Source: Candidatus Gottesmanbacteria bacterium (GTDB taxonomy: Bacteria; Patescibacteriota; Microgenomatia; UBA10105; UBA927). Taken from it: a stretch of 64,000 bases of DNA. Of the stretch, positions 1 through 64,000 are shown piece by piece (position 1 is the first letter of the stretch; the number at the start of each line of letters is the position of its first letter). Location: the NCBI GenBank assembly GCA_023245355.1, contig JAHFKN010000002.1, positions 136,460 to 200,459 on the forward strand. The letters are read 5' to 3'. Below the pieces are notes generated by a model that had not been told where the DNA came from, did no database searches, and saw nothing but the letters and a program-made list of their open reading frames with translations. The translations under genes and the position numbers were made by a program.

Positions 1-1019
1 CCGGATTCAGCGGAGGGTTTGGTTTTTTTACGTACGGAGTGCCTAACCGCGTCGGCCTTAACCAATATGGAGCTTGGGGAAGAGCGAAAGCCGGAAAAAT
101 ATATGAAGAAATCCTGCAGGCATATTATAGTTTTGACGGATATCAGGATTTTGACGTAACCATCAAAGTAAATAACGGCGGCGGCATTAACCAGGGGAGT
201 GTTATATGGACCGGAAGCCTTGATGATTATGTGAAACGGGTGTATGAAGTGCCGGATTCATGGACGGATAACGGTTCAGCTGCTCTGAAAGCACAGGCAA
301 TAGCAGTTCGCAGTTATGCGCTGGCGGCAACAGATAAGGGAAATAATTCCATTTGTGCGACACAACAGTGTCAAGTGTTTAAGACTGAGGAAAAAGGCGG
401 GAATTGGAGCGCTGCGGTTGACGCTACATCACATAAAGCAATGGTACAGGGGGGAAATCCTATTAAAGCATTTTTTTCATCTACGCATGGGGGGTATGTC
501 TTTAATACCGGAGATTTGCAGGGGTGGTCAAACACTTCTTATACTAAACGCGCTGTGGATGCGAACGGAGGGATTTCAAGCTTCGGCGATTTGCAAAGCA
601 AAGCATACGACAAAGACAGTCCTTGGTTCTATTGTGATTGGGGCGGCAGGAGTCAATATGGCGGTACAGCATGGCTTAAGCCTGAAGAGGTTGCTGATAT
701 TATCAACGTATTACTTCTGGCAAAAAGAGACAATTCCGCGCAGCCCCATTTGGCCCAGACAGATAAGCCAAATCCAGACGGAACTGACACATGGGACGCC
801 GGCACGGTCCGATCTAAGCTAGGAAGTAGCGCGTATAATTCGATATCTAATATTTCTGTGAGCGCGGATTTCGGTACGGGAAGGGTTACTACTGTTACTG
901 TATCTGGTGACGGGAAAAGTAATTCATTCGACGGAAACGAATTTAAAACATATTTCAACCTCCGGGCGCCTGCCAATATCCAGATCGTGGGTCCCTTGTT
1001 TAACATTGAACGGAAGTAG
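1..1019 (+). CDS. SpoIID/LytB-domain protein, 5' end outside window
   Basis: Frame is open from nt 3 (GFSGGFGFFTYGVPNRVGLNQYGAWGRA...). SpoIID-like motifs VRSYALAAT and CATQQCQVF are present. The track ORF starts at a GTG at 39, but the frame continues upstream. Confidence 0.7.
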   Translation, partial: GFSGGFGFFTYGVPNRVGLNQYGAWGRAKAGKIYEEILQAYYSFDGYQDFDVTIKVNNGGGINQGSVIWTGSLDDYVKRVYEVPDSWTDNGSAALKAQAIAVRSYALAATDKGNNSICATQQCQVFKTEEKGGNWSAAVDATSHKAMVQGGNPIKAFFSSTHGGYVFNTGDLQGWSNTSYTKRAVDANGGISSFGDLQSKAYDKDSPWFYCDWGGRSQYGGTAWLKPEEVADIINVLLLAKRDNSAQPHLAQTDKPNPDGTDTWDAGTVRSKLGSSAYNSISNISVSADFGTGRVTTVTVSGDGKSNSFDGNEFKTYFNLRAPANIQIVGPLFNIERK

Positions 1020-1033
1020 TACAATACTCCACG

Positions 1034-1660
1034 ATGCCCACAGTATTTGAAGAAAAAAAGAAGGACAAAATACTGGTTAACAGGGGCCCGCTCGTGGAGC
1101 GGACAATCATGACTCCGCTCACAAGTTTTGCCGTGAGCCCGGAAGGTATCCGGTTTGAGACGCAGGAGCAGGAAGAAAAAGTTGTATTGTTTTTGCGTCA
1201 GCACCTCGTCGTACTCCTGGGCCCGCTGCTGTTGGTTATTCTCCTTGCGTTAGCGCCCGTACTCATATTTCCCGTACTGTCTCAGTATCTGACATTGCCT
1301 ATAGATGTTCCGATAAGTTATGTCATCGTGGGAACCGCATTTTGGTATGTTGTCACGTTCGGATTTGCACTCATGAGTTTTCTGCGGTGGTTCTTTAATA
1401 TTTATGTCGTGACGGACAAGCGGATTGTAGACATAGATTTTATACACCTTCTGTATAAAGAGTTTTCGGAAGCGAGATTGGACAAGATACAGGACATCAG
1501 CTTCAAAAGCAGCGGAATTTTTTCCGTATTTTTTGATTTCGGCGACGCATACGTGCAGACCGCCGGCGGTGACCTGCCGAACATAGAGTTTTTGGCGGTG
1601 CCCAGCCCCGCGAAAGTCGTGGAAGCGATCAGCGATTTATTGGAAAAACAAAAAACCTGA
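1034..1660 (+). CDS. membrane protein with bacterial PH (bPH_2/YdbT-like) domain
   Basis: Two TM helices followed by YVVTDKRIVDIDF...DISFKSSGIFSVFFDFGDAYVQTAG, the typical bPH_2 pattern. Confidence 0.55.
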   Translation: MPTVFEEKKKDKILVNRGPLVERTIMTPLTSFAVSPEGIRFETQEQEEKVVLFLRQHLVVLLGPLLLVILLALAPVLIFPVLSQYLTLPIDVPISYVIVGTAFWYVVTFGFALMSFLRWFFNIYVVTDKRIVDIDFIHLLYKEFSEARLDKIQDISFKSSGIFSVFFDFGDAYVQTAGGDLPNIEFLAVPSPAKVVEAISDLLEKQKT

Positions 1661-1664
1661 ACCT

Positions 1665-1883
1665 ATGAGTGCAGACGTGACCAATATCATTTTCGTCCTG
1701 TTTAAATTTCTTATCCTCTTCGGATTCGGTCTGTATATCGTGTTTGCTGCAGTAATCCTGCGGCAGGAACAGCTTATGGCCAATGTATTGGAGGAATCAT
1801 TTGAACCGGTTCTAAGGTTTGCGTCATTTCTGCATCTAGTTGCTGCAATAGGGGTTTTTCTTCTTGCGCTCCTCATTCTCTGA
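1665..1883 (+). CDS. small hydrophobic membrane protein
   Basis: 72-aa ORF with two predicted TM helices, tightly spaced after the upstream gene. Confidence 0.4.
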   Translation: MSADVTNIIFVLFKFLILFGFGLYIVFAAVILRQEQLMANVLEESFEPVLRFASFLHLVAAIGVFLLALLIL

Positions 1884-1916
1884 ATGATTTCGTGATACGA
1901 TATCGTTAAGAAACAT

Positions 1917-3752
1917 ATGGTTGATCACACCCGGCCAATCACCGCTTCTGTCGTGGGACTTGCCACGGACATAAAATGGGGACAAGTGCTCCAGACGCCG
2001 CATGCGTACGGGGTTGTCGAAATTCACGCACCCGACGGGGTAGCGAGGGTGCGCGGGGTGCAGCTGCTCACCAAACTTACGAACGCATTTGATGCGCCTC
2101 CCGTATCGCTCGCCGCGCTTTCCGGGCTTGCTGACGCCATGATGAGTGAGGATGTCGTCAGTCTGATTCTTTTGGTTCCCGTAGGGACGACATTGTATCT
2201 GGTGTCACGCGGAATCGGACGCGTGTACTTAAAGCGCGGTAATCAGCTTGCCAAGCTTCTCGAGGGGGAGCAGGCACTCTCCGGTGACGTGCGCCCTAAA
2301 GACACCGTGATTGCGGCAACCAACGGGTTTATCAGGGCGCTTCGCGAGGAAGAAATTATCGGTGTATTCGATCATCTCACTCCTTCGGAGGTTGCGGAAA
2401 AACTGACCATATGCCTGCATGAACACCCCGGAGGAGAGGGGGGAGCAGCATTGATTTTTGAAGTGAATTCCGTAGAAGAGGAAGTCCCCGATGAGTCGGC
2501 AGAACAGGCGGCAAAGGAAATCAAAGTGTCGGTAAACGTACGGCGGACCATTATCCTGACCCGGATGAAAGCAATCGGCCGGAAAGTTATGACCGCCAGT
2601 CAGCGGGCAGGCCTCCGCAGAGCCATAAACCGCATGAGAGCACATAAAGCGTTTTCCCTGCGTCATGTGGTGATTTATGCTGTTCTTGCATTATTTCTCG
2701 TAAGTGTCGTGCTGGGTATCCGCCGGCAGATGACGATGCAGTCACAGGCGAAGTTTTCCGAAGTGCTTATCCAGGCGCAGCATTCGTTTGATGAGGGGAT
2801 GGCGCTGTTGGATCTAAATCCGGTGAAGGGACGGGAACGGCTGACAGCGGCCCGCGATTTGTTGGCCCCCGTTATGCAGAAAAAGCTCCGTTCGGAAGAG
2901 GGGAGAAAAGTACAGGCGCTCTACGATGATGTGGTAGAAAATCTCACCCGGGCGATGCGGGTGACGAATGTTTCGCCGGAATTGTACTTTGACATGTCGC
3001 TTCTAAAAAACGGCGCACAGGCTACCGACATATCGCTTTTTGAACATACCATAGGCGTGTTGGACGCTCCGGGTAAAACGGTATATACGCTCGGGATACC
3101 GACCAAAAACGGTACAATTGTCGGCGGCGGGGAATCGTTCAGCGGAGGAGCGCATATCGCAGCGTACGGAGACAAACTGTATATATGGACACCCCAGGGA
3201 ATCCATCAGATCAGGCTTTCCGATCAGAAAACAGTCTCCGCTATCATACCGGCTTCCCCGGAATGGGGAACGATTACCGATATGGCATCGTTTGGCGGCA
3301 ATCTGTATTTATTGGATACGGCAAAAAGCAGAATTTGGAAATACGTGGCTACGGAAAAAGGATTCAGCACACTGTTTGAGTATTTAAATCCCGATACGCT
3401 GCCGGATCTTACAAAGACGACAAATCTTGCGATAGACGGGTCCGTGTGGTTAGGAACAACAAACGGAAAAATCATGCGGTTTACCTCCGGCAAAGAAAAC
3501 AGTTATGCCCCGCAGGGCGCGGATATCCCGCTCGGCAACCAGCTCAAGGTGTATGCCCATGACCAGGCAAAAATGGTGTATGTGCTCGATAGCGAGCACA
3601 AGCGGGTGGTCGTGTTTGATAAAGACGGGTTGTATATCTCCCAATACGTATGGGACAAGCCGTTTGCCGTGACCGGAATAGTTGTGTCGGAGGCCATCGG
3701 GAAGCTATTATTGCTCGCAGACGGTAAAATCTATGCTATCGATCTTAAGTAA
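1917..3752 (+). CDS. hypothetical membrane protein with C-terminal beta-propeller-like repeats
   Basis: 611-aa ORF with a central TM helix and repeated YVLD/LYLLD-type motifs C-terminally. No confident family. Confidence 0.5.
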   Translation: MVDHTRPITASVVGLATDIKWGQVLQTPHAYGVVEIHAPDGVARVRGVQLLTKLTNAFDAPPVSLAALSGLADAMMSEDVVSLILLVPVGTTLYLVSRGIGRVYLKRGNQLAKLLEGEQALSGDVRPKDTVIAATNGFIRALREEEIIGVFDHLTPSEVAEKLTICLHEHPGGEGGAALIFEVNSVEEEVPDESAEQAAKEIKVSVNVRRTIILTRMKAIGRKVMTASQRAGLRRAINRMRAHKAFSLRHVVIYAVLALFLVSVVLGIRRQMTMQSQAKFSEVLIQAQHSFDEGMALLDLNPVKGRERLTAARDLLAPVMQKKLRSEEGRKVQALYDDVVENLTRAMRVTNVSPELYFDMSLLKNGAQATDISLFEHTIGVLDAPGKTVYTLGIPTKNGTIVGGGESFSGGAHIAAYGDKLYIWTPQGIHQIRLSDQKTVSAIIPASPEWGTITDMASFGGNLYLLDTAKSRIWKYVATEKGFSTLFEYLNPDTLPDLTKTTNLAIDGSVWLGTTNGKIMRFTSGKENSYAPQGADIPLGNQLKVYAHDQAKMVYVLDSEHKRVVVFDKDGLYISQYVWDKPFAVTGIVVSEAIGKLLLLADGKIYAIDLK

Positions 3753-3755
3753 CCC

Positions 3756-4208
3756 ATGAGCACATTCCGGATTGCCAACAAAAAAGCCACATTCGACTAT
3801 GAGATCCTCGACAGGTTTGAAGCGGGGATAACCCTTACGGGCGCTGAGGTAAAGTCGCTCCGCGAGGGGCATGCGAAGCTGGACGGCTCATTTGTGCGCA
3901 TCATAGGCGCTGAGGCGTACCTTGTGAATGCGCAGATTTTTCCCTATCTGTACGCACGGCCGGAGGATTTTGATCCGAAGCGGACCCGGAAGCTTCTGCT
4001 TCACAGAAAAGAGCTTGTCAGCCTGAAAAGCAAGATAGAAGGCGCTGATTTGACGCTTATTCCCATAGCCTGGTATACTAAAGGCCCCTTTGTGAAGCTC
4101 GAGATAGGACTCGCCCGAGGGAAGAAACAGTACGAAAAACGGGAGAAAAAACGACGGGAAGACCAAAAACGGGAACTGGATCGGGAATTCAGGGGGAAAG
4201 TAAAGTAG
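3756..4208 (+). CDS. smpB: SsrA-binding protein SmpB
   Basis: KKATFDYEILDRFEAGITLTGAEVKSLREG...AWYTKG and a basic C-terminal tail are canonical SmpB. Confidence 0.9.
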   Translation: MSTFRIANKKATFDYEILDRFEAGITLTGAEVKSLREGHAKLDGSFVRIIGAEAYLVNAQIFPYLYARPEDFDPKRTRKLLLHRKELVSLKSKIEGADLTLIPIAWYTKGPFVKLEIGLARGKKQYEKREKKRREDQKRELDREFRGKVK

Positions 4209-4626
4209 GGGATGCATCAGATCGACGATGCGGGCACATTGACAAACTGCAAGCCGGCGATGACAAAAGAGCCGCAAAAATTCTTGTCAAATTATAATTG
4301 CTAACACACTTAGCGAGCTTGAGGAAAAGTACGCCTACCTTGTAGAACGACTTATGCTCAAGCGATCCCAGCTGGCTTACGCGCAAGCGTACGTTAACTG
4401 ACAGATCCATCCTGAATATTCTTTTGTCTGGTGAGGATATCAGGGTGTAAACAAAGCCAGGCCGTCAGGCGACTAATGATCGGTAGCCGCCGGAGTATAC
4501 ATTCGATCACCCCTCTGCGGAAGTATTTGTCCGCTTTATCTTTTGCAGAGAATCAAACGGACTACGCTTGTAGAAGTTTTCGACGTGTTCCTTCGGACCC
4601 GGGCTCAACGCCCGGCATCTCCACCC
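4208..4626 (+). ncRNA. ssrA: tmRNA (SsrA)
   Basis: 5' end GGGGATGCATCAGATCGACGATGCGGG resembles E. coli GGGGCTGATTCTGGATTCGACGGG. 3' end GGACCCGGGCTCAACGCCCGGCATCTCCACCCA resembles GGACGCGGGTTCAACTCCCGCCAGCTCCACCA. The acceptor helix GGGGATG/CATCTCC preserves the G3-U70 alanine identity pair with A73. The gene starts on the last base of the smpB stop codon. Confidence 0.75.
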
Positions 4627-4672
4627 ATTCGCGTCCCGCCCTTAACAAGGCGGGGTTCGGGCAAGCAATGTT

Positions 4673-4706
4673 GCCTCCTTGTACAATGGTGCAAGGAGGC
4701 TTTATT
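4673..4706 (+). terminator. intrinsic terminator-like hairpin that embeds the comF Shine-Dalgarno
   Basis: GCCTCCTTG-tacaatggtg-CAAGGAGGC followed by TTTATT. The 3' arm contains AAGGAGG, 7 nt upstream of the GTG at 4707. Confidence 0.5.
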
Positions 4707-5393
4707 GTGTCTGTTTTTGACCTGGTATTTCCCAGGAGGTGCGTGAGTTGCGGCATATTCGGCAGGTATTTTTGCGCTGCCTGCCGATTCAAAGTTCACC
4801 GTATTCCGTCCAATGAATCGATATGTCCGGTTTGTGAGCGTCCTGCTATAGACGGCGCGACGCATCCCCGGTGCCGGACACGCTACACATTAGACGGGCT
4901 TACCAGTTTTTTCCGTTACGAGGGAATTGTCCGTGTGGCCGTCAGAACGCTTAAATACCGGTTCGTGTCTGATCTGGGAGAGGAGTTTATTTCGCTTGTT
5001 TCCGATGAGTGTATCCAAAGCGTGTTACTCCGTGCCGGAGAACATGCCGTGCTTGTGCCCGTACCGCTTCATCGTACGCGGTTGTTGGAGCGGGGATTCA
5101 ATCAGGCAGAGATACTGGCGGTTGCGCTTTCCGGACGTTTGCATCTTCCTATAAGAACCGATATGCTATGCCGCACAAAGAAAACAGCGCCGCAGGTCGG
5201 GATGAAAAAGAGGGAAGCCAGGATAAAAAATATGACAGCGGTGTTTGCTGTCAGGTCCGGTATCGATCTAAAAAACGCCCATGTGGTGCTTTTTGATGAC
5301 GTATGTACGACGGGAGCGACCTTACGGTCCGCCGCCGGCGCGCTGAAACGGAGTGGGGCAGTGTCAGTTTGGGCCGTCACAATGGCCCGTTAG
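4707..5393 (+). CDS. comF: ComF family competence protein (PRTase domain)
   Basis: N-terminal LVFPRRCVSCG zinc-finger-like motif and C-terminal PRTase motif VVLFDDVCTTGATL. Start chosen at the GTG after AAGGAGG; the track ORF from 4431 reads through the tmRNA gene. Confidence 0.8.
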   Translation: MSVFDLVFPRRCVSCGIFGRYFCAACRFKVHRIPSNESICPVCERPAIDGATHPRCRTRYTLDGLTSFFRYEGIVRVAVRTLKYRFVSDLGEEFISLVSDECIQSVLLRAGEHAVLVPVPLHRTRLLERGFNQAEILAVALSGRLHLPIRTDMLCRTKKTAPQVGMKKREARIKNMTAVFAVRSGIDLKNAHVVLFDDVCTTGATLRSAAGALKRSGAVSVWAVTMAR

Positions 5394-5426
5394 ACAGATT
5401 TAATAGGGAATTATACAGGGTAAAGT

Positions 5427-6095
5427 ATGAAAAATAGAGCGTCAGAACAATCCAAATATATAGCAATCGTTGCCGGAGGAACGCTGGACCTGTCACTGTT
5501 GCCGCATATACGGGCTGCCGCAGTCGTCATCGGTGTTGACCGCGGGGCGTTGTGGCTTGTCCGGCATGGGGTATCTCCTGACGTGTCAATCGGTGATTTC
5601 GACTCGGTCACTCTTAGGGAAAAGAAACGGATTCATAATGCATCCGGCATCTACATGGAATACCAACCGGAAAAAGACGCTACCGATCTCGAGTTGGCTA
5701 TCGATCATGCAATATCGCTTAAACCCAAGCACGTGATGCTTTTTGGGGCGCTGGGGAGACGGTTTGATCATGCAATGGGAGCAGTACACATGCTGTTGAG
5801 GCTAGAGTCGCACAATATTTATGGAGTAATTGTGGATAACTTTAGTAAAATAAACATTGTGCGTCGTCAACAGAGGCTATTGCGCAATGCTTCTTATCCC
5901 TACGTTTCGGTTATCCCGGTTGCATCAACCGTGACAGTGACGCTAAAAGGATTTGTGTATGATCTGATACGTAAACCACTTCATGCCGGAACATCTTTGG
6001 GTATCAGTAATGAAATTTCGGGCAAATCAGCCATAATTGACGTCCACCGCGGGCTGGCTATTGTGATACGCAGTACCGACGTATTTGTTAGGTAA
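5427..6095 (+). CDS. thiamine pyrophosphokinase
   Basis: IVAGG...VDRGA...IGDFDS motifs and 222 aa, typical of TPK. Confidence 0.7.
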   Translation: MKNRASEQSKYIAIVAGGTLDLSLLPHIRAAAVVIGVDRGALWLVRHGVSPDVSIGDFDSVTLREKKRIHNASGIYMEYQPEKDATDLELAIDHAISLKPKHVMLFGALGRRFDHAMGAVHMLLRLESHNIYGVIVDNFSKINIVRRQQRLLRNASYPYVSVIPVASTVTVTLKGFVYDLIRKPLHAGTSLGISNEISGKSAIIDVHRGLAIVIRSTDVFVR

Positions 6096-6127
6096 GGGCG
6101 TCATTTCTTGATATAATGACACGTACG

Positions 6128-6216
6128 GGAGGAGTCGCATAGCTTGGTCCATTGCGAGGGTTTGCTAAACCCTTGAGCCGATGAGGCTCGCGTGGGTTCG
6201 AATCCCACCTCCTCCG
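6128..6216 (+). tRNA. tRNA-Ser(GCU), type II
   Basis: Acceptor GGAGGAG/CTCCTCC, 3-bp D stem, anticodon loop TTGCTAA, long variable arm, T loop TTCGAAT, G73. Confidence 0.85.
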
Positions 6217-6283
6217 CCTTCGCTCGCCGAAGCGAGCTACGGCGGACGCAGTCCGCAAGTAGATCGCGAAGGAGAGATACGCA

Positions 6284-6525
6284 TGTATTACGTTTATATT
6301 CTTTCGTGCGCCGATGACGGATCGTATACAGGTTGCACCGATAATTTAAAAGATAGGATTAGTCGTCATCAAAAGGGAAACGTTCCCGCAACAAAAGATA
6401 GACGGCCTGTTAAGCTCATTTTCTACTTTGCGTTTTCTAATAAATATACCGCTTATAATTTTGAGAAATACCTTAAATCTGGTTCAGGAAGAGCGTTTTT
6501 GAAGAAGCATAAAGTAATTAATTAG
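6284..6525 (+). CDS. GIY-YIG nuclease superfamily protein
   Basis: MYYVYIL...DGSYTGCTDNLKDRISRHQKG is the GIY-YIG motif. RBS AAGGAGAG sits upstream. The track ORF from 6181 overlaps the tRNA and is rejected. Confidence 0.75.
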
Positions 6526-6584
6526 CCTCAATTTACCCACACAAAACTTGTTAATCTGGTAGAATACGTCGTTAAGCAGTAGCT

Positions 6585-6667
6585 GGAGGGGTGCTCCGAA
6601 TGGTAAGGAACCAGTCTTGAAAACTGGCGCCCGTAAGGGCTTGCAGGTTCGAGTCCTGTCCCCTCCG
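6585..6667 (+). tRNA. tRNA-Ser(UGA), type II
   Basis: Acceptor GGAGGGG/CCCCTCC, anticodon stem CCAGT/ACTGG with loop CTTGAAA, long variable arm, T loop TTCGAGT, G73. Confidence 0.8.
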
Positions 6668-6675
6668 CAGGCATA

Positions 6676-6760
6676 GGAGAGGTCGCATAGTGGCCTAGTG
6701 CAGCGGTTTACTAAACCGCCATATCGCAAGATATCGTGGGTTCAAATCCCACCCTCTCCG
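6676..6760 (+). tRNA. type II Ser-like tRNA with anticodon ACU (A34)
   Basis: Acceptor GGAGAGG/CCTCTCC, D stem GCA/TGC, anticodon stem GCGGT/ACCGC with 7-nt loop TTACTAA, variable-arm hairpin ATATC-GCAA-GATAT, T loop TTCAAAT, G73. Confidence 0.65.
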
Positions 6761-6768
6761 CCCTTATT

Positions 6769-7218
6769 ATGAAGCCGGGCATTGATTACATCGGTATTTC
6801 TGTCGGCGCACTTATCCTAAACGAGCAGGGAGAGATTTTTTTGACCAAACGCGGAAAGCGGGCCACAAACGAGCGCGGCACGTGGGAAATACCGGGCGGC
6901 AAAGTCCGGTTCGGCGAAACGCTGAAAGCTGCGGTTCTTCGCGAAATGCAGGAAGAGTACGGTGTTGAGATTGTGCTCGCCTATCAGTTTCCTGCTCAGG
7001 ATCATTTGTTGAAAGATGAAAAGCAGCATTGGGTTCCGACCTGCTTTATCGCAACTATTCCGCCCGGTCAGGAGCCCGTGATACGGGAGCCCGACAAGTG
7101 TGAAGCGATCGGCTGGTTCAGCCCGGACAAATTGCCGTCGCCGCTTTCGGTCATTACCAAACTGGATATTGCCACGTATCGCAAATATCTCACAAAGACG
7201 GACGTGAATATGATATAA
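6769..7218 (+). CDS. NUDIX hydrolase
   Basis: Nudix box GGKVRFGETLKAAVLREMQEEYGV. Start set at the ATG after the tRNA; the track ORF from 6736 overlaps the tRNA. Confidence 0.75.
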   Translation: MKPGIDYIGISVGALILNEQGEIFLTKRGKRATNERGTWEIPGGKVRFGETLKAAVLREMQEEYGVEIVLAYQFPAQDHLLKDEKQHWVPTCFIATIPPGQEPVIREPDKCEAIGWFSPDKLPSPLSVITKLDIATYRKYLTKTDVNMI

Positions 7219-7226
7219 AAGTATAT

Positions 7227-7751
7227 ATGGCAACGCACCCGCGCAATCAGGAGTCCAGGGAAGAACAGGAAGAGGTGTATGTAGCATGGACGTCTCCGTC
7301 GCGGCTGTTTAAAAAGCGGGACAGGGAGTTTTTTGTGAATATTTTTGCTATCGTCTTTTTACTTTCCGTCATTCTCGTATTTGTCCGTGAATTCGTGCTT
7401 ATCGCGACTGTTTTGTCCATCGTGTTTTTGATCTATGTGCTCTCTACCGTTCCCCCGGAAGACGTAAAACACCGGGTGACAAACCTTGGCATTGAGAGCG
7501 CCGGACATTTTTACCGGTGGGAGGAGTTTGCAGACTTCTGGTTTGATGAACAATGGGGGCAATATATGGTCGTGCTCCGTCCGTTTACGTCACCGAGAAT
7601 CATCGTACTTCTCGGCGACCAGAAAAGGGAAAAAATCAGGGAACTGATTGCGCGCCATATTCCGTTCCGCGAAGAACCCGACAGATCCTGGGTGGACAAT
7701 GCGGCCCGCTGGATATCGGAAAAAATCCCGCTAGAAAAGCCTCAAGCCTAG
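7227..7751 (+). CDS. hypothetical membrane protein
   Basis: 174 aa, acidic N-terminus, two TM helices, soluble C-terminal domain. No confident family. Confidence 0.5.
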   Translation: MATHPRNQESREEQEEVYVAWTSPSRLFKKRDREFFVNIFAIVFLLSVILVFVREFVLIATVLSIVFLIYVLSTVPPEDVKHRVTNLGIESAGHFYRWEEFADFWFDEQWGQYMVVLRPFTSPRIIVLLGDQKREKIRELIARHIPFREEPDRSWVDNAARWISEKIPLEKPQA

Positions 7752-7788
7752 TCACGGCCCGCCGTTTTGGTGTACAATACTTTCACTC

Positions 7789-7860
7789 GCGCCCATAGTT
7801 CAATGGATAGAATAGGAGCTTGCGGAGCTTCTGATACAGGTTCGACTCCTGTTGGGCGTA
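7789..7860 (+). tRNA. tRNA-Arg(GCG), tentative isotype
   Basis: Acceptor GCGCCCA/TGGGCGT with a G1-U72 wobble, D arm TAGTTCAATGGATAGAAT, anticodon stem GGAGC/GCTTC with loop TTGCGGA, T loop TTCGACT, A73. Confidence 0.7.
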
Positions 7861-7865
7861 CTCGT

Positions 7866-8279
7866 ATGACGATAGCCATTTGCGGAAGTCTCACGTTCCA
7901 CGCTGACATGCGTAGTGTCCAGGAAACGCTTACCAAATTGGGACACAAGGCGATTGTTCCTAAAAGCCTGCGCCTTATAGAGCATGAAGGGTTTCAAAAA
8001 CCGAAAACCGTTTCCGAGCGTCTGAAAGCGGAAGCCAAATACGATTTCATCCGCGAGCATTTCCGTGCAATTGAATCTTCTGATGCGATTCTGGTGGTAA
8101 ACCCTGCTCATCACGGGATTTCCGGGTATATCGGCGGAAACACATTTCTGGAAATGGGAGTTGCGTTCTATCTTCAAAAACCAATCTATCTTCTCAACCC
8201 CGTGCCGTCGATGGAGTATGAACTGGAACTTGCCGCCATGCATCCGGTCGTTCTGAACGGTGAGCTGGCGCGGATTTAA
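7866..8279 (+). CDS. nucleoside 2-deoxyribosyltransferase-like protein
   Basis: MTIAICGS N-terminus and YIGGNTFLEMGVAF matching the catalytic-Glu motif S/GxG(T/V)xxE(L/M)GxA of the NDT superfamily. The track ORF from 7767 overlaps the tRNA. Confidence 0.7.
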   Translation: MTIAICGSLTFHADMRSVQETLTKLGHKAIVPKSLRLIEHEGFQKPKTVSERLKAEAKYDFIREHFRAIESSDAILVVNPAHHGISGYIGGNTFLEMGVAFYLQKPIYLLNPVPSMEYELELAAMHPVVLNGELARI

Positions 8280-8324
8280 TTTTTCGTGTCCTGAACTGAT
8301 TTGCAGTATAATTGGCGGACTGAT

Positions 8325-8413
8325 GGAAAGGTGCCGGAGCGGCTAAACGGCCAGGTCTCGAAAACCTTGGGGGTCTTACAAGGCCCACGGGAGTTCAAAT
8401 CTCCCCCTTTCCG
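8325..8413 (+). tRNA. tRNA-Ser(CGA), type II
   Basis: Acceptor GGAAAGG/CCTTTCC, anticodon loop CTCGAAA, long variable arm, T arm GGGAG-TTCAAAT-CTCCC, G73. Confidence 0.8.
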
Positions 8414-8430
8414 CCCGAGAGTTAGGTATT

Positions 8431-8850
8431 ATGACAATTACTATTTGCGGTTCCATGCAATTTCATAAAGAGATGGCCTCAGTCCGTGACCAGTTGCTGG
8501 CTCGCGGATTCAAGGTGTTTGTGCCGGGAGAACTGGACGATATTCACAAAAACGAGTCCTACATGGATACGGATGAGGAGCGGATTACCGTGAAAATCGA
8601 ATACGATTTCATCCGCGAGCATTTCCGCAAAATTGAGCAGGCGGATGCAATTTTGATCCTCAATTACGAGAAAAAGGGAATCCCCGGATATATCGGCGGA
8701 AATACGTTTTTGGAAATGGGATATGCGTTCGGATTGGGGAAAAAGGTGTATTTGCTGTACGGGGTTCCCGACATGGATTATAAAACGGAAATGTTTGCAA
8801 TCCAGCCTGTCGTGATAGACGGGGATTTGTCCAGGATTCCACTTGCTTAA
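8431..8850 (+). CDS. nucleoside 2-deoxyribosyltransferase-like protein (paralog of 7866-8279)
   Basis: MTITICGS N-terminus and YIGGNTFLEMGYAF. It shares the YDFIREHFR block with the upstream paralog. Confidence 0.7.
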   Translation: MTITICGSMQFHKEMASVRDQLLARGFKVFVPGELDDIHKNESYMDTDEERITVKIEYDFIREHFRKIEQADAILILNYEKKGIPGYIGGNTFLEMGYAFGLGKKVYLLYGVPDMDYKTEMFAIQPVVIDGDLSRIPLA

Positions 8851-10931
8851 GGCTCCGTATCCGTGCCGTCGCGTTTTGTCTGATCTATAAAGGCCCGTAC
8901 AACAACCCCCCCGGCGTCTTTGAGAATCAGCCGCCCGCCGTTTATCCCTTTGAGAATCTCATTTTTTGTTTTTTCCGCGCCGCTTACCCCGTCATAATTC
9001 GTCGTCGAGTAATAATAGGTGCAGCATTCCGAATATGCAGTATTTTTGAGGTCTCCGATTTCTACAATATTATTGGGGTGTATCTCCCGAAAGAGCGCAT
9101 CGGTGAACGTCACGCCGGAAAAAGAGGCGAGAGCAACAACGTTCGGATCTGTTTTGGGATGGGGTATGACCCCGATGACAACGGGCCGGTCGGACAGGGT
9201 GTTGCCGACAATTCTCTGGTGGATGGCCACTTTGGGCTGACGTCCGTCAAACACCGTTTCCAGAAGCGATAGCAACGCTTCCTCTTTGGATTTGTCTATC
9301 TTCTCCGGTGTCACCCAAACGGCATACCCGGCGGTATCCTGCGCCAGCGGTTTTTTGTCGCTGGCATGTATCGTGCCGCGGCGGGCGGGTATGACGGTAG
9401 TTTCCAGTACGCGTGTTTCGGTAAGATCAGGAATCATATAGGACCATTGCCAGGGGATCCGCCATCTGCCGTCTTCGCGTACAAACGGGATGGAGACATT
9501 CCCGGTAAACGACCCCAGTTGCCGGGTAAAAAACGTCACGGTCGCTTTCAACGTCTGGGGAGAGGCAAAGCCCGACGGGAGCGCTCCTTCGGGAGTAATT
9601 TCTATATGTTCTATTTCTCCCTGCGCCATGGTGGTCAGTCCGAACCTGCGGAATGTTTCCCTGTCCGCCCGGGTGCGGGACGACATCGTCGTGTCTTCAT
9701 ACAGGTCGGTAAAAAACATATGCTCCATGTTGTATATGACCTGGGCGGCTGTCGCGCGCGGTGTGGTAATAAGCCTGGGGATCGTTGATGTTACGTTGAC
9801 CAATAGTAGTGCAAATACAAGGATGAACATGGTGCGTTTCGGAAGACGCATCAGGGTCGCGCCGGCAGCAATATAGAGAAGCGGCAGTACTGCGACAAGA
9901 TACCGCGTCCAGAACGGAATGATCGTATAGATGCCAATGATGAGACTCAGTGTGAAGAAAAGTATCCCCCACTTCTGATCCTTATTCCGCGAGCGGACCC
10001 ATGCCGCTATAGCCGCCAGAGAACTAAACAGCAGTACGGCCCAGGAAGGACTCCATTCGGCGGCCCGTTCCCACCCATGAGAAAACAGATTCTGATAGTA
10101 ACCGGCGATAAGTGTGGTGATACTGCTGCCCCATGTGGGGGAAATATTGCCGTGGCTGTAAAAGGATATCATCCATTTTTGTAGTTTTAACCAATCGATG
10201 AATGAGTATCCGTGCAGAAAATATCCGACGTACGGCAGGAGATATCCGGCAAATGCACACAGAAGAAACACGGCAATATCACGGATATATTTGGTTTGTT
10301 TCCATAGGTAAACGATGCCGGCCATAACAAGAACCGGGGCAAGAAGAGGGACTTTCGTTTCGGAAAACAGCCCGAGCAACAGTCCGCAAAGGGCAGAAAC
10401 AACTATCCGGCGGTTTTTTGTGAGCGAAGTCACCTGAAACATCACAATCAGGAAAAGCATGAGAAACAGCGCCTGAAGTGCGTCCATCATGGTCAGCGTG
10501 GCCTGATTGATGATGAGCGGGTCGGTGGCCAGCAGGACTGCAATAATAAGCGCCGGCAGCGTCTGCCGGAACACTATTTTCGACAGCACATACGTCGATG
10601 CGATGAGAAATATTGTGGTAAGAAACCCGAATATGTGCGCGTTGCCAAACAGCAGGATACATATGCCGATAAGATATTTACCCAGCGGCGGTACCTCGGC
10701 ATTCAGGGTGATCGGGTCTCCGCCGCGGATGAGCCGATACCCCTCATACATGTACAGGCCGTCATCACCGATGGTGCGTTGGGAAAGCGGAAGTTTCCAT
10801 TGTGACTGCTCATACTTGTCTTTCCAGTAAGTTTCATCGAAACGGGAAAAGAGAAGCGCTCTGTTCCAGTAGGTTACGAAGCTAAGGTACAGCAGCAGGA
10901 AAATGAAAAGAAATGCGGGCAATCGGCGCAT
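8847..10931 (-). CDS. GT-C fold (GT39/ArnT/PMT-like) membrane glycosyltransferase with a C-terminal extracytoplasmic domain
   Basis: About ten TM helices N-terminally with ArnT/PMT-like loops. The C-terminal roughly 270 aa is soluble and resembles a PBP dimerisation-type domain. Confidence 0.6.
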   Translation of the reverse strand: MRRLPAFLFIFLLLYLSFVTYWNRALLFSRFDETYWKDKYEQSQWKLPLSQRTIGDDGLYMYEGYRLIRGGDPITLNAEVPPLGKYLIGICILLFGNAHIFGFLTTIFLIASTYVLSKIVFRQTLPALIIAVLLATDPLIINQATLTMMDALQALFLMLFLIVMFQVTSLTKNRRIVVSALCGLLLGLFSETKVPLLAPVLVMAGIVYLWKQTKYIRDIAVFLLCAFAGYLLPYVGYFLHGYSFIDWLKLQKWMISFYSHGNISPTWGSSITTLIAGYYQNLFSHGWERAAEWSPSWAVLLFSSLAAIAAWVRSRNKDQKWGILFFTLSLIIGIYTIIPFWTRYLVAVLPLLYIAAGATLMRLPKRTMFILVFALLLVNVTSTIPRLITTPRATAAQVIYNMEHMFFTDLYEDTTMSSRTRADRETFRRFGLTTMAQGEIEHIEITPEGALPSGFASPQTLKATVTFFTRQLGSFTGNVSIPFVREDGRWRIPWQWSYMIPDLTETRVLETTVIPARRGTIHASDKKPLAQDTAGYAVWVTPEKIDKSKEEALLSLLETVFDGRQPKVAIHQRIVGNTLSDRPVVIGVIPHPKTDPNVVALASFSGVTFTDALFREIHPNNIVEIGDLKNTAYSECCTYYYSTTNYDGVSGAEKTKNEILKGINGGRLILKDAGGVVVRAFIDQTKRDGTDTEP

Positions 10932-10989
10932 AGGGTTGACCCCATTCTAGCAGAGAGCGGGAAACGGCGGTATAATACGCATGGAACTC

Positions 10990-11061
10990 GCTTCCGTAGT
11001 TCAATGGATAGAATGCGGCCCTCCGAAGGCTGTGATGGCAGTTCGACTCTGCCCGGGAGTA
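10990..11061 (+). tRNA. tRNA-Arg(CCG)
   Basis: Same D arm as the tRNA at 7789. Anticodon stem CGGCC/GGCTG with loop CTCCGAA, T arm GGCAG-TTCGACT-CTGCC, G1-U72. Confidence 0.75.
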
Positions 11062-11081
11062 CTTAGGGTAAACATGCACGT

Positions 11082-11678
11082 ATGAAAGATTCGAAACGGT
11101 TAACCAATTTAATCTATGAAGCCGCCAACGTGAAGCGGATGCTCCGGACGGGGTGGCAGCGCCTGGGTGATAACGAAGAAGGCGTAGGGGAACATTCATT
11201 TATGACAGCCGTCATCGCCTATCTTCTGGCCAAGCAGATAAACGATCAGAACGAATCCGGCAGGAAGGTTTCCATGGAAAAAATTCTTATTATGAGTATT
11301 TTTCATGATTTTCACGAAGGGCGGACCGGGGAAATGGACAAGGTTGCTAAACTGTATATGACACGGCATGAGGATAAAGCAAATATAGACATATTTGAAG
11401 GTATCGACGATGAATTATTAGCTCAGCTCAATGAATATGAAGCCAAAAAATCCCTGGAAGCGCAGGTGGTGTACGAGGCAAACGTCATCGCGTTCGGCGT
11501 AGAGTGCAAAATCCTGATGGAAAAGGGCAATACCCACGCGAAGGAATGGATGGACGCCAATTCGTTGCGCGTCAGGCTTCCTGAGTCGGTCGAGCTCATG
11601 ACTGCGTTAGCTATAACCGATTCACAGGATTGGTGGAAAGATATCCGGGAAGCGATCCACGAAGAATTTGCCAAATAA
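11082..11678 (+). CDS. HD-domain phosphohydrolase (YfbR-like 5'-nucleotidase family)
   Basis: HS...FHDFHEGRTGE metal-binding HD motif, 198 aa. Confidence 0.75.
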   Translation: MKDSKRLTNLIYEAANVKRMLRTGWQRLGDNEEGVGEHSFMTAVIAYLLAKQINDQNESGRKVSMEKILIMSIFHDFHEGRTGEMDKVAKLYMTRHEDKANIDIFEGIDDELLAQLNEYEAKKSLEAQVVYEANVIAFGVECKILMEKGNTHAKEWMDANSLRVRLPESVELMTALAITDSQDWWKDIREAIHEEFAK

Positions 11679-11681
11679 GTA

Positions 11682-12611
11682 TTACTCTCCCTGCGAAAAA
11701 AGTGCTGCCGCTGTTTTTTTGGTAATATGCTGACGGGTGGCAAACAGCACGCCGGTGATAATCAGCGCTGATCCCAGTACATACGTGAGGGAAAGCCGCT
11801 CTCCGAGAACAACCGCATTGATGGCAACGCCTACGACCAGCTGAATATATTCCTTGAGCGAGGCGGTTGAAGCTGACACATGCTGCACTCCCCACTGGAA
11901 GAGAAAAAATGTCGTTACCGTAATGCCGACTGCCGCAAACAGTAACACACCCATATATGTCGGGACATGAAGCGCCGGTGATAAAAGAGACTGTCCGGCA
12001 ACAGCGGATGCAAGGGTTGCCGCAGCCGTGACGACAAATATATTGATAGACGTAGAGAGCACGGGGGAGAAATCGCCCTGTGAGAGGATCCGCCGGGAGA
12101 AAATAATATACAGTGTCCAGCAAAGCAGGCTGCCGACCATCAGAAGATTGCCCAAAATACTCCCGCCCGTGCCGGTTCCTTTTTCAATCACGGGAAGCAG
12201 GACGATACATAAAGCACCCACCAATCCGATCAGGATGCCCGTGAGTTTGTTTTTTCCGATCGGTTCCTTGATGAAAAACGGGGAAAGCAACGCGACGCTA
12301 ATCGGAATGGCGGTGCCCAGGATACTTCCTGTATTTGCCGTGGTAAGGGAAAGACCGGTGTAGTAAAACAGGATATTCCCTGCATTGAATATGCCCAGCG
12401 GAAGGAGAGAGTGGAAATATCCTTTGGGTTTTTTCACCCGGAGAAAAAATGGGAGAATGATAAGCGATGCCAGGATAAACCGGTGGCTTGCGGCGACAAA
12501 CGGGGTAACTTCCATAAACAGCAGTTTGGATACAGATCCTGCGCTCGCCCAGAGGATTGCGGAAACAAATATTGCAAAAAGCGCTTTGTGACGCACTGTC
12601 ATACAATGCAT
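11682..12611 (-). CDS. EamA/DMT family transporter
   Basis: About 10 TM helices with duplicated EamA-like halves, 309 aa. Confidence 0.75.
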   Translation of the reverse strand: MHCMTVRHKALFAIFVSAILWASAGSVSKLLFMEVTPFVAASHRFILASLIILPFFLRVKKPKGYFHSLLPLGIFNAGNILFYYTGLSLTTANTGSILGTAIPISVALLSPFFIKEPIGKNKLTGILIGLVGALCIVLLPVIEKGTGTGGSILGNLLMVGSLLCWTLYIIFSRRILSQGDFSPVLSTSINIFVVTAAATLASAVAGQSLLSPALHVPTYMGVLLFAAVGITVTTFFLFQWGVQHVSASTASLKEYIQLVVGVAINAVVLGERLSLTYVLGSALIITGVLFATRQHITKKTAAALFSQGE

Positions 12612-12657
12612 TATAGCACCGGAAACAGCAGGAAAGATGGTATAATCAGAACCTATT

Positions 12658-12740
12658 GGAGGAGTGGCCCAGTGGCTACGGCATACGCTTGGAAAGCGTA
12701 CGGGAGCAATCCCTCGCAGGTTCGAGTCCTGTCTCCTCCG
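12658..12740 (+). tRNA. tRNA-Ser(GGA), type II
   Basis: Acceptor GGAGGAG/CTCCTCC, anticodon stem TACGC/GCGTA with loop TTGGAAA, long variable arm, T loop TTCGAGT, G73. Confidence 0.85.
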
Positions 12741-12913
12741 CAGTAGTTTCAGGGTTCTACCCGACCCGTTTACTACCCACGAATGGGTTGCTGTGGCTTG
12801 CTAAACTATCTTCATTTCAACATATTTCGTTTCAAGAGCCTGGAGAAAGCGTGCTTATGTTTGACGGATGTACGAGTGTTTTGTACGATAAGGACGGAAA
12901 AATTTGAAAGGAG

Positions 12914-13237
12914 GTGAAAATTATGGATCAGCAAATTGACCAAAAAATAAAAAATATACTTAATGATTGGCATAAAGCGCATGACCGATCAATGCAATTT
13001 AACGCAAAGGAAGTTGTGCCGGGTGTGCCAATCGTTCCAATCGATTTATTCCAAATGGCGTTGGCTTACGATGATGAAGAGAGGCAGTTGTTGTATTTAG
13101 AGTTGGCTTATAGTGAAAAATACCCCAAACAGTATTCAAAGGATCAAGTTACGACAATTAAGAAGCAGATTGAGAAACTCACGCATAATATAAGAGCGTG
13201 GCAGAATAGACAACTTCCGAGTGAGTATCGGGAATAA
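12914..13237 (+). CDS. hypothetical protein (island)
   Basis: Strong RBS GAAAGGAGGTGAAAATT before the ATG. 107 aa with no recognisable domain. Confidence 0.5.
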   Translation: MKIMDQQIDQKIKNILNDWHKAHDRSMQFNAKEVVPGVPIVPIDLFQMALAYDDEERQLLYLELAYSEKYPKQYSKDQVTTIKKQIEKLTHNIRAWQNRQLPSEYRE

Positions 13238-13312
13238 TGGGAAGGTTGGGTGTATTATCAGGGCGACTGAAGGGGCTAGAGCAAGAGGATGATTTGATGC
13301 AGAGTGTTTCCG

Positions 13313-14464
13313 TCAAATAGTAATATTTAATTCTGTTAATGCATTTTGGTATACCGTGGTTGTGTCAACTAATTGTGCGGCAATTTTAGGTGCATGATCT
13401 TTAGTAACTTTCATACTTATTAACGTTTGGATTAAGTCTTTTTTGTTTACCTTGTGAAGCTCGATGATGTTAACAATGTTAAGGTTCTTTTTGAGAATGT
13501 CTTGTTTCATGACTATGATATCTTTATCGGTGTGTGGAACTCCATCAAGAAGTATTGTGACATCAAGCTTCTCAATAATTTTTCGGATTTTTACTTTAAG
13601 CTCTCTGTTTAATTCGATGTGTCGTTCATTAGATTTTTCAAGAATTTGACCACTAATCTGCTCATTGTCTGCGACTGGTCCAAGCCCTATGTATTCGTCA
13701 TCCACCATGCCGACATTGGTTGGATTCATATTTGTTTCAGTGATGAGGAAATTATATTTTAGATACCCCCAATCGATATACCCCTTTTTGTTTAATCGTT
13801 GATATTCTTTCTTGTTTTTCTCTTTGACTATTTGAAGAAAGTCGCTCCACTCTTTTTGTCGTATTTTGCTTAGGTGGTATATAAGAAATTTTTTCATGTT
13901 AATGATTTGTTTAAGTCTGTCGCTTTTCAGGCGGTTCTTATTGATCAAGAAAAATGTTGAGTTTCTACCCAGTCTGGCAAACCCCAGTGCTTCAAGGAAT
14001 TTCGGGTATTGTCGGACCGGAGTTTCTAAATCCAATGACTTGGCGATTCTTCGAAGCGGCGCGCTGTAAATGAAAAGTTGAAAATACCCAGATGATCCAG
14101 CAAGAGACAAAAGATCCCTTTCTCTTATGAGTCCTTCAGCTATGAGCTTGTTTAGGAGCTTGAGTGAGTTTTCTTTAATTTCTCTTTCCCGTTCATATTT
14201 CTGTTGAGTTGTGGCCATCTGATCGAAGTCTTTTTGAAGCTTACCAGACGACCTTTTCAGCTTCTCAAGATTATCGATTGTGAGGTCGCTATTTTTGTCA
14301 TCGTTGTATTTTTGGTAAAAAGAGTGGATGAGGTCGATTGCAAAATACACATAACTGGCAAGAATGGTGTTAAAAATCGCAGCTATGAAGGCGAGAGATA
14401 GTTTTGTGCCCAGAAGCGCATATTCAGAAATGACCTTAAGCGTTGAAGATTTATTCGTTTGCAT
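13313..14464 (-). CDS. hypothetical membrane-anchored coiled-coil protein (island)
   Basis: 383 aa with two N-terminal TM helices followed by Lys/Glu-rich helical sequence. AT-rich codon usage differs from the backbone. Confidence 0.55.
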   Translation of the reverse strand: MQTNKSSTLKVISEYALLGTKLSLAFIAAIFNTILASYVYFAIDLIHSFYQKYNDDKNSDLTIDNLEKLKRSSGKLQKDFDQMATTQQKYEREREIKENSLKLLNKLIAEGLIRERDLLSLAGSSGYFQLFIYSAPLRRIAKSLDLETPVRQYPKFLEALGFARLGRNSTFFLINKNRLKSDRLKQIINMKKFLIYHLSKIRQKEWSDFLQIVKEKNKKEYQRLNKKGYIDWGYLKYNFLITETNMNPTNVGMVDDEYIGLGPVADNEQISGQILEKSNERHIELNRELKVKIRKIIEKLDVTILLDGVPHTDKDIIVMKQDILKKNLNIVNIIELHKVNKKDLIQTLISMKVTKDHAPKIAAQLVDTTTVYQNALTELNITI

Positions 14465-14490
14465 ATAGGTATCTGTTGGATATATTGTCT

Positions 14491-15651
14491 TTACATACGA
14501 GATTTTCTGTATTCCCGGTTGAGGATGTCGGTGACAACGTCCTTATTCGGCACAAAAAAGTCGAACATAATCGTTATTTTTTTGACCACTTCATAAATTA
14601 CCGGATCTAAATTTTCCTGAAGCTCATGAAGTGTCGTTTCTGTTTCCCAGGAGGCATGCTCGGACCCGCACGCATAATGAGACAGGGTAAATGCCCGCAT
14701 CGGATTCCATGCGCTCAGCGTTCTATTGGTCAATCCGTACAACGACATCTTTATTTTTACCCGTTCATTTTCGTTTACTCCTAGGTGTCGGTAATAGGCA
14801 AGACAGTGTTCCAGAGCTTCGGCCGTGCGCCATACGAGAGTGTCAAAATATAGGACGGTCTTCGGTTTGGCTTCGCCGTTTCCACTGTCCGACTCTAGAT
14901 TCCGAGCGAAGTAAAATTCGCCTTTATTCTTTGCGTACCAGTAGTCGAGTAAAAGATGGTCAGTAGGAGAGTATTCTGCTTTGATGCCATCTTCCTGCGG
15001 ATGGGGCCGTTCATCTTCACCGGTCAGGTATGCCCCGATGGGCCAACCGGTTCGACGTAATTCGGCAGCCTGAAGCGTTTCTTTAAGGGTGTCGACGGAG
15101 TATTCCGTGTAGTTGTTCGGTAGGTAGTGAATGACCTCATAGGATCCGAATTCACCTAATTTCTTCCGGAAATACGCTCCCTGCTCCTTAAACCATACTT
15201 CAATTTCCTTATCAGAGTCCTTGAGTGTAATGAGACCCCGGGAGACTAGGTCACTGAAGCTCGTGCTTTCCTTCTGCGCTTTGGCCTTCGCCCATTCAAA
15301 AAGAGGGGCGGCGATCGTCACGTTTGTTCTGACGAGATCGGTCGTTTTTTCTTGTGGGGGAAGCACAGATTTGATATCATCGGTAGTGATTTTCCCGCCG
15401 TTCATAAGCACGCGAAATCTGTCTTGTGGGAGCTGTCCTCCGGATTTTTCTATCCATGACTTCATCTCCGCGATAGCGAATTGTTCGAGTGCCTCCTGCG
15501 GGGGATCAGGTTCTTTAAAAGGGATGTCCCGGTCGAAGACGTAGATTTTGTATTCAAAATCGTTGCTTGCGTTGGTGACTGAGAGAGTGAATATCCGACG
15601 GCCATCCTCGTGTGAGACGCCAGTAACCGATATTTTGAAATCTGCAGCCAT
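14491..15651 (-). CDS. hypothetical cytosolic protein (island)
   Basis: Long ORF with no recognisable family. Start chosen at MAADFKI, downstream of a TTGACA-18-TACAAT promoter-like element. The alternative GTG start at 15711 has AAGGGAG upstream. Confidence 0.5.
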   Translation of the reverse strand: MAADFKISVTGVSHEDGRRIFTLSVTNASNDFEYKIYVFDRDIPFKEPDPPQEALEQFAIAEMKSWIEKSGGQLPQDRFRVLMNGGKITTDDIKSVLPPQEKTTDLVRTNVTIAAPLFEWAKAKAQKESTSFSDLVSRGLITLKDSDKEIEVWFKEQGAYFRKKLGEFGSYEVIHYLPNNYTEYSVDTLKETLQAAELRRTGWPIGAYLTGEDERPHPQEDGIKAEYSPTDHLLLDYWYAKNKGEFYFARNLESDSGNGEAKPKTVLYFDTLVWRTAEALEHCLAYYRHLGVNENERVKIKMSLYGLTNRTLSAWNPMRAFTLSHYACGSEHASWETETTLHELQENLDPVIYEVVKKITIMFDFFVPNKDVVTDILNREYRKSRM

Positions 15652-15876
15652 GAGGATATTGTAACATGCCATGTGTGAGTGTGTCAATACACACGAGATA
15701 GCATGAGACACTCCCTTTTATACTGTCTCATTTGTCTCATTTAGCCACGACTACGGGACACCGGAAACAGGGAATCTGGTAGAATACAGGGTAAGAGCAT
15801 GGTGGGGTTATAAGGATACTTAGGTTCCAGACCAGCATGCTCCGCCAAAGAGTGATATGCGTGAGATAATGATTCC

Positions 15877-17424
15877 GTGAAGCACCCGCTTACTCATCGT
15901 CACATAATCGTTCACGTTATTTTTTCCGTGTTTCTTCTGATATATGTGGGTATCGGCTTCCGTGTGTATCCGGACTACGGCGTACCTATCGACGAATATT
16001 CACAGATAGAACTCGGCCGGGTAAATTATGAGCGTATTGTCAACGGAAATCCGGACATACAGACACAGTATGACCGGTATTACGGCCCTGCTTTTGAAGT
16101 GCCGCTTTATGTGTTCGGCAATCTGCTGCAGACGAGGTTCGGAATCGATCAGATGAGTGCGCGGCATCTGGGGATATTTATATTTTTTGCTTTTTCCCTG
16201 GTTTTGTTTTATCGGTTTCTTGCGGTTATAACCGGGCATCCGGGATACGGAGTATTGGGAGTGGCACTTCTTGTTTTGTCACCGCGTTTTTTTGCGGAGA
16301 GTTTTTATAACACAAAAGACATTGCGTTTTTGTCCGCAACACTTCTCGTGTTGTGGGCATATGTCAGACCAAAAAAACCTGCGTGGGTATGGCTTGTGGT
16401 TCTTGCGGCGGCGACCGGGTTTGCAATAGCCATACGCGCTCAGGGATTATTGCTGCTTTTCGTGCTCGCCGTTACCCTGCTTTTTACCGGAAAAGAAACG
16501 AGTCGTGTCAGAATACAAACGGCGGTTACCTACATCGTGTCGTCGCTTGGGTTCACATATGGTATGTTTCCGGTATTTTGGAATGACACACTCCGCAATA
16601 TTGTAGGGTTCTGGCAGTCATCGGCAAATCCCGTGGGAGTGCCGACGTATTACTTCGGAACATTCTACGTAAGTCCGCTCATCCCGTGGCATTACCATTT
16701 CGTTTGGGTGGCAATCAGTAGTCTGCTTTCCGTCGTCGCTACCGCTCTGATGGGCATCTTCTGGTTTGCATTTTTCCGGGGGAGCAAAACGTCAGGCGGG
16801 CATACGCAGCCGTTCGTTGTCATGGCGCTTATTATCGCGGGAACGTTTCTGACATCCGTATTTTTCCATCCGCGCTCCTATGACGGGTGGCGGCATATTT
16901 ATTATGTGTATCCCTGCCTTATAGGGTTTTCCGTGTATATGCTGCAGCAGTGTCTGATACGCCTGCGTGCGCCGGCTGTTAAGGTAGCGTTCTTTGTGCT
17001 GGTGTTACTGGTATGTGCCGATGTGGTGAGCGCGGCGATATTTATGATCCGTAACCATCCGAACGAGTATGTGTACTTTAACGTGCTTGCCGGTAATTAC
17101 AAAAAAGCGAAGGCGAATTTTGATTTCGACTACTGGGGGATTTCATACAAGCAGATTTTCGGATATCTTATGTCGATACCGGGCACAAAGCCGACAACCG
17201 TATATTTCGAGCAGGAATTGCCGTATACGGAAGTTGTGATGATACCCTTTCTACAAAAGAAAGGAATGCGCATCGTGTCCTCTCCTGAAGAAGCGGATGT
17301 GTATGTTACTATCAACCGGGATTTTAAGGAGCCTCCTCCGTTGCGGTTCCGGCGGATATATGCAGTAACGGTTGAAGATGCGGACGCTTCAGCAGTGTAT
17401 GTACGGGACGGTTTTATTCTTTAG
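15877..17424 (+). CDS. GT-C family membrane glycosyltransferase (GT39/ArnT-like)
   Basis: 515 aa with more than 10 TM helices and an early acidic loop PIDEYSQIELGR typical of PMT/ArnT-like enzymes. Confidence 0.6.
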   Translation: MKHPLTHRHIIVHVIFSVFLLIYVGIGFRVYPDYGVPIDEYSQIELGRVNYERIVNGNPDIQTQYDRYYGPAFEVPLYVFGNLLQTRFGIDQMSARHLGIFIFFAFSLVLFYRFLAVITGHPGYGVLGVALLVLSPRFFAESFYNTKDIAFLSATLLVLWAYVRPKKPAWVWLVVLAAATGFAIAIRAQGLLLLFVLAVTLLFTGKETSRVRIQTAVTYIVSSLGFTYGMFPVFWNDTLRNIVGFWQSSANPVGVPTYYFGTFYVSPLIPWHYHFVWVAISSLLSVVATALMGIFWFAFFRGSKTSGGHTQPFVVMALIIAGTFLTSVFFHPRSYDGWRHIYYVYPCLIGFSVYMLQQCLIRLRAPAVKVAFFVLVLLVCADVVSAAIFMIRNHPNEYVYFNVLAGNYKKAKANFDFDYWGISYKQIFGYLMSIPGTKPTTVYFEQELPYTEVVMIPFLQKKGMRIVSSPEEADVYVTINRDFKEPPPLRFRRIYAVTVEDADASAVYVRDGFIL

Positions 17425-17429
17425 CCGAT

Positions 17430-18134
17430 ATGAATAAGGCAGGAATGTTGGTCGAGAAAATATATCATGACGCTGTATTTGCAGATCGTATCGCACCGGA
17501 TATGTTTCCCACGGGCGTTTCGTATACACAAGGGAAGTTTTTGTCCCGCGCCGTCTCGCGGTATACCCCGCAGGTCGTAATCGAACTGGGATTCCGGTAC
17601 GGGATTTCATCGCTGTGGATTCAGAGTGCCGCCCATCCGCCCCGCCGCCACATCATCGTGGATCCCTATCATCATATTCCGTCCCCCCCGAAACAAAGCA
17701 CGATTGATGATTTCATAAAAAAACAAAAGGGTGTGACTCTGGAAGATTCCATGACAAGCCAGGAATATTTAGCACGCGTAATGCAGTCGGGTACGAAGGT
17801 AGACTTCGTGTTTGTCGATGCCAGCCAGTGGTTTGACAGTGTCATGACGGATATGTTTTTTGTTTCCAGGGTGCTGCGGATACACGGAGTCGTTATCATA
17901 CGGAACCTGTGGAATCGCCCCGTCAGGAAAGCGGTCATGTTTTATCTTAAAAATCTGCCGTATAGTTTGGAGGGAGCCGCGCCGTGGAAAGAATGGGTGA
18001 TCAAGCATGTGCCGGTCATCGGTGAACTATTTCTGCGCATTTCCGTGCGGTCACTGGGCCTTTGCGTGTTACGGGTTACCGGTCCGGACGAGCGTATCTC
18101 AAAGCACATTTGGAATCATTTTATTCCGTTTTAG
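17430..18134 (+). CDS. class I SAM-dependent O-methyltransferase-like protein
   Basis: VIELGFRYGISSLWI (SAM motif I-like) and DFVFVDAS...GVVII resemble family-3 O-methyltransferases. Confidence 0.6.
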   Translation: MNKAGMLVEKIYHDAVFADRIAPDMFPTGVSYTQGKFLSRAVSRYTPQVVIELGFRYGISSLWIQSAAHPPRRHIIVDPYHHIPSPPKQSTIDDFIKKQKGVTLEDSMTSQEYLARVMQSGTKVDFVFVDASQWFDSVMTDMFFVSRVLRIHGVVIIRNLWNRPVRKAVMFYLKNLPYSLEGAAPWKEWVIKHVPVIGELFLRISVRSLGLCVLRVTGPDERISKHIWNHFIPF

Positions 18135-18279
18135 CATATGATTACCTGCGTGTTTGAAAACGGAAAAGAAGCGCACCTGTCGTACCGCAGACGGCTGTTT
18201 CCCCTCCTGATAGTTATGTAGCGGAGAATAGACCTCTGCGCGGAGTTCATGCTATAGTCGGGGTGCCCAAAATTCCATT

Positions 18280-20064
18280 ATGTCCGATATCGATGAAATC
18301 AAATCCAGATTAAGTATTGTAGATATAGTCGGAAAGCGCGTGACGCTGAAGAAAGCCGGCCGTAACTTCAAAGGTCTTTGCCCGTTCCACAATGAGAAAA
18401 CCCCGTCGTTTATCGTGAGTCCCGACCGGCAGACGTTTCATTGTTTCGGATGCGGCAAAGGCGGGAGTATTTTTGATTTCGTGATGCTGTCGGACCATAT
18501 AGATTTTTCCGAGGCGCTGGAAACACTTGCGGAACAGGCAGGGGTAAAGCTTGAACGCAGAACCGGAGATACGCCGGAAGCGAAACTGAAACAAAAAATA
18601 CTCGAAGTAAATCACTTAGCAAGCGAGTACTACCAGTATCTCCTCACAAAACATCCGGTGGGAGAAAACGCACGCGCGTATCTGAAACACCGGGGGGTAA
18701 CGGACAAGTCCATCAAGACGTTTTCGTTAGGATACAGCGCAAATGATTGGGACGGATTGCTGATGTTTCTTAGGAAAAAAGGATATGACGATACGGTGTT
18801 GGAAACGGCGGGACTTGTGATTCGCGGCAACCGCGGGTTTTATGACCGGTTCCGCGGCCGCGTCATGTTTACGCTCAAAGATCACCGGGGGAATGTCGTC
18901 GGATTTTCCGGCAGGGTGTTGGATCCGGCAGCAAAAGAAGCCAAATACATCAACACCTCGGAAACACCCGTGTATGTAAAAGGGCGGGTTCTGTATGCGC
19001 TGGATGTGACCAAAGACGCGATACAAAAATCCAACGAAGCGGTGCTTATGGAAGGCGAACTTGACGTCATTTCTTCCTTTCAGGAGGGGATATCCAACGT
19101 GGTTGCTATCAAAGGGTCCGCCGTAACAGAAGATCACGCGCGGTTATTACGCCGGTTTGCAGAGCGGCTCGTGTTTGCCCTCGACAGTGATCTGGCCGGA
19201 GATGCGGCGGCCAGACGGGGTATTGAGATAGCGGAAAAATTAGGGTTTGATATGCGGGTGGCCCGCATGCCGTCAGGCAAAGATCCCGACGAAGCTGCCA
19301 GAGAAAACCCCGCGCTGTTAAAGAAAGCGCTTAAAGATGCGGAGCCGATGTATGATTATTTTTTGTCATCGGCACTCTCCCGCTACGACGTCACCAGTTC
19401 GTACGGAAAGCGGAAAATATCCGATGAGTTTCTCCCCGTGCTTCTTAAGATCGATAATCCGATCGTGCAGGGACATTATATCCGCAAGCTTGCTTCCGGG
19501 CTGGGGCTTTCGGAAGAGATGATACAGGGTGGCCTATCCAAGTACAGAACCTCAGGCGGTACGTCGTTACGGGAAAAAGTTTTGCAGGATGCGGATAAAC
19601 AGCAGACCTTAACGAGGCTAGAGCGGGCAGAAGTGTATTTGGCAGCACTGATGGTACAGGGAAAAACCGCTGAGCTGTTGCAAAAAAGTGCGGCAGTCAT
19701 TCCTGTGGCTGATCTTGGGTATTTGCCGGTGAAGCGAATTATGGAAAAATTGGAGGAGTACCTCCGCACACACGCACAGTTTGTCGCCGGAGATTTTGCC
19801 GCTACGCTGCCGGAGGAGCTTATTCCTGCGTTTGATGAAGCGTTTCTCTGGGATATTTCAGATTTTCTGGACGACGAAGTACGGTTTTTGCGTGAGTGGG
19901 ATAAATCGCTTCGGGAAGTAAAACGGGCGCATATCCGGTATCAGACGGAGGAGATAAGCCGGAGGCTTCGTGACGCAAACGGAGCGACTGACCATCACGA
20001 CGCGCTGCAGCAGAAGCTCAAAGTCCTGACGGATGAATTAGCCGCTCTGGAAAAAAGCGCGTAA
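18280..20064 (+). CDS. dnaG: DNA primase DnaG
   Basis: CHC2 zinc finger CPFHNEKTPSF...HCFGCG and a TOPRIM region EGELDVIS. Confidence 0.9.
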   Translation: MSDIDEIKSRLSIVDIVGKRVTLKKAGRNFKGLCPFHNEKTPSFIVSPDRQTFHCFGCGKGGSIFDFVMLSDHIDFSEALETLAEQAGVKLERRTGDTPEAKLKQKILEVNHLASEYYQYLLTKHPVGENARAYLKHRGVTDKSIKTFSLGYSANDWDGLLMFLRKKGYDDTVLETAGLVIRGNRGFYDRFRGRVMFTLKDHRGNVVGFSGRVLDPAAKEAKYINTSETPVYVKGRVLYALDVTKDAIQKSNEAVLMEGELDVISSFQEGISNVVAIKGSAVTEDHARLLRRFAERLVFALDSDLAGDAAARRGIEIAEKLGFDMRVARMPSGKDPDEAARENPALLKKALKDAEPMYDYFLSSALSRYDVTSSYGKRKISDEFLPVLLKIDNPIVQGHYIRKLASGLGLSEEMIQGGLSKYRTSGGTSLREKVLQDADKQQTLTRLERAEVYLAALMVQGKTAELLQKSAAVIPVADLGYLPVKRIMEKLEEYLRTHAQFVAGDFAATLPEELIPAFDEAFLWDISDFLDDEVRFLREWDKSLREVKRAHIRYQTEEISRRLRDANGATDHHDALQQKLKVLTDELAALEKSA

Positions 20065-20129
20065 CTACGTTATAATACCTGATAAGCGAAGCTAGATGTT
20101 GTAAAACATTTGCTCTCGGAGGCACATCC

Positions 20130-21218
20130 ATGCAAAAACCCAAAGTAGCGGTTTCCAGTCTTAATCTCATCAAACAAGGTAAAGCAAACGGATTTGTAAC
20201 CCAGGATGACATCTTGGGTCTTTTTCCCAAACCTGAAGATAAAATTACCGAGTTGGATCATCTGTATGATCAGCTTATCCGGTCCGGCGTTGACGTGTTT
20301 GAGACAACGTCTCAGGATATTGAGCAGGAAGCACGGAAAAGCATCGCCGATTTGGAAAAAGAAATCGAAGCATTGGTACGCGCCAGTGACGAGGGTATAT
20401 CCGATCCGGTCAGAATGTATCTTAAGGAAATCGGACGTATTCCGCTTCTGACATTTGCCGATGAAATGAGTTTGGCCAAGCGATATGAAAAAGGCGACCG
20501 GAGAGCAAAGAAAAAACTGATTGAAAGTAACCTTCGTTTGGTTGTTTCCATCGCGAAAAAATACATCGGACGCGGCATGAGTTTGCTGGATCTTATACAG
20601 GAAGGCAATCAGGGACTTATCCGGGCGGTCGAAAAATACGACTGGCGTAAAGGATTTAAATTCTCGACATACGCCACCTGGTGGATCCGGCAGGCAATCA
20701 CCCGCGCGATAGCCGATCAGGCCCGCACAATCCGTATTCCGGTGCACATGGTAGAAACGATCAACCGGTTTGCCCGTATCAGCCGCCGGCTTATGCAGGA
20801 TCTCGGCCGTGAACCCACGCCGGAAGAGATTGCGAAAGCGATGGAAGTCGATGTCATAAAAGTCCGGGAAATTATGAAGGTTTCTCAGGAACCCACGAGT
20901 TTGGAAACTCCCGTCGGAGATGAAGAAGATTCGCATCTGGGGGATTTTATTTCCGATCCGGGTCCGACGCCGTATGATCAGACGTCACGCCAGCTTCTTA
21001 AGGAACACATGGAAGAAGTATTGGCAACACTTTCGGACCGCGAGAAAAAAGTGTTGATTCTGCGGTTCGGACTGGAAGACGGCCGGCCACGCACATTGGA
21101 AGAAGTCGGCGCGCAATTCGGGGTTACCCGCGAGCGCATCCGGCAGATAGAGGCCAAAGCGTTACGGAAACTGCGTCATCCGTCACGCAGCAAAAAACTC
21201 AAAGATTACCTCGAATAA
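20130..21218 (+). CDS. rpoD: RNA polymerase sigma-70 factor RpoD
   Basis: Region 2 [18 protein letters not shown]...[28 protein letters not shown] and region 4 [17 protein letters not shown]. Classic dnaG-rpoD order. Confidence 0.9.
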
Positions 21219-21270
21219 TTGTTTTCCGCGGAGAGCGTAAAAAGATCCGTATCGTTATTCCCTAGCGCCG

Positions 21271-21405
21271 TTATGGGAGGAAATACTTTATGGAGTACGC
21301 GAGCAATGCAAATCCCGCGACGACGATAAATGCGACTCCGATTTGAATAATGACGCTGTCACTCGGTTTGGTGGTTTTTTTACCACGGGCAGTTTTTGAT
21401 TTCAT
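21271..21405 (-). CDS. small membrane protein (44 aa), not in the ORF track
   Basis: Minus-strand ATG preceded by AAGGAGG. MKSKTARGKKTTKPSDSVIIQIGVAFIVVAGFALLAYSIKYFLP has a basic N-terminus and a single TM helix. Confidence 0.35.
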   Translation of the reverse strand: MKSKTARGKKTTKPSDSVIIQIGVAFIVVAGFALLAYSIKYFLP

Positions 21406-21495
21406 AATTCCTCCTTGATCTAGCATAGATAGAACCGGCAGTTGTGTCAACCGTGTTGTTTCGGAAGGTATATTTCCTTATGATAGATACAGTGC

Positions 21496-23199
21496 ATGCC
21501 CCCTAGGGTGTGCAGCTGCCCTATGAATATATCCGATGAATTGTTGCTTCAGATTATCACACAGGCCCGCATAGCCACAGAAGCAGAGGCAAAAGTGGTC
21601 ATGGATTTTGCGAAAGCCTCCGGAATTTCGCTTGCCGAGGCGCTCATTCAGAAAAATGTCATTACCGACGGCAAGTTGGGAAAACTAGTTGCCGAGCATT
21701 TCGGCGTTCCGTTTGTTAATCTGGCGGAAGTTACGATTCCTGAAGATGTCTACCGGGTGATACCGGATAAGTTTGCCAAAATTCATAAACTGCTGCCGTT
21801 TGCGCGTGATGCAACAGGGCTCAAGGTAGCAACTGCCGACCCCAAAGATGCGCAGGTTATTGCTTCCCTTGAGAAAAAAACGCGTCAGAAAATCATTATT
21901 CATTATGCGACGGAGCGGGATATCCGAAACGCGCTGCAGCTTCATAAGCGCGACCTGCAGACCGTTTTTGCGGACCTTATGAAGCGCTATAAACGCGAAG
22001 ATGAGGCACCGATTTCCGCAATCGTAGATTTGCTGCTCCACAGCGCCGTTGATGAAACGGCTTCCGACATTCACATCGAGCCGGAGGAATCCGATTCGCT
22101 GGTGCGGTACCGGATAGACGGCATTCTCCATGACGTATTACATTTTTCGAAAACCATGCATAGTCAGGTGGTGAGCCGTATCAAAGTGCTGGCGAATCTC
22201 CGTACGGACGAACATTCGGCTCCGCAGGACGGAAAAATCAGGATAAAGCATGATGAGCAGTCCGTAGATATCCGTATTTCCATCATCCCCATGATCGAGG
22301 GTGAAAAAATCGTCATGCGTCTTCTGGTGTCTCACTTCAAATTATTCAACTTCAGTGACCTGGGGATGGAAGAAGCGTCCGTTGCGAAAATTACGGCAGC
22401 GCTTCACAGGTCGTACGGCATGATTTTATCGACCGGGCCGACCGGCAGCGGAAAAACGACATCCATTTATGCGATGCTTAAAACGCTCAATGTCCGGGAG
22501 AAAAATATTACGACGATCGAAGATCCGGTGGAATACCGGATTAAGGGGGTAAACCAGATTCAGGTAAACTCGAAAACAAATCTGACGTTTGCAAACGGAC
22601 TGCGTTCCATTCTCCGGCAGGATCCGAATATTATATTTGTCGGGGAAATCCGCGATGCGGAAACGGCCGGCATTGCTATCAACGCTGCTTTGACAGGTCA
22701 TTTGGTCGTATCGACACTGCATACAAATGATGCTGCGACATCGCTTCCCCGGCTTACCGATATGCACGTTGAGCCGTTTTTGGTAGCTTCCAGTGTCAGC
22801 TTGATCGTCGCGCAGCGGTTGGTACGGAAAATTTGCGAATACTGCCGTATTTCAACAACCATTACCGAGCCGGAGCTGCAGAAAAGCCTGCCGGCGTCAG
22901 TCATCAGCAAACACTATATCCCGACCGGGGAAAACAAGGAAATCCGGGTATACAAAGGTCAGGGATGCAAAAACTGCAGATTTACCGGGTATTCAGGACG
23001 GGTAGGTATATTTGAGGTACTGGAGGTCAGTAAGGAAATACGCAAACTGATAACAGAACGGAAAGACAGTGACATGATCGTTGAACAGGCAATCGCAGAA
23101 GGCATGACAACTATGCTGGACGATGGTCTGATGAAAGTGTCCAAAGGCGTTACCACCATAGAGGAGATTCTCCGTGTGACCAGAGTAGAAACATTATGA
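21496..23199 (+). CDS. pilB: type IV pilus/T2SS assembly ATPase PilB/GspE
   Basis: T2SE N-terminal domain, Walker A GPTGSGKTT, and a C-terminal tetracysteine motif CEYC...CKNC. The start may be the ATG at 21523. Confidence 0.85.
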   Translation: MPPRVCSCPMNISDELLLQIITQARIATEAEAKVVMDFAKASGISLAEALIQKNVITDGKLGKLVAEHFGVPFVNLAEVTIPEDVYRVIPDKFAKIHKLLPFARDATGLKVATADPKDAQVIASLEKKTRQKIIIHYATERDIRNALQLHKRDLQTVFADLMKRYKREDEAPISAIVDLLLHSAVDETASDIHIEPEESDSLVRYRIDGILHDVLHFSKTMHSQVVSRIKVLANLRTDEHSAPQDGKIRIKHDEQSVDIRISIIPMIEGEKIVMRLLVSHFKLFNFSDLGMEEASVAKITAALHRSYGMILSTGPTGSGKTTSIYAMLKTLNVREKNITTIEDPVEYRIKGVNQIQVNSKTNLTFANGLRSILRQDPNIIFVGEIRDAETAGIAINAALTGHLVVSTLHTNDAATSLPRLTDMHVEPFLVASSVSLIVAQRLVRKICEYCRISTTITEPELQKSLPASVISKHYIPTGENKEIRVYKGQGCKNCRFTGYSGRVGIFEVLEVSKEIRKLITERKDSDMIVEQAIAEGMTTMLDDGLMKVSKGVTTIEEILRVTRVETL

Positions 23200-24248
23200 A
23201 ATCAGAAAACCTTACGCTTCCCAATGCGGAGAAATTGGGATTATTAAGTAATTTGTCGACCATGGTCAACGCAGGACTGACGCTTGCGGAAGCCGTCGAG
23301 TCACTGCTTGAAGATTCCGTCGGAAATTTAAAGCAGGTCTTAACGGGTATTCAGGCAGAAATTACGCAGGGTAAACCGCTGCATGCGGCGTTGTCGAAAT
23401 ACCCACGGATATTTGACCCGGTTACGGTTGCAATTATTAAGGCAGCGGAAGAATCCGGAACGATTGATGTCGTGCTTAAGGATGTAAAAAATACCGTAAA
23501 GAAAGATATAGAATTTTCGGATAAGATACGCTCGGCGTTAACGTACCCTGCCGTGATTCTCGTGGTATTTTTCGGCGTGCTGATTCTGTTGCTGACATTT
23601 GTCATTCCGAAAATTTCCGAAGTATTTTTGCGCCTGCGCGTACAGTTGCCGCTTCCGACGCGCATCCTTATGGCGCTATCCGATCTTATTCTTCACTATA
23701 CGGTGCCGACGCTTCTCGTGTTGGTCGGAACCATTGCGCTGCTTATTTTGTTGTATAAAAAACAGCGGAAGCTGTTTACCAATACGTTGTTAAACCTGCC
23801 GTATATTTCATCTATTGCCCGCCAAATCGACCTTACCAGGTTTTCGCGGAGCATGTATTTATTGCTCATTTCTGCAATCCCTCTCTATAGCGCGTTAGAG
23901 TTAACGCAGGCGGTCGCATTTAAGCGGGAAGTGCGGGAGGCAATCGCCCGCGCCCGCGAATATGTCGGGGGAGGCAAACGCCTGGCGGACGGTCTGCGCG
24001 GCCAAAAGACGATTCCCTCGCTTATGGTAAAAATTATAGAAGTCGGGGAGCGGAGCGGAAGTCTGGACAAATCCATGGAAGATTTATCGGAATACTTTGA
24101 TTATCAGGTCACGACGACGCTTCAATATATGATGACGCTTCTGGAACCGATTATTCTGGTGCTTGTCGGTGTCGTCGTGGGGGGAATGATGATGGCGATT
24201 ATCGCGCCTATTTATAATTTAATAGGCCAGGTCGGGGAATTCCATTAA
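23196..24248 (+). CDS. pilC: type IV pilus platform protein PilC/GspF
   Basis: GspF-type domains with three TM segments. Overlaps the pilB stop codon. Confidence 0.8.
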   Translation: MKSENLTLPNAEKLGLLSNLSTMVNAGLTLAEAVESLLEDSVGNLKQVLTGIQAEITQGKPLHAALSKYPRIFDPVTVAIIKAAEESGTIDVVLKDVKNTVKKDIEFSDKIRSALTYPAVILVVFFGVLILLLTFVIPKISEVFLRLRVQLPLPTRILMALSDLILHYTVPTLLVLVGTIALLILLYKKQRKLFTNTLLNLPYISSIARQIDLTRFSRSMYLLLISAIPLYSALELTQAVAFKREVREAIARAREYVGGGKRLADGLRGQKTIPSLMVKIIEVGERSGSLDKSMEDLSEYFDYQVTTTLQYMMTLLEPIILVLVGVVVGGMMMAIIAPIYNLIGQVGEFH

Positions 24249-24625
24249 TTTGCCGCTGTTGCCGCTTCTTTGACCATGCGGACCAAGTCCGGAGGCAGGA
24301 TATCTGCTTTCAGTATGTGGGTACGCGCTCCCAGCTCTTTTGCTTTATCCAATATCGGATCATGATCGAGATTGGTCAGAAGGAGAATCGGGCCGTTGGG
24401 TTGGGCTGGGGTTATTTCCTTGAGTTTGGTGAGCACCCCGAGCCCGTCCAGCTTCGGCATCATCACGTCAAGAAGTACTGCGGCAAATCCGCCCTGCATG
24501 AGTTTTTCGAGGCCTTGCTCTCCGTTTTCCGCAACGGTCACGTCAAAACCCTCGTTTTTCAGTATTTCTTCATAGAGGTCGCGGATAAATGCGTCATCGT
24601 CGACAATAAGAATCCGCTGGGTCAT
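24245..24625 (-). CDS. stand-alone response regulator receiver (CheY-like)
   Basis: ILIVDDD...D at VLLDVMMPKLDG...LLTN..D receiver motifs. Start set at MTQRILIV. Confidence 0.75.
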   Translation of the reverse strand: MTQRILIVDDDAFIRDLYEEILKNEGFDVTVAENGEQGLEKLMQGGFAAVLLDVMMPKLDGLGVLTKLKEITPAQPNGPILLLTNLDHDPILDKAKELGARTHILKADILPPDLVRMVKEAATAAN

Positions 24626-24702
24626 ACTTTGTATCTTACCCCACGTTTGGGATAAACTCAACGATAGCACAGTATTGTGCGTCGTTTATACCGGCTACAT
24701 TT

Positions 24703-26202
24703 ATGAACACATCATTTCTTCTTTTACACCCCGTGATATGGGCGAAATTGCTTCATACGAAACCGGAATCGTACTGGATGACCCGGGGCCGTAAAATGGC
24801 GGTCAAGTTATACACCGCTATGAACGTACGGGTGCCTGCGTACCGGCGCTTTCTTCAAAAAAAGGGCGTGCGCGCGCAGGTTGGGTTTACGTCCCTGCCG
24901 CTGACAGATAAGGACGCATATTTGAGAACATATCCGTTGTCCGATCTGTGCTGGGACGGCGACCTCGCTTCCCAACAGACGATAATTTCCGCGACAAGCG
25001 GGTCGACGGGTGAGCCGTTCTATTTTCCCAGAACCGCGGAGCAGGATTTGCAATACGCAGCAGTAGCAGAAATGTATTTGCGCACAAATTTTTCCGTTCA
25101 TAAAAAAACCACGCTCTATATTGTCGGGTGGGGCATGGGAATATGGATCGGCGGCGTGTTCAGCTATGCCGCTGTCCGTATCGTTGCCGAGCGGGGGAAG
25201 TATCCGATCAGCATCATTACCCCGGGAACGAATCAGGACGAGATTCTCAAGGCAATTGAGGCATTGGGACCGCTGTATGACCAGGTAGTTATCGGCGGGT
25301 ACCCCCCGATGATTAAAGATCTTATCGATGAAGGAAACAACCGCGGCATGGTGTGGAAAAAATATCATGTAAAATTTATTTTTTCCGCGGAAGGATTCAG
25401 CGAAGCATTCAGGAACTACGTGATACAACATGCCGGTTTACCGCACGTGCTCACGGACACGCTGAACCACTACGGCACCGTTGATTTAGGTACGATGGCT
25501 CATGAAACGCCGGTATCCGTACTGATACGCAGAATCGCATCCGATAAACCGGAATTAAATACCGCGCTGTTCGGTGATCCCCGCCGTCAACCGACGCTGG
25601 CTCAATATATACCTGAATTGTTTTATTTTGAGCAACAGGACGGCAGAATTATCTGTTCGGCAAGAGGCGGGTTGCCGCTTGTGCGGTATGATCTCAAGGA
25701 TACGGGAGGAGTGAAGTCGTTTGCACAAATCCGCAGCATTTGTAAGAAACACGGTGTTGATCTGTCGCAGGAAATTACACGCGCTCACATAGAGACAACT
25801 ATCTGGAACCTGCCGTTTGTGTATGTATTTGAGCGGAGTGATTTTACCGTCAAGCTTTCGGGAGCCAATATTTTCCCCGAAGAGGTGCGCCGCGCACTGG
25901 AGCATAAAACCGTCGCCTCTTTTGTAACAGGCAAATGTACGCTTGAAATCAATGTCGATACGCATATGGATCAGTATCTTAGTGTACATGTGGAACTTAA
26001 AAAATCCGTGCGTGCCCGAAGCACACTCACGCGTCTGGTGCGGGACAGGATTATTTCTGAACTGCTTCTTTCCAATTCGGAGTATGCGTACTTATATAAA
26101 AATCTTCCGGCAGAGCGCACGCGTCCGCACGTGACGTTATGGCCGTTTGCCGATACGCGGTTTTTCGGGGCACCGGGAAAACACCGCTGGGTAAGAAAAT
26201 AG
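24703..26202 (+). CDS. phenylacetate-CoA ligase-like adenylate-forming enzyme (PaaK/CapK/F390-synthetase family)
   Basis: ATSGSTGEPFYFP AMP-binding P-loop and overall PaaK-like length and architecture. Confidence 0.6.
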   Translation: MNTSFLLLHPVIWAKLLHTKPESYWMTRGRKMAVKLYTAMNVRVPAYRRFLQKKGVRAQVGFTSLPLTDKDAYLRTYPLSDLCWDGDLASQQTIISATSGSTGEPFYFPRTAEQDLQYAAVAEMYLRTNFSVHKKTTLYIVGWGMGIWIGGVFSYAAVRIVAERGKYPISIITPGTNQDEILKAIEALGPLYDQVVIGGYPPMIKDLIDEGNNRGMVWKKYHVKFIFSAEGFSEAFRNYVIQHAGLPHVLTDTLNHYGTVDLGTMAHETPVSVLIRRIASDKPELNTALFGDPRRQPTLAQYIPELFYFEQQDGRIICSARGGLPLVRYDLKDTGGVKSFAQIRSICKKHGVDLSQEITRAHIETTIWNLPFVYVFERSDFTVKLSGANIFPEEVRRALEHKTVASFVTGKCTLEINVDTHMDQYLSVHVELKKSVRARSTLTRLVRDRIISELLLSNSEYAYLYKNLPAERTRPHVTLWPFADTRFFGAPGKHRWVRK

Positions 26203-26242
26203 CTAACAGAGTTGATACAATAAATACAGGTCATTTCCTGCT

Positions 26243-27403
26243 ATGCCGGCACCAGTACCGTACGCTCCAGTTATCCTCATTTCTGATCGCAAAAAAGATC
26301 GGGAGATGCTGGCATCGTTAAAGAAAAATCCGCGTGTTACGGTTGTCGATGCGATAGAAGATCATCTGACGGAGCTATATGCCGTGCGGCACCCGGCATC
26401 TGTTATGACGGGGTTTAGGAAGCGTGATGTGGCCGCATTTATCGCGGCGTGTACAAAGTCTGAAGACATACATACATACGGGTCGTGGGCGTGGTACCCC
26501 TGGATATTTACGCTTATTCATTTTTTGCCGGAAGCCCTGCATACGGAGTTGCGCACGAGCAGAAACAGAAATCTTATTACCAAAGCGGAGCAGGATAGAT
26601 TTTACGCTTCCCATATCGGGGTGGCAGGATTGAGTGTCGGAAATTCCGTGGTCGCATCTCTTGTCCATACCGGAGGAGGTAAGTTTTTGCGGATTGCGGA
26701 CACGGACACGGTATCCGGATCAAATATCAACCGCGTGCGGGTGGGATTTGATATGGTCGGGGTCAGTAAATATGCACTTGTCGCCCGTGAAGCGTATCTT
26801 GTGAATCCGTACAGCGATATTTCGGTATACAAAGAAGGGATAACACCGGGCAATATTGAGCGTTTTCTCATGCATCCCAAGCCGCTTGATATTGTAATCG
26901 ATGAAATGGATACGCTCTATCTTAAGATACAGCTTCGGGTGCATGCGAGAAAACACAGGATCCCCGTCATCATGGCAGCAGATAACGGCGACGGAGTCGT
27001 CATTGATATTGAACGCTATGATCTTCATCCGGCGCTGCCGCTCATGCACGGGCAGGTACCCGAAAGGGAGCTTATGGATATAACGCCGAAGACGGACCGT
27101 GTGACGGCAGCCAGAATTATCAGCAGATGGGTGAAGCCCGATAATATTTCCGGCAGAATGAAGGATTCGCTTCTGGAGTTGGGGAAAACGCTCTATACAT
27201 GGCCGCAACTGGGTAACGCGGCTTTTATGGCGGGAGCAGTTCTTTCCTTTGTTGCCCGGAAAATTATTGTCGGAGATCCGGTTGTCGAGGGAAAGGTAGT
27301 TATTACGCCGGACGCATTTTTTGTACCGGGTTATACAGCGCGGTCCGCGATGAATGCGCGGAAACGCCATACTGCAGCATTTGTGAAAGCGATAGGATTA
27401 TAA
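26243..27403 (+). CDS. ThiF/MoeB/E1-like adenylyltransferase with an N-terminal extension
   Basis: IGVAGLSVGNSVVASLVHTGGGKFLRIADTDTVSGSNINR is the E1 Rossmann/nucleotide-binding motif. About 110 aa of unknown sequence precede it. Confidence 0.65.
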   Translation: MPAPVPYAPVILISDRKKDREMLASLKKNPRVTVVDAIEDHLTELYAVRHPASVMTGFRKRDVAAFIAACTKSEDIHTYGSWAWYPWIFTLIHFLPEALHTELRTSRNRNLITKAEQDRFYASHIGVAGLSVGNSVVASLVHTGGGKFLRIADTDTVSGSNINRVRVGFDMVGVSKYALVAREAYLVNPYSDISVYKEGITPGNIERFLMHPKPLDIVIDEMDTLYLKIQLRVHARKHRIPVIMAADNGDGVVIDIERYDLHPALPLMHGQVPERELMDITPKTDRVTAARIISRWVKPDNISGRMKDSLLELGKTLYTWPQLGNAAFMAGAVLSFVARKIIVGDPVVEGKVVITPDAFFVPGYTARSAMNARKRHTAAFVKAIGL

Positions 27404-27413
27404 GGAAACGGCT

Positions 27414-29636
27414 ATGGACTGGAACCTGCTCATATTATTATTCGGTGTACTCGCCAACAATATCCTTGGTTTGGTAGTGGCGCTTCGGAATCCCAAATCC
27501 GTTACGCATACCATGTTTTTTCTGCTGAGCGTCGATATCGCCATATGGTCCGTCGCAAATTATATTGCTATCAGCACCACCGACTTACTTGTCGCATTAT
27601 ACTGGACACGGATTGTCATGGCGCTTGCCGTGCCGCAGGCGATTTTATTTTTTTTGCTGCTCCATACGATCCCTTCTAAGCAGCTGTCACTGCCGGGTTG
27701 GATACTGGTTCCGCTTGTCTTAACCGGTCTTCTCGTGATGGGAATAAGCGTCAGTCCGTATTTGTTTACGTCGATTATTTTTGTTAACGGCGCACCGTCT
27801 CCCACGCCCGGTCCTGCCATGCCGCTGTTTGTCCTGGTTGCGGTGGGGTCGCTGATTGCGGGTGTTGTGACATTATGGAAACGGTTACGGGCCGCAAACG
27901 GGGTGTTACGGGTACAGCTGCAGATTATCGGCGTCGGCATCGTGCTCATGTTCGCGCTTATTTTCCTTTTCAACTTTATTTTTGTTGTCGTATTCAGTAA
28001 TTCTGCGTATGTGTCCGCAAGCCCGCTGTATACGCTTCCGTTTGTCGCGGCAACGGCGTATGCGATTATAAAACATAAATTTCTTGATATCAGACTTATT
28101 ATCGCCCGTGCGGTTTCGTATACGGTTGTCGTGTCGCTGTTTGCTATCATCTATGCCCTGCTGTTTGCACTGACGTCTTCTTTTCTCATATCGCCGCTCG
28201 TCGATCCCAAATTTATCGCCATATCGACTGCGGCTGCCATGCTGATGCTTGTCACATTTCCGTTCGTCAAACGCAGCATAGAAAAACTGACTGACGCGGT
28301 ATTTTATAAGGATAGATACGATACGTCCGCCGTGTTGTACCATATCGCGCAGATTATGGCCCGTACGCTCCGGCTTGAGGAGTTGGCGCATCAGTTAGTA
28401 GTGAGCATGAACCGGGAATTTCAGACGGAACACGCCAGCATCATGCTGATTAACCACGGAAAAATCGTTTCTATGTATACGGACGGATACACACAACCCC
28501 CCGAAGTGCAGGAACACACCGCGTCATATATTTCGGCATTCGGAAAAGTGCGGTTGCGCGACGATGAAAAAGATCCGCAGATTGCCGCATTTTTCGCGTC
28601 TCTGGACGCGTCGATTATTCTTCCGCTTGAGACGGGACAGCATGTTATCGGGTTGCTGTGCATCGGACATAAACGGTCCGGTGAACTGTTCAGTGACGAG
28701 GACATAAGCACGATGGAAATTATCGCATCAGAAGCGGCAGTAGCGATGGAAAATTCGCTGTCCTATGAGGAAATCCGGCGGTTTAATATAACGCTGGAGG
28801 ATGAAGTCAGGAACGCAACGGAGGATTTGCGACATGCAAATGAAAAGCTGGAACAGCTCGATAAACTCAAAGATGAGTTTGTATCATTGGCATCTCATGA
28901 ATTGCGGACTCCGCTCACATCGATCCGGTCGTATTTGTGGATGGCATTGTCGGGCACAGGGGGCGCGTTATCCGAAAAGCAGAAATATTATCTGGACCGT
29001 TCGTACATATCAACCGAGCGGCTGATCAAGCTGGTAAATGACATGCTCAATATTTCAAGAATAGAATCCGGGCGTTTGGCAGTGCAGTTTTCGAGGATCG
29101 ATGTCGCATCACTTATAAAAGACGTGTTGGCCGAGGTGCAGCCGAAAATTGATGAGCAGGGACTCACGTGTAAAGTGCTGCTGCCCGCTCAACAAATTTC
29201 AGATGTTATCGCGGATACTGATAAGATAAAAGAGGTCATGATCAATCTGTTGGGAAATGCGGTAAAGTTCACTCCCCGCGAAGGGACGATCACAGTTACT
29301 GCTTCCGAAATACGGGATCAGATAAAGATATCCGTGTCCGATACCGGCACGGGATTTAATCCGAGCGACGGGGCGAAACTGTTTATGAAATTCAGTACAT
29401 TACACGCGGCTCCTGTCGGGCGTTCGCAGGGATTTCAAAGTACGGGATTGGGGTTATATATCAGTAAGTCGATTATTGCCATGCACGGCGGGGTTATGGA
29501 GGCGGTGTCCCCGGGAGAGGGTAAGGGAGCAACGTTCAGTTTTACCCTGCCGATGTATACCGCAGCAAAACGCGAGATGATGCAGCGGAAATACTCAGCA
29601 GACGGGCTGGCAATTATTCACAGTTCCATACAATAA
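27414..29636 (+). CDS. sensor histidine kinase (multi-TM, GAF-like, HisKA, HATPase)
   Basis: About 7 N-terminal TM helices, H-box SHELRTPL, N-box NLLGNAVKF, G-boxes DTGTGF and GLGLYISK. Confidence 0.8.
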   Translation: MDWNLLILLFGVLANNILGLVVALRNPKSVTHTMFFLLSVDIAIWSVANYIAISTTDLLVALYWTRIVMALAVPQAILFFLLLHTIPSKQLSLPGWILVPLVLTGLLVMGISVSPYLFTSIIFVNGAPSPTPGPAMPLFVLVAVGSLIAGVVTLWKRLRAANGVLRVQLQIIGVGIVLMFALIFLFNFIFVVVFSNSAYVSASPLYTLPFVAATAYAIIKHKFLDIRLIIARAVSYTVVVSLFAIIYALLFALTSSFLISPLVDPKFIAISTAAAMLMLVTFPFVKRSIEKLTDAVFYKDRYDTSAVLYHIAQIMARTLRLEELAHQLVVSMNREFQTEHASIMLINHGKIVSMYTDGYTQPPEVQEHTASYISAFGKVRLRDDEKDPQIAAFFASLDASIILPLETGQHVIGLLCIGHKRSGELFSDEDISTMEIIASEAAVAMENSLSYEEIRRFNITLEDEVRNATEDLRHANEKLEQLDKLKDEFVSLASHELRTPLTSIRSYLWMALSGTGGALSEKQKYYLDRSYISTERLIKLVNDMLNISRIESGRLAVQFSRIDVASLIKDVLAEVQPKIDEQGLTCKVLLPAQQISDVIADTDKIKEVMINLLGNAVKFTPREGTITVTASEIRDQIKISVSDTGTGFNPSDGAKLFMKFSTLHAAPVGRSQGFQSTGLGLYISKSIIAMHGGVMEAVSPGEGKGATFSFTLPMYTAAKREMMQRKYSADGLAIIHSSIQ

Positions 29637-29637
29637 T

Positions 29638-30147
29638 ATGCATACCGGAATATATTCTGATCGTGTTGATTCCTCCGCGCGCGGATTTACCCTTGTTGAG
29701 GTTGTGATTGCCGGCGCGCTTATGAGCGCTATGTTTTTATTATCGACGCAGTCGTTATTTCACGGAAAACGAAGTGCGTCACTCGATCAGACGGCAAGCG
29801 GTGTGGTTATGGATTTGCGTGAGCAGCAAATCCGCGCAATGCAGGGAACAGTGCCCACTCCGGGATCCGTCGTCGATTATTCCGTACGGTTTGAATCGGA
29901 TCGGTATATTCTGTATCCGGGCTCGGTTTATGACAGCACGAGTACCCAAAATAAGGTTATGCTCCTTGATCCTTCCATGCAGTTTACCGGCATCACATTC
30001 CCCGGAAATACCATTACATTTGCCCGGGGAAGCGGGGTCGTCAGAGGATACATTCCCGGTTCGAACACGGTGATTCTCACTGAAACAGGATTAGGAAAAG
30101 CATCGACGCTTGAGATAAATGAAGCGGGGGTTATTTTTGTTCGGTGA
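29638..30147 (+). CDS. prepilin-type N-terminal cleavage/methylation domain protein (minor pilin)
   Basis: SARG-FTLVEVVIAGALM class III signal peptide. Confidence 0.7.
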   Translation: MHTGIYSDRVDSSARGFTLVEVVIAGALMSAMFLLSTQSLFHGKRSASLDQTASGVVMDLREQQIRAMQGTVPTPGSVVDYSVRFESDRYILYPGSVYDSTSTQNKVMLLDPSMQFTGITFPGNTITFARGSGVVRGYIPGSNTVILTETGLGKASTLEINEAGVIFVR

Positions 30148-32159
30148 TATCTATGATACGCATTAATCATCAGCGCGGGCAAACAATCATTGAGCTGCTT
30201 TTGGCGATGGGATTTTCCCTGGTGTTTTTCCCGGCGCTTTTTACCATGTTTTACGTATCGCGCGAAGGAAAAGCACAGCAGATCGAACGGACGACGGCCG
30301 TGCCGTTGCTGATCGAAGCACAGGAGGCACTGCGCAATATCCGTGAGGCAGGATGGACGCAGATTGCCTCATATAATAACAATGTCGTATATCACCCGTC
30401 GCTTACCGGGACGCAATGGTCGTTAGCTGCAGGCGCTGAATCTGTCGGCAGGTTTACCAGGAGTGTCGAATTCTCTCAGGTGCTGCGGGATCAAAACGGC
30501 GCCATCGTACCTTCGGGCGGCACAGCAGATCCGTCAACCCGCAAAGCAACGGTCACCGTATCATGGCAAACGCCGCTGCCTACGTCGGTCACGGCTGTCG
30601 TGTATCTTACGCGGCATACGAATCTGGTAGTTACGGATACGACGGAAGCTCAATTCCTCCTGGGAGATACGACTGCGCACACAAAAGTGATCGCATTGGC
30701 CGGCGGGGAAGTGGTATTGGGTTCTACGGGCGGATTCGGTGACTGGTGTCAGCCGTCGCTTACTATCGCTACGGTTGATTTGCCCAAAAGCGGAGTGGCA
30801 AATGCCATAGGAGCCATACAGGGAAAGCTCGCCGCCGGAACGGGAGAGAATGCGTCGGGTGTTTCATTTGCCAGTGTGCTGGTAACCAATCCTGATTTTC
30901 CGATAAATCCCACGGCTACGGTGTCAGGAACGTTTGACGGATATAAAACAAACGACGTATTTACGGAGTCAGATCATGCGTATCTTGCGACTGATACGAA
31001 CATTAAGGAAGTTGAAATAATTTCGCTGGCCGGCACGGACAGTAATGGTAAATACAGCGAAGCCGGTTATTTTAATGCGCCCGGCAACGGAAATGCTGAG
31101 GGAGTCGTCACATCGGGTACTGTCGGGTATATGGTCGGAGGCACCAAGCTATATTCGTTTGATCTGTCATCCAAAACCGGTTCCCGGCCGATTTTAGATC
31201 CGGACGGCGTCACGTTGCCGGCCACAGGAAAGAAGTTGGTTGTCGTCGGTACGCGTGCGTTTATCACGACCAATAGCACTACTGCACAGCTGGTGATCGT
31301 CGACATAAGTAACCCGTCGGATCTTCGTATTATCGACCAGATCGGGTTGCCGGCACTGGGAGGAACGTCAATATACGTCAATGCGTCAGGAAGCAGGGCA
31401 TATATCACGACGGAACAATCGGCAAGCCAGCGGGAGTTTTTTATTATCAACACGGAGAGCGCCTCTTTGCAGTATAAGCAGGTGCTGGGATCCTATGATA
31501 CAAACGGCATGAATCCGAACGGTGTCATCGTGGTATCCGGTCCCCGGGCAATAGTTGTCGGTAAAGGAGCAGAAGAATATCAGGTTATAGATGTTACCAA
31601 TGAGAGCGCAAATCCGTTACCCCGCTGCGGAGGCATTCAGATTGATACGGGGGCAAACGGAATTGATACGGTGCTGGAACCGAATGGCAGGGCATATTCG
31701 TATGTTATAACGGGAGACGCGACAAGCGAGTTGAAAATCATAGAAGGCGGTCCGGGGGCAAATGGCCGGGATTATTTCTTATCGGGAACGTTCGATTCGC
31801 AGATTTTTGATGCGACGAACATTGCTACCGGAAGTACGGAAGCAGCATTCAACAGAATAAGCGCATCGATCGTGACGCCGTCTTCGCAGACAAGTGTGAA
31901 TCTTCAGTTTGCCGCAGCAGATCCCGTCGGAGGAAGTTGTACGAACGCCGCGTTTGTTTTTGTCGGTCCGGACGGGACGTCTAATACTTCCTACACGTCA
32001 TCGGACGGTACGACGATATCCGGGGTACTGCCGTTTTCCAATGATGGGGTGGGGTATGAAAATCCTGCACGGTGTTTCCGGTACCGGGCGCGTTTTGTTA
32101 CCCCTGATGCGACGCTTACTCCGATAGTTAATGATGTCAGTATTTCATTATCACCATGA
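30144..32159 (+). CDS. large prepilin-like protein (possible tip/adhesin pseudopilin)
   Basis: N-terminal GQTIIELLLAMGF prepilin motif followed by about 640 aa of Thr/Gly-rich beta-rich sequence. Confidence 0.6.
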   Translation: MISMIRINHQRGQTIIELLLAMGFSLVFFPALFTMFYVSREGKAQQIERTTAVPLLIEAQEALRNIREAGWTQIASYNNNVVYHPSLTGTQWSLAAGAESVGRFTRSVEFSQVLRDQNGAIVPSGGTADPSTRKATVTVSWQTPLPTSVTAVVYLTRHTNLVVTDTTEAQFLLGDTTAHTKVIALAGGEVVLGSTGGFGDWCQPSLTIATVDLPKSGVANAIGAIQGKLAAGTGENASGVSFASVLVTNPDFPINPTATVSGTFDGYKTNDVFTESDHAYLATDTNIKEVEIISLAGTDSNGKYSEAGYFNAPGNGNAEGVVTSGTVGYMVGGTKLYSFDLSSKTGSRPILDPDGVTLPATGKKLVVVGTRAFITTNSTTAQLVIVDISNPSDLRIIDQIGLPALGGTSIYVNASGSRAYITTEQSASQREFFIINTESASLQYKQVLGSYDTNGMNPNGVIVVSGPRAIVVGKGAEEYQVIDVTNESANPLPRCGGIQIDTGANGIDTVLEPNGRAYSYVITGDATSELKIIEGGPGANGRDYFLSGTFDSQIFDATNIATGSTEAAFNRISASIVTPSSQTSVNLQFAAADPVGGSCTNAAFVFVGPDGTSNTSYTSSDGTTISGVLPFSNDGVGYENPARCFRYRARFVTPDATLTPIVNDVSISLSP

Positions 32160-32653
32160 AAAAAAATCAGGGATTCTCACTCATTGAATTAATTATCTAT
32201 ATGGGGCTTACCGCCACATTGATTTCGGTGATGAGCCAGGTGTTTATTGCCACGCTTGGGTTGCGGTTGGAATCTGAAAACACGACCAGCGTGCAGCAGG
32301 ATGGGCGGTTTATTATGGCAAAAATTAACTACGATGTCCGCCGTGCTAAAACGATCGTATCTCCTTTGTGGGGTGAAGCAAGTTCGTCTATGACGCTTAT
32401 TATTCCTGAATTGGGGTCAGATCATACGTATCAGTATGCATGGAGCGGAAATACATTGACACTGACCGACGGAGCGAACGCATCGTTGTTAAACAGCGAC
32501 CGCACGGTTATTACGAATTTTTCCGTGACACATGTGGGGCAGAGTGCAACTGCAGCCGGCATGATATCGCTATCTTTGGGGTTATCGGGAAATACACAGG
32601 TGACATCAGGGCAGCAGTCACTGGATTTACACAGCACGGTAGGCCAACGATAA
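32156..32653 (+). CDS. prepilin-like minor pilin
   Basis: KNQGFSLIELIIYMGLTATL class III signal. Confidence 0.65.
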   Translation: MKKNQGFSLIELIIYMGLTATLISVMSQVFIATLGLRLESENTTSVQQDGRFIMAKINYDVRRAKTIVSPLWGEASSSMTLIIPELGSDHTYQYAWSGNTLTLTDGANASLLNSDRTVITNFSVTHVGQSATAAGMISLSLGLSGNTQVTSGQQSLDLHSTVGQR

Positions 32654-32654
32654 T

Positions 32655-33047
32655 ATGAAACGAAACGATACGCACTATATGTCCGGTCAGGTGCTGATTG
32701 CCATGCTCTACATTATGGTGATCGGCATATTGATTACGACGGGAGCCGTCTATGCACTGATCAGTAATACGCAGTCAACGACAGCGTATGAGGCGGGTTC
32801 ACTTGCGGGCGCGGCCGCAGAAAGCGGAATAGAAAACGCGCTGCTTCGGTATATCCGTAACCCGGCATATACCGGGGAGACGCTTGTGTTGGACGGAGGA
32901 CAGTCAGCCACGATTACCGTAAGTACGGCTTCCGGCGTCACGATCGTCTCCTCAGGAGCGTACGGGAAGGCGCTCAAACAAGTTGAAGTAAAAGTACATT
33001 ATAATGGAAGTACGCTTATGATTGATTCCTGGAAAGATCTTCCGTAA
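32655..33047 (+). CDS. PilX-like minor pilin (no canonical G-F cleavage motif)
   Basis: N-terminal hydrophobic helix SGQVLIAMLYIMVIGILI in pilus-locus context. Confidence 0.45.
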   Translation: MKRNDTHYMSGQVLIAMLYIMVIGILITTGAVYALISNTQSTTAYEAGSLAGAAAESGIENALLRYIRNPAYTGETLVLDGGQSATITVSTASGVTIVSSGAYGKALKQVEVKVHYNGSTLMIDSWKDLP

Positions 33048-33058
33048 GCTATAATACT

Positions 33059-33721
33059 ATGTCTGCCCTGGCTGTTTTACGATCAGAAGCGCTGTATCTT
33101 TATTACCCGGACCATACTACCCCAATCGGGGGTACGTTACCGAAGATTGCTGTATCGGACATGGAGGTATTGAGCGAAGAGGCGCTGACAATATCCGTAG
33201 CAAAATTTATTCCGGTTATTCCGCATGCGCCCGTTCCTACTGTTTTAGTATTAAGCGACGAACTTTGTTTTACCCAGCCGTTTAAAGAGGGAGACAAAGA
33301 AGACGCAGAAAAAGCCCTGGTAGCGCTTACGCCGTTTACCCATGTTGCGACAGCATCACTGACCGTGCAGAACCAACGGTATTTTATCGCCACGAATCAG
33401 GATTATTATGAGGCAGTTGTCCGTTCTCTTGCCGCACGGGGCCATCAGGTGACACTCGTTGTTCCGTGGATATGTCTGGTCCGGTCCGGAATGACAAAAG
33501 GCGAACTGGACATGGTGACGGTGAAGCGTGTATTCGACAATCTCTCCTCATTGAGGATGTGTATATTTCCGCTTGCGGTTGAAAACCGCGAAGCCCCCGT
33601 TTCATCCGCGTCCGTGCCGGAAAAGCCCAAGTCAAAACTTCCGATCGGGTGGATTATATTCGGAGTCGGAGCACTGGCCTACGGGTTTGTTATGTACTGG
33701 TTTTTTATCCGCGGAGCGTGA
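33059..33721 (+). CDS. hypothetical pilus-locus protein with C-terminal TM anchor
   Basis: 220 aa with a C-terminal TM helix (WIIFGVGALAYGFVMYWFF). Position matches the PilM/N/O-like assembly components. Confidence 0.45.
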   Translation: MSALAVLRSEALYLYYPDHTTPIGGTLPKIAVSDMEVLSEEALTISVAKFIPVIPHAPVPTVLVLSDELCFTQPFKEGDKEDAEKALVALTPFTHVATASLTVQNQRYFIATNQDYYEAVVRSLAARGHQVTLVVPWICLVRSGMTKGELDMVTVKRVFDNLSSLRMCIFPLAVENREAPVSSASVPEKPKSKLPIGWIIFGVGALAYGFVMYWFFIRGA

Positions 33722-33812
33722 GTCGTGGGCGTTCAGGCTTGACAAGCATGGGAATATTCCCATATGCTGATTATGAATGAATTTTCATGTCCTTAGGAGG
33801 GGACAGCTGCCT

Positions 33813-34271
33813 ATGAAATATAAAAAAGGATTTACGCTCATCGAGCTGCTAGTAGTTATCGGTATTCTTGCTATTTTGCTGGCAATCACATTGATTGCTA
33901 TTAATCCGGCGCGTCAGTTCGGACAGGCAAATAACACGAAGCGCCGAAGTGATGTGTTACAGGTGTTAAATGCGGTACATCAGTATGTTGCAGAAAATCA
34001 GGGACAACTTCCTGCAGAAGTAAGCGGGTTGGTTGCAGCAACGCCGACGTTGTTCAACTCAACGAATTTCCCGAACTTGTGCGGACAGTTGATGACGAAT
34101 TATTTGCCGGCCTTGCCGACGGATCCGTCGCTTAACCTGGCAAATATCACTGACTGTGCAGCAGTCGGAGGTTGGAATACCGGATATAACATATCCAGGG
34201 ACGCAGCGAACCGGGTGACGGTGAGCGCGCCTACAACCGATAATGCCGCGGTTATTTCGGTAACCAGGTAA
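33813..34271 (+). CDS. type IV pilin (major pilin-like)
   Basis: MKYKKG-FTLIELLVVIGILAILLAI is a textbook class III signal. RBS TAGGAGGGG. The track ORF starts 36 nt upstream. Confidence 0.8.
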   Translation: MKYKKGFTLIELLVVIGILAILLAITLIAINPARQFGQANNTKRRSDVLQVLNAVHQYVAENQGQLPAEVSGLVAATPTLFNSTNFPNLCGQLMTNYLPALPTDPSLNLANITDCAAVGGWNTGYNISRDAANRVTVSAPTTDNAAVISVTR

Positions 34272-34392
34272 CGAAACGCAATAGTAATAACCAAAAGCCC
34301 CGCGAAAGCGGGGTTTTTGGTGCAGTATAGGATTCTATCCCAGGGAAGAAGTGTCATGCAGGAAAGAGAAAGACGGCACTAAGGAGGACGTA

Positions 34393-36228
34393 TCAGGCGG
34401 TTGCAGATCCGCGGGCCGCTTTGACCCGGTTTACCTTGGAAAGGTGAATTTTGCGGAGCCGCAATGAAAGCGGCGTAATTTCCAGCAATTCGTCATCTTC
34501 GATAAAGTCCAATGCCTGTTCCAGGCTCATTTCGAGAGGCGGATCGAGTTGAATTGCCACATCGGCGTTTGCTGAATGGATATTGGTCAGGCGCTTGGAT
34601 TTACATACGTTCATGTCGATATCTTCGCTTCTGTTATTGATGCCGATAATCATACCCTCATATACAGGAACACCCGGGCCGATTAACGCCTTGCCCCGTT
34701 CCTGGACGGTTGTCAGCGCATACCCCGTTGATTTGCCGGTTTCGATAGAAATCAACACGCCGTTTCTTGCTTTTGCCTTTTTCGGCGTAAGAGGGAAGTA
34801 ACCGAGGATTCTGGTCGCGATAATGCCGCTGCCGCGCGTTTTGGTCATAATATCTCCCCGGAATCCCAGCAGGTTGCGGGTTGAAATTTTGTAGATCATT
34901 TTGGTGGTGCCGCGGTCGTTTGTGTGCGTATCGAGCATTTCTCCGTGCCGTTTGCCCATTTCCTCGGTGATAATGCCGATAAGACCCGAGTCGATATCAA
35001 TGGTCAGCTCTTCATACGGTTCGTGGGTGACGCCGTCGATTTGTTTGACGATAACTTCCGGTTTACCTACCTGGCACTCAAACCCTTCGCGCCGCATCGT
35101 TTCGAGCAGTACCGCAATATGCAGTTCTCCCCGGCCGGACACGAGAAACCCGTTACTTGTCGGGCTCGGTTCGATTTTGAGTCCGATATTCGTCTGAATT
35201 TCACGGGTGAGCCGGTCGGCAAGCTGTGTGGGGGTACCGAATTTCGATTCTTTGCCGGCAAACGGCGATGTATTCGGGCCGACAAGCACTTTGAGCGTCG
35301 GTTCCTCTATCTGCATGGTCGGATAGCCTGTCGGATCAGAGGGATCGGATAGCGTTTGGCCAATCGACATTTCGTTGCTTCCGGTAATTGCAATAATATC
35401 TCCCGTTTCTCCCGTTTCTGCGTGGATGCGTTTTAATCCTTCGCTTGTGAATACGTTTTCGACACGGAACGTGCCGCGGGCGGTATTTTCATCCAGCACA
35501 AGCAGGGTGTCTCCCTTTTTTACCAGCCCCTGGCTGACTTTGCCGATGGCGAATTTTCCTTTATGACTATCAAAGTCCAGTGTCGTAACCAGCATTTTAA
35601 ACGGTTTTGCGGAATCGCCTGTGGGAGAGGGTACGTGCGTGACAATTGCATCAAATAACGGCTGAAGATTGGCAGGTTCCTCGAACGAATCCGGAAAATG
35701 ATCCCATGCTTTTTCTTCCCGTCCGACGGCATACAGAACAGGGAAGTTCAAATGTGCCTCATGGTGGGCCAGGTGCAGGAAGAGTTCTTCGATTTCATGG
35801 AGGACTTCTTTCGGCCGCGCGTCTTTCCGGTCAATCTTGTTGATAACGACGATAACGGTAAGGTTATGTTCCAGTGCTTTCTGCAGCACGAAATGCGTTT
35901 GGGGCAGCGGACCTTCTGCCGCATCAACAATCAGCAATGCGCCGTCGGCCATGTTTATGACGCGCTCTACCTCTCCGGAAAAGTCTGCATGTCCGGGAGT
36001 GTCTATGATATTAATTTTGGTCGTGTGATAGAGGACGGATGTATTTTTCGCAAGAATGGTAATTCCCTTTTCGCGTTCCAGATCGTTACTGTCGAGGATT
36101 GTGGTTGCGGTCATTTCAGCCTGGTTCTCGCGGAACGTATGTGTTTGTTTCAGCATACCGTCCACGAGCGTTGTTTTGCCGTGATCCACGTGCGCGATAA
36201 TCGCAATATTTCGGATGTCCTTTTGCAT
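34393..36228 (-). CDS. typA: translational GTPase TypA/BipA
   Basis: G1 AHVDHGKTTL and G3 DTPGHADF with TypA-specific C-terminal domains. Start set at MQKDIRNIAII. Confidence 0.9.
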   Translation of the reverse strand: MQKDIRNIAIIAHVDHGKTTLVDGMLKQTHTFRENQAEMTATTILDSNDLEREKGITILAKNTSVLYHTTKINIIDTPGHADFSGEVERVINMADGALLIVDAAEGPLPQTHFVLQKALEHNLTVIVVINKIDRKDARPKEVLHEIEELFLHLAHHEAHLNFPVLYAVGREEKAWDHFPDSFEEPANLQPLFDAIVTHVPSPTGDSAKPFKMLVTTLDFDSHKGKFAIGKVSQGLVKKGDTLLVLDENTARGTFRVENVFTSEGLKRIHAETGETGDIIAITGSNEMSIGQTLSDPSDPTGYPTMQIEEPTLKVLVGPNTSPFAGKESKFGTPTQLADRLTREIQTNIGLKIEPSPTSNGFLVSGRGELHIAVLLETMRREGFECQVGKPEVIVKQIDGVTHEPYEELTIDIDSGLIGIITEEMGKRHGEMLDTHTNDRGTTKMIYKISTRNLLGFRGDIMTKTRGSGIIATRILGYFPLTPKKAKARNGVLISIETGKSTGYALTTVQERGKALIGPGVPVYEGMIIGINNRSEDIDMNVCKSKRLTNIHSANADVAIQLDPPLEMSLEQALDFIEDDELLEITPLSLRLRKIHLSKVNRVKAARGSATA

Positions 36229-36326
36229 AGTCGGAGTTCGAAAACGGGGGTGATTGGGCAAGGATACAGAAAGCTACCTACCTACACAGCCATTGACGAT
36301 ACGCGCTAGTATATCAGTTTTAGGGG

Positions 36327-37157
36327 TTACTCTGCAACTTTTGCGGCCTCAGGTTTCTCTTTTTTGAGGAATACCCACCATGTCATAAATATGACATATG
36401 CGCCGTACATGAGGATCTGTGCTATATCCATCGTTTGTGTAATGCCAAAAACGGCTTTTATCATGTCGCCTGCAACTGTCGCTTTCGCAGGGATAAACGA
36501 AAGGGTAATCTTGGTCAGTTCCGGCACTACTCCTGCCTCTGCAAATTCATGTATACCCCTGGCAAACAGACCGGCTGCAAAGAGAATAAGCAGCGCACTT
36601 GTCGCGCGGAACGCATAACGAACCGGAAGTCTGAGGGTTGCCGCGAACAGTCCGAGTGAAAGAAGCAGGCCGCCAAAAAGTCCGCCGGTAAATCCCAATA
36701 ATATTTCTCCGGGATCGGATGAAAAAACGATAGTCGACAAAAAAAGTACGATTTCAAATCCTTCACGGAACACAGCGGTGAAGGTGAGCCAAAACAGCCC
36801 CCTTTGTTCCTCTTGTTCCAGTGTTTTGCGGATTGTTACCAACAAATGCGTCTTGTAGCGGGCAAAATATGTATGGAGGAAAAATACTGCCCAGGTGATA
36901 AATATTGCCGACGTTGCCATAAGCATTCCTTCGATAAATTCTTCTATTTTTCCCGAGTACACATGTTGTATTGTCACTCCGAACATACTTGCAGCAGCAA
37001 GAAGTACCATGCTGACTATTGCAGCAAAAGCCGTCGCCATCCAAACGGTCCGGATACCCTTTTTCTGGTGTAGCTTTGTGAGAATTCCTAATATGGTAGC
37101 TACGATAAGGGAAGCCTCGATGACTTCACGCAGCGTAATAAGAAAAGATGCAACCAT
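36327..37157 (-). CDS. FTR1/EfeU family iron permease
   Basis: Two RExxE motifs (TLREVIEAS and FREGFEIVLF) in a 7-TM protein. Confidence 0.75.
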   Translation of the reverse strand: MVASFLITLREVIEASLIVATILGILTKLHQKKGIRTVWMATAFAAIVSMVLLAAASMFGVTIQHVYSGKIEEFIEGMLMATSAIFITWAVFFLHTYFARYKTHLLVTIRKTLEQEEQRGLFWLTFTAVFREGFEIVLFLSTIVFSSDPGEILLGFTGGLFGGLLLSLGLFAATLRLPVRYAFRATSALLILFAAGLFARGIHEFAEAGVVPELTKITLSFIPAKATVAGDMIKAVFGITQTMDIAQILMYGAYVIFMTWWVFLKKEKPEAAKVAE

Positions 37158-37260
37158 AATGGTCTTCCTTCAAGCATAAAAAAACGACCCCTTACCGTAA
37201 AGGCCGTTTATCGTAGCTAATTGAGGACGGGAGCTATCCTCAGCGCTATGTGCTCCCTTT

Positions 37261-38760
37261 ATGAGAAAAACTGTCGTCTCATGTGATATACATTACCAAG
37301 TATTGGCGTTACGGACAAGAGGCGATGATGAAGTTATTGATTATTACCGTGTATTTCTTGATAATCAGATCATCATGCCGGAAGAAATACCAGCACAGAC
37401 TGCCGGAGTACCGCCAGCGCCAGTACCAAGCGACGGATCAGTGATTATCCCTCCGGAGCCGGCCGCACTCCCCAAAGAAGAGAAAAAATCATTTTCCGCT
37501 CCTGCAACCGGCGCGATTGTATTCGGTGTGCTTCTTCTGGTGGGTGTGATGGGTTCGTATTTTTTTTATGTCGTCCCGCGTAAAAACGCAGTGCGCCTGG
37601 TCGATCAGTTAAAGCCGCATGTTGCGACTCTTAAATCCGCAACGTCGGAAGTTATTGATAATCTCAACAGAATATATACATTAGCGACAGAACAGGAAAA
37701 AGCGGATCCGAAACAGAATTTACAAACCCGGGGATTGCTGATCCGTCCCGATGTGGCAAGTTTGGCAAACAGCGCTGCTATTTTGGGTTCTTCCATCGAA
37801 ACAGGACAAAAGGCAATTGTTGAACGCGGTCTTCGTGAGGTTGCTAAAAGCATGCGGGGATCAATGCGTACGGTTATTCAGCCGCAGTCGGACGTGCTTG
37901 GTGTTACTGAGCCGGCAGAAGATCCCAGCATGCAGACGTTCCGTTCACTGAAAGCCGAGACGGTGAAAGCCGGGGAATCGGTCAGGAAAGCAGAGGCTTC
38001 ACTTACACAACTCGTGAGCATTACCCAGTCGCTGCCATCTTTGTCGGCTGATGCGAAAGGGAAAATTACCAGCAGCGGCACGCTTAAAATTTCCGCAAAC
38101 GGGTATTTGTCCGAAGCGAAAAAAATTGCGGAGTACTATCAGACACTCAGTGACATCGTGATCGAAATGAATACAAAAATCACCTCGTTTAAGTCTGCGT
38201 TATCGTCGGCCGGAACCGGATTCGGTGCAGTATTGCAGTCCGGAAACTCGGTGACAGCGAAAACGACGCTTGCGCAGGTGCAGGTATTTCTGGATCAGGG
38301 AAATAAAGACATGCAGGACATGAAAAAACTTTCCGAAAAGCTGACTGGTATGCCGAATGAATTGTTACCGATGGCCTCCGCGGAATATCACGCGCATAAT
38401 ATTAAGGTATTGCAGGCGGCTACGACATATTTTACCGCCCAGTCCGGCATATTGCAGGTGTTGGTTTCGGGAGCCAAAACAATCGTGGAAAAAGCCGAGC
38501 AGAATACTCTGGCATCATCTGATCTGATAACATTCCGAAGCCAGCTGGCAACGGGAGTATCCCAGTCAGCCCTTTCCGATGCGAAATTTGCCTCCGATCT
38601 GCAGACGCTGCAGGGAGAAGAAGGGTCGCTTACGATTTCTTTTTGGCAGAATAATACACGGTTAGGAGACGGCGCCAAGGTTGCGGAAGCAGTGGGTGCG
38701 TATCAGACATCGCTTGAAAAACTCCGCAAGGATAATGTGATCAACGGCCTGGTTCGATAA
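37261..38760 (+). CDS. hypothetical secreted/membrane-anchored protein
   Basis: Pro-rich N-terminal region, a single TM helix, then a long Ala/Ser/Thr-rich helical domain. The true start may be internal. Confidence 0.5.
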   Translation: MRKTVVSCDIHYQVLALRTRGDDEVIDYYRVFLDNQIIMPEEIPAQTAGVPPAPVPSDGSVIIPPEPAALPKEEKKSFSAPATGAIVFGVLLLVGVMGSYFFYVVPRKNAVRLVDQLKPHVATLKSATSEVIDNLNRIYTLATEQEKADPKQNLQTRGLLIRPDVASLANSAAILGSSIETGQKAIVERGLREVAKSMRGSMRTVIQPQSDVLGVTEPAEDPSMQTFRSLKAETVKAGESVRKAEASLTQLVSITQSLPSLSADAKGKITSSGTLKISANGYLSEAKKIAEYYQTLSDIVIEMNTKITSFKSALSSAGTGFGAVLQSGNSVTAKTTLAQVQVFLDQGNKDMQDMKKLSEKLTGMPNELLPMASAEYHAHNIKVLQAATTYFTAQSGILQVLVSGAKTIVEKAEQNTLASSDLITFRSQLATGVSQSALSDAKFASDLQTLQGEEGSLTISFWQNNTRLGDGAKVAEAVGAYQTSLEKLRKDNVINGLVR

Positions 38761-39100
38761 CAGTCCGCACGGTCACAAACGAAAGAGTTGTCATACCCGA
38801 GTTTTTCACACTGTGAGCCTGACCCGCGGGTATGGTAACAAAGCTTCCTGTGTCAACCGGCATCCATGTGTCACCTACAAGGATTTGCCCGGTACCTTCA
38901 AGAAACAGATAAAATTCTTCCCCGTCCGTGTGGGTGTGTATGGTGAGCTGTTTGTCCGGTTCAAGCCACGCGTAATTCATGGTCGCGATGGTTCCTTTGT
39001 GTTTTTCTTCTGTGGTAATCAGGCGTTTCTGGTGCGTGGTGCCCTGATGTGTTATTTCTGTCCGGATAGCCGCAAGATGCTTAAGTACAGAAGGTTTCAT
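38741..39100 (-). CDS. cupin domain protein
   Basis: HTHTDGEEFYLFLEGTG...IPAGQAHSVKN cupin motifs 1 and 2. Confidence 0.7.
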   Translation of the reverse strand: MKPSVLKHLAAIRTEITHQGTTHQKRLITTEEKHKGTIATMNYAWLEPDKQLTIHTHTDGEEFYLFLEGTGQILVGDTWMPVDTGSFVTIPAGQAHSVKNSGMTTLSFVTVRTVIEPGR

Positions 39101-39213
39101 ATATGTATCGTGCAGTATATCAAATATGTCTCATACCGGTCAGGCGGTTGCAAAAACAGAGCGGTATCGGGCGCTTGAAGTAGCCGGCACAGATCAATAG
39201 AATGAGGTAGTAC

Positions 39214-40707
39214 ATGCCGCTGAATCGAAACATACTGCTTCTTTTGTTGTTGCTTCTTTTGTCGGCGGGCGTTGTTACATTGCGGCAGGCGGATGGATTG
39301 AAAGGGATCCCGGCGTGCAAAGGATGTAATGTTATTGTTATATCGCTGGATCAGGTGAGGGCAAAAAGCCTGCCGTGTTTTGGGTATGCTCAGAATACTG
39401 CGCCGAATTTGTGTCGGCTTGCCGCGAAGTCCCACGTATTTACCAATGCCTATGCAACGGCATCACGGACGCTTGATAGTCATTTTTCCATGGTGACGTC
39501 GTTATATCCCGGCACGCATACCATGACGCTGCCGTATTCGAGTAAGTTACCCGCTGATGTCCCCACCATTGCAGCACGTATGAAACAAGAAGGATACATG
39601 ACGTATTTTTTCGGACCGGATTGGGATCCGCATTTGCCGCTTACGAGGGGATTGGAACGGGGGTTCGATAAGACGTTTGCCGCAGATGATCCGAAGCGCT
39701 GGATAGAGGCGATGGATTCTCTCGCAACGCTTTCGGGATCACTGAAACAACCGGCGTTCTTTTTTATGCATACCTATATGGCGCATGAGCCCTATATACC
39801 TGAGCCGGAAGACTTGAAATTGTTTTATGACGGGCCGGATAGGAAACAGATGAACTATGAAGAATTATGCGCGTTTACCTATACACGGCTTACGAGTATT
39901 CATCCGGAGCTGGCCGTTTCCCCGGCAATTCCCATGTATTGTGACAAATTAACGGCATACCAAGAGAAAAATTCCGGGAGTTTTAATGATTTCAATGATA
40001 TTTATACCGTGTTTAACGATAAGTATTGGCATCAGTTTGACGATATGCCCAAAGCAGAAAAAGCCAGGTATACGCATGCGCTGTATATAGCGCAGATTCA
40101 TGAGCTGGATACGGAGTTAGGGAAATTTTTTACGTATCTTGAGCAGAAAAAATTGATGGATAACACAATGATTATCATCGTCGGGGATCAGGGTGATGAA
40201 TTTTTTGAGCATGATTCATATTCACACGCGTGGAGCATGTATAACGAAGTGCTGCATGTGCCGTATATCGTCTACGTGCCGGGGACTGCGGCGAGCCGCT
40301 CAGATAAGCTGGTATCCCTCGTGGATATTATGCCGACCGTATTTCAGGTGCTCCGTAAAAACCTTTCCGTTCAGGTTGCCGGTATCGGCGTATTTTCTTC
40401 TACAAAGCACCGCATGATTATTGCGGAGCACGTGAGCGACGGGGCGCTTGCTCTCCGGACGGACGCATATACATTAATCCGGCGCATTGCAGGGGAGTCG
40501 GTCAAGATAGAATTGTTTGATATCAGAAATGATCCGGGGGAACAAATAAATATCAGCAAGGATAACGATACCGTCGTTGAGTCGATGCTTCGTGAATATA
40601 AGGAATTGAAAAAAAGTTTTCCTGCCTATTCAAATACAGCAGACCCGCTTCCTACATGGCTCAAAGAAGAAGACAAAAAACGACTGTTGGAAAGCGGGTA
40701 TTTTTAG
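39214..40707 (+). CDS. sulfatase-like hydrolase/transferase (alkaline phosphatase superfamily)
   Basis: N-terminal signal/TM, then NVIVISLDQVRAKSLPCFGY...TNAYATASRTLDSH... and a conserved C-terminal IIIVGDQGDEF block. Confidence 0.65.
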   Translation: MPLNRNILLLLLLLLLSAGVVTLRQADGLKGIPACKGCNVIVISLDQVRAKSLPCFGYAQNTAPNLCRLAAKSHVFTNAYATASRTLDSHFSMVTSLYPGTHTMTLPYSSKLPADVPTIAARMKQEGYMTYFFGPDWDPHLPLTRGLERGFDKTFAADDPKRWIEAMDSLATLSGSLKQPAFFFMHTYMAHEPYIPEPEDLKLFYDGPDRKQMNYEELCAFTYTRLTSIHPELAVSPAIPMYCDKLTAYQEKNSGSFNDFNDIYTVFNDKYWHQFDDMPKAEKARYTHALYIAQIHELDTELGKFFTYLEQKKLMDNTMIIIVGDQGDEFFEHDSYSHAWSMYNEVLHVPYIVYVPGTAASRSDKLVSLVDIMPTVFQVLRKNLSVQVAGIGVFSSTKHRMIIAEHVSDGALALRTDAYTLIRRIAGESVKIELFDIRNDPGEQINISKDNDTVVESMLREYKELKKSFPAYSNTADPLPTWLKEEDKKRLLESGYF

Positions 40708-40722
40708 GTAGTTCTGCCTGTA

Positions 40723-42681
40723 TCAGTATTCCCAATACGGATAAAGCGCAGACATAGCTGACGGTGTAGTTATCGTTACATCTCCGACGGAAAGCGCCGC
40801 ATCATTGTCGCGGAATATATTTTTCCGTATGCGGACCAAAGAAGGATGTGCGGGATCGAGGGAAAGCGCGACACGATTCCGGTTCAGCGTATTGGATATG
40901 ATCATCGTATTATCGTGCCGTGTGGCGTTGGCCTGTGTGTCGGTGTCAGCTTCTTCCGGCGCCCCCTGAAGTTCAATACCAATGTCGGATTCTCCTGCAA
41001 AATTATGTATGAATGCGTTATTGATAGTGGGCAGCTGGCGCGTAAACGCGAGAATTGCAGGGCCGCTGTTTTTGGAGGATGTATTGTCCGCAACACGGAT
41101 GCCGCTTGCGTTGCTGATAAATATACCCATCGCGTATCCGGGTTTTCCTGTCGTCGCTTCGTGACAAAATGACCAGCCGAGATTATCGCTCACGGTATTG
41201 TGGTGTATGGCAGTATTTACAAACGACCCGCCGAATATTTTTATGGCCGCACACCCGGACGCATTCTGACACGCGTGTGTCACCGTATTTCCGGCGATTG
41301 AGATATGCTTTGAAGCCGTATTTGTTTTTTCGTACCCGGTTATATGTATGCCGTAACTGGCTACGTCGGACACTGAATTATGTTCTATGCGGATTCGGCT
41401 TGCCCTGCTGATGAATATTGCGGGTTCGTTAAACGGAAAACCGGATGTTGTAATGGACGACCGGACAATCCGGATATCCGATACGGTGTCCACGCCTGTA
41501 GGCGCGCCGATAAACGATATCGGCGATTTGGAAATACCGGATAGATCCGCATGGTCAACTACTACATGCCGGAGCAGGCCGTCATTTTGCATAGTTGCCC
41601 GGATGCCGTCTCCCGAAGATGATATGTGCATATTGAGCAGCCGGATTGCTTCAAGATGACGGTTCGGCGCAAAGACGACTGCGCCGGTTACCGTATTAAA
41701 ATAATCGTGATCATTTATTGCAGTAACCGCAATGCCGTCGAGTTCGACGGCAGATCTGCTAAGAAGTATGCCTATATTCCGTTTTCCTATCTCGATAGGG
41801 AGTCCTTTCGGATTTTCCGGTTCAAGCGGCCACAGATACAGCGCGTGAGTTGTGCTGTCATAAAAGTACTCCCCGGGTGTGTCCAAAAGACCCAGTGCAT
41901 TGTCGACAATATATTTGGAATATCCGCTGCTGCCTGTTTCCTGACGTCCGTAGGTGAGCGCGCCGATCGGTTCATCCATGGTAAGCGTTCCGTGTATGGA
42001 ATCGTGTGCGGTTACGGTTCTGGCATATAAAAAGGTTCCGCAGCGCTGTGCGCCGTCTAGTATAAGCGCCCTGCCGCCTTTCATGTCGGGGGCGCCGATT
42101 AGATGAGTGCGGTCAGCAAGATCGGATTGTGTGGGTCCTTCTCCGGTTGCCTGCCACCAGAATTCATGAAATTTATCCGGGTTTTCCACCTGTACGTTCG
42201 GACTCCGTGCCCGGGTGAGTGATTGTTGTGAGCCGTCTTTCAACGTTTCATTTATGATGGTAGGAGATTCATCCCAGGGAAGAGAGGCTACGAATACATG
42301 GTGTCTGACCGGTTCCGGCAGACCGGGACATGTTGATGCGCTGCATGCCACCCACTCCAAGAGTGATGATGGTTCCGCGCCTGTAAGTACTACCTGCTCA
42401 TTCCCTTTGGTTTCCGCCTGCAGCCGGAGCGTCCGGCCGGTTCCCGCGGAGGGTGATATGTGCAGTGTTTCTCTGTAGATGCCCGGCAAAATATGCACCG
42501 TGCCGCCGTTTCCGGCCAACCGGATGCCCTGCTGTATGGATTGAACGGGATGCGACCGTGTACCGGTTTCGGTGTCGTTTCCTTTCGGTGAGACGAACAC
42601 GTGGGGTTGCCCGGGCATGAGAAGCAGGATGCTGATACTAACGGCAAAAAGGATTGCTATTCCGGTTCGTCTCGTGATCAT
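40723..42681 (-). CDS. secreted right-handed parallel beta-helix repeat protein
   Basis: Signal peptide and many repeats of the form NxxxxNxVxxN/GIxI, pectate-lyase-like. Confidence 0.6.
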   Translation of the reverse strand: MITRRTGIAILFAVSISILLLMPGQPHVFVSPKGNDTETGTRSHPVQSIQQGIRLAGNGGTVHILPGIYRETLHISPSAGTGRTLRLQAETKGNEQVVLTGAEPSSLLEWVACSASTCPGLPEPVRHHVFVASLPWDESPTIINETLKDGSQQSLTRARSPNVQVENPDKFHEFWWQATGEGPTQSDLADRTHLIGAPDMKGGRALILDGAQRCGTFLYARTVTAHDSIHGTLTMDEPIGALTYGRQETGSSGYSKYIVDNALGLLDTPGEYFYDSTTHALYLWPLEPENPKGLPIEIGKRNIGILLSRSAVELDGIAVTAINDHDYFNTVTGAVVFAPNRHLEAIRLLNMHISSSGDGIRATMQNDGLLRHVVVDHADLSGISKSPISFIGAPTGVDTVSDIRIVRSSITTSGFPFNEPAIFISRASRIRIEHNSVSDVASYGIHITGYEKTNTASKHISIAGNTVTHACQNASGCAAIKIFGGSFVNTAIHHNTVSDNLGWSFCHEATTGKPGYAMGIFISNASGIRVADNTSSKNSGPAILAFTRQLPTINNAFIHNFAGESDIGIELQGAPEEADTDTQANATRHDNTMIISNTLNRNRVALSLDPAHPSLVRIRKNIFRDNDAALSVGDVTITTPSAMSALYPYWEY

Positions 42682-42817
42682 AACGATACAGTATGAGTAT
42701 ACGGTACCAATGGGTATGATAACATCAGGGTTTCCCTGACCGGTCCGGTACCGTTTATTATCTTAATCTGGTCTTAATGCGGTATTGTATATAGTTTGTC
42801 TAAAGGAGGTACATTCT

Positions 42818-43276
42818 ATGATGGAATTACCAGTTATTAATTTTTCTGAAGCATTCGGAACCAAGCTGGCGGTCGGCCTGCTTACATTTATCACGGCTGC
42901 TACCAGCGGAGTAGCAGGGTACAAAATTGTCAAAACGGTTTCCGCGCAAACACCGCCGAAAGCAGAAGCGGTTGAAGTGCCCAAAGCAGATACGGAAGCT
43001 GAAGCAGAGGGAACCGTAAGTACGGGGGTACAGATAACACCGACACCGACCGCAAAGCCTGCGACGACGCAGGTTTCAGGGTCCCTATCCGTGAAGCCAA
43101 CATCCGGTACCGTTTCCGGCCGGTTATCCATAAGCGGGGATACGGACGAAGATGACGACGATAAGAAAGAGTATGAAATGGAAACAAAAGAGAGCGAAAT
43201 ACAACAGCACGACGAAAGCAAAACGGAGGAGAAGACGGAAACCGAAACGCACGTTGAAGACGGACTCACCCGGTAA
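42818..43276 (+). CDS. hypothetical secreted acidic protein
   Basis: RBS AAAGGAGG 8 nt before ATGATG. N-terminal TM, Thr/Pro-rich linker, acidic DEDDDDKK C-terminus. Confidence 0.5.
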   Translation: MMELPVINFSEAFGTKLAVGLLTFITAATSGVAGYKIVKTVSAQTPPKAEAVEVPKADTEAEAEGTVSTGVQITPTPTAKPATTQVSGSLSVKPTSGTVSGRLSISGDTDEDDDDKKEYEMETKESEIQQHDESKTEEKTETETHVEDGLTR

Positions 43277-43291
43277 ACCCGCAATTACGGT

Positions 43292-43669
43292 ATGAACGAC
43301 GGAAAACTAACGGGTTCCGGGAGTGTATTAGTATCACACAACAAACGGCAACCGCTGGCATTGGGTTTGGGTCTCTGTATCGCACTTGTCGGGCTCGGTT
43401 TGTTTGAGCTGCACACACCGGTGGTGCAGCCGGGAATAAAAACGATGGGCGCCCGGGAGCTGTCCGGGTTTGACGGGACAGATCCGGATAAACCGATTTA
43501 TCTTGCATTAGACGGATTTGTATACGACGTCTCTGCAGGGAAATCTTATTATGTAGCCGGCGGAACATATCATTTTCTCGCCGGCAAAGATTCCTCGGAG
43601 GAGCTGCACATTGCGGGAGCGGGTATTATCAAACGGAAATACCCGGTTATCGCAACGTTTACAAAGTGA
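43292..43669 (+). CDS. cytochrome b5-like heme-binding domain protein
   Basis: ELSGFDGTDPDKPIYLALDGFVYDVSAGKSYYVAGGTYHFLAGKD matches the cyt-b5-like/steroid-binding fold. N-terminal TM. Confidence 0.6.
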   Translation: MNDGKLTGSGSVLVSHNKRQPLALGLGLCIALVGLGLFELHTPVVQPGIKTMGARELSGFDGTDPDKPIYLALDGFVYDVSAGKSYYVAGGTYHFLAGKDSSEELHIAGAGIIKRKYPVIATFTK

Positions 43670-43672
43670 CGT

Positions 43673-44971
43673 ATGAATAAATCTGCCGGCTGGTTTGGTA
43701 TTTGGAGCGTCGTGTTTATTACCGTCAATCTGTATTTTTTTTCCAAAAGTGACGTCTCGGTACTGATGACCCGGCCGTTTCTTTCTTTGGGTCAGGTTAC
43801 CGGGCTTGTGGGCATCATATTGCTTTCCCTCTCATTTATACTCGCTCTCAGAAGTGCGTTTATAGACAAATTATTCGGCGGACTGGATAAATCATATACG
43901 GCGCATCACATGACGGGAGGGATCGGCACAATGCTGACCGTTCTTCACCCCATGTTTTTTGTCCTGCAGTCGCTTCCTAATACACAGTCAGCTCTCCGGT
44001 TTATCGTGCCGGATATTCGTAATCCCGCGTACCTTACCGGAATGATTGCGTTGAGTATTCTCATCGTTCTGATTGTTTTGACACTGTATGTCAGATTGCC
44101 GTATCACATCTGGCGGTCGCTGCATCAATGGATGGGAGCGGTTATGATAAGTTCAGGAATTCATGCGGCGTTAATTTCCAGCGATGTATCCAGATATTTG
44201 CCGCTCCGCATATGGGTTTTAGGATTTTCCGGGGCCGCGCTCCTTGCTGCATTGTATATGCGGTTTATTTACCCGATTCTCAAATTCCGGCACGTATACG
44301 AAGTACTTTCCATTGAAAGGACAGGCGATATGTTTGATATCCGGCTGAAGCCTAAGGGAAGGACGATGAAATTTTTTCCGGGGCAGTTTGCGTTTCTCTC
44401 CGTTCCGGGCGTGTTCGAAAGCGGAAACGGGCATCCGTTCAGTATCGTATCCCATCCTTCGGAGGGCATTCTGCGGTTCGGAATAAAAATATCCGGTGAT
44501 CACACTCTGCGGCTCCGGGAAGTAAAAAAGGGAGACACCGTGTATGTGCAGGGTCCATACGGCAGGTTGGCGGAGCCGTACTTTATCCAAAAGAGCCGGC
44601 CGGTTGTGTGTGTGGCGGGAGGTATCGGAATCACTCCGTTTTTGGGGTTACTGCGTCAGCATGTGGACAGCAAGTCGGAGCAGCCGCTTACCCTCATTTA
44701 CAGTGTCCGGTCCACATCCGAAGCGGTATATCATGATGAAATTCAATCGCTTGCGCTGTGTTCTTCGGCTGTTTGTTACCGTTTGCATGTTACAAAGGCG
44801 GAGGGCAGGATAACTGCGGAAGCTATTACCCGTATTTCTCCGAACGTATTTGCGGCAAACATATTGCTCTGCGGGCCGGAAGCAATGATGATCGGTCTTC
44901 GGGATCAGTTTATGCGCCGCGGAGTCCGCCAGGCGCGCATTCATTACGAAAATTTCGCGTTTATCGGATGA
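43673..44971 (+). CDS. ferric reductase/NADPH-oxidase-like flavocytochrome (FRE/NOX family)
   Basis: Six-TM ferric-reductase domain with paired His, FAD-binding HPFSIVS and NAD-binding GGIGITPF motifs. Confidence 0.75.
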   Translation: MNKSAGWFGIWSVVFITVNLYFFSKSDVSVLMTRPFLSLGQVTGLVGIILLSLSFILALRSAFIDKLFGGLDKSYTAHHMTGGIGTMLTVLHPMFFVLQSLPNTQSALRFIVPDIRNPAYLTGMIALSILIVLIVLTLYVRLPYHIWRSLHQWMGAVMISSGIHAALISSDVSRYLPLRIWVLGFSGAALLAALYMRFIYPILKFRHVYEVLSIERTGDMFDIRLKPKGRTMKFFPGQFAFLSVPGVFESGNGHPFSIVSHPSEGILRFGIKISGDHTLRLREVKKGDTVYVQGPYGRLAEPYFIQKSRPVVCVAGGIGITPFLGLLRQHVDSKSEQPLTLIYSVRSTSEAVYHDEIQSLALCSSAVCYRLHVTKAEGRITAEAITRISPNVFAANILLCGPEAMMIGLRDQFMRRGVRQARIHYENFAFIG

Positions 44972-45399
44972 AACATATTATCAAAACCGGTGTCGCGCTT
45001 TTTGTGGTTCAGTATCTGGTTCTTGCCGGTGTCGTTTTCGGCATCGGAGCGCACGTGCCGGCGGCAGAAGAAACACCGTCGATCCCCACACCGGGCATTT
45101 CGGCGACTCCACGGCCCGCCAAGACGCCGGTTAGAGCTGTAGCCCGGGAAAACACTGCTCCTGCCGGGGAAGCGTCTGCTCCTCCTGTCGAACCGACGGC
45201 AGTTCCCAGCGCCCAGCCGCCCGCTGCTGACACAGGGTGTATTATCACGGTACACGGTACACGGTATAATGTGACCGAGTTCCGTATTCAGCATAGCGGA
45301 GGAGATATATTTACCTGTGGCGCCGATATGACCGCTGTATTTGATTCGCAGCACTCTATGCGCACGCTTCAGAGAATGGCACCTCTCGCTGTAAATTAA
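44968..45399 (+). CDS. secreted Pro/Ala-rich protein with C-terminal cytochrome b5-like domain
   Basis: Signal/TM, PA-rich linker, then CIITVHGTRYNVTEFRIQHSGGDIF (HPGG-like motif). The track ORF from 44758 overlaps the upstream gene and is trimmed. Confidence 0.55.
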   Translation: MKHIIKTGVALFVVQYLVLAGVVFGIGAHVPAAEETPSIPTPGISATPRPAKTPVRAVARENTAPAGEASAPPVEPTAVPSAQPPAADTGCIITVHGTRYNVTEFRIQHSGGDIFTCGADMTAVFDSQHSMRTLQRMAPLAVN

Positions 45400-45404
45400 C
45401 ATTT

Positions 45405-46082
45405 TTGTATATGCGTATTCTTTTAGTCGAGGACGAACAAAAAATAGCGGATAATCTCGTGACTATGCTCAATACCCGGGGGTTTGGTGTGGACCGGGTA
45501 GCCGACATTGCCGGAGGATACCGGAAAGCAGCTGATACGGAGTACGATCTGGTGATTATTGACCGGGGGCTTCCTGACGGAGACGGTGTTGTATTGGTGC
45601 GCCGGCTGCGCGGGGAAGATAATGCAGTGCTCATTCTGCTTCTGACGGCCCGCGGGCAGGCAGAAGACGTCGTCGAAGGGTTAAATGCGGGGGCGGATGA
45701 TTATCTAATCAAGCCGTTTCGGTTTTCTGAACTGGATGCCAGAATCCGTGCATTACTGCGGCGGGTAACACCCTCCCCCGTGCAGCCGGTTATTGTTCTT
45801 GCGGATCTTACCATCGATACAAACAGCAGGACTGTCCGGCGGCGGAATACGTCTATTCCGTTGGCTCCGAAAGAATATGCGCTGCTGGAGTATCTGGCGC
45901 GGAACAAGGGGGTGGCAATGGAGCGCATGAATATACTGGAACATGTATGGAATGAACATACTGATGAATTTTCGCAGACTGTTGACGTGCACATCCGGTA
46001 TTTGCGGAAAAAAATCGATGACACATACAAAAAAAAGCTTATCCGTACCGTGAAAGGCAAAGGATATATGCTATGCGAATGA
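45405..46082 (+). CDS. OmpR-family response regulator
   Basis: Receiver domain (LLVEDE...D...LPDGDG) plus winged-helix trans_reg_C domain. Confidence 0.85.
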   Translation: MYMRILLVEDEQKIADNLVTMLNTRGFGVDRVADIAGGYRKAADTEYDLVIIDRGLPDGDGVVLVRRLRGEDNAVLILLLTARGQAEDVVEGLNAGADDYLIKPFRFSELDARIRALLRRVTPSPVQPVIVLADLTIDTNSRTVRRRNTSIPLAPKEYALLEYLARNKGVAMERMNILEHVWNEHTDEFSQTVDVHIRYLRKKIDDTYKKKLIRTVKGKGYMLCE

Positions 46083-47479
46083 CATTAAGACAGCAAACCG
46101 TCATCGGGTTAAGCATCGGGTTTGCCGTAGTCCAGATCATGACGGCGCTGATTTTGGCCAGGCTTTCCTACACGCTGACGGAACGGGATGTCCGGGCATA
46201 TCTGACCCGTGAGGCGCAGGATCTTGTGCGCACGCAGTTCCTTATAACAAATCAGACACTGACGTTCCGGCAGGACAGCGAAGGAAATACGGTGACGGAC
46301 CGGTTAAGAAAACGCGGATTTTCGGTACTTGTCGTGAACCCCGACGGCACGGCAAAAAATGTGTTCGGTATTTACCGGACGTTTATTACCGAAGGTGAAG
46401 ACGCACGCGGTGTAGCCGGAATCCGGGAGGTGACTGAACGCGTATCGGACGGATATTCCCACCTCACACTGCCGACGCATGAGCAATTCGAAACATATAC
46501 ATTTCCCCTTGTGTCTTCGGGTAAAACAGTCGGGTTCGTACAGGTAGCACGGGAAGAGCGGTCGCTGTCTGATATGGTGAGCAGTTCCTCTCTCATTATG
46601 CTCGCGCTTATTCCGTTGTCTATACTTTTCGGAGTGTTTTTGTCGCTTTGGATTGTGCGCAGGGCACTGTCTCCTCTTGAGCGGCTCACCCATGCCGTGC
46701 GGCGTATTCCCGACGGGGTATTTCCGGAACATATTCCGGCAATTTCAGATACGTCGCCGGAGTATACGATTCTGGCCACAGTGATTAACAGACTGTTGTC
46801 GTCACTGACGGCAATATTTGCGCGTCACAAGGAATTTATCGGAAACGTTGCGCATGAATTGCGCACGCCGCTTACGAAAGCGATCACGGCTGTTGATGTG
46901 ATGCTCATGAAAGATACGTCCATGTCTTCGGCGAGTAAGTCGGCGTTGCAGTCAATACAGGATGATTTGTTCGGCATAAGTGCTTCGATAGACGGTCTCA
47001 TGTCCGTATCGCGGCTCTATGAAGCAGATCAGTCAGGAATGATGGAAACGGATGTTTCCGTTCTCGTAACGCATATTATGAACGTGCACGATGACGCGAT
47101 TTCAAAAAAACACATTCATATACGGGTTGATGCCGCACATACGGAGATGCTGCCGATGCCGCCGGCAATTGCAATGTCGCTTCTGGGAAATATTATCGGG
47201 AACGCCATAAAATATTCACATGACAATGGCGAAATACTCATACGCGCCCGGTCAACCAAACAGGAAATGCATATAGAGGTTTCCGATGCCGGAATCGGCA
47301 TGTCCGACGAAGTCCGTCAGAGGATATTTGACCGGAGATACCGCGGAACCGCGTCATCTCACGGATATGGTGTGGGCATGGCACTGGTCCGGCGTATCGC
47401 GGATATGTGGCATATAGGAGTAACGGTACAAAGCCATGAGGGAAAAGGTACTACGGTTATGCTTGCCATAAAAAAGTAG
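46073..47479 (+). CDS. sensor histidine kinase
   Basis: Two TM helices, H-box AHELRTPL, N-box LLGNIIGNAIKYS, G-boxes DAGIGM and GYGVGMALV. Confidence 0.8.
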   Translation: MRMTLRQQTVIGLSIGFAVVQIMTALILARLSYTLTERDVRAYLTREAQDLVRTQFLITNQTLTFRQDSEGNTVTDRLRKRGFSVLVVNPDGTAKNVFGIYRTFITEGEDARGVAGIREVTERVSDGYSHLTLPTHEQFETYTFPLVSSGKTVGFVQVAREERSLSDMVSSSSLIMLALIPLSILFGVFLSLWIVRRALSPLERLTHAVRRIPDGVFPEHIPAISDTSPEYTILATVINRLLSSLTAIFARHKEFIGNVAHELRTPLTKAITAVDVMLMKDTSMSSASKSALQSIQDDLFGISASIDGLMSVSRLYEADQSGMMETDVSVLVTHIMNVHDDAISKKHIHIRVDAAHTEMLPMPPAIAMSLLGNIIGNAIKYSHDNGEILIRARSTKQEMHIEVSDAGIGMSDEVRQRIFDRRYRGTASSHGYGVGMALVRRIADMWHIGVTVQSHEGKGTTVMLAIKK

Positions 47480-47529
47480 GGGATGCCCTGCGTGCCACAA
47501 TCCGGCCGCATGGGGTATACTGGATTCAT

Positions 47530-64000: not shown

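What the first reader, a model, noticed from the sequence alone, without database searches (positions are those of the whole stretch)
6676..6760. Fifth serine-type tRNA with an ACU (A34) anticodon next to the canonical Ser(UGA)
The window contains all four standard tRNA-Ser isoacceptors (GCU, UGA, CGA, GGA) plus this additional type-II tRNA. It has Ser identity features (long variable arm, G73, 3-bp D stem), but its anticodon loop is TTACTAA, i.e. ACU. A34 anticodons are rare in bacteria outside tRNA-Arg(ACG). A Ser-tRNA with ACU would read AGU and, if the A were deaminated to inosine, would also misread AGA Arg codons. It lies only 8 nt after tRNA-Ser(UGA), so it may be a recent duplicate with an altered anticodon.
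Basis: seen in the sequence. Interest (0 to 1): 0.55.

Follow-up and report, generated by a model that had tools for sequence, protein, structure and literature searches.

The report
Conserved serine tRNA with ACU anticodon
This is a real serine tRNA gene with an ACU anticodon, a type that reviews call universally absent from life, and it is conserved in a whole group of ultrasmall groundwater and soil bacteria (Microgenomates), where it most likely reads only the serine codon AGU.

Summary
Window 6676-6760 (+) is a genuine type-II tRNA-Ser gene with anticodon ACU (A34 = base 6710). ARAGORN and the Rfam tRNA model (54.3 bits) place the anticodon identically. It is not an assembly error or a recent mutation. 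The window is Gottesmanbacteria-like (CPR/Patescibacteria). The same gene lies in the same smpB-linked Ser/Arg tRNA cluster in 17 other Microgenomates genomes (SmpB identity 43-83%). The anticodon loop is invariant in the 18 synteny-derived copies. Their stems pair in 99.4% of cells, and 9 of 20 pairs show compensatory changes. It is an old paralogue of one tRNA-Ser(GCU) backbone, not a copy of the adjacent tRNA-Ser(UGA), and GCU is nearly always kept beside it. AGA in the window aligns with Arg/Lys codons, AGU with Ser, and AGA is not depleted, so the code is standard. The clade uses tRNA-Arg(GCG) instead of ACG. The loop reads UACU, not the UACG/UAMG motif that TadA edits. An engineered ACU tRNA in E. 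coli read only AGU. Best reading: an authentic A34, AGU-dedicated Ser tRNA. An I34 form is not excluded, because a TadA-like deaminase family exists in the clade. I found no prior description.

The parts
6676..6760 (+). tRNA-Ser(ACU) gene, positions 1-73 (G73 at 6760). CC follows at 6761-6762, so no full CCA is encoded.
   Evidence: ARAGORN; Rfam tRNA 54.3 bits with alignment; fold; 17 syntenic orthologues
6710..6712 (+). Anticodon ACT (A34 C35 U36) inside the invariant loop context GTTTACTAAAC (6706-6716)
   Evidence: invariant columns in alignment A2
6585..6667 (+). tRNA-Ser(UGA), 7-8 nt upstream. It is probably co-transcribed with the ACU gene but has a different backbone.
   Evidence: A TGA gene lies less than 50 nt upstream of ACT on the same strand in 17 metagenome loci and in L002, L003, L004 and L063.
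6128..6218 (+). tRNA-Ser(GCU), the G34 isoacceptor of the same AGY box and the closest paralogue of the ACU gene in this genome
   Evidence: A GCU gene lies within the locus in 24 of 29 well-flanked ACU loci.
7789..7861 (+). tRNA-Arg(GCG). It takes the place of the usual bacterial tRNA-Arg(ACG), the canonical TadA/inosine substrate.
   Evidence: 53 Arg(GCG) genes and no Arg(ACG) in the held loci; PMC8629427.
8324..8416 (+). tRNA-Ser(CGA), member of the conserved Ser/Arg tRNA cluster
   Evidence: ARAGORN only; not reported by Rfam at the gathering score
10990..11062 (+). tRNA-Arg(CCG), member of the cluster
12658..12741 (+). tRNA-Ser(GGA), member of the cluster
6769..7218 (+). NUDIX hydrolase gene whose ATG starts 7-9 nt after the tRNA 3' end. 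The same junction occurs in L002.

Best explanation
The feature is a functional elongator tRNA-Ser carrying a genomically encoded A34 (anticodon ACU). It is one member of an old gene family that arose in Microgenomates (CPR) by duplication of a tRNA-Ser(GCU)-type gene followed by a G34-to-A change. Serylation by SerRS does not depend on the anticodon. The Ser identity set (G1-C72, G2-C71, A3-U70, C11-G24, long variable arm, G73) is intact, so the tRNA should carry serine. I infer that A34 stays an authentic adenosine, because this clade does not use the inosine system. The tRNA would then read AGU by a Watson-Crick A34:U3 pair. AGC (and AGU by wobble) is left to the retained tRNA-Ser(GCU), and AGA/AGG to tRNA-Arg(UCU/CCU). 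What is shown: the gene, its conservation, its structural covariation, its Ser-type features, its paralogy to GCU, the standard meaning of AGU and AGA, and the co-retention of GCU. What is inferred: serylation, absence of inosine, and AGU-only decoding. What is unexplained: the selective advantage. AGU is not enriched in genomes that carry the gene.
For: ARAGORN and the Infernal/Rfam model agree on gene and anticodon. There are 18 syntenic copies in genomes with SmpB identity down to 43%, labelled Gottesman-, Levy- and Woesebacteria. In alignment A2 the loop GTTTACTAAAC is invariant, 99.4% of stem cells pair, 9 of 20 pairs have changes on both sides, and 0 of 500 shuffles reach the observed covariation score. 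At least 118 further copies occur on metagenome contigs. Pooled with the genome copies they give 126 distinct parsed sequences, 99.6% paired, with G1-C72 and A3-U70 invariant, G2-C71 in 125 of 126, and 18 anticodon-stem variants. The T-arm is the same as in the GCU paralogue, so nothing suggests exclusion from EF-Tu. ACU copies mostly cluster together, next to one of three GCU backbones. GCU is kept next to ACU in 24 of 29 well-flanked loci, so ACU does not replace G34. Window AGA codons align to Arg 45%, Lys 25% and Ser 3.5% in orthologues, while AGU aligns to Ser 45%. AGA is not depleted in ACU-bearing loci. tRNA-Arg(UCU) and tRNA-Arg(CCU) sit on the same contigs as ACU in L170 and L111. Only Arg(GCG) is present, never ACG, and CPR is reported to lack tRNA-Arg(ACG) (PMC8629427). 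Known TadA targets need UACG or UAMG, whereas this loop is UACU (PMC11472039). An engineered ACU tRNA in E. coli read AGU at 9.4%, AGC and AGA below detection, and AGG at 0.36% (PMC11066159).
Against: There is no expression, charging or modification data. A conserved TadA-like deaminase family exists in Microgenomates (L006, L030, L206; at least 249 homologues). Its substrate is unknown in a clade without tRNA-Arg(ACG). No codon-usage benefit is visible: window AGU 183 versus AGC 206, and the AGU share does not differ significantly between loci with and without the gene (t = 1.29; Mann-Whitney p = 0.40). The gene is missing from the syntenic locus in many relatives, including the closest one, L001, so it is dispensable or mobile within genomes. 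Three short tRNA-array contigs (L111, L170, L201) carry ACU without GCU. If that holds genome-wide, ACU would also have to read AGC. Older in vitro work cited in PMC11066159 found promiscuous reading by an unmodified A34 glycine tRNA.
Confidence: 0.62

Rival explanations
1. A34 is deaminated to inosine by the clade's TadA-like deaminase. This gives tRNA-Ser(ICU), which reads AGU and AGC and weakly AGA. Misreading of AGA would be held in check by competition from tRNA-Arg(UCU).
For: A conserved deaminase family of about 147 aa exists in Microgenomates. Its best NCBIfam match is TadA, and it aligns end to end with E. coli and S. aureus TadA structures. It has no obvious tRNA-Arg(ACG) substrate in this clade. 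A34-C35 is shared with tRNA-Arg(ACG). L111 carries a second A34 tRNA, Leu(AAG), of the kind that is I34-modified in Firmicutes (PMC11472039). Arrays L111, L170 and L201 lack GCU.
Against: The TadA match is far below the family cut-off (52-55 versus 150 bits). The protein scores equally against guanosine, guanine and deoxycytidine deaminases, and it has HGE/HSE instead of HAE. The three cluster-linked copies lie in loci without ACU, and no copy was found in the window or in any ACU-bearing locus. Known TadA targets have G36, whereas this loop has U36 (PMC11472039). In known I34 systems A34 replaces the G34 isoacceptor (PMC8007984), but here GCU is retained. AGA is frequent, behaves as Arg, and is not depleted where ACU is present. 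CPR is reported not to use I34 (PMC8629427).
Confidence: 0.18
2. The tRNA carries a different, unknown modification of A34, or serves a specialised non-ribosomal role (a serine donor for cell-wall or lipid aminoacylation, or a regulatory tRNA) rather than routine AGU decoding.
For: There is no codon-usage signature of benefit. Presence among close relatives is patchy. The selective reason for keeping a second AGU reader is unexplained.
Against: The anticodon and whole loop are invariant, which points to codon reading or anticodon recognition. The T-arm and acceptor are identical in type to the GCU paralogue, without the weakened T-stem pairs known from non-proteinogenic cell-wall tRNAs (established knowledge from Staphylococcus tRNA-Gly). 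No Fem/MurM-type or MprF-type gene is linked in the window.
Confidence: 0.12
3. It is a sequencing or assembly error, or a private mutation or decaying pseudogene of a tRNA-Ser(GCU) copy.
For: A single G-to-A change separates GCT from ACT. A few GCU genes (L039, L063, L013, L074) group with the ACU backbone in the tree, so switches at position 34 have happened.
Against: A34 is present in all 18 independent syntenic copies and in at least 118 metagenome contigs from many samples. Stems are kept by compensatory substitutions.
Confidence: 0.01
4. It is a phage- or mobile-element-borne tRNA that happens to be inserted here.
For: One IMG/VR contig (L201) with PNKP-phosphatase and RlaP genes and a weak portal match carries the family inside a tRNA array. 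L111 and L170 are dense tRNA arrays. A GIY-YIG ORF lies in the cluster.
Against: In the window and 17 genomes the gene sits at a conserved chromosomal position, in the Ser/Arg tRNA cluster downstream of smpB-tmRNA-comF, among housekeeping genes. GC content there equals the genome average.
Confidence: 0.03

Closest known systems
Bacterial tRNA-Ser(GCU), the standard AGY decoder
   Same: Type-II tRNA with G1-C72, G2-C71, A3-U70, C11-G24, G73 and a long variable arm. The loop context U32 U33 N34 C35 U36 A37 A38 with G30-C40 and U31-A39 is identical. One of the three GCU backbones in this clade shares the D-arm and T-arm.
   Different: Position 34 is A instead of G, invariantly. The variable arm and the base at position 26 differ. 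The gene coexists with GCU rather than replacing it.
tRNA-Arg(ACG) with TadA, and tRNA-Leu(AAG) of Streptococcus/Oenococcus (bacterial I34 tRNAs)
   Same: A genomically encoded A34, and A34-C35 shared with Arg(ACG).
   Different: Those tRNAs serve four-codon boxes, have G36 (UACG/UAMG motif, PMC11472039), and replace the G34 isoacceptor (PMC8007984). Here the box is split (AGY Ser / AGR Arg), position 36 is U, GCU is retained, and the clade has Arg(GCG) instead of Arg(ACG) (PMC8629427).
Natural unmodified-A34 tRNAs: Mycoplasma tRNA-Thr(AGU), yeast mitochondrial tRNA-Arg(ACG)
   Same: An authentic adenosine at the wobble position in an organism or lineage without the I34 system (as summarised in PMC11066159).
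   Different: Those tRNAs serve four-codon boxes, where promiscuous reading does no harm. ACU sits in a split box, where misreading AGR would put Ser in place of Arg.
Engineered M. jannaschii orthogonal tRNA with ACU anticodon (Schmitt, Tittle and Fisk 2024, PMC11066159)
   Same: The same anticodon. It was shown in E. coli to read AGU (9.4%) with AGC and AGA below detection and AGG at 0.36%. This is the behaviour proposed here.
   Different: It is an artificial tRNA-Tyr body in a foreign host, not a natural Ser tRNA. Its modification state in CPR cells is unknown.
Sporadic predicted Ser-ACT genes in eukaryotic gene sets (for example the human 'Ser-ACT' used in tRF studies, PMC12143625)
   Same: The same anticodon assigned by gene predictors.
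   Different: These are single genes without demonstrated conservation or decoding role. The present family is clade-wide, syntenic, and under structural selection.

Membership tests
Bacterial type-II tRNA-Ser (SerRS substrate) | Canonical cloverleaf: 7-bp acceptor stem, 5-bp anticodon stem, 7-nt loop with U33 and a purine at 37, 5-bp T stem, GTTCRA T-loop | tested here: met
   ARAGORN; Rfam tRNA 54.3 bits with alignment; 99.4% paired with covariation
Bacterial type-II tRNA-Ser (SerRS substrate) | Long variable arm with a stem of 4 bp or more | tested here: met
   5-bp stem AUAUC/GAUAU in the fold. Variable arms of roughly 14-20 nt with complementary halves in the copies listed.
Bacterial type-II tRNA-Ser (SerRS substrate) | Acceptor identity G1-C72, G2-C71, A3-U70 and discriminator G73; C11-G24 in the D stem (E. 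coli/T. thermophilus identity set, established knowledge) | tested here: met
   Invariant in the 18 aligned copies. In 126 distinct copies G1-C72 and A3-U70 are invariant and G2-C71 holds in 125.
Bacterial type-II tRNA-Ser (SerRS substrate) | Charged with serine by SerRS | not testable with these tools
   Needs an aminoacylation assay or acylated-tRNA sequencing
Standard AGY decoder tRNA-Ser(GCU) | G at wobble position 34 | tested here: not met
   A34 in all 18 synteny-derived copies
TadA-dependent I34 tRNAs | Anticodon loop motif U33-A34-(C/A)35-G36 | tested here: not met
   The loop is UUACUAA, so position 36 is U. Motif taken from PMC11472039.
TadA-dependent I34 tRNAs | The A34 gene replaces the G34 isoacceptor of the same box; the box is four-fold (or Ile three-fold) | tested here: not met
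   GCU is present beside ACU in 24 of 29 well-flanked loci. The AGN box is split between Ser and Arg, and AGA aligns with Arg.
TadA-dependent I34 tRNAs | A TadA orthologue encoded in the same genome | tested here: inconclusive
   None in the window or in ACU-bearing loci. A TadA-like family exists in relatives but scores below the NCBIfam cut-off and has ambiguous PDB affinities. Whole genomes could not be read.
TadA-dependent I34 tRNAs | Inosine at position 34 in the mature tRNA | not testable with these tools
   Needs tRNA-seq or LC-MS
Non-proteinogenic (cell-wall donor) tRNAs | Weakened T-stem pairs or altered D/T loops that lower EF-Tu binding (established knowledge from Staphylococcus tRNA-Gly) | tested here: not met
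   T stem GUGGG/CCCAC and loop UUCAAAU match the GCU paralogue, and the D-loop GG is present
allo-tRNAs / tRNA-Sec-like Ser-identity tRNAs | 8/4 or 9/3 (or 8/5) acceptor/T-stem geometry | tested here: not met
   Standard 7/5 geometry

The most novel reading that the evidence does not exclude
The TadA-like deaminase family of Microgenomates, a clade with no tRNA-Arg(ACG), has tRNA-Ser(ACU) as its natural substrate. This would produce ICU in a split codon box. It would be the first inosine-34 tRNA in a two-codon box. It would imply either tolerated AGA Ser/Arg ambiguity or an unknown way of blocking I:A pairing in these ribosomes. A milder version is much more likely. In that version this is the first clade-wide natural tRNA with an authentic A34 in a split box, breaking a rule stated as universal.
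Probability: 0.12. Interest if true: 0.9.

Novelty: new variant of a known kind. Interest (0 to 1): 0.7.

Why it matters
Reviews of tRNA gene content state that ANN anticodons in split codon boxes are universally missing, and specifically that A34 is universally missing from the Ser-Arg box (PMC8007984). The usual explanation is that A34, or its product I34, would misread the neighbouring amino acid's codons. Here a whole bacterial lineage keeps such a tRNA under clear purifying selection, alongside the normal G34 isoacceptor, with AGA still meaning Arg. That provides a natural system for several open questions. One is how an authentic A34 decodes in vivo. Another is why A34 is otherwise avoided. 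A third is how CPR bacteria, which also use tRNA-Arg(GCG) and tRNA-Ile(UAU), organise wobble decoding with a reduced set of modifications. There are practical consequences too. tRNA annotation pipelines and genetic-code screens should not treat Ser-ACT calls in Patescibacteria as artefacts. The natural ACU/AGU pair may also interest work on sense-codon reassignment.

Tried and rejected
1. AGA reassigned to Ser or avoided: rejected. AGA is 7.6 per 1000 codons in the window and aligns with Arg/Lys codons in orthologues. It is equally frequent in loci with and without the gene.

2. AGU enrichment as the reason for the extra tRNA: not found. The AGU share is 0.47 in the window, and there is no significant difference between loci with and without the gene.

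3. Copy of the neighbouring tRNA-Ser(UGA): rejected by alignment.

5. Linking the TadA-like deaminase to the tRNA by gene neighbourhood: six contig look-ups showed variable contexts and no ACU tRNA nearby. This is uninformative rather than negative.

6. Classifying that deaminase with NCBIfam, Pfam and PDB sequence search: ambiguous between TadA and guanosine, guanine or deoxycytidine deaminases.

7. Literature searches for a prior description: nothing on tRNA-Ser(ACU) in bacteria or CPR. One search returned only noise, apart from a human 'Ser-ACT' tRF label. Rafels-Ybern et al. 2019 is not held in the library.

8. Promoter scan: only weak consensus matches. A possible extended -10 (TGGTAGAAT) upstream of the UGA tRNA was seen by eye, which is not evidence of function.

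9. Alternative anticodon registers (CUA, or a 9-nt loop): rejected, because they violate U33 and the covariance-model alignment.

Full report
**Observation.** ARAGORN finds seven tRNA genes in the window, including tRNA-Ser(act) at 6676-6762 with the anticodon at 6710-6712. It also finds all four ordinary Ser isoacceptors (GCT 6128, TGA 6585, CGA 8324, GGA 12658) and Arg GCG and Arg CCG. The sequence reads GGAGAGG TC GCA...TGC A GCGGT TTACTAA ACCGC [19-nt variable region] GTGGG TTCAAAT CCCAC CCTCTCC G. The Rfam tRNA covariance model matches 6676-6760 at 54.3 bits. That is the best score among the four Ser tRNAs Rfam reports in the window. Its alignment fixes the 5-bp stem and the 7-nt loop UUACUAA, so the anticodon is ACU by a second, independent method. 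The single-sequence fold is a cloverleaf with a 5-bp variable-arm stem (z = -4.1).

**Where the window comes from.** SmpB (3756-4208) sits next to a tmRNA (Rfam, 4208-4626), ComF-like, thiamine pyrophosphokinase, GIY-YIG, NUDIX, nucleoside deoxyribosyltransferase-like and HD-domain genes. Further along are DnaG, RpoD, PilB/PilC and BipA. A scan of one genome per GTDB species with SmpB returned 80 loci. The best hits (87-70% identity) are almost all labelled Candidatus Gottesmanbacteria or carry evident mislabels from third-party assemblies. More distant hits are labelled Levybacteria, Woesebacteria and Microgenomates. The window is therefore a chromosomal stretch of a Gottesmanbacteria-like member of the Microgenomates (CPR/Patescibacteria).

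**Not an error, and conserved.** ARAGORN on those loci finds tRNA-Ser(act) in 17 of them besides the window. These are L002, L003, L004, L022, L023, L025, L026, L027, L029, L033, L034, L035, L036, L037, L039, L050 and L063. The gene usually lies in the same cluster, often directly after tRNA-Ser(tga) as in the window. These loci were fetched through SmpB, so they are unbiased with respect to the anticodon.

- In the alignment of the 18 copies the loop context GTTTACTAAAC is invariant, while the stems vary.
- On the cloverleaf, 99.4% of cells form standard pairs and 9 of 20 pairs show changes on both sides (47 cells).
- No shuffle out of 500 reaches the observed pairing or covariation score, and slid controls drop to 42-63% pairing.

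ARAGORN calls tRNA-Ser(act) in 118 of the 121 new loci (the 120 plus one viral contig), giving 105 distinct sequences. These copies were selected for the loop, so they say nothing about A34 conservation. They do show breadth. Pooled with the genome copies they give 126 distinct parsed sequences with 99.6% pairing, 18 anticodon-stem variants, invariant G1-C72 and A3-U70, and G2-C71 in 125 of 126. This is a gene family under purifying selection for tRNA structure and for the ACU loop.

**Origin.** The ACU gene does not resemble its 8-nt neighbour tRNA-Ser(UGA). It resembles tRNA-Ser(GCU) at 6128, sharing GTCGCATAG, the same loop context apart from base 34, the same T-arm and similar acceptor ends. 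Across the clade tRNA-Ser(GCU) comes in three quite different backbones at the same syntenic slot. In a neighbour-joining tree with the wobble column masked, the ACU genes mostly cluster together next to one of those backbones. A few GCU genes (L039, L063, L013, L074) fall inside the ACU group, so switches at position 34 or gene conversion have occurred. The tree rests on about 85 nt and is only indicative. This is an old paralogue of the AGY decoder.

**What it decodes.** All Ser identity elements known from E. coli and T. thermophilus are present and conserved, and SerRS ignores the anticodon (established knowledge). I therefore infer that the tRNA carries serine, and ACU is complementary to the Ser codon AGU. 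I tested whether the code around it is unusual.

- In about 19,000 window codons, AGU = 183, AGC = 206, AGA = 145 and AGG = 117.
- Window AGA codons align in orthologues to Arg 45%, Lys 25% and Ser 3.5%, like AGG and CGN. AGU aligns to Ser 45%, then Asn and Thr.
- AGA frequency is the same in loci with and without the gene (11.4 versus 11.0 per 1000).
- The AGU share does not differ significantly after correcting for overall NNU/NNC bias (t = 1.29; p = 0.40).

So the code is standard, AGA is not avoided, and there is no codon-usage signature that explains the extra tRNA.

**Adenosine or inosine?** This cannot be measured here, but several lines point to an unmodified A34.

- Every locus of the clade has tRNA-Arg(GCG) and none has tRNA-Arg(ACG). 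Shulgina and Eddy note that tRNA-Arg(ACG) appears to be lacking in CPR and that I34 is not used by some deep-branching bacteria (PMC8629427).
- All known TadA targets share UACG, or UAMG in Streptococcus (PMC11472039). This loop is UACU.
- In known bacterial I34 cases the A34 gene replaces the G34 gene of the box (PMC8007984). Here GCU lies within the locus in 24 of 29 ACU loci with at least 3 kb on both sides, at a median distance of 663 bp. This suggests that ACU cannot do GCU's job of reading AGC.
- AGA is abundant and means Arg. Dedicated tRNA-Arg(UCU) or tRNA-Arg(CCU) genes sit on the same contigs as ACU in L170 and L111.
- An orthogonal tRNA with an ACU anticodon in E. coli read AGU (9.4%), with AGC and AGA below detection and AGG at 0.36% (PMC11066159). 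That is the AGU-only behaviour that would make such a tRNA harmless in a split box.

**Against this.** Microgenomates do encode a conserved TadA-like deaminase of about 147 aa (L006 14894-15346, L030 14700-15206, L206 10001-10450; at least 249 homologues).

- Its best NCBIfam match is TadA, but at 52-55 bits against a cut-off of 150.
- It scores about equally against TadA, guanosine, guanine and deoxycytidine deaminase structures, although only the E. coli and S. aureus TadA alignments run end to end.
- It has HGE/HSE instead of HAE.
- The three copies that lie in the tRNA cluster region are in loci without ACU, and other copies have unrelated neighbourhoods.

I could not read whole genomes, so co-occurrence remains open. 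Short tRNA-array contigs (L111, L170 and the putative phage fragment L201) carry ACU without GCU, and L111 also has Leu(AAG). These observations keep the inosine rival alive at about 0.2.

**Comparison with what is known.** The review by Ehrlich et al. states that all ANN anticodons in split boxes (except Ile) are universally missing. It states specifically that A34 is universally missing in the Ser-Arg box (PMC8007984). Schmitt et al. call unmodified A34 tRNAs 'exceedingly rare' (PMC11066159). My searches of the held library found no description of tRNA-Ser(ACU) in bacteria or CPR. The only 'Ser-ACT' I met is a human gene label used in a tRF study (PMC12143625). The library is incomplete, and Rafels-Ybern et al. 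2019 is not held, so prior mention elsewhere cannot be excluded. The tRNA passes every testable membership criterion for bacterial tRNA-Ser. It fails the defining G34 of the AGY decoder. It also fails three of the testable criteria for TadA-type I34 tRNAs (G36, replacement of G34, unsplit box).

**Verdict.** This is a real, conserved and widespread tRNA-Ser isoacceptor with an anticodon class thought not to exist in nature. It most likely acts as an authentic-A34, AGU-dedicated decoder alongside tRNA-Ser(GCU). The selective reason for keeping it is unexplained. One speculation, marked as such, is that a Watson-Crick AGU reader protects AGU from near-cognate competition in organisms with few wobble modifications. 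I rate it a new variant of a known kind, with interest 0.7.

Noticed in passing
window 6128-12741; same order in L001-L035, L063, L134, L171 and others: All five Ser tRNAs and two Arg tRNAs form one conserved super-cluster downstream of smpB-tmRNA-comF. The order is Ser GCU, Ser UGA, Ser ACU, Arg GCG, Ser CGA, Arg CCG, Ser GGA. The tRNAs are interleaved with small nucleotide-salvage-type genes (NUDIX, nucleoside deoxyribosyltransferase-like, HD).
   Followed up: partly
window 7789-7861; all related loci: tRNA-Arg(GCG) is used instead of the usual bacterial tRNA-Arg(ACG). There are 53 GCG genes and no ACG gene in the held loci. This agrees with the remark on CPR in PMC8629427.
   Followed up: partly
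L006 14894-15346; L030 14700-15206; L206 10001-10450: A conserved TadA-like deaminase family of about 147 aa (HGE/HSE motif, at least 249 homologues) occurs in a clade that lacks the canonical TadA substrate. Its real substrate is unknown. The three copies linked to the tRNA cluster lie in loci without the ACU tRNA.
   Followed up: partly
L111 1-4813; L170 1-2700: These are dense tRNA arrays (21 tRNAs in 4.8 kb; 11 in 2.7 kb) carrying an identical tRNA-Ser(ACU) between Cys GCA and Arg GCG. No Ser GCU is on either contig. L111 also has a second A34 tRNA, Leu(AAG).
   Followed up: partly
L201 1-7413 (IMG/VR contig): This is a putative phage fragment. A tRNA array (Pro, Ser ACU, Asn, Leu, Leu) lies next to a PNKP-phosphatase gene and an RlaP RNA-repair-type gene, plus a weak portal-protein match. 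The ACU tRNA family therefore also travels on a probable virus of these bacteria.
   Followed up: partly
L018, L048, L051, L054, L056, L074, L075, L077, L078, L111, L170, L206: tRNA-Ile(UAU) genes are frequent in these CPR loci. This anticodon is rare in bacteria, which normally use a lysidine-modified CAU.
   Followed up: no
GCU slot of the cluster, e.g. window 6128-6218, L001 12487-12572, L010 9151-9242: Three unrelated backbones of tRNA-Ser(GCU) occupy the same syntenic position in different Microgenomates. This points to repeated replacement of the gene.
   Followed up: partly
window 4208-4626: Rfam finds a tmRNA (96.9 bits) directly after smpB, but ARAGORN does not report it in the window. 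The mechanical ORF 4431-5393 (ComF-like) overlaps its 3' part, so the real start of that gene is probably further downstream.
   Followed up: no
window 56000-64000: GC content drops to 0.36-0.38 against about 0.50 elsewhere. The region holds an Mrr-type restriction endonuclease (59502-60626) and a 'Beta protein' family gene (61800-62963). It is probably a horizontally acquired island.
   Followed up: no
window 8324-8416: tRNA-Ser(CGA) is called by ARAGORN (93 nt, with an extra 5' base) but does not reach the Rfam tRNA gathering score in the whole-window scan.
   Followed up: no
window 6181-6525: A small GIY-YIG nuclease ORF lies between tRNA-Ser(GCU) and tRNA-Ser(UGA). Its mechanical start overlaps the 3' end of the GCU tRNA. 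GIY-YIG ORFs recur near tRNAs in related loci (L203, L206).
   Followed up: no
window and 38 related loci: AGU is under-used relative to other NNU codons in every locus examined (log-odds about -0.5 to -0.65), whether or not the ACU tRNA is present.
   Followed up: yes

Follow-up and report, generated by a model that had tools for sequence, protein, structure and literature searches.

A conserved 386-aa protein with exchangeable partner genes forms a probable phage-defence cassette in Patescibacteria

What is encoded beside tRNA-Ser(GGA) in a 64,000-nucleotide stretch of a Candidatus Gottesmanbacteria genome (the window), and is it a phage-defence module? A first-pass annotation had described this place as an AT-rich three-gene islet next to the tRNA, without an integrase and possibly old, in which a membrane protein and a large cytosolic partner follow the typical layout of phage-defence modules. 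The left border of the islet is indeed tRNA-Ser(GGA), placed at 12658–12741 on the plus strand by ARAGORN and Rfam (RF00005, 53.8 bits), and GC falls directly 3' of it, in agreement with the abrupt change in composition that had been noticed there. The AT-richness itself held only for 12742–14490 (GC 0.382, compared with 0.474 on average over the window; z = −2.1, among the lowest 9% of same-size windows), comprising 0.398 in the segment 12742–13239 and 0.369 in the gene for a 383-aa protein, and not for the gene for a 386-aa protein, which has the composition of the background (0.479, z = +0.1). Likewise, GC3 is 0.39 in the 383-aa gene versus 0.53 in the 386-aa gene. Elsewhere in the window, at about 57–64 kb, lies a larger and more AT-rich region. 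The window flanks carry envelope-type genes (PMT_2 glycosyltransferases and an EamA transporter).

None of the three islet proteins reached threshold for any family of Pfam, NCBIfam, or PADLOC, and none matched any family of PADLOC-DB v2.0.0 at E ≤ 1. No further copies (paralogues) of the cassette families were found within the window. Inspection of the ORF list and Pfam matches between 12742 and 15848 revealed no integrase or recombinase, which, together with the decayed state of the islet, agrees with the earlier view of a possibly old insertion.

Limits of the cassette and its transfer between genomes

Judged by the limits of homology, the functional unit comprises two genes and forms a cassette at 13240–15848 on the minus strand, and the three ORFs do not form one unit, because the block shared with a homologous locus (L001) covers 13240–15848 only and leaves the small ORF of the islet outside. 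The cassette is 87% identical to L001 at the DNA level (90% for the 386-aa protein and 94% for the 383-aa protein), whereas DnaG of the relative that carries L001 has only 60% protein identity; the cassette has therefore been transferred horizontally. The genomic context of the L001 cassette differs from that of the window, and more generally the surroundings of the cassette vary between genomes and its distribution is patchy.

The small ORF lies in an AT-rich filler segment (12742–13239), delimited by its GC content and by the limits of the homology block. Its reading frame and its strong GGAGG ribosome-binding site were confirmed; the proposed length of 107 aa (start at 12914) more probably has to be shortened to 104 aa, from the ATG at 12923 to 13237 on the plus strand. 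The 104-aa family consists of conserved small proteins in 19 homologous clusters, and in the two other genomes examined (L040 and L041), its gene stands directly downstream of, and overlaps, a SduA_C (Shedu) gene of about 463 aa. From these homologues, the window ORF is an orphan of a separate family and not a part of the cassette. The idea that a Shedu pseudogene lies in the stretch from the tRNA to the 104-aa ORF was rejected after a search of the window found no trace of SduA.

Next to the filler, tblastn and translation revealed the remnant of a further gene, gene X, at 13231–13320 on the plus strand, which retains the last ∼27–29 codons plus the stop, matches the gene X product of L001 with 90% identity over 29 aa, and is preceded by stop codons. 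In 12 other loci, gene X encodes a convergent multi-CxxC zinc-ribbon protein of 370–548 aa downstream of the partner gene; it is missing or truncated in many loci, the window included, and a PDB sequence search with it returned no match. By this comparison, the filler at 12742–13239 has displaced most of gene X.

At the opposite end, the homology to L001 and the conservation across loci both stop at an edge sequence, AGGTTCCAGACCAGCATGCTCCGCCA (15822–15848, plus strand), which is found in 23 of 26 loci and resembles the 3' end of tRNA-Ser genes (16–18 of 22 positions identical). The match of 15824–15845 to the 3' end of tRNA-Ser(GGA) in the window is in direct orientation and imperfect (16/22), and a score this high is reached by 20 of 638 null windows. 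A clean att duplication of tRNA-Ser(GGA) is thus unproven, as only 16–17 positions match and similar scores arise by chance. A structured small RNA was also considered for this edge and rejected, with no Rfam match and zero conserved pairs by RNAalifold in 18 copies; the edge is therefore taken as a DNA-level element. It moves with the cassette even in genomes without an adjacent tRNA. Adjacency to a tRNA is not a constant trait of the cassette, since scans of five other loci revealed no tRNA, and the nearest tRNAs of one locus (L006) lie 2.5 kb upstream. Among the features of a tRNA-integrated island, deviant GC and variable context are present and an integrase is absent. No recombinase was found in association with the cassette, and the idea of a phage-borne cassette was dropped after none was found on IMG/VR viral contigs.

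The 386-aa protein, its promoter, and its C-terminal domain

The large gene of the cassette can be read as 406 aa (14491–15711, minus strand) or as 386 aa (14491–15651, minus strand). The shorter of the two readings in the first-pass annotation is the one that stands: going by promoter position and homologue length, the true start is the ATG at 15651, because a near-consensus promoter ends 6 nt upstream and most homologues have 384–392 aa. The AF2 model (pLDDT 83.6) and the family alignment reveal a beta-rich N-terminal domain (residues 1–98), a ribbon-helix-helix (RHH)-like segment (∼108–165), and an alpha/beta C-terminal domain (∼170–386). Hence the description of a large protein with no recognisable domain is correct for Pfam, NCBIfam, and PADLOC and overlooks the RHH-like segment and a widespread C-terminal domain. 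The segment starts with the strand RTNVTI, in which R108, T109, N110, T112, and I113 are invariant, followed by two helices in the AF2 model. It aligns in register with CopG (hhalign E = 0.036, but with a probability of only 1.4%) and also with the Pfam-verified RHH_1 protein of locus L044. This RHH_1 protein of 297 aa holds the same upstream position before another gene of the 383-aa family; that it might be a shorter member of the 386-aa family was considered and found unsupported (BLAST E = 15, hhalign E = 0.29). Pfam gave no match to RHH, HTH, WYL, or DUF4065 in the 386-aa protein (HTH and WYL at E ≤ 0.1), and profile searches of the PDB with the 386-aa and 383-aa families were without a match. 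The arrangement of the domains suggests that the 386-aa protein is a probable DNA-binding sensor or regulator, in which the RHH-like segment is predicted to contact DNA.

The cassette promoter (15658–15687, minus strand) was located by a consensus scan with 11 of 12 matches and a TG extension, and is conserved in 24 loci. It has the −35 box TTGACA at 15687–15682, an 18-nt spacer, and a TG-extended −10 box TACAAT ending at 15658. As the ATG follows only 6 nt past the −10 box, the mRNA is predicted to be leaderless or near-leaderless. A perfect palindrome, GTGTGT-CAAT-ACACAC (15679–15694), overlaps the −35 box and is a candidate operator; it is unique in the window (0.06 expected), and its core is (nearly) invariant over the 24 loci. 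In addition, three ATGAGACA boxes at 15703–15740 form a candidate operator or activator site, two of them in tandem with a 10-nt period in the orientation of the gene (15724–15740) and one inverted (15703–15710); the motif has 5 copies in the window versus 1.4 expected, three of which are these. The sequence AAATGAGACAAATGAGACAGTATAAAAAGG is present in ∼20 of the 24 loci. Promoter, palindrome, and tandem repeats are kept across the 24 loci, whereas the encoded proteins are only 56–90% identical. A 12-nt repeat, CACCGGAAACAG (12617 and 15759), was suspected to flank the islet or to be a motif of the promoter; as the 87%-identical cassette of L001 has lost part of the second copy, the repeat is taken as a chance occurrence.

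The C-terminal domain of ∼215 aa extends far beyond the cassette. A deep search collected 1454 representative clusters at 50% identity, and no model for the domain was found in Pfam, PADLOC, NCBIfam, or the PDB, nor any structural or sequence match to a characterised sensor. In a census of 90 relatives, the domain is fused to AlbA_2 (23), RelA_SpoT (12), TIR_2 (10), TIR (8), and SEFIR (6), and more rarely to ParA-like (3), kinase (2), HipA (2), HTH_3 (2), and GGDEF (1) domains; DUF4065 is absent among the families found in them. The one match to the PADLOC bSEFIR model that came with coordinates covers the N-terminal SEFIR part. By its fusion spectrum, the C-terminal domain is paired with DNA-binding outputs in some proteins and with toxic or immune enzymes in others, and the company it keeps suggests a role in sensing.

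The variable partner slot

In ∼30 Patescibacteria loci, a variable partner gene lies within a few bases 3' of the 386-family gene; in all loci whose sequence reaches far enough downstream, a same-strand ORF begins between −50 and +27 nt of the 386-family stop, with a gap of 26 nt in the window. The partners are Hypoth_Ymh/HEPN proteins in 13 loci, SduA in 8 (PADLOC E = 8.5e-78, Pfam SduA_C 2.6e-28), and members of the 383-aa family in 7, besides DUF4917/PDC-S21 (E = 5e-114) and a small TM protein. Ymh has been classed as a HEPN family (PMC3710099). The 386-aa gene is thus the conserved element and the membrane protein the swappable one, the reverse of the earlier view, in which the large cytosolic protein was the mere partner. 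The PADLOC check proposed along with that view gave no match for the window proteins; alternative partners elsewhere match SduA and PDC-S21. The neighbours of the cassette loci are often R-M, CBASS (with Cap15), or Gabija-like genes and also include TerB_N, PLDc_2, DUF4145, and OLD/AAA_15 genes, an association that could reflect mere clustering in islands.

The nearest relatives of the 386-aa protein carry different partners, and its domains do not cluster by partner class (permutation p = 0.31–0.87), in a test on whole-domain identity that, with 19 sequences, has low power and would let a small interface escape. A docking domain common to the partner classes was sought and rejected (hhalign probability < 3%). 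The lack of co-variation and of a common partner domain fits a partner-independent, transcriptional role of the 386-aa protein.

In the window, the slot is filled by the 383-aa gene (13313–14464, minus strand), whose product belongs to a family of 19 homologous clusters. Alignment, hydropathy, and the AF2 model (pLDDT 73) reveal an N-terminal hydrophobic (TM) helix, a coiled coil, an alpha/beta domain (∼115–245), and a helical C-terminal domain (∼287–378). The N-terminal TM region and the coiled coil were thus correctly recognised before; in place of two TM helices, we found one conserved hydrophobic segment (KD19 > 1.6, windows centred on residues 25–37), and the model, with a single long helix (5–59) followed by helices 63–109, fits one or two TM passes. 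Searches of the PDB and BFVD gave no fold match, no toxic or catalytic motif was recognisable, and neither PADLOC nor Pfam identified the protein as SduA. From its layout and its place in the slot, the 383-aa protein is presumed to be toxic and to act at the membrane, and its family may represent a new membrane effector.

Proposed mechanism, alternatives, and known systems

Taken together, the mobility of the pair, the defence-island neighbours, and the effector partners SduA, PDC-S21, and Ymh suggest that the cassette is probably an undescribed phage-defence module. The proposal of a defence module therefore stands on these grounds and not on those first given for it. On this reading, an anti-phage effect is predicted. 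We give roughly even chances to a mobile two-gene conflict cassette in which the 386-aa protein is a sensor-repressor that gates a swappable abortive-infection effector. In such a cassette, the RHH-like segment would bind the repeats of its own promoter, namely, the −35 palindrome and the tandem ATGAGACA boxes, and would hold the leaderless bicistronic operon almost silent. The C-terminal domain, perhaps with the fast-evolving N-terminal domain, would detect a cue of infection or damage and lift the repression. Gene 2 would be whichever effector fills the downstream slot, here the membrane-anchored 383-aa protein, which, once induced, would presumably act at the membrane to arrest the infected cell or kill it.

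Less probable, at perhaps a quarter of our expectation, is a type II toxin-antitoxin-like module, in which a hyperpromiscuous 386-aa antitoxin would bind the downstream toxin and autoregulate via RHH, with a phage trigger or antitoxin turnover freeing the toxin. PADLOC treats SduA and PDC-S21 each as a self-regulated system of a single gene, for which a dedicated neutraliser should be unnecessary. The antitoxin-first order, the small gap (1–27 nt), the RHH-like segment with its operator-like repeats, and the different RHH_1 protein before another 383-family gene would all suit a toxin-antitoxin module. Moreover, the C-terminal domain is fused to RelA_SpoT, HipA, and kinase domains, as in fused toxin-antitoxin proteins (PMC9712102), and the swapping of partners between close relatives recalls PanA (PMC8832971, PMC10440598). 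However, the 386-aa domains do not co-vary with the partner, the partners share no docking domain, and a three-domain protein of 386 aa without a DUF4065 (Panacea) match is far above the typical size of an antitoxin.

Because gene X flanks the cassette in 12 loci, the partner slot could also be a cargo hotspot, where the 386-aa gene and gene X would be the backbone of an integrative element whose att edge resembles tRNA-Ser, and unrelated defence genes would collect between them with no functional link. The conserved genes framing a variable slot, the sharp tRNA-3'-like edge, the horizontal transfer, and the GC of the partner gene, usually below that of the 386-family gene, are in keeping with such an element. 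It is nonetheless improbable, given that the partner lacks a separate promoter and begins a few bases from the end of the 386-family gene, from which co-transcription of the two is predicted, that the C-terminal domain itself forms fusions with immune effectors in other proteins, and that recombinases, viral copies in IMG/VR, and in many loci an intact gene X are absent. Very improbable, finally, is an ordinary lineage-specific regulator with a membrane protein in a housekeeping or envelope role, whose association with defence would be coincidental. The envelope-type flanks and the 383-aa protein without a toxin motif would suit it, whereas the patchy distribution, the horizontal transfer, the genome-specific context, the defence-island neighbours, and alternative partners that are bona fide defence effectors all argue against it.

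The sensor-repressor reading finds its nearest likeness in BrxR/CapW, a family of wHTH-WYL-WCX transcriptional repressors that precede BREX and CBASS among other defence systems (PMC9122601, PMC11662680); CapW senses ssDNA. As with BrxR/CapW, a putative sensor and DNA-binding protein comes first in the operon, before many unrelated defence systems and in islands, has inverted repeats in its own promoter (with autoregulation predicted here), and would play a role independent of the partner. However, the 386-aa protein lacks wHTH, WYL, and WCX by Pfam, its putative DNA-binding part is RHH-like, and its C-terminal domain, unlike WYL in BrxR/CapW, also occurs in direct fusions with TIR, SEFIR, RelA_SpoT, and HipA. 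Panacea proteins (PanA, DUF4065) are hyperpromiscuous antitoxins of PanAT modules (PMC8832971, PMC10440598) and share with the cassette one conserved upstream protein before many unrelated partners, including membrane proteins, with frequent swaps, a proposed sensor role, and toxSAS-type domains among both the PanA toxins and the C-terminal domain fusions. The 386-aa protein differs from them in lacking DUF4065, in its larger size and three domains, and in that no partner-specific adaptation was detected. Relatives of the C-terminal domain placed C-terminal to a RelA_SpoT toxSAS in one polypeptide (12 of 90) match the logic of CapRel (PMC9712102), in which a C-terminal regulatory or sensor domain controls an N-terminal toxin; this is a likeness of layout, and unlike CapRel, the 386-aa protein of the window carries no toxin domain. 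SduA (DUF4263) nucleases link the cassette to Shedu by filling the same downstream slot in 8 loci, whereas the window proteins have no SduA/DUF4263 match. The predicted strand-helix-helix motif, the operator-like repeats overlapping the promoter, and the antitoxin-first bicistron resemble those of type II operons with RHH antitoxins (CopG/ParD/CcdA), whereas the RHH-like segment here is internal (∼108–165), between two large domains.

A wider and more tentative reading, which we hold to be somewhat short of an even bet, is that the C-terminal domain may represent a large unannotated infection-sensing family, wired either to DNA-binding parts (RHH-like, AlbA_2, HTH) or to toxic effectors (TIR, SEFIR, toxSAS, HipA, kinases) as a general immune sensor, with the cassette as its plug-and-play operon carrying a new 383-aa membrane effector fold. 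The domain is widespread far outside the Patescibacteria lineage and has hallmark immune and toxin fusions, yet no curated model. If this reading is true, it would be comparable in role to WYL, CARF, or SAVED, and knowing its cue could explain the activation of single-gene systems with TIR, SEFIR, toxSAS, and HipA. With a promoter and candidate operator that hardly vary, the regulatory hypothesis lends itself to direct tests in vitro. The genomes of Patescibacteria (CPR) are tiny, and reports often credit them with few recognisable defence systems. For these bacteria, if the proposed mechanism is true, a compact mobile operon in which one conserved regulator serves a range of interchangeable effectors would provide immunity at low cost.

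A two-gene cassette within the tRNA-adjacent islet

The tRNA-Ser(GGA) gene at 12658-12741 (+) was recovered by both ARAGORN and Rfam, and ORF calling found the three ORFs that the first-pass annotation had described beside it: a 104-aa ORF (12923-13237, +), a 383-aa gene (13313-14464, -), and a 386-aa gene (14491-15651, -). The description of these genes as an AT-rich islet was partly confirmed. GC content drops directly 3' of the tRNA, and the GC of the interval 12742-14490 is 0.382, compared with 0.474 for the window on average (z = -2.1, lowest 9% among same-size windows). However, the AT-rich stretch is restricted to this interval, and the 386-aa gene lies at background GC (0.479), whereas the 383-aa gene and the 104-aa segment have values of 0.369 and 0.398, respectively. 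GC3 is 0.39 in the 383-aa gene versus 0.53 in the 386-aa gene. Across loci, the GC of the 386-family gene follows the host and that of its partner is lower in nearly all cases, which explains why only half of the cassette in the window is AT-rich. The large protein had been said to lack a recognizable domain, and indeed none of the three proteins has an above-threshold match in Pfam, NCBIfam, or PADLOC; the sole notable match is PHROG 38563, which has no assigned function, to residues 185-342 of the large protein.

The islet had also been read as a three-gene unit, but the block shared with other genomes comprises two genes (13240-15848), with the 104-aa ORF outside it. Homologs of the 383-aa and 386-aa proteins form 19 and 72 clusters, none of them named, and the named source organisms of both families are Patescibacteria (Microgenomates, Shapirobacteria, Woesebacteria, and Nomurabacteria). 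In L001, a locus on a 746-kb contig, 386-family and 383-family genes occur in the same order as in the window. Window positions 13240-15848 share 87% nucleotide identity with this locus across 2.6 kb, compared with 69% for dnaG and 76% for the sigma-70 gene, and the protein identities are 90% (386-aa protein), 94% (383-aa protein), and 60% (DnaG). The greater similarity of the cassette than of dnaG and the sigma-70 gene indicates that the cassette has moved horizontally. An assembly artifact is excluded by recurrence of the window arrangement in independent assemblies. The cassette and its typical regulatory region are also present in two MAGs labeled "uncultured Gammaproteobacteria" (L013, CAYWRN010000008.1; L014, CAYPVH010000006.1), a label that may reflect taxonomic mislabeling, a binning error, or transfer beyond Patescibacteria.

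ARAGORN places seven tRNA genes in the window (five Ser and two Arg), all inside 6.6 kb. One of them, a tRNA-Ser at 6676-6762 with the unusual anticodon ACT, lies 8 nt past tRNA-Ser(TGA) (the pair spans 6585-6762) and could represent an atypical tRNA or an erroneous call. A second region at 57000-64000 is larger and more AT-rich (GC 0.33-0.36), and from inspection of its ORFs by eye we take it to resemble another defense or mobile island. It encodes a 337-aa protein (62954-63967, -) whose HEIAHL motif may point to an ImmA/IrrE-type peptidase, possibly with an N-terminal HTH; an adjoining 387-aa protein (61800-62963, -); a 214-aa protein (61226-61870, +); and what we take to be a TM/coiled-coil protein of 374 aa (59502-60626, -) in which the sequence IQCKNW looks Mrr-like.

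The 386-aa protein and its regulatory region

The AF2 model of the 386-aa protein (pLDDT 83.6) has a beta-rich N-domain (residues 1-98) and an alpha/beta C-domain (170-386), with a linker and two helices (115-127 and 132-165) between them. The segment RTNVTI precedes the two helices, giving a ribbon-helix-helix (RHH) pattern in residues 108-144, and Arg108, Thr109, Asn110, Thr112, and Ile113 do not change in 41 homologs. In hhalign, this segment aligned in register with an approximate CopG sequence (E = 0.036, with a probability of only 1.4%) as well as with a Pfam-verified RHH_1 protein. We regard an RHH at this position as likely.

The top sigma-70-type site of the region lies on the minus strand and consists of TTGACA (15687-15682), an 18-nt spacer, and a TG-extended TACAAT ending at 15658. 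Because only 6 nt separate the promoter end from the ATG at 15651, a leaderless mRNA is predicted, and the 386-aa start, not the longer 406-aa one, is identified as correct. Overlapping the -35 box is a perfect palindrome, GTGTGT-CAAT-ACACAC (15679-15694), which occurs once in 64 kb against 0.06 expected. Three ATGAGACA boxes are found at 15703-15740, compared with 1.4 expected across the whole window. A fourth ATGAGACA box lies at 14677-14684, in the 3' part of the 386-aa gene, ~190 nt ahead of the 383-aa start. The palindrome and repeat elements are nearly unchanged, as AAATGAGACAAATGAGACAGTATAAAAAGG and AGTGTGTATTGACACACTnnCACAC, in 24 loci that span GC values of 0.29-0.50 and encode proteins sharing 56-90% identity. 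Invariant RHH strand residues together with invariant promoter repeats are what autoregulation by the 386-aa protein would predict. On the opposite strand, a TG-extended -10-like box (TGGTAGAAT, TGGTAAAAT, CGGTATAAT, and similar) at ~15778-15790 (+), noted by eye, recurs at corresponding positions in other loci and is directed at the tRNA-like edge of the cassette; it suggests divergent transcription. No conserved RNA fold was found downstream of it.

The C-domain is the part held in common with distant relatives that have AlbA_2 or TIR N termini. At E <= 1e-3, an exhaustive HMM search retrieved 1,454 representative clusters, of which 880 also passed E <= 1e-10; the domain is found alone (~220 aa) or C-terminal in longer proteins. 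Pfam analysis of 90 of the longer relatives placed N-terminal to it SLFN_AlbA_2 (23/90), RelA_SpoT (12/90), TIR_2 (10/90) and TIR (8), SEFIR (6/90), ParA/MinD-like and CAP12-PCTIR_TIR (3/90 each), Pkinase, HTH_3, and HipA (2/90 each), and GGDEF and ThsB_TIR (1/90 each). PADLOC models matched by these relatives include bSEFIR, PD-T4-6, PDC-S66, PDC-S33, and ThsB, and wherever coordinates were seen the match fell on the N-terminal effector domain, never on the C-domain. No model in Pfam, PADLOC, or NCBIfam and no PDB sequence covers the C-domain, and Foldseek detected no similar fold in the PDB. Fused as it is to DNA-binding domains or to toxic/immune enzymes, the C-domain acts like a sensor or regulatory module that is coupled to either. 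One AlbA_2–C-domain fusion (P0089, in L005, CAZBQS010000016.1) has an NmeDI_C restriction enzyme as its neighbor on a contig of 7.9 kb, where a serine recombinase is encoded as well; no same-strand partner lies downstream of P0089.

Exchangeable partners and cassette edges

We compared the window with 39 loci retrieved with the two cassette families, some of which duplicate one another as records of a shared contig. In every locus with sufficient 3' sequence, a same-strand ORF begins -50 to +27 nt from the 386-family stop; only L022 departs from this pattern, with hisG as the following gene at a distance of 223 nt. The partner is Hypoth_Ymh (PF09509) in 13 loci, matching the PADLOC Aga_HEPN and PD-Lambda-3_B models, and Ymh has been classified as a HEPN family (PMC3710099). 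SduA/Shedu nucleases occupy the position in eight loci (PADLOC E = 8.5e-78; Pfam SduA_C E = 2.6e-28), the 383-aa family in seven, counting the window, and DUF4917/PDC-S21 (E = 5e-114) and a 169-aa protein with a C-terminal TM helix in one each. The 386-family loci are often flanked by defense genes, such as ResIII, N6_N4 methyltransferases, PDDEXK, HNH, and DUF2726 in L001; CD-NTase with Cap15, TerB_N, DUF4145, and PLDc_2 in L002; HsdR in L007; and OLD-TOPRIM with AAA_15 in L008.

In the AF2 model of the 383-aa protein (pLDDT 73), a long N-terminal helix leads into a coiled coil and then an alpha/beta domain; the C-domain is helical and predicted well. A hydrophobic segment within the N-terminal helix is conserved in 19/19 family members (KD19 maximum 1.4-2.4), and neither the PDB nor BFVD yielded a sequence or fold match. 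In two further loci (L044:5100-7146 and L045:250-2296), a 383-family member (50% identical) follows by 7 nt a 297-aa Pfam RHH_1 protein with no overall similarity to the 386-aa family. Recurrence of this gene order with a dissimilar upstream protein fits an effector or toxin needing tight control. The promoter there is similarly laid out (GTGTGATATTGACA...CATACAAT).

Upstream, conservation stops at a sharply defined edge element, TGGCGGAGCAnnnGGGTCTGGAACC, located ~126-194 nt before the ATG in 23/26 loci; the window copy (15822-15848, +) is the exact end of L001 homology. Its reverse complement resembles a tRNA 3' end (GGTTCCAGACCnnnATGCTCCGCCA), best matching tRNA-Ser 3' ends at 16-18/22 positions; sequence comparison showed no clean repeat of the adjacent tRNA-Ser(GGA). 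The edge has no Rfam match and no conserved secondary structure, and we read it as a DNA-level element, possibly a relic or functional att site.

Downstream, the partner directly adjoins a convergent gene in 12 loci, drawn from the 383-family, SduA, and Hypoth_Ymh classes alike. This conserved gene, which we call X (370-548 aa, four or more CxxC zinc-ribbon motifs, no match in Pfam or PDB), occurs among others at L002:11210-12835 (-) and L001:11139-12248 (-) and in L020, L011, and L015. X may act in mobility or as a third component. In the window, all that is left of it is the final 27-29 codons (13231-13320), which share 90% identity with X of L001 and follow stop codons; the rest has been replaced by the AT-rich segment carrying the 104-aa gene. 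The 104-aa ORF, for which no cassette locus has a homolog, is a member of a distinct family comprising 19 clusters. In the two other genomes examined (L040:6001-6318 and L041:6001-6351), members overlap the 3' end of a ~463-aa SduA_C (Shedu) gene within mobile or defense regions, suggesting that the family may be an undescribed Shedu accessory gene. No Shedu remnant is left in the window, where the ORF is orphaned. With its tRNA, orphan post-Shedu-family gene, truncated X, and intact cassette, the islet is a mosaic.

A proposed sensor-repressor and its rivals

The 386-aa protein may be a one-component sensor-repressor that would gate whichever effector fills the downstream slot, a mechanism to which we give even chances. 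The gating logic is similar to that of BrxR/CapW (PMC9122601, PMC11662680). The chief alternative is a promiscuous antitoxin of the Panacea type, in which case the 386-aa protein would neutralize its partner through direct binding (PMC8832971, PMC10440598). However, sequence variation in the 386 family did not track partner class in any of its domains (permutation p = 0.31-0.87; identity within minus between classes <= 0.012), in a co-variation test too weak to exclude a small partner interface. Nearest 386-family neighbors usually have different partners, and the window protein is 82% identical to an SduA-paired relative and 80% to a HEPN-paired one. The partner classes have no domain in common (hhalign probability < 3%). 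The absence of both class association and a shared docking domain, together with the modeling of partners as single-gene systems in PADLOC, favors a partner-independent transcriptional role. A third possibility is a mobile element whose cargo hotspot is bordered by the 386-aa gene and gene X. Each of these readings assigns the locus to the conflict/defense category, which we consider probable.

The cassette has no entry in PADLOC 2023, Pfam 2025, or NCBIfam 2026, and a literature search not aimed at the cassette or the C-domain turned up no description of either. The logic of pairing one sensor or regulator with exchangeable effectors is already known; in these sources, the cassette proteins, the putative sensor domain, the candidate operator, and the putative membrane effector are not.

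Follow-up and report, generated by a model that had tools for sequence, protein, structure and literature searches.

Organization of the locus

In the window (the whole stretch of DNA analysed, 64 kb), the gene order is pilB, pilC, a minus-strand receiver, a ligase, a ThiF/E1 enzyme, a histidine kinase and the pilin genes (Table 1). All the features that a sequence-only reading of this DNA had named are present where that reading placed them, including a kinase stop codon that abuts the first pseudopilin, with a spacing of 1 nt to the pilin-like gene at 29638. Neither a flavin oxidase nor a dehydrogenase or aminotransferase was found anywhere in the 64 kb of the window. A sigma-70-like match was seen at 33739-33768, just 5' of the last pilin gene, in a scan that as a whole performed no better than shuffled controls.

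Table 1. Genes and features of the locus, in nucleotide positions of the window.
Feature	Position	Strand	Basis or remark
pilB, type IV pilus ATPase	21496-23199	+	Pfam T2SSE, E 2e-126; upstream context only
pilC, pilus platform protein	23196-24248	+	Pfam T2SSF, E 2e-46; upstream context only
Receiver-only response regulator, CheY-like	24245-24670	-	Pfam Response_reg, E 5e-22
PaaK-fold adenylate-forming (ANL) ligase, 499 aa	24703-26202	+	Fold match; without Pfam match
Phosphate-binding loop of the ligase, T98-SGSTGEPFYFP-109	24994-25029	+	From translation
ThiF/E1-like adenylating enzyme, Rv1355c (TrzS) type, 386 aa	26243-27403	+	NCBIfam NF005901
N-terminal domain of the E1, about 105 aa	26243-26557	+	N-terminus of Rv1355c profile
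7TM-GAF sensor histidine kinase, 740 aa	27414-29636	+	Pfam domains
Six co-directional genes 3' of the kinase	29638-34271	+	Gaps of -4 to 55 nt; downstream context only
Pilin-like gene, N_methyl prepilin motif	29638-30147	+	Motif below Pfam cut-off
671-aa protein with LVIVD repeat	30144-32159	+	Downstream of kinase
Pilin gene, N_methyl prepilin motif	32156-32653	+	Above Pfam cut-off
Two small proteins of no assigned type	32655-33047, 33059-33721	+	
Pilin gene, N_methyl prepilin motif	33777-34271	+	Above Pfam cut-off

The PaaK-fold ligase

The ligase had been called PaaK-like, a description that suits its fold but not its sequence. Its AlphaFold (AF2) model (pLDDT 87) matches PaaK1 (2y27) in Foldseek with E 1.6e-22, TM 0.65/0.75 and 16% identity, and the structural neighbors are, in order, PaaK1, BT_0428, and then the amide ligase ClxA and HCL. 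However, the protein scores only 39.8 bits against the PaaK equivalog profile, whose cutoff is 646, and has no match in Pfam. Like PaaK1, it has the two-domain ANL fold (TM 0.65-0.75) with the core adenylation motifs intact; unlike PaaK, to which it is about 15% identical, it is about 70 residues longer. Among 17 diverse homologues the loop residues S99, G100, G103, P105, Y107, F108 and P109 are invariant, as are Y257 G258, D333, R378 D380 and K493; these positions (of the loop, S99 G100 G103 P105) are read from the alignment as the probable ANL core motifs. A homologue search found 1823 proteins, and the matches listed are at least 48% identical and spread across CPR lineages (at least 49% in the genome survey described below). 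The ligase is therefore a member of a CPR-wide family separate from true phenylacetate-CoA ligases.

PaaK, BT_0428, ClxA, NatL2 (amide/ester ligases) and Ind3 constitute the PaaK-fold comparison set for this protein. ClxA (Foldseek E 2e-15), described as an amide ligase of benzoxazole biosynthesis, is among the nearest structural neighbors and provides an example of this fold making amides on the way to a heterocycle. In indolmycin biosynthesis, Ind3 carries out the ATP-dependent coupling of a Trp-derived hydroxy acid and builds an oxazolinone; we take Ind3 to be phenylacetate-CoA-ligase-like (PaaK-like). As these cases illustrate, PaaK-fold ligases can condense their substrates without CoA.

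The ThiF/E1-like enzyme

In the E1-like enzyme, a Pfam ThiF domain (residues 106-247) is preceded by about 105 additional residues. The protein matches the NCBIfam model NF005901 ("Rv1355c family") with 299 bits (E 7e-89, profile positions 11-339 of 722), the runner-up ThiF profile scoring 62.6 bits, and aligns end to end with a PGAP-named Rv1355c family protein at 33% identity. The N-terminal domain, which had been regarded as an extra one, is indeed present, but even in isolation it aligns with the N-terminal end of the Rv1355c profile (positions 11-90; 47 bits, E 9.5e-13) and is therefore a standard domain of the family and not a lineage-specific addition. The AF2 model (pLDDT 90) has a ThiF/MoeB/AclA fold, with the N-terminal part forming an alpha/beta domain. 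Invariant residues are G129/S131/G133, D153/D155, N161/N163/R164, K176, E221/D223 and D247/G249/D250.

Rv1355c is TrzS, which performs the ATP-dependent cyclization of N-acyl-Trp and then an O2-dependent desaturation, and OxzB and TyzB/TyzC carry out the same chemistry on N-acyl-Tyr/Phe (PMC12856293, PMC10404671, bioRxiv 10.1101/2020.06.11.147165). In the Rv1355c/TrzS type, a ThiF-like cyclase and a flavin oxidase yield N-acyl-amino-acid oxazolones. The TrzS variant D217A has no cyclase activity. The invariant Asp of the ThiF adenylation motif, D223 in the window, is taken here as the equivalent of TrzS D217, on the assumption that the residue numbering corresponds. Family membership, N-terminal domain and invariant adenylation Asp are thus common to the window enzyme and the oxazolone systems, and by homology the former would be the cyclase half of an oxazolone synthetase, as a stand-alone protein without the flavin oxidase.

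The fold is also that of enzymes activating the C-terminus of a peptide or protein, either in RiPP maturation (MccB, PaaA) or in ThiF/MoeB/ubiquitin-like systems, so that the E1 could act on a small peptide or on a beta-grasp protein. The structural matches include MccB and PaaA, whose N-terminal domains bind peptides, and the N-terminal domain of the window enzyme has no assigned function. Like these enzymes, it has a Rossmann-type adenylation domain with the ATP-binding residues. Unlike them, it has no catalytic Cys, CxxC zinc site or rhodanese domain, and no Ubl or precursor peptide gene lies nearby in the window. The family alignment contains no conserved Cys or CxxC motif, no small ORF ending in Gly-Gly exists between 20 and 36 kb of the window, and the cassette contains neither a conserved small ORF nor a precursor gene at 80 surveyed loci. 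The window enzyme therefore lacks the features needed by a protein-activating E1, a role that is unsupported. Moreover, the bit score is five times higher for the small-molecule cyclase family Rv1355c than for any ThiF/MoeB model, and the best profile match among solved structures is TcdA (CsdL), the tRNA t6A cyclodehydratase (61.7 bits). Activation of a peptide or protein is extremely improbable. TcdA is itself ThiF-like and uses ATP for a cyclodehydration that yields an oxazolone-type ring, as is proposed here for the E1. However, the window enzyme scores 45 bits against a TcdA equivalog cutoff of 304, and TcdA acts on tRNA, has no N-terminal domain and is linked to no ligase, oxidase or kinase.

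A cassette conserved across CPR bacteria

The survey comprised 80 GTDB species-representative genomes bearing the ligase, all titled CPR/Patescibacteria save for MAGs titled just "bacterium" or, apparently wrongly, "Gammaproteobacteria". Ligase, E1, kinase and receiver form a cassette kept in hundreds of CPR bacteria. The E1 adjoins the ligase in 79/80 species, an orthologous 7TM kinase is adjacent in 70/80 and a nitroreductase-type flavin oxidase in 61/80; in the 46 loci whose flanks are complete, the corresponding numbers are 46, 44 and 35. A Leu/Phe/Trp-type amino-acid dehydrogenase, nearest to Trp and Leu dehydrogenases and not to Glu dehydrogenase, is adjacent in 47/80 species and a class-I aminotransferase in 22/80. 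Both together occur in none of the 80 loci, a mutual exclusion that indicates non-orthologous displacement of one amino-acid/2-oxo-acid step. Neither is present in 11 loci, of which six are on short contigs or have the ligase at a contig edge and three belong to the window's clade.

The full cassette begins with a divergent receiver (optional), the dehydrogenase or the aminotransferase, and the PaaK-fold ligase, and continues with the Rv1355c/TrzS-type ThiF cyclase, the nitroreductase-superfamily flavin oxidase, an optional alpha/beta hydrolase, the 7TM kinase and, in some cases, a receiver. The window's four-gene unit is a reduced copy, without oxidase, dehydrogenase or aminotransferase. CPR genomes are dense and co-directional, so adjacency is weaker evidence in them than in other bacteria; this is offset by conservation across permuted gene orders and by fusions, which tie every enzyme pair of the cassette. 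Ligase and E1 are fused in one locus (a single 889-aa protein), E1 and oxidase in seven species-representative loci and in three metagenome loci near-identical to one of them, oxidase and hydrolase in four loci, and E1 and hydrolase in one. The CPR oxidase matches the C-terminal half of the Rv1355c profile, and an E1-oxidase fusion covers profile positions 11-645 of 722 with 381 bits. The pairing of two carboxylate-activating enzymes, which the sequence-only reading had pointed out as unusual, is thus real and selected, given its adjacency in nearly all species and its fusion.

These genes might also serve ordinary metabolism, the dehydrogenase or transaminase and an aryl-acid-CoA ligase acting in salvage or catabolism of hydrophobic or aromatic amino acids, with a kinase that merely regulates the operon. 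CPR bacteria rely on salvage, most cassettes include the dehydrogenase or aminotransferase, and the solved structures nearest to the ligase are those of aryl-acetate CoA ligases (PaaK1, BT_0428). However, this explanation, which we regard as quite unlikely, does not account for the near-universal E1, the oxazolone-synthetase-type oxidase or the fusions of ligase with E1, E1 with oxidase and oxidase with hydrolase, and the window's clade retains ligase and E1 without a dehydrogenase or transaminase in 64 kb. Nor is the ligase a bona fide PaaK in a paa operon: no such operon appears at any locus, and no recognisable paa gene, acyltransferase-like gene or further conserved gene recurs in or beside the cassette in the 80 loci, whose neighbors were read without a dedicated search for paa or 2-oxoacid:ferredoxin oxidoreductase families.

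The pilus setting

The ligase/E1 pair had been taken to be linked to pili. This link does not extend beyond one lineage: pilB/pilC lie near the cassette in only 3/80 species representatives, all of them the closest relatives of the window, and elsewhere its neighbors are ribosomal, chaperone, tRNA-synthetase or glycolytic genes. Co-occurrence of the enzymes with pilins does exist in the window's lineage, where the same synteny as in the window is found in three species representatives and two metagenome contigs. It starts at dnaG-rpoD-pilB-pilC, as far as the sequence covers these genes (one locus has no detected pilB), and extends to bipA where the locus gets that far. With this synteny kept at ligase identities down to 57-58%, chance juxtaposition is rejected. 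The unit between pilC and the minor pilins is read as a stable lineage-specific placement and not as a sign of pilin chemistry.

Modification of pilins had been suggested as a function, the ligase and/or the E1 attaching an acyl or aminoacyl group to the downstream pilins or pseudopilins. This could proceed through a reactive azlactone that the E1 would produce when no oxidase is there. Saturated azlactones acylate amines, TrzS releases its saturated cyclized intermediate once desaturation is blocked, and the oxidase is missing in exactly the window's clade. In that clade the kinase stop and the pilin-like gene belong to a tightly packed array, with synteny kept in six genomes or contigs, and pilin-motif genes occur within 10 kb in 14/80 loci as a raw count. 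However, enzymes at least 48% identical across CPR are not beside pilB/pilC in about 95% of species; therefore, these proteins cannot be pilus-specific in general. In addition, five loci of further clades also lack the oxidase yet are not near pili, and besides the missing catalytic Cys in the E1, no pilin of the window ends in Gly-Gly. Pilin modification is not supported by these data and seems very unlikely.

The kinase and the receiver

The kinase is composed of HisKA_7TM (residues 8-226), GAF (321-446), HisKA (486-553) and HATPase_c (601-714) domains. The 7TM sensor region is common to the window kinase and 68 of the 71 cassette-adjacent kinases of other species, and the GAF region to 32 of the 71; only one of four non-adjacent kinases has this 7TM region. 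The kinase is an orthologous and conserved partner of the cassette.

The acceptor Asp of the receiver stands in the context "LLDVMMP". A receiver gene (REC) is found in the cassette zone of 35/80 loci, and a divergent receiver 5' of the ligase or of the dehydrogenase is also seen in further CPR lineages. The receiver thus belongs to the cassette and not to the pilus genes, and together with the frequency of the kinase this bears out the earlier grouping of both signaling proteins with the two enzymes. Gene callers give receivers of 131 aa in the syntenic relatives, so the true start may be downstream of the GTG at 24670.

A candidate oxazolone-type pathway

Among known systems, the cassette comes closest to the enzymes that make small oxazolones, namely OxzA/OxzB of Pseudoalteromonas rubra and, from Mycobacterium tuberculosis, TyzA/TyzB/TyzC and TrzA/TrzS (Rv1356c/Rv1355c). 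Most CPR relatives encode a nitroreductase-superfamily flavin oxidase either next to the cyclase or fused to it, just as in TrzS and OxzB. In contrast to the known systems, the cassette has no acyltransferase of the OxzA/TyzA/TrzA type and carries a PaaK-fold ATP-dependent ligase in that position; it adds a dehydrogenase or aminotransferase, an alpha/beta hydrolase, a 7TM kinase and a receiver, and the window unit has no oxidase. CPR are not mentioned in two oxazolone/ThiF papers, and Actinomycetota make up more than half of the TrzS subcluster in the TrzS paper.

The interpretation that we favor, with about as much confidence as doubt, is that ligase and E1 would act one directly after the other in a small-molecule pathway of the oxazolone type, with a dedicated kinase and receiver coupled to it. 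From the gene content we infer that the probable product is a small heterocycle of the oxazolone class, derived from an N-acyl-amino acid. First, an amino acid and its 2-oxo acid would be interconverted. The ligase would then adenylate a carboxylic acid and couple it to an amino acid, taking the role that an acyl-CoA-dependent acyltransferase (OxzA/TyzA/TrzA) has in the known systems. Afterwards, the ThiF enzyme would adenylate the alpha-carboxylate of the acyl-amino acid and close the 5(4H)-oxazolone ring, which the flavin oxidase, where present, would desaturate and a hydrolase may open or transfer. The window's lineage would encode only the second and third steps locally.

Without oxidase and dehydrogenase or aminotransferase, the window therefore fails two defining features of known oxazolone systems. 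With no oxidase, the pathway would be expected to stop at a saturated azlactone that is labile to hydrolysis, an odd end product. It is just as possible that the ligase is a CoA ligase feeding an unlinked enzyme. Outside the CPR, the nearest ligase homologue (Nonomuraea, 36% identity) is encoded after a kinase and a regulator, with no E1 there, so the tie between ligase and signaling may be independent of oxazolone chemistry.

A small acyl-adenylate signal sensed by the kinase had also been proposed. A small molecule acting with the kinase fits better than pilin modification, but a free acyl-adenylate is disfavored because homology to the Rv1355c/TrzS type points to cyclization of an N-acyl-amino acid to an oxazolone. 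The same chemistry could instead supply an antimicrobial or a lipid with a structural or protective function in the envelope, the kinase controlling expression only. Tyrazolones are M. tuberculosis lipids tied to oxidative-stress phenotypes, and antimicrobial activity of related N-acyl tyrosines has been described. We consider this alternative unlikely, since so strict a coupling to a single family of orthologous 7TM kinases, kept across permuted gene orders, is more typical of dedicated sensing or regulation. Kinase adjacency by itself does not demonstrate that the product is sensed, and this coupling alone cannot separate sensing of the product from regulation of the operon.

In the oxazolone-type pathway favored here, the 7TM kinase and the receiver-only regulator would act as product sensor or pathway regulator. 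The oxazolone papers' authors point to the likeness of oxazolones to signaling molecules. As in pairs of autoinducer synthase and sensor kinase, a functional analogy only, biosynthetic genes are co-inherited with an orthologous kinase and receiver; unlike in those pairs, the output is a receiver-only protein without a DNA-binding domain, and binding of the product by the kinase is putative. A small-molecule signal is plausible, and in the window's lineage the placement beside the pilins would possibly couple the kinase output to the pilus genes.

Gene organization

A divergent receiver, a PaaK-like ligase, an E1/ThiF-like enzyme and a histidine kinase had been described, in the sequence-only reading, between the pilB-pilC genes and the pilin genes, and this description matches the ORFs, domains and coordinates present in the window.

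Coordinates of the cassette genes and of the adjacent pilus genes in the window
Feature	Position	Remarks
pilB	21496-23199	upstream of cassette
pilC	23196-24248	upstream of cassette
Receiver-only response regulator	24245-24670	minus strand (opposite to pilB/pilC)
Ligase-like ORF, 499 aa	24703-26202	carries T98-SGSTGEPFYFP-109
ThiF/E1-like ORF, 386 aa	26243-27403	
Histidine kinase, 740 aa	27414-29636	7TM region, GAF, HisKA, HATPase_c

Six genes follow the kinase in a tight array, and the first of them starts 1 nt past its stop codon. The prepilin N-methylation motif is present in three of these six genes (in the first of them below the Pfam cut-off), and the array is closed by bipA/typA on the other strand. 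The adjacency of kinase and pilin genes is by itself weak evidence, since the genome is densely co-directional: the cumulative GC skew climbs steadily over 1-50 kb of the window, and dnaG and rpoD lie within the same array. In a scan of 21-34.6 kb, promoter-like matches were not above the counts found in shuffled sequences, and terminator-like matches showed a modest excess (25 versus 14.9 in shuffles, sd 4.1), so that these counts do not delimit operons.

With a HisKA and HATPase_c kinase (Pfam) and a receiver that retains the acceptor Asp in its sequence, the pair has the components of a two-component system, and phosphotransfer between both proteins is predicted. The longest ORF of the receiver begins at a GTG codon situated 32 nt from the ligase start codon (24625-24702). 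Gene callers give 131 aa for this protein in syntenic relatives, versus 141 aa in the longest ORF, and there is an internal Met (MTQRILIVDD) 15 codons in. The start is therefore likely to be located further in, and the divergent intergenic region is probably about 60-80 nt long.

Other regions of the window are also worth describing. A 671-aa protein (30144-32159) located among the pilin-like genes shows a weak match to the LVIVD repeat and a hydrophobic N-terminal segment, GQTIIELLLAMG, read as prepilin-like; it is kept in the syntenic relatives, where it has 664-668 aa, and could be a tip protein or a large minor pilin. Directly upstream of dnaG, at 15877-18134, are genes for a 515-aa multi-pass glycosyltransferase of the PMT_2 type and for a Methyltransf_24 protein, and the order methyltransferase-(NUDIX)-dnaG-rpoD-pilB is found again in L094, one of these relatives. 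A second, conventional two-component system (45405-47479) is composed of an OmpR-type regulator (REC and Trans_reg_C) and a HAMP-HisKA-HATPase kinase devoid of the 7TM sensor of the cassette kinase. At 56000-64000 the GC content is 0.34-0.41, down from about 0.49, and the sign of the GC skew flips; this segment, which contains genes for an Mrr-type restriction endonuclease (59502-60626) and a member of the "Beta protein" family (61800-62963), may be a foreign or defense island.

The ligase

The ligase has no match in Pfam, and its profile E-value to the PaaK sequences of the PDB is just 2e-8. The AlphaFold model of the protein (pLDDT 87) was compared with PDB structures by Foldseek. The top match was PaaK1 (2y27; E 1.6e-22, TM 0.65/0.75, 16% identity), followed by BT_0428, the amide ligase ClxA and a 2-hydroxyisobutyryl-CoA ligase, in this order. 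The residues read as ANL core motifs, including the C-terminal Lys K493, show no variation across 17 diverse homologues (alignment A1). Model and motifs thus point to a PaaK-type two-domain ANL fold provided with adenylation motifs. The name "PaaK-like" holds for the fold, as indicated by the 2y27 match, but not for the family, since the score against the PaaK equivalog TIGR02155 is 39.8 bits and the cutoff is 646.3.

A true PaaK acting in a paa pathway was rejected. Among about 90 loci, most of them labeled for cassette genes only, no conserved neighbors beyond the cassette genes were found, and no paa-type family appears among the precomputed Pfam labels of those loci that carry them. The ligase family comprises 1823 matches; those listed are at least 48% identical (at least 49% in the genome survey) and are distributed across lineages of the Candidate Phyla Radiation (CPR).

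There is precedent for PaaK-fold ligases that form amide or ester bonds without CoA. ClxA has been described as an amide ligase in benzoxazole biosynthesis, NatL2 takes part in the benzoxazole pathway of nataxazole, in which an unstable ester is an intermediate, and Ind3 carries out the ATP-dependent coupling of a tryptophan-derived hydroxy acid that builds the oxazolinone of indolmycin. Ind3 is reportedly phenylacetate-CoA-ligase-like.

The ThiF-like enzyme

The E1 of the window matches the NCBIfam model NF005901 ("Rv1355c family") with 299 bits (E 7e-89, profile positions 11-339 of 722). As the protein consists of the ThiF half alone, this score stays under the cutoff of 476, which applies to the full length. 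Among ordinary ThiF/MoeB/TcdA-type models, the best one reaches 62.6 bits. The 110-aa N-terminal domain, previously regarded as extra, is in fact the normal N-terminal domain of the Rv1355c family, since by itself it matches the N-terminus of NF005901 with 47 bits. Moreover, E1 can be aligned end to end (33% identity) with a protein of a Mycolicibacterium plasmid named by PGAP as an Rv1355c family member.

Invariant positions among E1 homologues (alignment A2) include the glycine loop, the D-x-D and N-x-N-R motifs, K176 and D223, the aspartate of DEMD. This alignment contains no conserved Cys column, and the sole Cys of the protein, C70, is not conserved. The model of E1 (pLDDT 90) has a ThiF/MoeB-type core whose top structural match is AclA of Tenacibaculum, a protein for which no description was found in the literature searched; the nearest solved structure by sequence profile is the cyclodehydratase TcdA. 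Family membership and the intact adenylation motif indicate that E1 is a ThiF-like cyclase belonging to the clade of TrzS, OxzB and TyzB, with a predicted activity. An orthologue of TcdA was ruled out (45 bits versus a cutoff of 304), and a function as a MoeB/ThiF enzyme of sulfur-carrier activation was rejected.

The activation of a RiPP precursor or of a ubiquitin-like protein (Ubl) by E1 is highly improbable. E1 does not have the catalytic or zinc-binding Cys residues characteristic of ubiquitin-like protein E1s, no small ORFs ending in Gly-Gly (candidates for a beta-grasp Ubl substrate) occur in the 20-36 kb region of the window, and there is no conserved substrate gene.

Distribution of the cassette in CPR genomes

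A scan of one genome per GTDB species detected a ligase relative in 332 species. Neighborhoods were counted in the best 80 loci of these species, with ORFs labeled by BLAST in a zone extending from three genes upstream of the ligase to four genes downstream. According to record titles, the 80 loci belong to CPR/Patescibacteria, among them Gottesman-, Roizman-, Magasanik-, Doudna-, Woese- and Woykebacteria, Paceibacterota and Saccharimonadales, with the exception of several MAGs named only "bacterium" and many named "uncultured Gammaproteobacteria". The title "uncultured Gammaproteobacteria bacterium" is carried, for instance, by the MAGs of loci L008, L010, L012, L018 and L023, among others; it looks wrong, since the gene content and closest relatives of those MAGs are those of Patescibacteria.

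E1 accompanies the ligase in 79 of the 80 loci, the histidine kinase in 70 and a nitroreductase-type protein (the flavin oxidase) in 61. Less frequent are an ELFV-family dehydrogenase (47), the receiver (35) and an alpha/beta hydrolase (17). This set holds together although gene order differs among lineages, and several fusions can be found: E1 with the oxidase, the oxidase with the hydrolase, E1 with the hydrolase, and the ligase with E1. The Roizmanbacteria locus L001 is an example of a full cassette (dehydrogenase-ligase-E1/oxidase-hydrolase). Loci without the dehydrogenase carry a class-I/II aminotransferase divergently upstream (Pfam E 1.4e-64); both enzymes are strictly exclusive, 47 loci having only the dehydrogenase, 22 only the aminotransferase and none both. 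Trp and Leu dehydrogenases, rather than Glu dehydrogenase, are the closest relatives of the cassette dehydrogenase. The 7TM sensor region of the window kinase is shared by 68 of the 71 cassette-adjacent kinases.

The oxidase is missing in other lineages that keep ligase, E1 and kinase, represented by loci L032/L034/L039 and L058/L068/L071. Since these lineages too have lost the oxidase and retained the three genes, the minimal conserved core consists of the ligase, E1 and the 7TM kinase. L088, a further locus of the oxidase-less group, shows the order dehydrogenase-ligase-E1-kinase without pili. Outside the clade of the window the cassette neighbors vary, and include genes for ribosomal proteins, dnaK/dnaJ/grpE, tRNA synthetases and glycolytic genes.

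An elaborated cassette with two ligase-E1 pairs is present in a 456-kb Patescibacteria contig (GCA_034520665.1, L089:7020-17644). In order, it comprises a Rossmann-type protein of 461 aa, a first ligase-E1 pair (518 and 387 aa), an ORF of 62 aa, a SAM methyltransferase, a second ligase-E1 pair (517 and 360 aa) and then a 7TM-GAF kinase and a receiver. The Rossmann-type protein has a precomputed match to PF27054 ("Beta_methylindole_red_C") that was not reproduced by Pfam/NCBIfam scans. By analogy, this putative combination of reductase, methyltransferase and PaaK-fold ligase recalls the Ind2/Ind1/Ind3 steps of indolmycin biosynthesis.

The pilus-embedded variant

The window and five syntenic relatives (L008, L009 (Gottesmanbacteria), L010, L094 and L096; ligase identity 57-67%) have the order pilC-REC(-)-ligase-E1-kinase in common, and in all of them the downstream gene array comes next. 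Where the locus extends far enough, it is flanked by dnaG, rpoD and pilB upstream and by bipA(-) downstream, except that no pilB was detected in L010. At the locus, this clade has no oxidase, dehydrogenase, aminotransferase or hydrolase. No homologues of the oxidase (tblastn), dehydrogenase or aminotransferase were found anywhere in the 64-kb window, and none of the oxidase-less clade contigs appears among the best 120 of 856 oxidase protein matches. The next relative, L095 (54% ligase identity), carries the general cassette and no pili. The enzymes of the clade are under clear constraint, because all catalytic motifs are intact at 57-72% identity. The reduced, pilus-embedded cassette is one stable lineage-specific variant.

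It had been proposed that the ligase and E1 could modify pilins. The neighborhood survey does not support a general link between their orthologues and pili: the pilin motif was found in six of the 80 loci, PilC in three and PilB in two, the loci with PilB/PilC being the closest relatives of the window only, so that the consistent co-occurrence expected of a type IV pilus accessory is lacking. This is the main correction for the window: the location in the pilus operon is a lineage-specific arrangement and not evidence for pilin chemistry. Pilin modification is thus disfavored, since the same enzymes lie away from pilB/pilC in about 95% of species and E1 does not have the features required for protein substrates. 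Within the clade of the window it is still conceivable, because an E1 without oxidase could produce a reactive acyl donor. The two-component system of the cassette may be co-expressed with the pilus in this clade, or may regulate it.

Relationship to oxazolone synthetases

TrzS, which is Rv1355c, converts N-acyl-tryptophan into N-acyl tryptazolone by ATP-dependent cyclization and subsequent O2-dependent desaturation, and OxzB and TyzB/TyzC carry out the same chemistry on N-acyl-Tyr/Phe; each of the three systems obtains its N-acyl amino acid from an acyl-CoA-dependent acyltransferase, OxzA, TyzA or TrzA (PMC12856293, PMC10404671, bioRxiv 10.1101/2020.06.11.147165, PMC12596934). These oxazolone synthetases, constituted by a ThiF cyclase and a flavin oxidase, were discovered only in 2020-2025, and their authors consider the physiological role of oxazolones a major unresolved question.

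In CPR loci, the nitroreductase-type protein aligns with the C-terminal half of the Rv1355c profile, NF005901, and also matches the Acg family of FMN oxidoreductases, and a CPR fusion of E1 and oxidase covers positions 11-645 of NF005901 with 381 bits. Therefore, the cassette holds a bona fide relative of oxazolone synthetase. However, while in the OxzAB, TyzACB and TrzAS systems the flavin oxidase is fused or adjacent and an AHL-synthase/GNAT-like N-acyl amino acid synthase is also adjacent, the window lacks both of these defining features. No OxzA/TyzA/TrzA-type acyltransferase is present in the window or recurrent in the 80 loci, in which the PaaK-fold ligase is the only conserved extra enzyme at that position. 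The CPR cassette also differs from the known systems in its additional conserved partners and its dedicated sensor kinase. The sequence comparisons argue for an oxazolone-synthetase-related system, whose form in the window is reduced and inserted in a pilus operon.

No description of the cassette was found in the literature, the coverage of which was incomplete, so a prior description is possible. Two oxazolone/ThiF papers do not mention Patescibacteria; one of them mentions neither a ligase nor a kinase partner, and the other no PaaK-type enzyme.

Some homologues outside CPR bacteria have particular neighbors. A plasmid of Streptomyces sp. NBC_01426 (L090:7926-9700) encodes a stand-alone Rv1355c-type ThiF, 37% identical to the E1 of the window and with the same N-terminal domain, whose gene overlaps that of a GNAT family protein downstream; the annotation shows no flavin oxidase in the vicinity. 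This oxidase-less pair of ThiF and acyltransferase, a single case, suggests a possible parallel to the ligase and ThiF of the window. In the plasmid collection, the closest ligase homologue outside CPR bacteria comes from Nonomuraea gerenzanensis (NZ_LT559118.1, L092:7735-11407), with 36% identity along 96% of the query. It is directly downstream of genes for a HisKA_3 histidine kinase and a NarL/LuxR-type response regulator, with no E1 or oxidase nearby, so that in this single case the link between ligase and two-component system may extend beyond CPR bacteria. The ligase homologue of Gemmatirosa has no informative neighbors.

Proposed pathway and signaling role

From the observed gene content, co-inheritance, fusions, family assignments and intact active-site motifs, a pathway can be proposed for the cassette, each step of it putative. 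The dehydrogenase or the aminotransferase would interconvert a hydrophobic or aromatic amino acid and its 2-oxo acid. The ligase would adenylate a carboxylic acid, by which the amino acid would be acylated, and E1 would then adenylate the alpha-carboxylate, closing the oxazolone ring. The oxidase would desaturate this ring and the hydrolase would open or transfer it. This proposed sequence of steps is in line with the main gene order and with the fusion pairs. The window would encode only the acylation and cyclization steps, and its product could be an N-acyl amino acid or the corresponding saturated, reactive azlactone, barring an oxidase gene outside the window. A purely metabolic role of the cassette is improbable, since it leaves E1, the oxidase and the fusions unexplained.

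The kinase and the receiver-only regulator could be either sensors of the product or controllers of the pathway. A tentative and rather doubtful reading is that the cassette is a CPR-wide small-molecule signaling module. An oxazolone-class autoinducer would be made from amino-acid-derived acids by the ligase, the TrzS-type ThiF cyclase and, usually, the flavin oxidase; its receptor would be the 7TM(-GAF) kinase inherited together with these enzymes, with output through the receiver-only regulator. In the lineage of the window this module would be wired into the pilus operon, and the signal could control pilus-dependent behavior, such as host attachment, motility or DNA uptake. An oxazolone-type product with a non-signaling role, as a lipid or an antimicrobial, is a serious alternative. 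If the signaling module exists as proposed, it would provide the first receptor and the first physiological role for oxazolones, as well as the first chemical communication system described in CPR bacteria in the literature searched.

CPR bacteria have genomes of roughly 1 Mb and almost no biosynthesis. An oxazolone-related enzyme set, tied to one family of 7TM sensor kinases and with a different ATP-dependent acylating enzyme, is kept in at least 332 of their species-level genomes. The cassette makes it testable whether an oxazolone-type molecule is linked to a dedicated receptor kinase, and points to an unrecognized, apparently important function in CPR bacteria.

Follow-up and report, generated by a model that had tools for sequence, protein, structure and literature searches.

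A predicted electron-export operon combining an SpNOX-like flavocytochrome with cytochrome b5-like proteins in a probable CPR bacterium

The window, i.e., the whole stretch of 64,000 nucleotides that was analyzed, contains six tightly packed genes on the + strand at 42818-47479, separated by gaps of 15, 3, -4, 11, and -10 nt. All genes that an earlier note on this DNA described for the cluster were recovered on this strand and at the same positions, and the cluster is composed as follows:

ORF A, 42818-43276, + strand: acidic protein of 152 aa with a Shine-Dalgarno sequence (AAGGAGG) 8 nt upstream.
ORF B, 43292-43669, + strand: membrane-anchored MAPR-like cytochrome b5 (cytb5MY) of 125 aa.
ORF C (pFre), 43673-44971, + strand: SpNOX-like flavocytochrome of 432 aa, starting 3 nt past the stop of ORF B.
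ORF D, 44968-45399, + strand: mini cytochrome b5 of 143 aa, its start overlapping the stop of ORF C (ATGA).
Response regulator of the OmpR family, 45411-46082, + strand: 223 aa from the ATG at 45411, with an alternative TTG start at 45405.
Sensor histidine kinase, 46073-47479, + strand: transmembrane (TM) helices 10-28 and 174-192 with HAMP, HisKA, and HATPase_c domains.

Scanning 42400-47700 for promoters and terminators gave nothing exceeding shuffled expectation, and searches of NCBIfam identified no equivalog for ORF A, B, C, or D. The six genes probably form one operon for a regulated electron-export module predicted to pass electrons from NAD(P)H via FAD and two hemes to external b5 proteins.

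The central gene, ORF C, codes for a ferric-reductase domain of six TM helices together with an FNR-like domain for FAD and NAD(P)H (Pfam Ferric_reduct 3e-14, FAD_binding_8 2e-7, and NAD_binding_1 1e-10), in agreement with its previous description as a six-TM, FAD/NAD(P)H-binding enzyme of the FRE/NOX family. The HPFSI motif at position 254 (FAD), GIGITP at 317 within GGIGITPF (NAD(P)H), and a FAD-stacking phenylalanine (F428) were all present. A full-length match (E = 5e-29) was identified with SpNOX (PDB 8qq7, 8qt6; PMC5676040, PMC11564096, PMC11031084), with which ORF C has in common the six TM helices and dehydrogenase domain without regulatory domains, the HPFS and GGIGITPF motifs, and the C-terminal FAD-stacking Phe. 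The bis-heme histidine pairs on which the earlier reading of the TM domain depended are also in place: the predicted ligands of the inner (H78/H151) and outer (H92/H164) hemes are arranged as H78-x13-H92 and H151-x12-H164, the same spacing as in SpNOX, and all four align with its ligands H69/H83 and H129/H142. Among 30 homologs of ORF C, H78, H92, and H164 were invariant and H151 was at least 90% conserved. The b5 partner genetically coupled to ORF C distinguishes it from SpNOX, for which none is known. A further motif, SSDVSRxxPLR, lies in the outer E-loop just past the outer-heme ligand and is specific to the clade, being found neither in SpNOX nor in the proteobacterial relatives. Since its SD[VIT]S core tracks the CPR/DPANN clade and not strictly the presence of a b5 neighbor, it is at most a candidate docking site.

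The b5 neighbor encoded by ORF D has an anchor or signal sequence near its N-terminus (residues 8-26) and a mini b5 domain at its C-terminus (89-143), the two being joined by a linker rich in Pro and Ala. Hence, the description of a Pro/Ala-rich protein following the reductase, with a cytochrome b5-like C-terminus, held with regard to the HSGG motif and the Cyt-b5 domain, while its "secreted" is better worded as anchored or secreted. The Pfam Cyt-b5 score was borderline (24.2 bits versus a cut-off of 23.7), and the heme domain of flavocytochrome b2 (3ks0) was matched at 1e-3 with both histidines aligned. The predicted heme ligands are H109, within HSGG, and H129, in line with the classical pattern of an HPGG-type loop and another His ~20-24 residues on. 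They are accompanied by a cysteine pair (C91/C117), and all four residues were invariant across nine homologs. In the AlphaFold model the domain had a pLDDT of 81-91 and the top 50 of 50 Foldseek matches were classical cytochromes b5, over ~60 columns at 2.1 A with a target TM-score of ~0.55 and E-values only of 9e-3 or weaker. The core comprises ~55 residues compared to ~75-80 in the classical domain, with the N-terminal strand and helix missing.

ORF B contains a TM helix (22-40) and a heme domain (52-125), the latter again with a borderline Pfam Cyt-b5 score (27.7 bits versus 23.7). Matches to PDB sequences, AlphaFold/Foldseek comparisons, and invariant ligand residues support the assignments of both proteins independently of these borderline scores. 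For ORF B, the sequence matches included Arabidopsis MAPR (1t0g/1j03, 3e-13), PGRMC1 (4x8y, 4e-5), and the archaeal cytb5M (6nzx, 2e-4), and the AlphaFold domain (pLDDT ~95) had MAPR and cytb5M structures as its best Foldseek matches. Residues Y87, Y93, K116, and Y117 correspond to Y107, Y113, K163, and Y164 of PGRMC1. The assignment of K116 and Y117 comes from aligning the KRKY stretch with 6nzx and with the PGRMC1 sequence, as the printed PDB alignment ends before it. Among 45 homologs, Y87, Y93, and Y117 were invariant while H94 and K116 were at least 90% conserved, and either Tyr93 or the adjoining His94 is the candidate axial ligand of the heme. The flanking proteins thus retain the residues predicted to bind heme, i.e., the MAPR tyrosines in ORF B and both b5 histidines in ORF D. 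The earlier notion of a membrane-anchored cytochrome b5-like protein preceding the reductase stood in its anchoring and heme residues but not in its type, which is the tyrosine type of MAPR rather than classical bis-histidine. The eukaryotic MAPR proteins (PGRMC1 4x8y; Arabidopsis MSBP 1t0g/1j03) were the best matches of ORF B among solved structures and have the same fold and heme-contact residues; however, the MIHIR inter-helical insert that defines them is missing and ORF B sits in a prokaryotic redox operon. No such insert was found between the LHIAG and KRKYP stretches, as also follows from a domain of only 74 aa, and ORF B is therefore a MAPR-like protein (cytb5MY) and not a MAPR protein.

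The tyrosines of ORF B admit a role in heme acquisition, in which it would be a tyrosine-ligated surface receptor for ferric heme and reduction by ORFs C and D would weaken the binding and free the heme for uptake, imported heme being needed for the bacterium's own cytochromes. The conservation of the PGRMC1 heme tyrosines in ORF B speaks for this role, and bacterial proteins of heme uptake, NEAT domains and HasA among them, typically ligate heme by tyrosine. In addition, as Tamarit et al. (2021) pointed out, tyrosinate has a high affinity for Fe3+-heme and a low one for Fe2+-heme. Yet no heme transporter or heme-degrading enzyme was identified in or beside the operon and ORF B is missing from many loci that encode the reductase and a b5 protein, which makes it accessory rather than core, and we consider heme acquisition in this form unlikely.

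The first gene, ORF A, encodes an N-terminal hydrophobic anchor (17-35) and a linker rich in Thr, Pro, and Ala that leads to an acidic tail (DDDDKKEYEME...), with 28 Asp/Glu versus 14 Lys/Arg residues overall. No match was found in Pfam or NCBIfam; however, jackhmmer searches, whether started from the whole protein or only from residues 1-48, linked it to b5-carrying proteins at the equivalent operon position, including those at loci L004 and L116. The heme domain was missing in 17 of the 45 family members, a few of which are cut by contig ends. Judged from these relatives, ORF A belongs to a family built of an anchor, a b5 domain, and an acidic tail, and has lost the heme domain. Of the previously proposed "secreted acidic protein", the acidic character was upheld but secretion was not, as the single N-terminal hydrophobic helix indicates that this heme-less relative of the b5 family is probably anchored; its topology is ambiguous by the positive-inside rule.

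Downstream of ORF D, the pair noted earlier as OmpR/HK was confirmed by Pfam domains in both the regulator (Response_reg and Trans_reg_C) and the kinase (HAMP, HisKA, and HATPase_c). The best NCBIfam matches of the regulator were the heavy-metal CopR/CusR type (203 bits) and HprR (174 bits), all under their cut-offs, and no named regulon can be assigned since both regulator and kinase scored below every NCBIfam cut-off. Hydropathy placed a ~145-aa loop outside, between the two TM helices of the kinase, and an alignment of 18 orthologs contained no conserved His, Cys, or Met in this loop, such that the signal is not readable from sequence. The matches to HprR and to CopR/CusR types bear on a role in repair or maintenance resembling MsrPQ, in which the b5 proteins would feed an extracytoplasmic reductase encoded elsewhere upon oxidative or metal stress of the envelope. 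HprRS controls msrPQ in Escherichia coli, and the TM domain of ORF C belongs to the MsrQ/YedZ superfamily (Pfam PF01794). However, no MsrP or other reductase gene was present in the cluster or in the related loci and the regulator falls under every family cut-off, leaving such a role very improbable.

Comparison with related loci separated a conserved core from accessory genes. Of 57 related loci, 43 had the b5 start overlapping the reductase stop (ATGA/GTGA), with both DPANN archaea and Gammaproteobacteria represented among them, and the reductase and b5 pair is therefore the conserved core and reaches past the CPR. The order (b5)-B-(b5)-reductase-b5-RR-HK, with RR and HK denoting regulator and kinase, recurred in distant relatives. 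Among the 21 cytb5MY loci covered by at least 5 kb in both directions, a reductase was encoded in 16, a mini-b5 in 18, and the RR and HK pair in 10. The five well-covered cytb5MY loci without a reductase count against the preferred explanation of an electron-export module, as do certain relatives of the reductase from the CPR and DPANN with no adjoining b5 gene, the borderline Pfam scores of ORFs B and D, the ambiguous topology of ORF A, and the uninformative sensor loop of the kinase. In gammaproteobacterial relatives, such as those of Nitrincola and Halomonas, the b5 domain is fused to FMN_bind, combining both kinds of carrier in one protein. Single-sequence phmmer searches with ORFs B and D against 80 genome loci retrieved few neighbors, and the wider pairing was seen only with HMMs of mini and classical b5 domains.

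The close relatives of ORF C are almost all from CPR bacteria, the named ones being Shapiro-, Gottesman-, Woese-, and Daviesbacteria, Paceibacterota, and WWE3, and the host is itself probably a CPR bacterium. The 42818-47479 locus is a further example of an operon type already described, independently and by sequence analysis, as the CPR operon of cytb5MY, pFre, cytb5-like, and two-component genes (Tamarit et al., 2021, bioRxiv 10.1101/2021.11.17.468889), and the same work reported the Ferric_reduct domain in 1427 of 7645 CPR genomes. The gene set and order are identical, including a MAPR-like b5 with the four cognates of the PGRMC1 heme contacts and no MIHIR insert, a PF01794 reductase adjoining a b5 gene, one more b5-like gene that is atypical and resembles the classical (clade-2) type, and, immediately following on the + strand, the genes of a response regulator and a kinase; all proteins except the regulator have a TM helix. 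ORF D is a clade-2-like mini b5 and, judged from the preprint's description, would fit the CBLB type. The two operons differ in that the clade-1-type CBLA domain is absent from the window operon and its upstream family member, ORF A, lacks a heme domain, although domains of the CBLA type occur elsewhere in the ORF A family (L004, L116). According to the preprint, reductase and b5 genes do not occur together outside the CPR, whereas the pair was identified here also in DPANN and Gammaproteobacteria. The earlier expectation that such a module would be surprising in a small-genome fermenter was thus not borne out, as a canonical member of a CPR operon type is typical of these bacteria.

Placed in sequence, the components suggest the following path. 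ORF C would transfer hydride from cytoplasmic NAD(P)H to FAD, from which single electrons would cross the membrane via the inner and then the outer heme to the b5 domain of the translationally coupled, membrane-tethered ORF D on the outer face. ORF B, tethered beside it, would be a second acceptor or a substrate carrier, the tethered acidic tail of ORF A may be a scaffold or a cation binder, and the downstream two-component system would render the module inducible. By hydropathy and charge, positive residues precede the single TM helix of both ORFs B and D, which places their heme domains outside. The proposal of a module with NAD(P)H inside and heme carriers outside thus gained support from the full-length SpNOX homology, the positive-inside topology of ORFs B and D, and the translationally coupled synteny across phyla. 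The cofactor sites, the topology of ORFs B and D, the conserved order of the genes, and their coupling are shown by sequence and structural homology. Electron flow in the opposite direction, from the exterior to NAD+, was rejected on thermodynamic grounds, the potentials of b5-type proteins being near 0 mV compared to -320 mV for NAD+/NADH.

From these data we infer that the b5 proteins, and not O2, are the physiological acceptors. The SpNOX outer heme is solvent-exposed and the enzyme directly reduces cytochrome c, faster than O2 or Fe3+, and its authors propose an unidentified protein acceptor (PMC11564096). The contrary reading takes ORF C for a genuine NADPH oxidase in which the outer heme would reduce O2 to superoxide/H2O2 for signaling, attack on a host or competitor, or O2 scavenging, with the b5 proteins as modulators or side branches; ORF C passes all sequence filters for bacterial NOX (Hajjar et al., 2017), among them two His-x12/14-His pairs in separate TM helices, and SpNOX consumes O2 and makes superoxide in vitro (PMC5676040). 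Nevertheless, the canonical O2-binding site of NOX enzymes is missing from SpNOX, the authors of which question O2 as the physiological acceptor, and a b5 partner that stays translationally coupled across phyla is hard to explain with O2 in this role. The CPR affiliation of the close relatives of ORF C also argues against an oxidase, many of these bacteria living in low-oxygen settings with few defenses against reactive oxygen species, and the oxidase is accordingly a doubtful candidate.

For the final substrate, the leading guess, offered with low confidence, is iron or heme in the ferric state that is then assimilated. An FTR1-family permease with both RExxE motifs is encoded in the window at 36327-37157, although the link to it that had been proposed is weak, as it lies 5.7 kb off on the opposite strand and its proximity is not conserved. 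FTR1 genes occurred within ~6 kb of the module in only two of 164 other loci (L101 and L147), which come from related genomes of one lineage; at L101 the gene directly follows the kinase gene, a hint of an iron link. No ferroxidase, EfeO, or P19 partner was seen near the window permease. The arrangement recalls yeast Fre1 and Ftr1-Fet3 in having a NOX-family TM reductase and an FTR1-family permease in one genome region, but differs in the distance, strand, and lack of conserved proximity of the permease. SpNOX, the closest characterized enzyme, is slow in direct ferric reduction (Dubach et al., 2024), and its kcat of 0.05 s^-1 as a direct ferric reductase (PMC11564096) counts against iron as the substrate. 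A functional parallel is provided by the flavinylation-associated MsrQ-like systems, in which a PF01794 membrane domain fused to a PF00175 NAD-binding domain delivers cytoplasmic electrons to a small extracytoplasmic carrier encoded adjacently (Meheust et al., 2021, PMC8238504). These systems are associated with the VIT1 iron transporter, a further hint of an iron link, and have been proposed to act in iron assimilation (PMC8238504). By analogy, the window module would work like these systems but is not a member of them, its carrier being a heme b5 domain instead of an ApbE-flavinylated FMN_bind protein, and Pfam searches identified neither apbE nor FMN_bind in ORFs A, B, and D or the neighboring genes.

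Beyond the described operon type, the cross-phyla conservation of the overlap between ORFs C and D and the ORF A family with its loss of the heme domain are new here. Candidates for the acceptor proposed in the SpNOX structural papers are the b5 protein whose translation is coupled to the reductase and the b5 of MAPR-like type. CPR bacteria are typically without respiratory chains, and the operon is one of few membrane redox modules in them. No other prokaryotic setting is known for a MAPR-like heme protein of the tyrosine type, and the operon therefore bears on the origins of PGRMC1-type proteins. More speculatively, and with only an outside chance of being correct, a reductase with a coupled b5 may be how prokaryotic NOX homologs are naturally configured, serving as a dedicated exporter of electrons from protein to protein that in the CPR would power an unrecognized acquisition of heme or iron, with the tyrosine-ligated MAPR-like protein capturing ferric heme or iron at the surface and being discharged by reduction. 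If true, this would also show which function of the MAPR/PGRMC1 fold is ancestral.

Gene calls and Pfam matches confirmed, at its position and on the plus strand, every element of the NOX/ferric-reductase-like module with cytochrome b5-like partners proposed in an earlier note. Six plus-strand genes lay within 42818-47479, with successive intergenic gaps of 15, 3, -4, 11, and -10 nt and a divergent intergenic region of 136 nt on the 5' side:

42818-43276, +, ORF A: acidic, probably anchored protein, 152 aa, strong Shine-Dalgarno sequence
43292-43669, +, ORF B: MAPR-like b5 (cytb5MY), 125 aa, transmembrane helix 22-40, Pfam Cyt-b5 at a marginal 27.7 bits
43673-44971, +, ORF C: SpNOX-like reductase (pFre), 432 aa, Pfam Ferric_reduct, FAD_binding_8, and NAD_binding_1
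44968-45399, +, ORF D: mini cytochrome b5, 143 aa, Pfam Cyt-b5 at a marginal 24.2 bits
after ORF D, +, RR: OmpR-type response regulator (Pfam)
after the regulator, +, HK: sensor kinase with HAMP/HisKA/HATPase_c (Pfam)

The regulator scored below all NCBIfam cut-offs, with CopR/CusR-type and HprR as top matches, and no conserved His, Cys, or Met was found in the kinase sensor loop. Directly 5' of the operon (39214-42681) are a sulfatase-family gene and a divergent 652-aa right-handed beta-helix protein (DUF1565/NosD-like), a pair whose conservation is limited to L082 and L083, the two closest relatives.

A CPR-specific operon has been described that comprises cytb5MY (MAPR-like), pFre (a putative ferric reductase), the atypical b5-like genes CBLA/CBLB, and a two-component system, its products being proposed to assemble into a membrane complex with no assigned function (Tamarit et al., bioRxiv 2021, 10.1101/2021.11.17.468889); the searchable literature yielded no follow-up study. 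Named close homologs of ORF C all belonged to CPR lineages, and the A-B-C-D-RR-HK order was repeated in a WS6 genome and in relatives sharing 70, 67, 45, and 40% identity; by sequence, these homolog labels and this repeated order identify the window operon as a canonical member of the CPR cytb5MY/pFre type. The homolog labels also make a CPR origin of the contig probable. The B family retrieved 80 metagenome loci, and the 21 with at least 5 kb on both sides included a reductase in 16, a mini-b5 in 18, and the RR+HK pair in 10, the consensus order across B-family loci being (b5)-B-(b5)-reductase-b5-RR-HK. The module had been called unexpected in a small-genome fermenter, which is contradicted by the CPR origin of all named close ORF C homologs and by the ferric-reductase domain in 1427/7645 CPR genomes (Tamarit et al., 10.1101/2021.11.17.468889); it is typical of small-genome CPR bacteria and the locus is ordinary for its lineage.

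In ORF A a single hydrophobic helix (residues 17-35) is joined by a linker rich in Thr, Pro, and Ala to a strongly acidic tail; Pfam and NCBIfam gave no match. Jackhmmer searches, whether run with all of ORF A or with just residues 1-48, reached proteins at the same operon position in which a mini-b5, a clade-1-like b5 domain, or both precede a similar acidic tail. The heme domain was absent from 17/45 family members including that of the window, a few of these 17 being cut by contig ends. As judged from sequence, ORF A is not an orphan and belongs to a family also holding b5-domain proteins.

ORF C matched the Streptococcus pneumoniae NOX (SpNOX) structures 8qt6 and 8qq7 over its full length (E = 5e-29) and passed all sequence filters for bacterial NOX (Hajjar et al., 2017), namely HPFSI, GIGITP, and two His pairs on separate helices. 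These pairs, H78/H92 (x13 spacing) and H151/H164 (x12 spacing), align to the four SpNOX heme ligands (inner H69/H129, outer H83/H142; Dubach et al.); among 30 homologs H78, H92, and H164 were invariant and H151 at least 90% conserved. F428, aligned to the FAD-stacking Phe of SpNOX, was also invariant. An invariant clade-specific stretch after the outer-heme ligand, SSDVSRxxPLR, is assigned by the SpNOX topology to the outer E-loop; SpNOX and proteobacterial relatives lack it.

As the Pfam scores of ORFs B and D are marginal, their assignment leans on structure, homolog, and ligand evidence. The closest solved structures to ORF B were Arabidopsis MAPR (1t0g/1j03, 3e-13) and human PGRMC1 (4x8y, 4e-5), followed by archaeal cytb5M (6nzx), and its AlphaFold model (domain pLDDT ~95) gave the same ranking. 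The PGRMC1 heme contacts Y107, Y113, K163, and Y164 correspond to ORF B Y87, Y93, K116, and Y117, the tyrosines being invariant and K116 at least 90% conserved among 45 homologs, whereas the MIHIR insert is absent; the candidate axial ligands are Tyr93 and its conserved neighbor His94. ORF D carries an N-terminal hydrophobic helix and a Pro/Ala linker, and its final 55 residues align to the flavocytochrome b2 heme domain with both axial histidines matched (H109, within HSGG, and H129); these and the Cys pair C91 and C117 were invariant among 9 homologs. All top 50 structural matches of its AlphaFold model (domain pLDDT 81-91) were classical cytochrome b5, with E-values weakened by the truncation of the domain. 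From the distribution of charges flanking the one helix of each protein, both heme domains are predicted to lie outside the cell. The ligands found in ORFs B, C, and D therefore leave the module proposal standing on the two points raised against it in the earlier note, loss of the transmembrane bis-heme pairs and loss of b5 ligands in the flanking proteins.

The ORF D start codon lies within the ORF C stop codon (ATGA), and a b5 start overlapped the reductase stop (ATGA or GTGA) in 43/57 loci, a count that includes near-duplicates and is not fully independent; most of the remainder had gaps of at most 10 nt. A b5-domain HMM identified a membrane-anchored classical cytochrome b5 (HPGG and HS motifs, conserved Cys pair, often a poly-Asp/Glu tail) directly 3' of the reductase in many more loci, including those of Saccharibacteria, other CPR bacteria, and DPANN archaea. 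The pair also occurred in cultured Gammaproteobacteria (Nitrincola, Saccharospirillum, and Halomonas), where the b5 was fused to FMN_bind domains. Reductase and b5 with a 4-nt ATGA overlap were found in these DPANN/Gammaproteobacteria loci (also L066 and L079):

L008:5902-7679 (b5 at 72 bits to Pfam Cyt-b5; 486-kb contig with an a/eIF5B-type gene)
L044:64-1469
L058:5884-8372

The pairing was reported as unseen outside CPR (10.1101/2021.11.17.468889); the coupling counts, the extension beyond CPR, and the ORF A family are new here. At L037:5953-7238, on an 840-kb CPR-like contig that bears the label 'Gammaproteobacteria', two overlapping ORFs make up the reductase, which points to a frameshift pseudogene or else to a fault in the assembly.

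By SpNOX homology, electrons would pass in ORF C from NAD(P)H to FAD, inner heme, and outer heme; a tethered, translationally coupled b5 partner outside would suit the role of next acceptor in this clade. The SpNOX outer heme is unusually exposed, and the enzyme's direct reduction of cytochrome c outpaces that of O2 and, by far, that of Fe3+ (Dubach et al.). Reduction of O2 by ORF C, yielding ROS, is a rival reading against which stands the absence of a canonical O2 site in SpNOX (Dubach et al.). Drawing on the MsrQ-MsrP pair, the SpNOX authors suggested that some protein serves as acceptor. A repair role of the MsrPQ kind is another rival for the module. In an analogous arrangement, extracytosolic flavinylated carriers receive electrons from reductases that share the ORF C domain pair, with links to iron transporters (Meheust et al., 2021). 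The SpNOX acceptor data, the coupled outside b5, and this analogy make electron export from ORF C to the b5 proteins likely, so that the export module survives from the earlier interpretation and its 'unexpected' status does not.

Ferric iron or ferric heme is the leading, low-confidence guess for the final acceptor, based on the tyrosine-type heme site of ORF B, the ties of analogous systems to iron, and L101, a locus of one other lineage in which FTR1 immediately follows the kinase gene; heme delivery is a rival role for the module. The related locus L147 kept B and FTR1 with the reductase core deleted (L101:5279-11951, full module then FTR1, versus L147:5875-7414, MAPR-like b5 and FTR1 only) and looks like a natural deletion. 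Counting against the iron or heme guess, SpNOX performs direct ferric reduction poorly (Dubach et al.) and FTR1 was near the module in only 2/164 other loci. The link to FTR1 drawn earlier is right as to the permease in the window and weakened by its position, 5.7 kb off on the opposite strand, and by this rare association. The permease (36327-37157, -) is a stand-alone FTR1/EfeU-family protein (138 bits to the EfeU model, whose cut-off is 255) with both RExxE motifs (REVIE at residue 10 and REGFE at residue 131), and its neighboring genes showed no EfeO, EfeB, P19, or ferroxidase.

Elsewhere, the window encodes a tmRNA (96.9 bits) and six tRNAs (4208-4626 and 6128-12740), type IV pilus ATPase and platform genes (T2SSE/T2SSF, 21496-24248), and a SET-domain protein (49856-50527, +; PF00856, 3.5e-19) with a lysine-methyltransferase fold uncommon in bacteria. 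Probably a defence or mobile island of foreign origin, the region 56000-64000 (GC 34-41% versus ~49% elsewhere) carries Mrr-type restriction endonuclease, Beta_protein (PF14350), and M78 peptidase/HTH genes.

The locus is a further case of an already described operon type. On the question of which acceptor bacterial NOX homologs reduce, this operon family supplies an answer that can be tested, and it is the only known prokaryotic context of a MAPR-like tyrosine heme protein.
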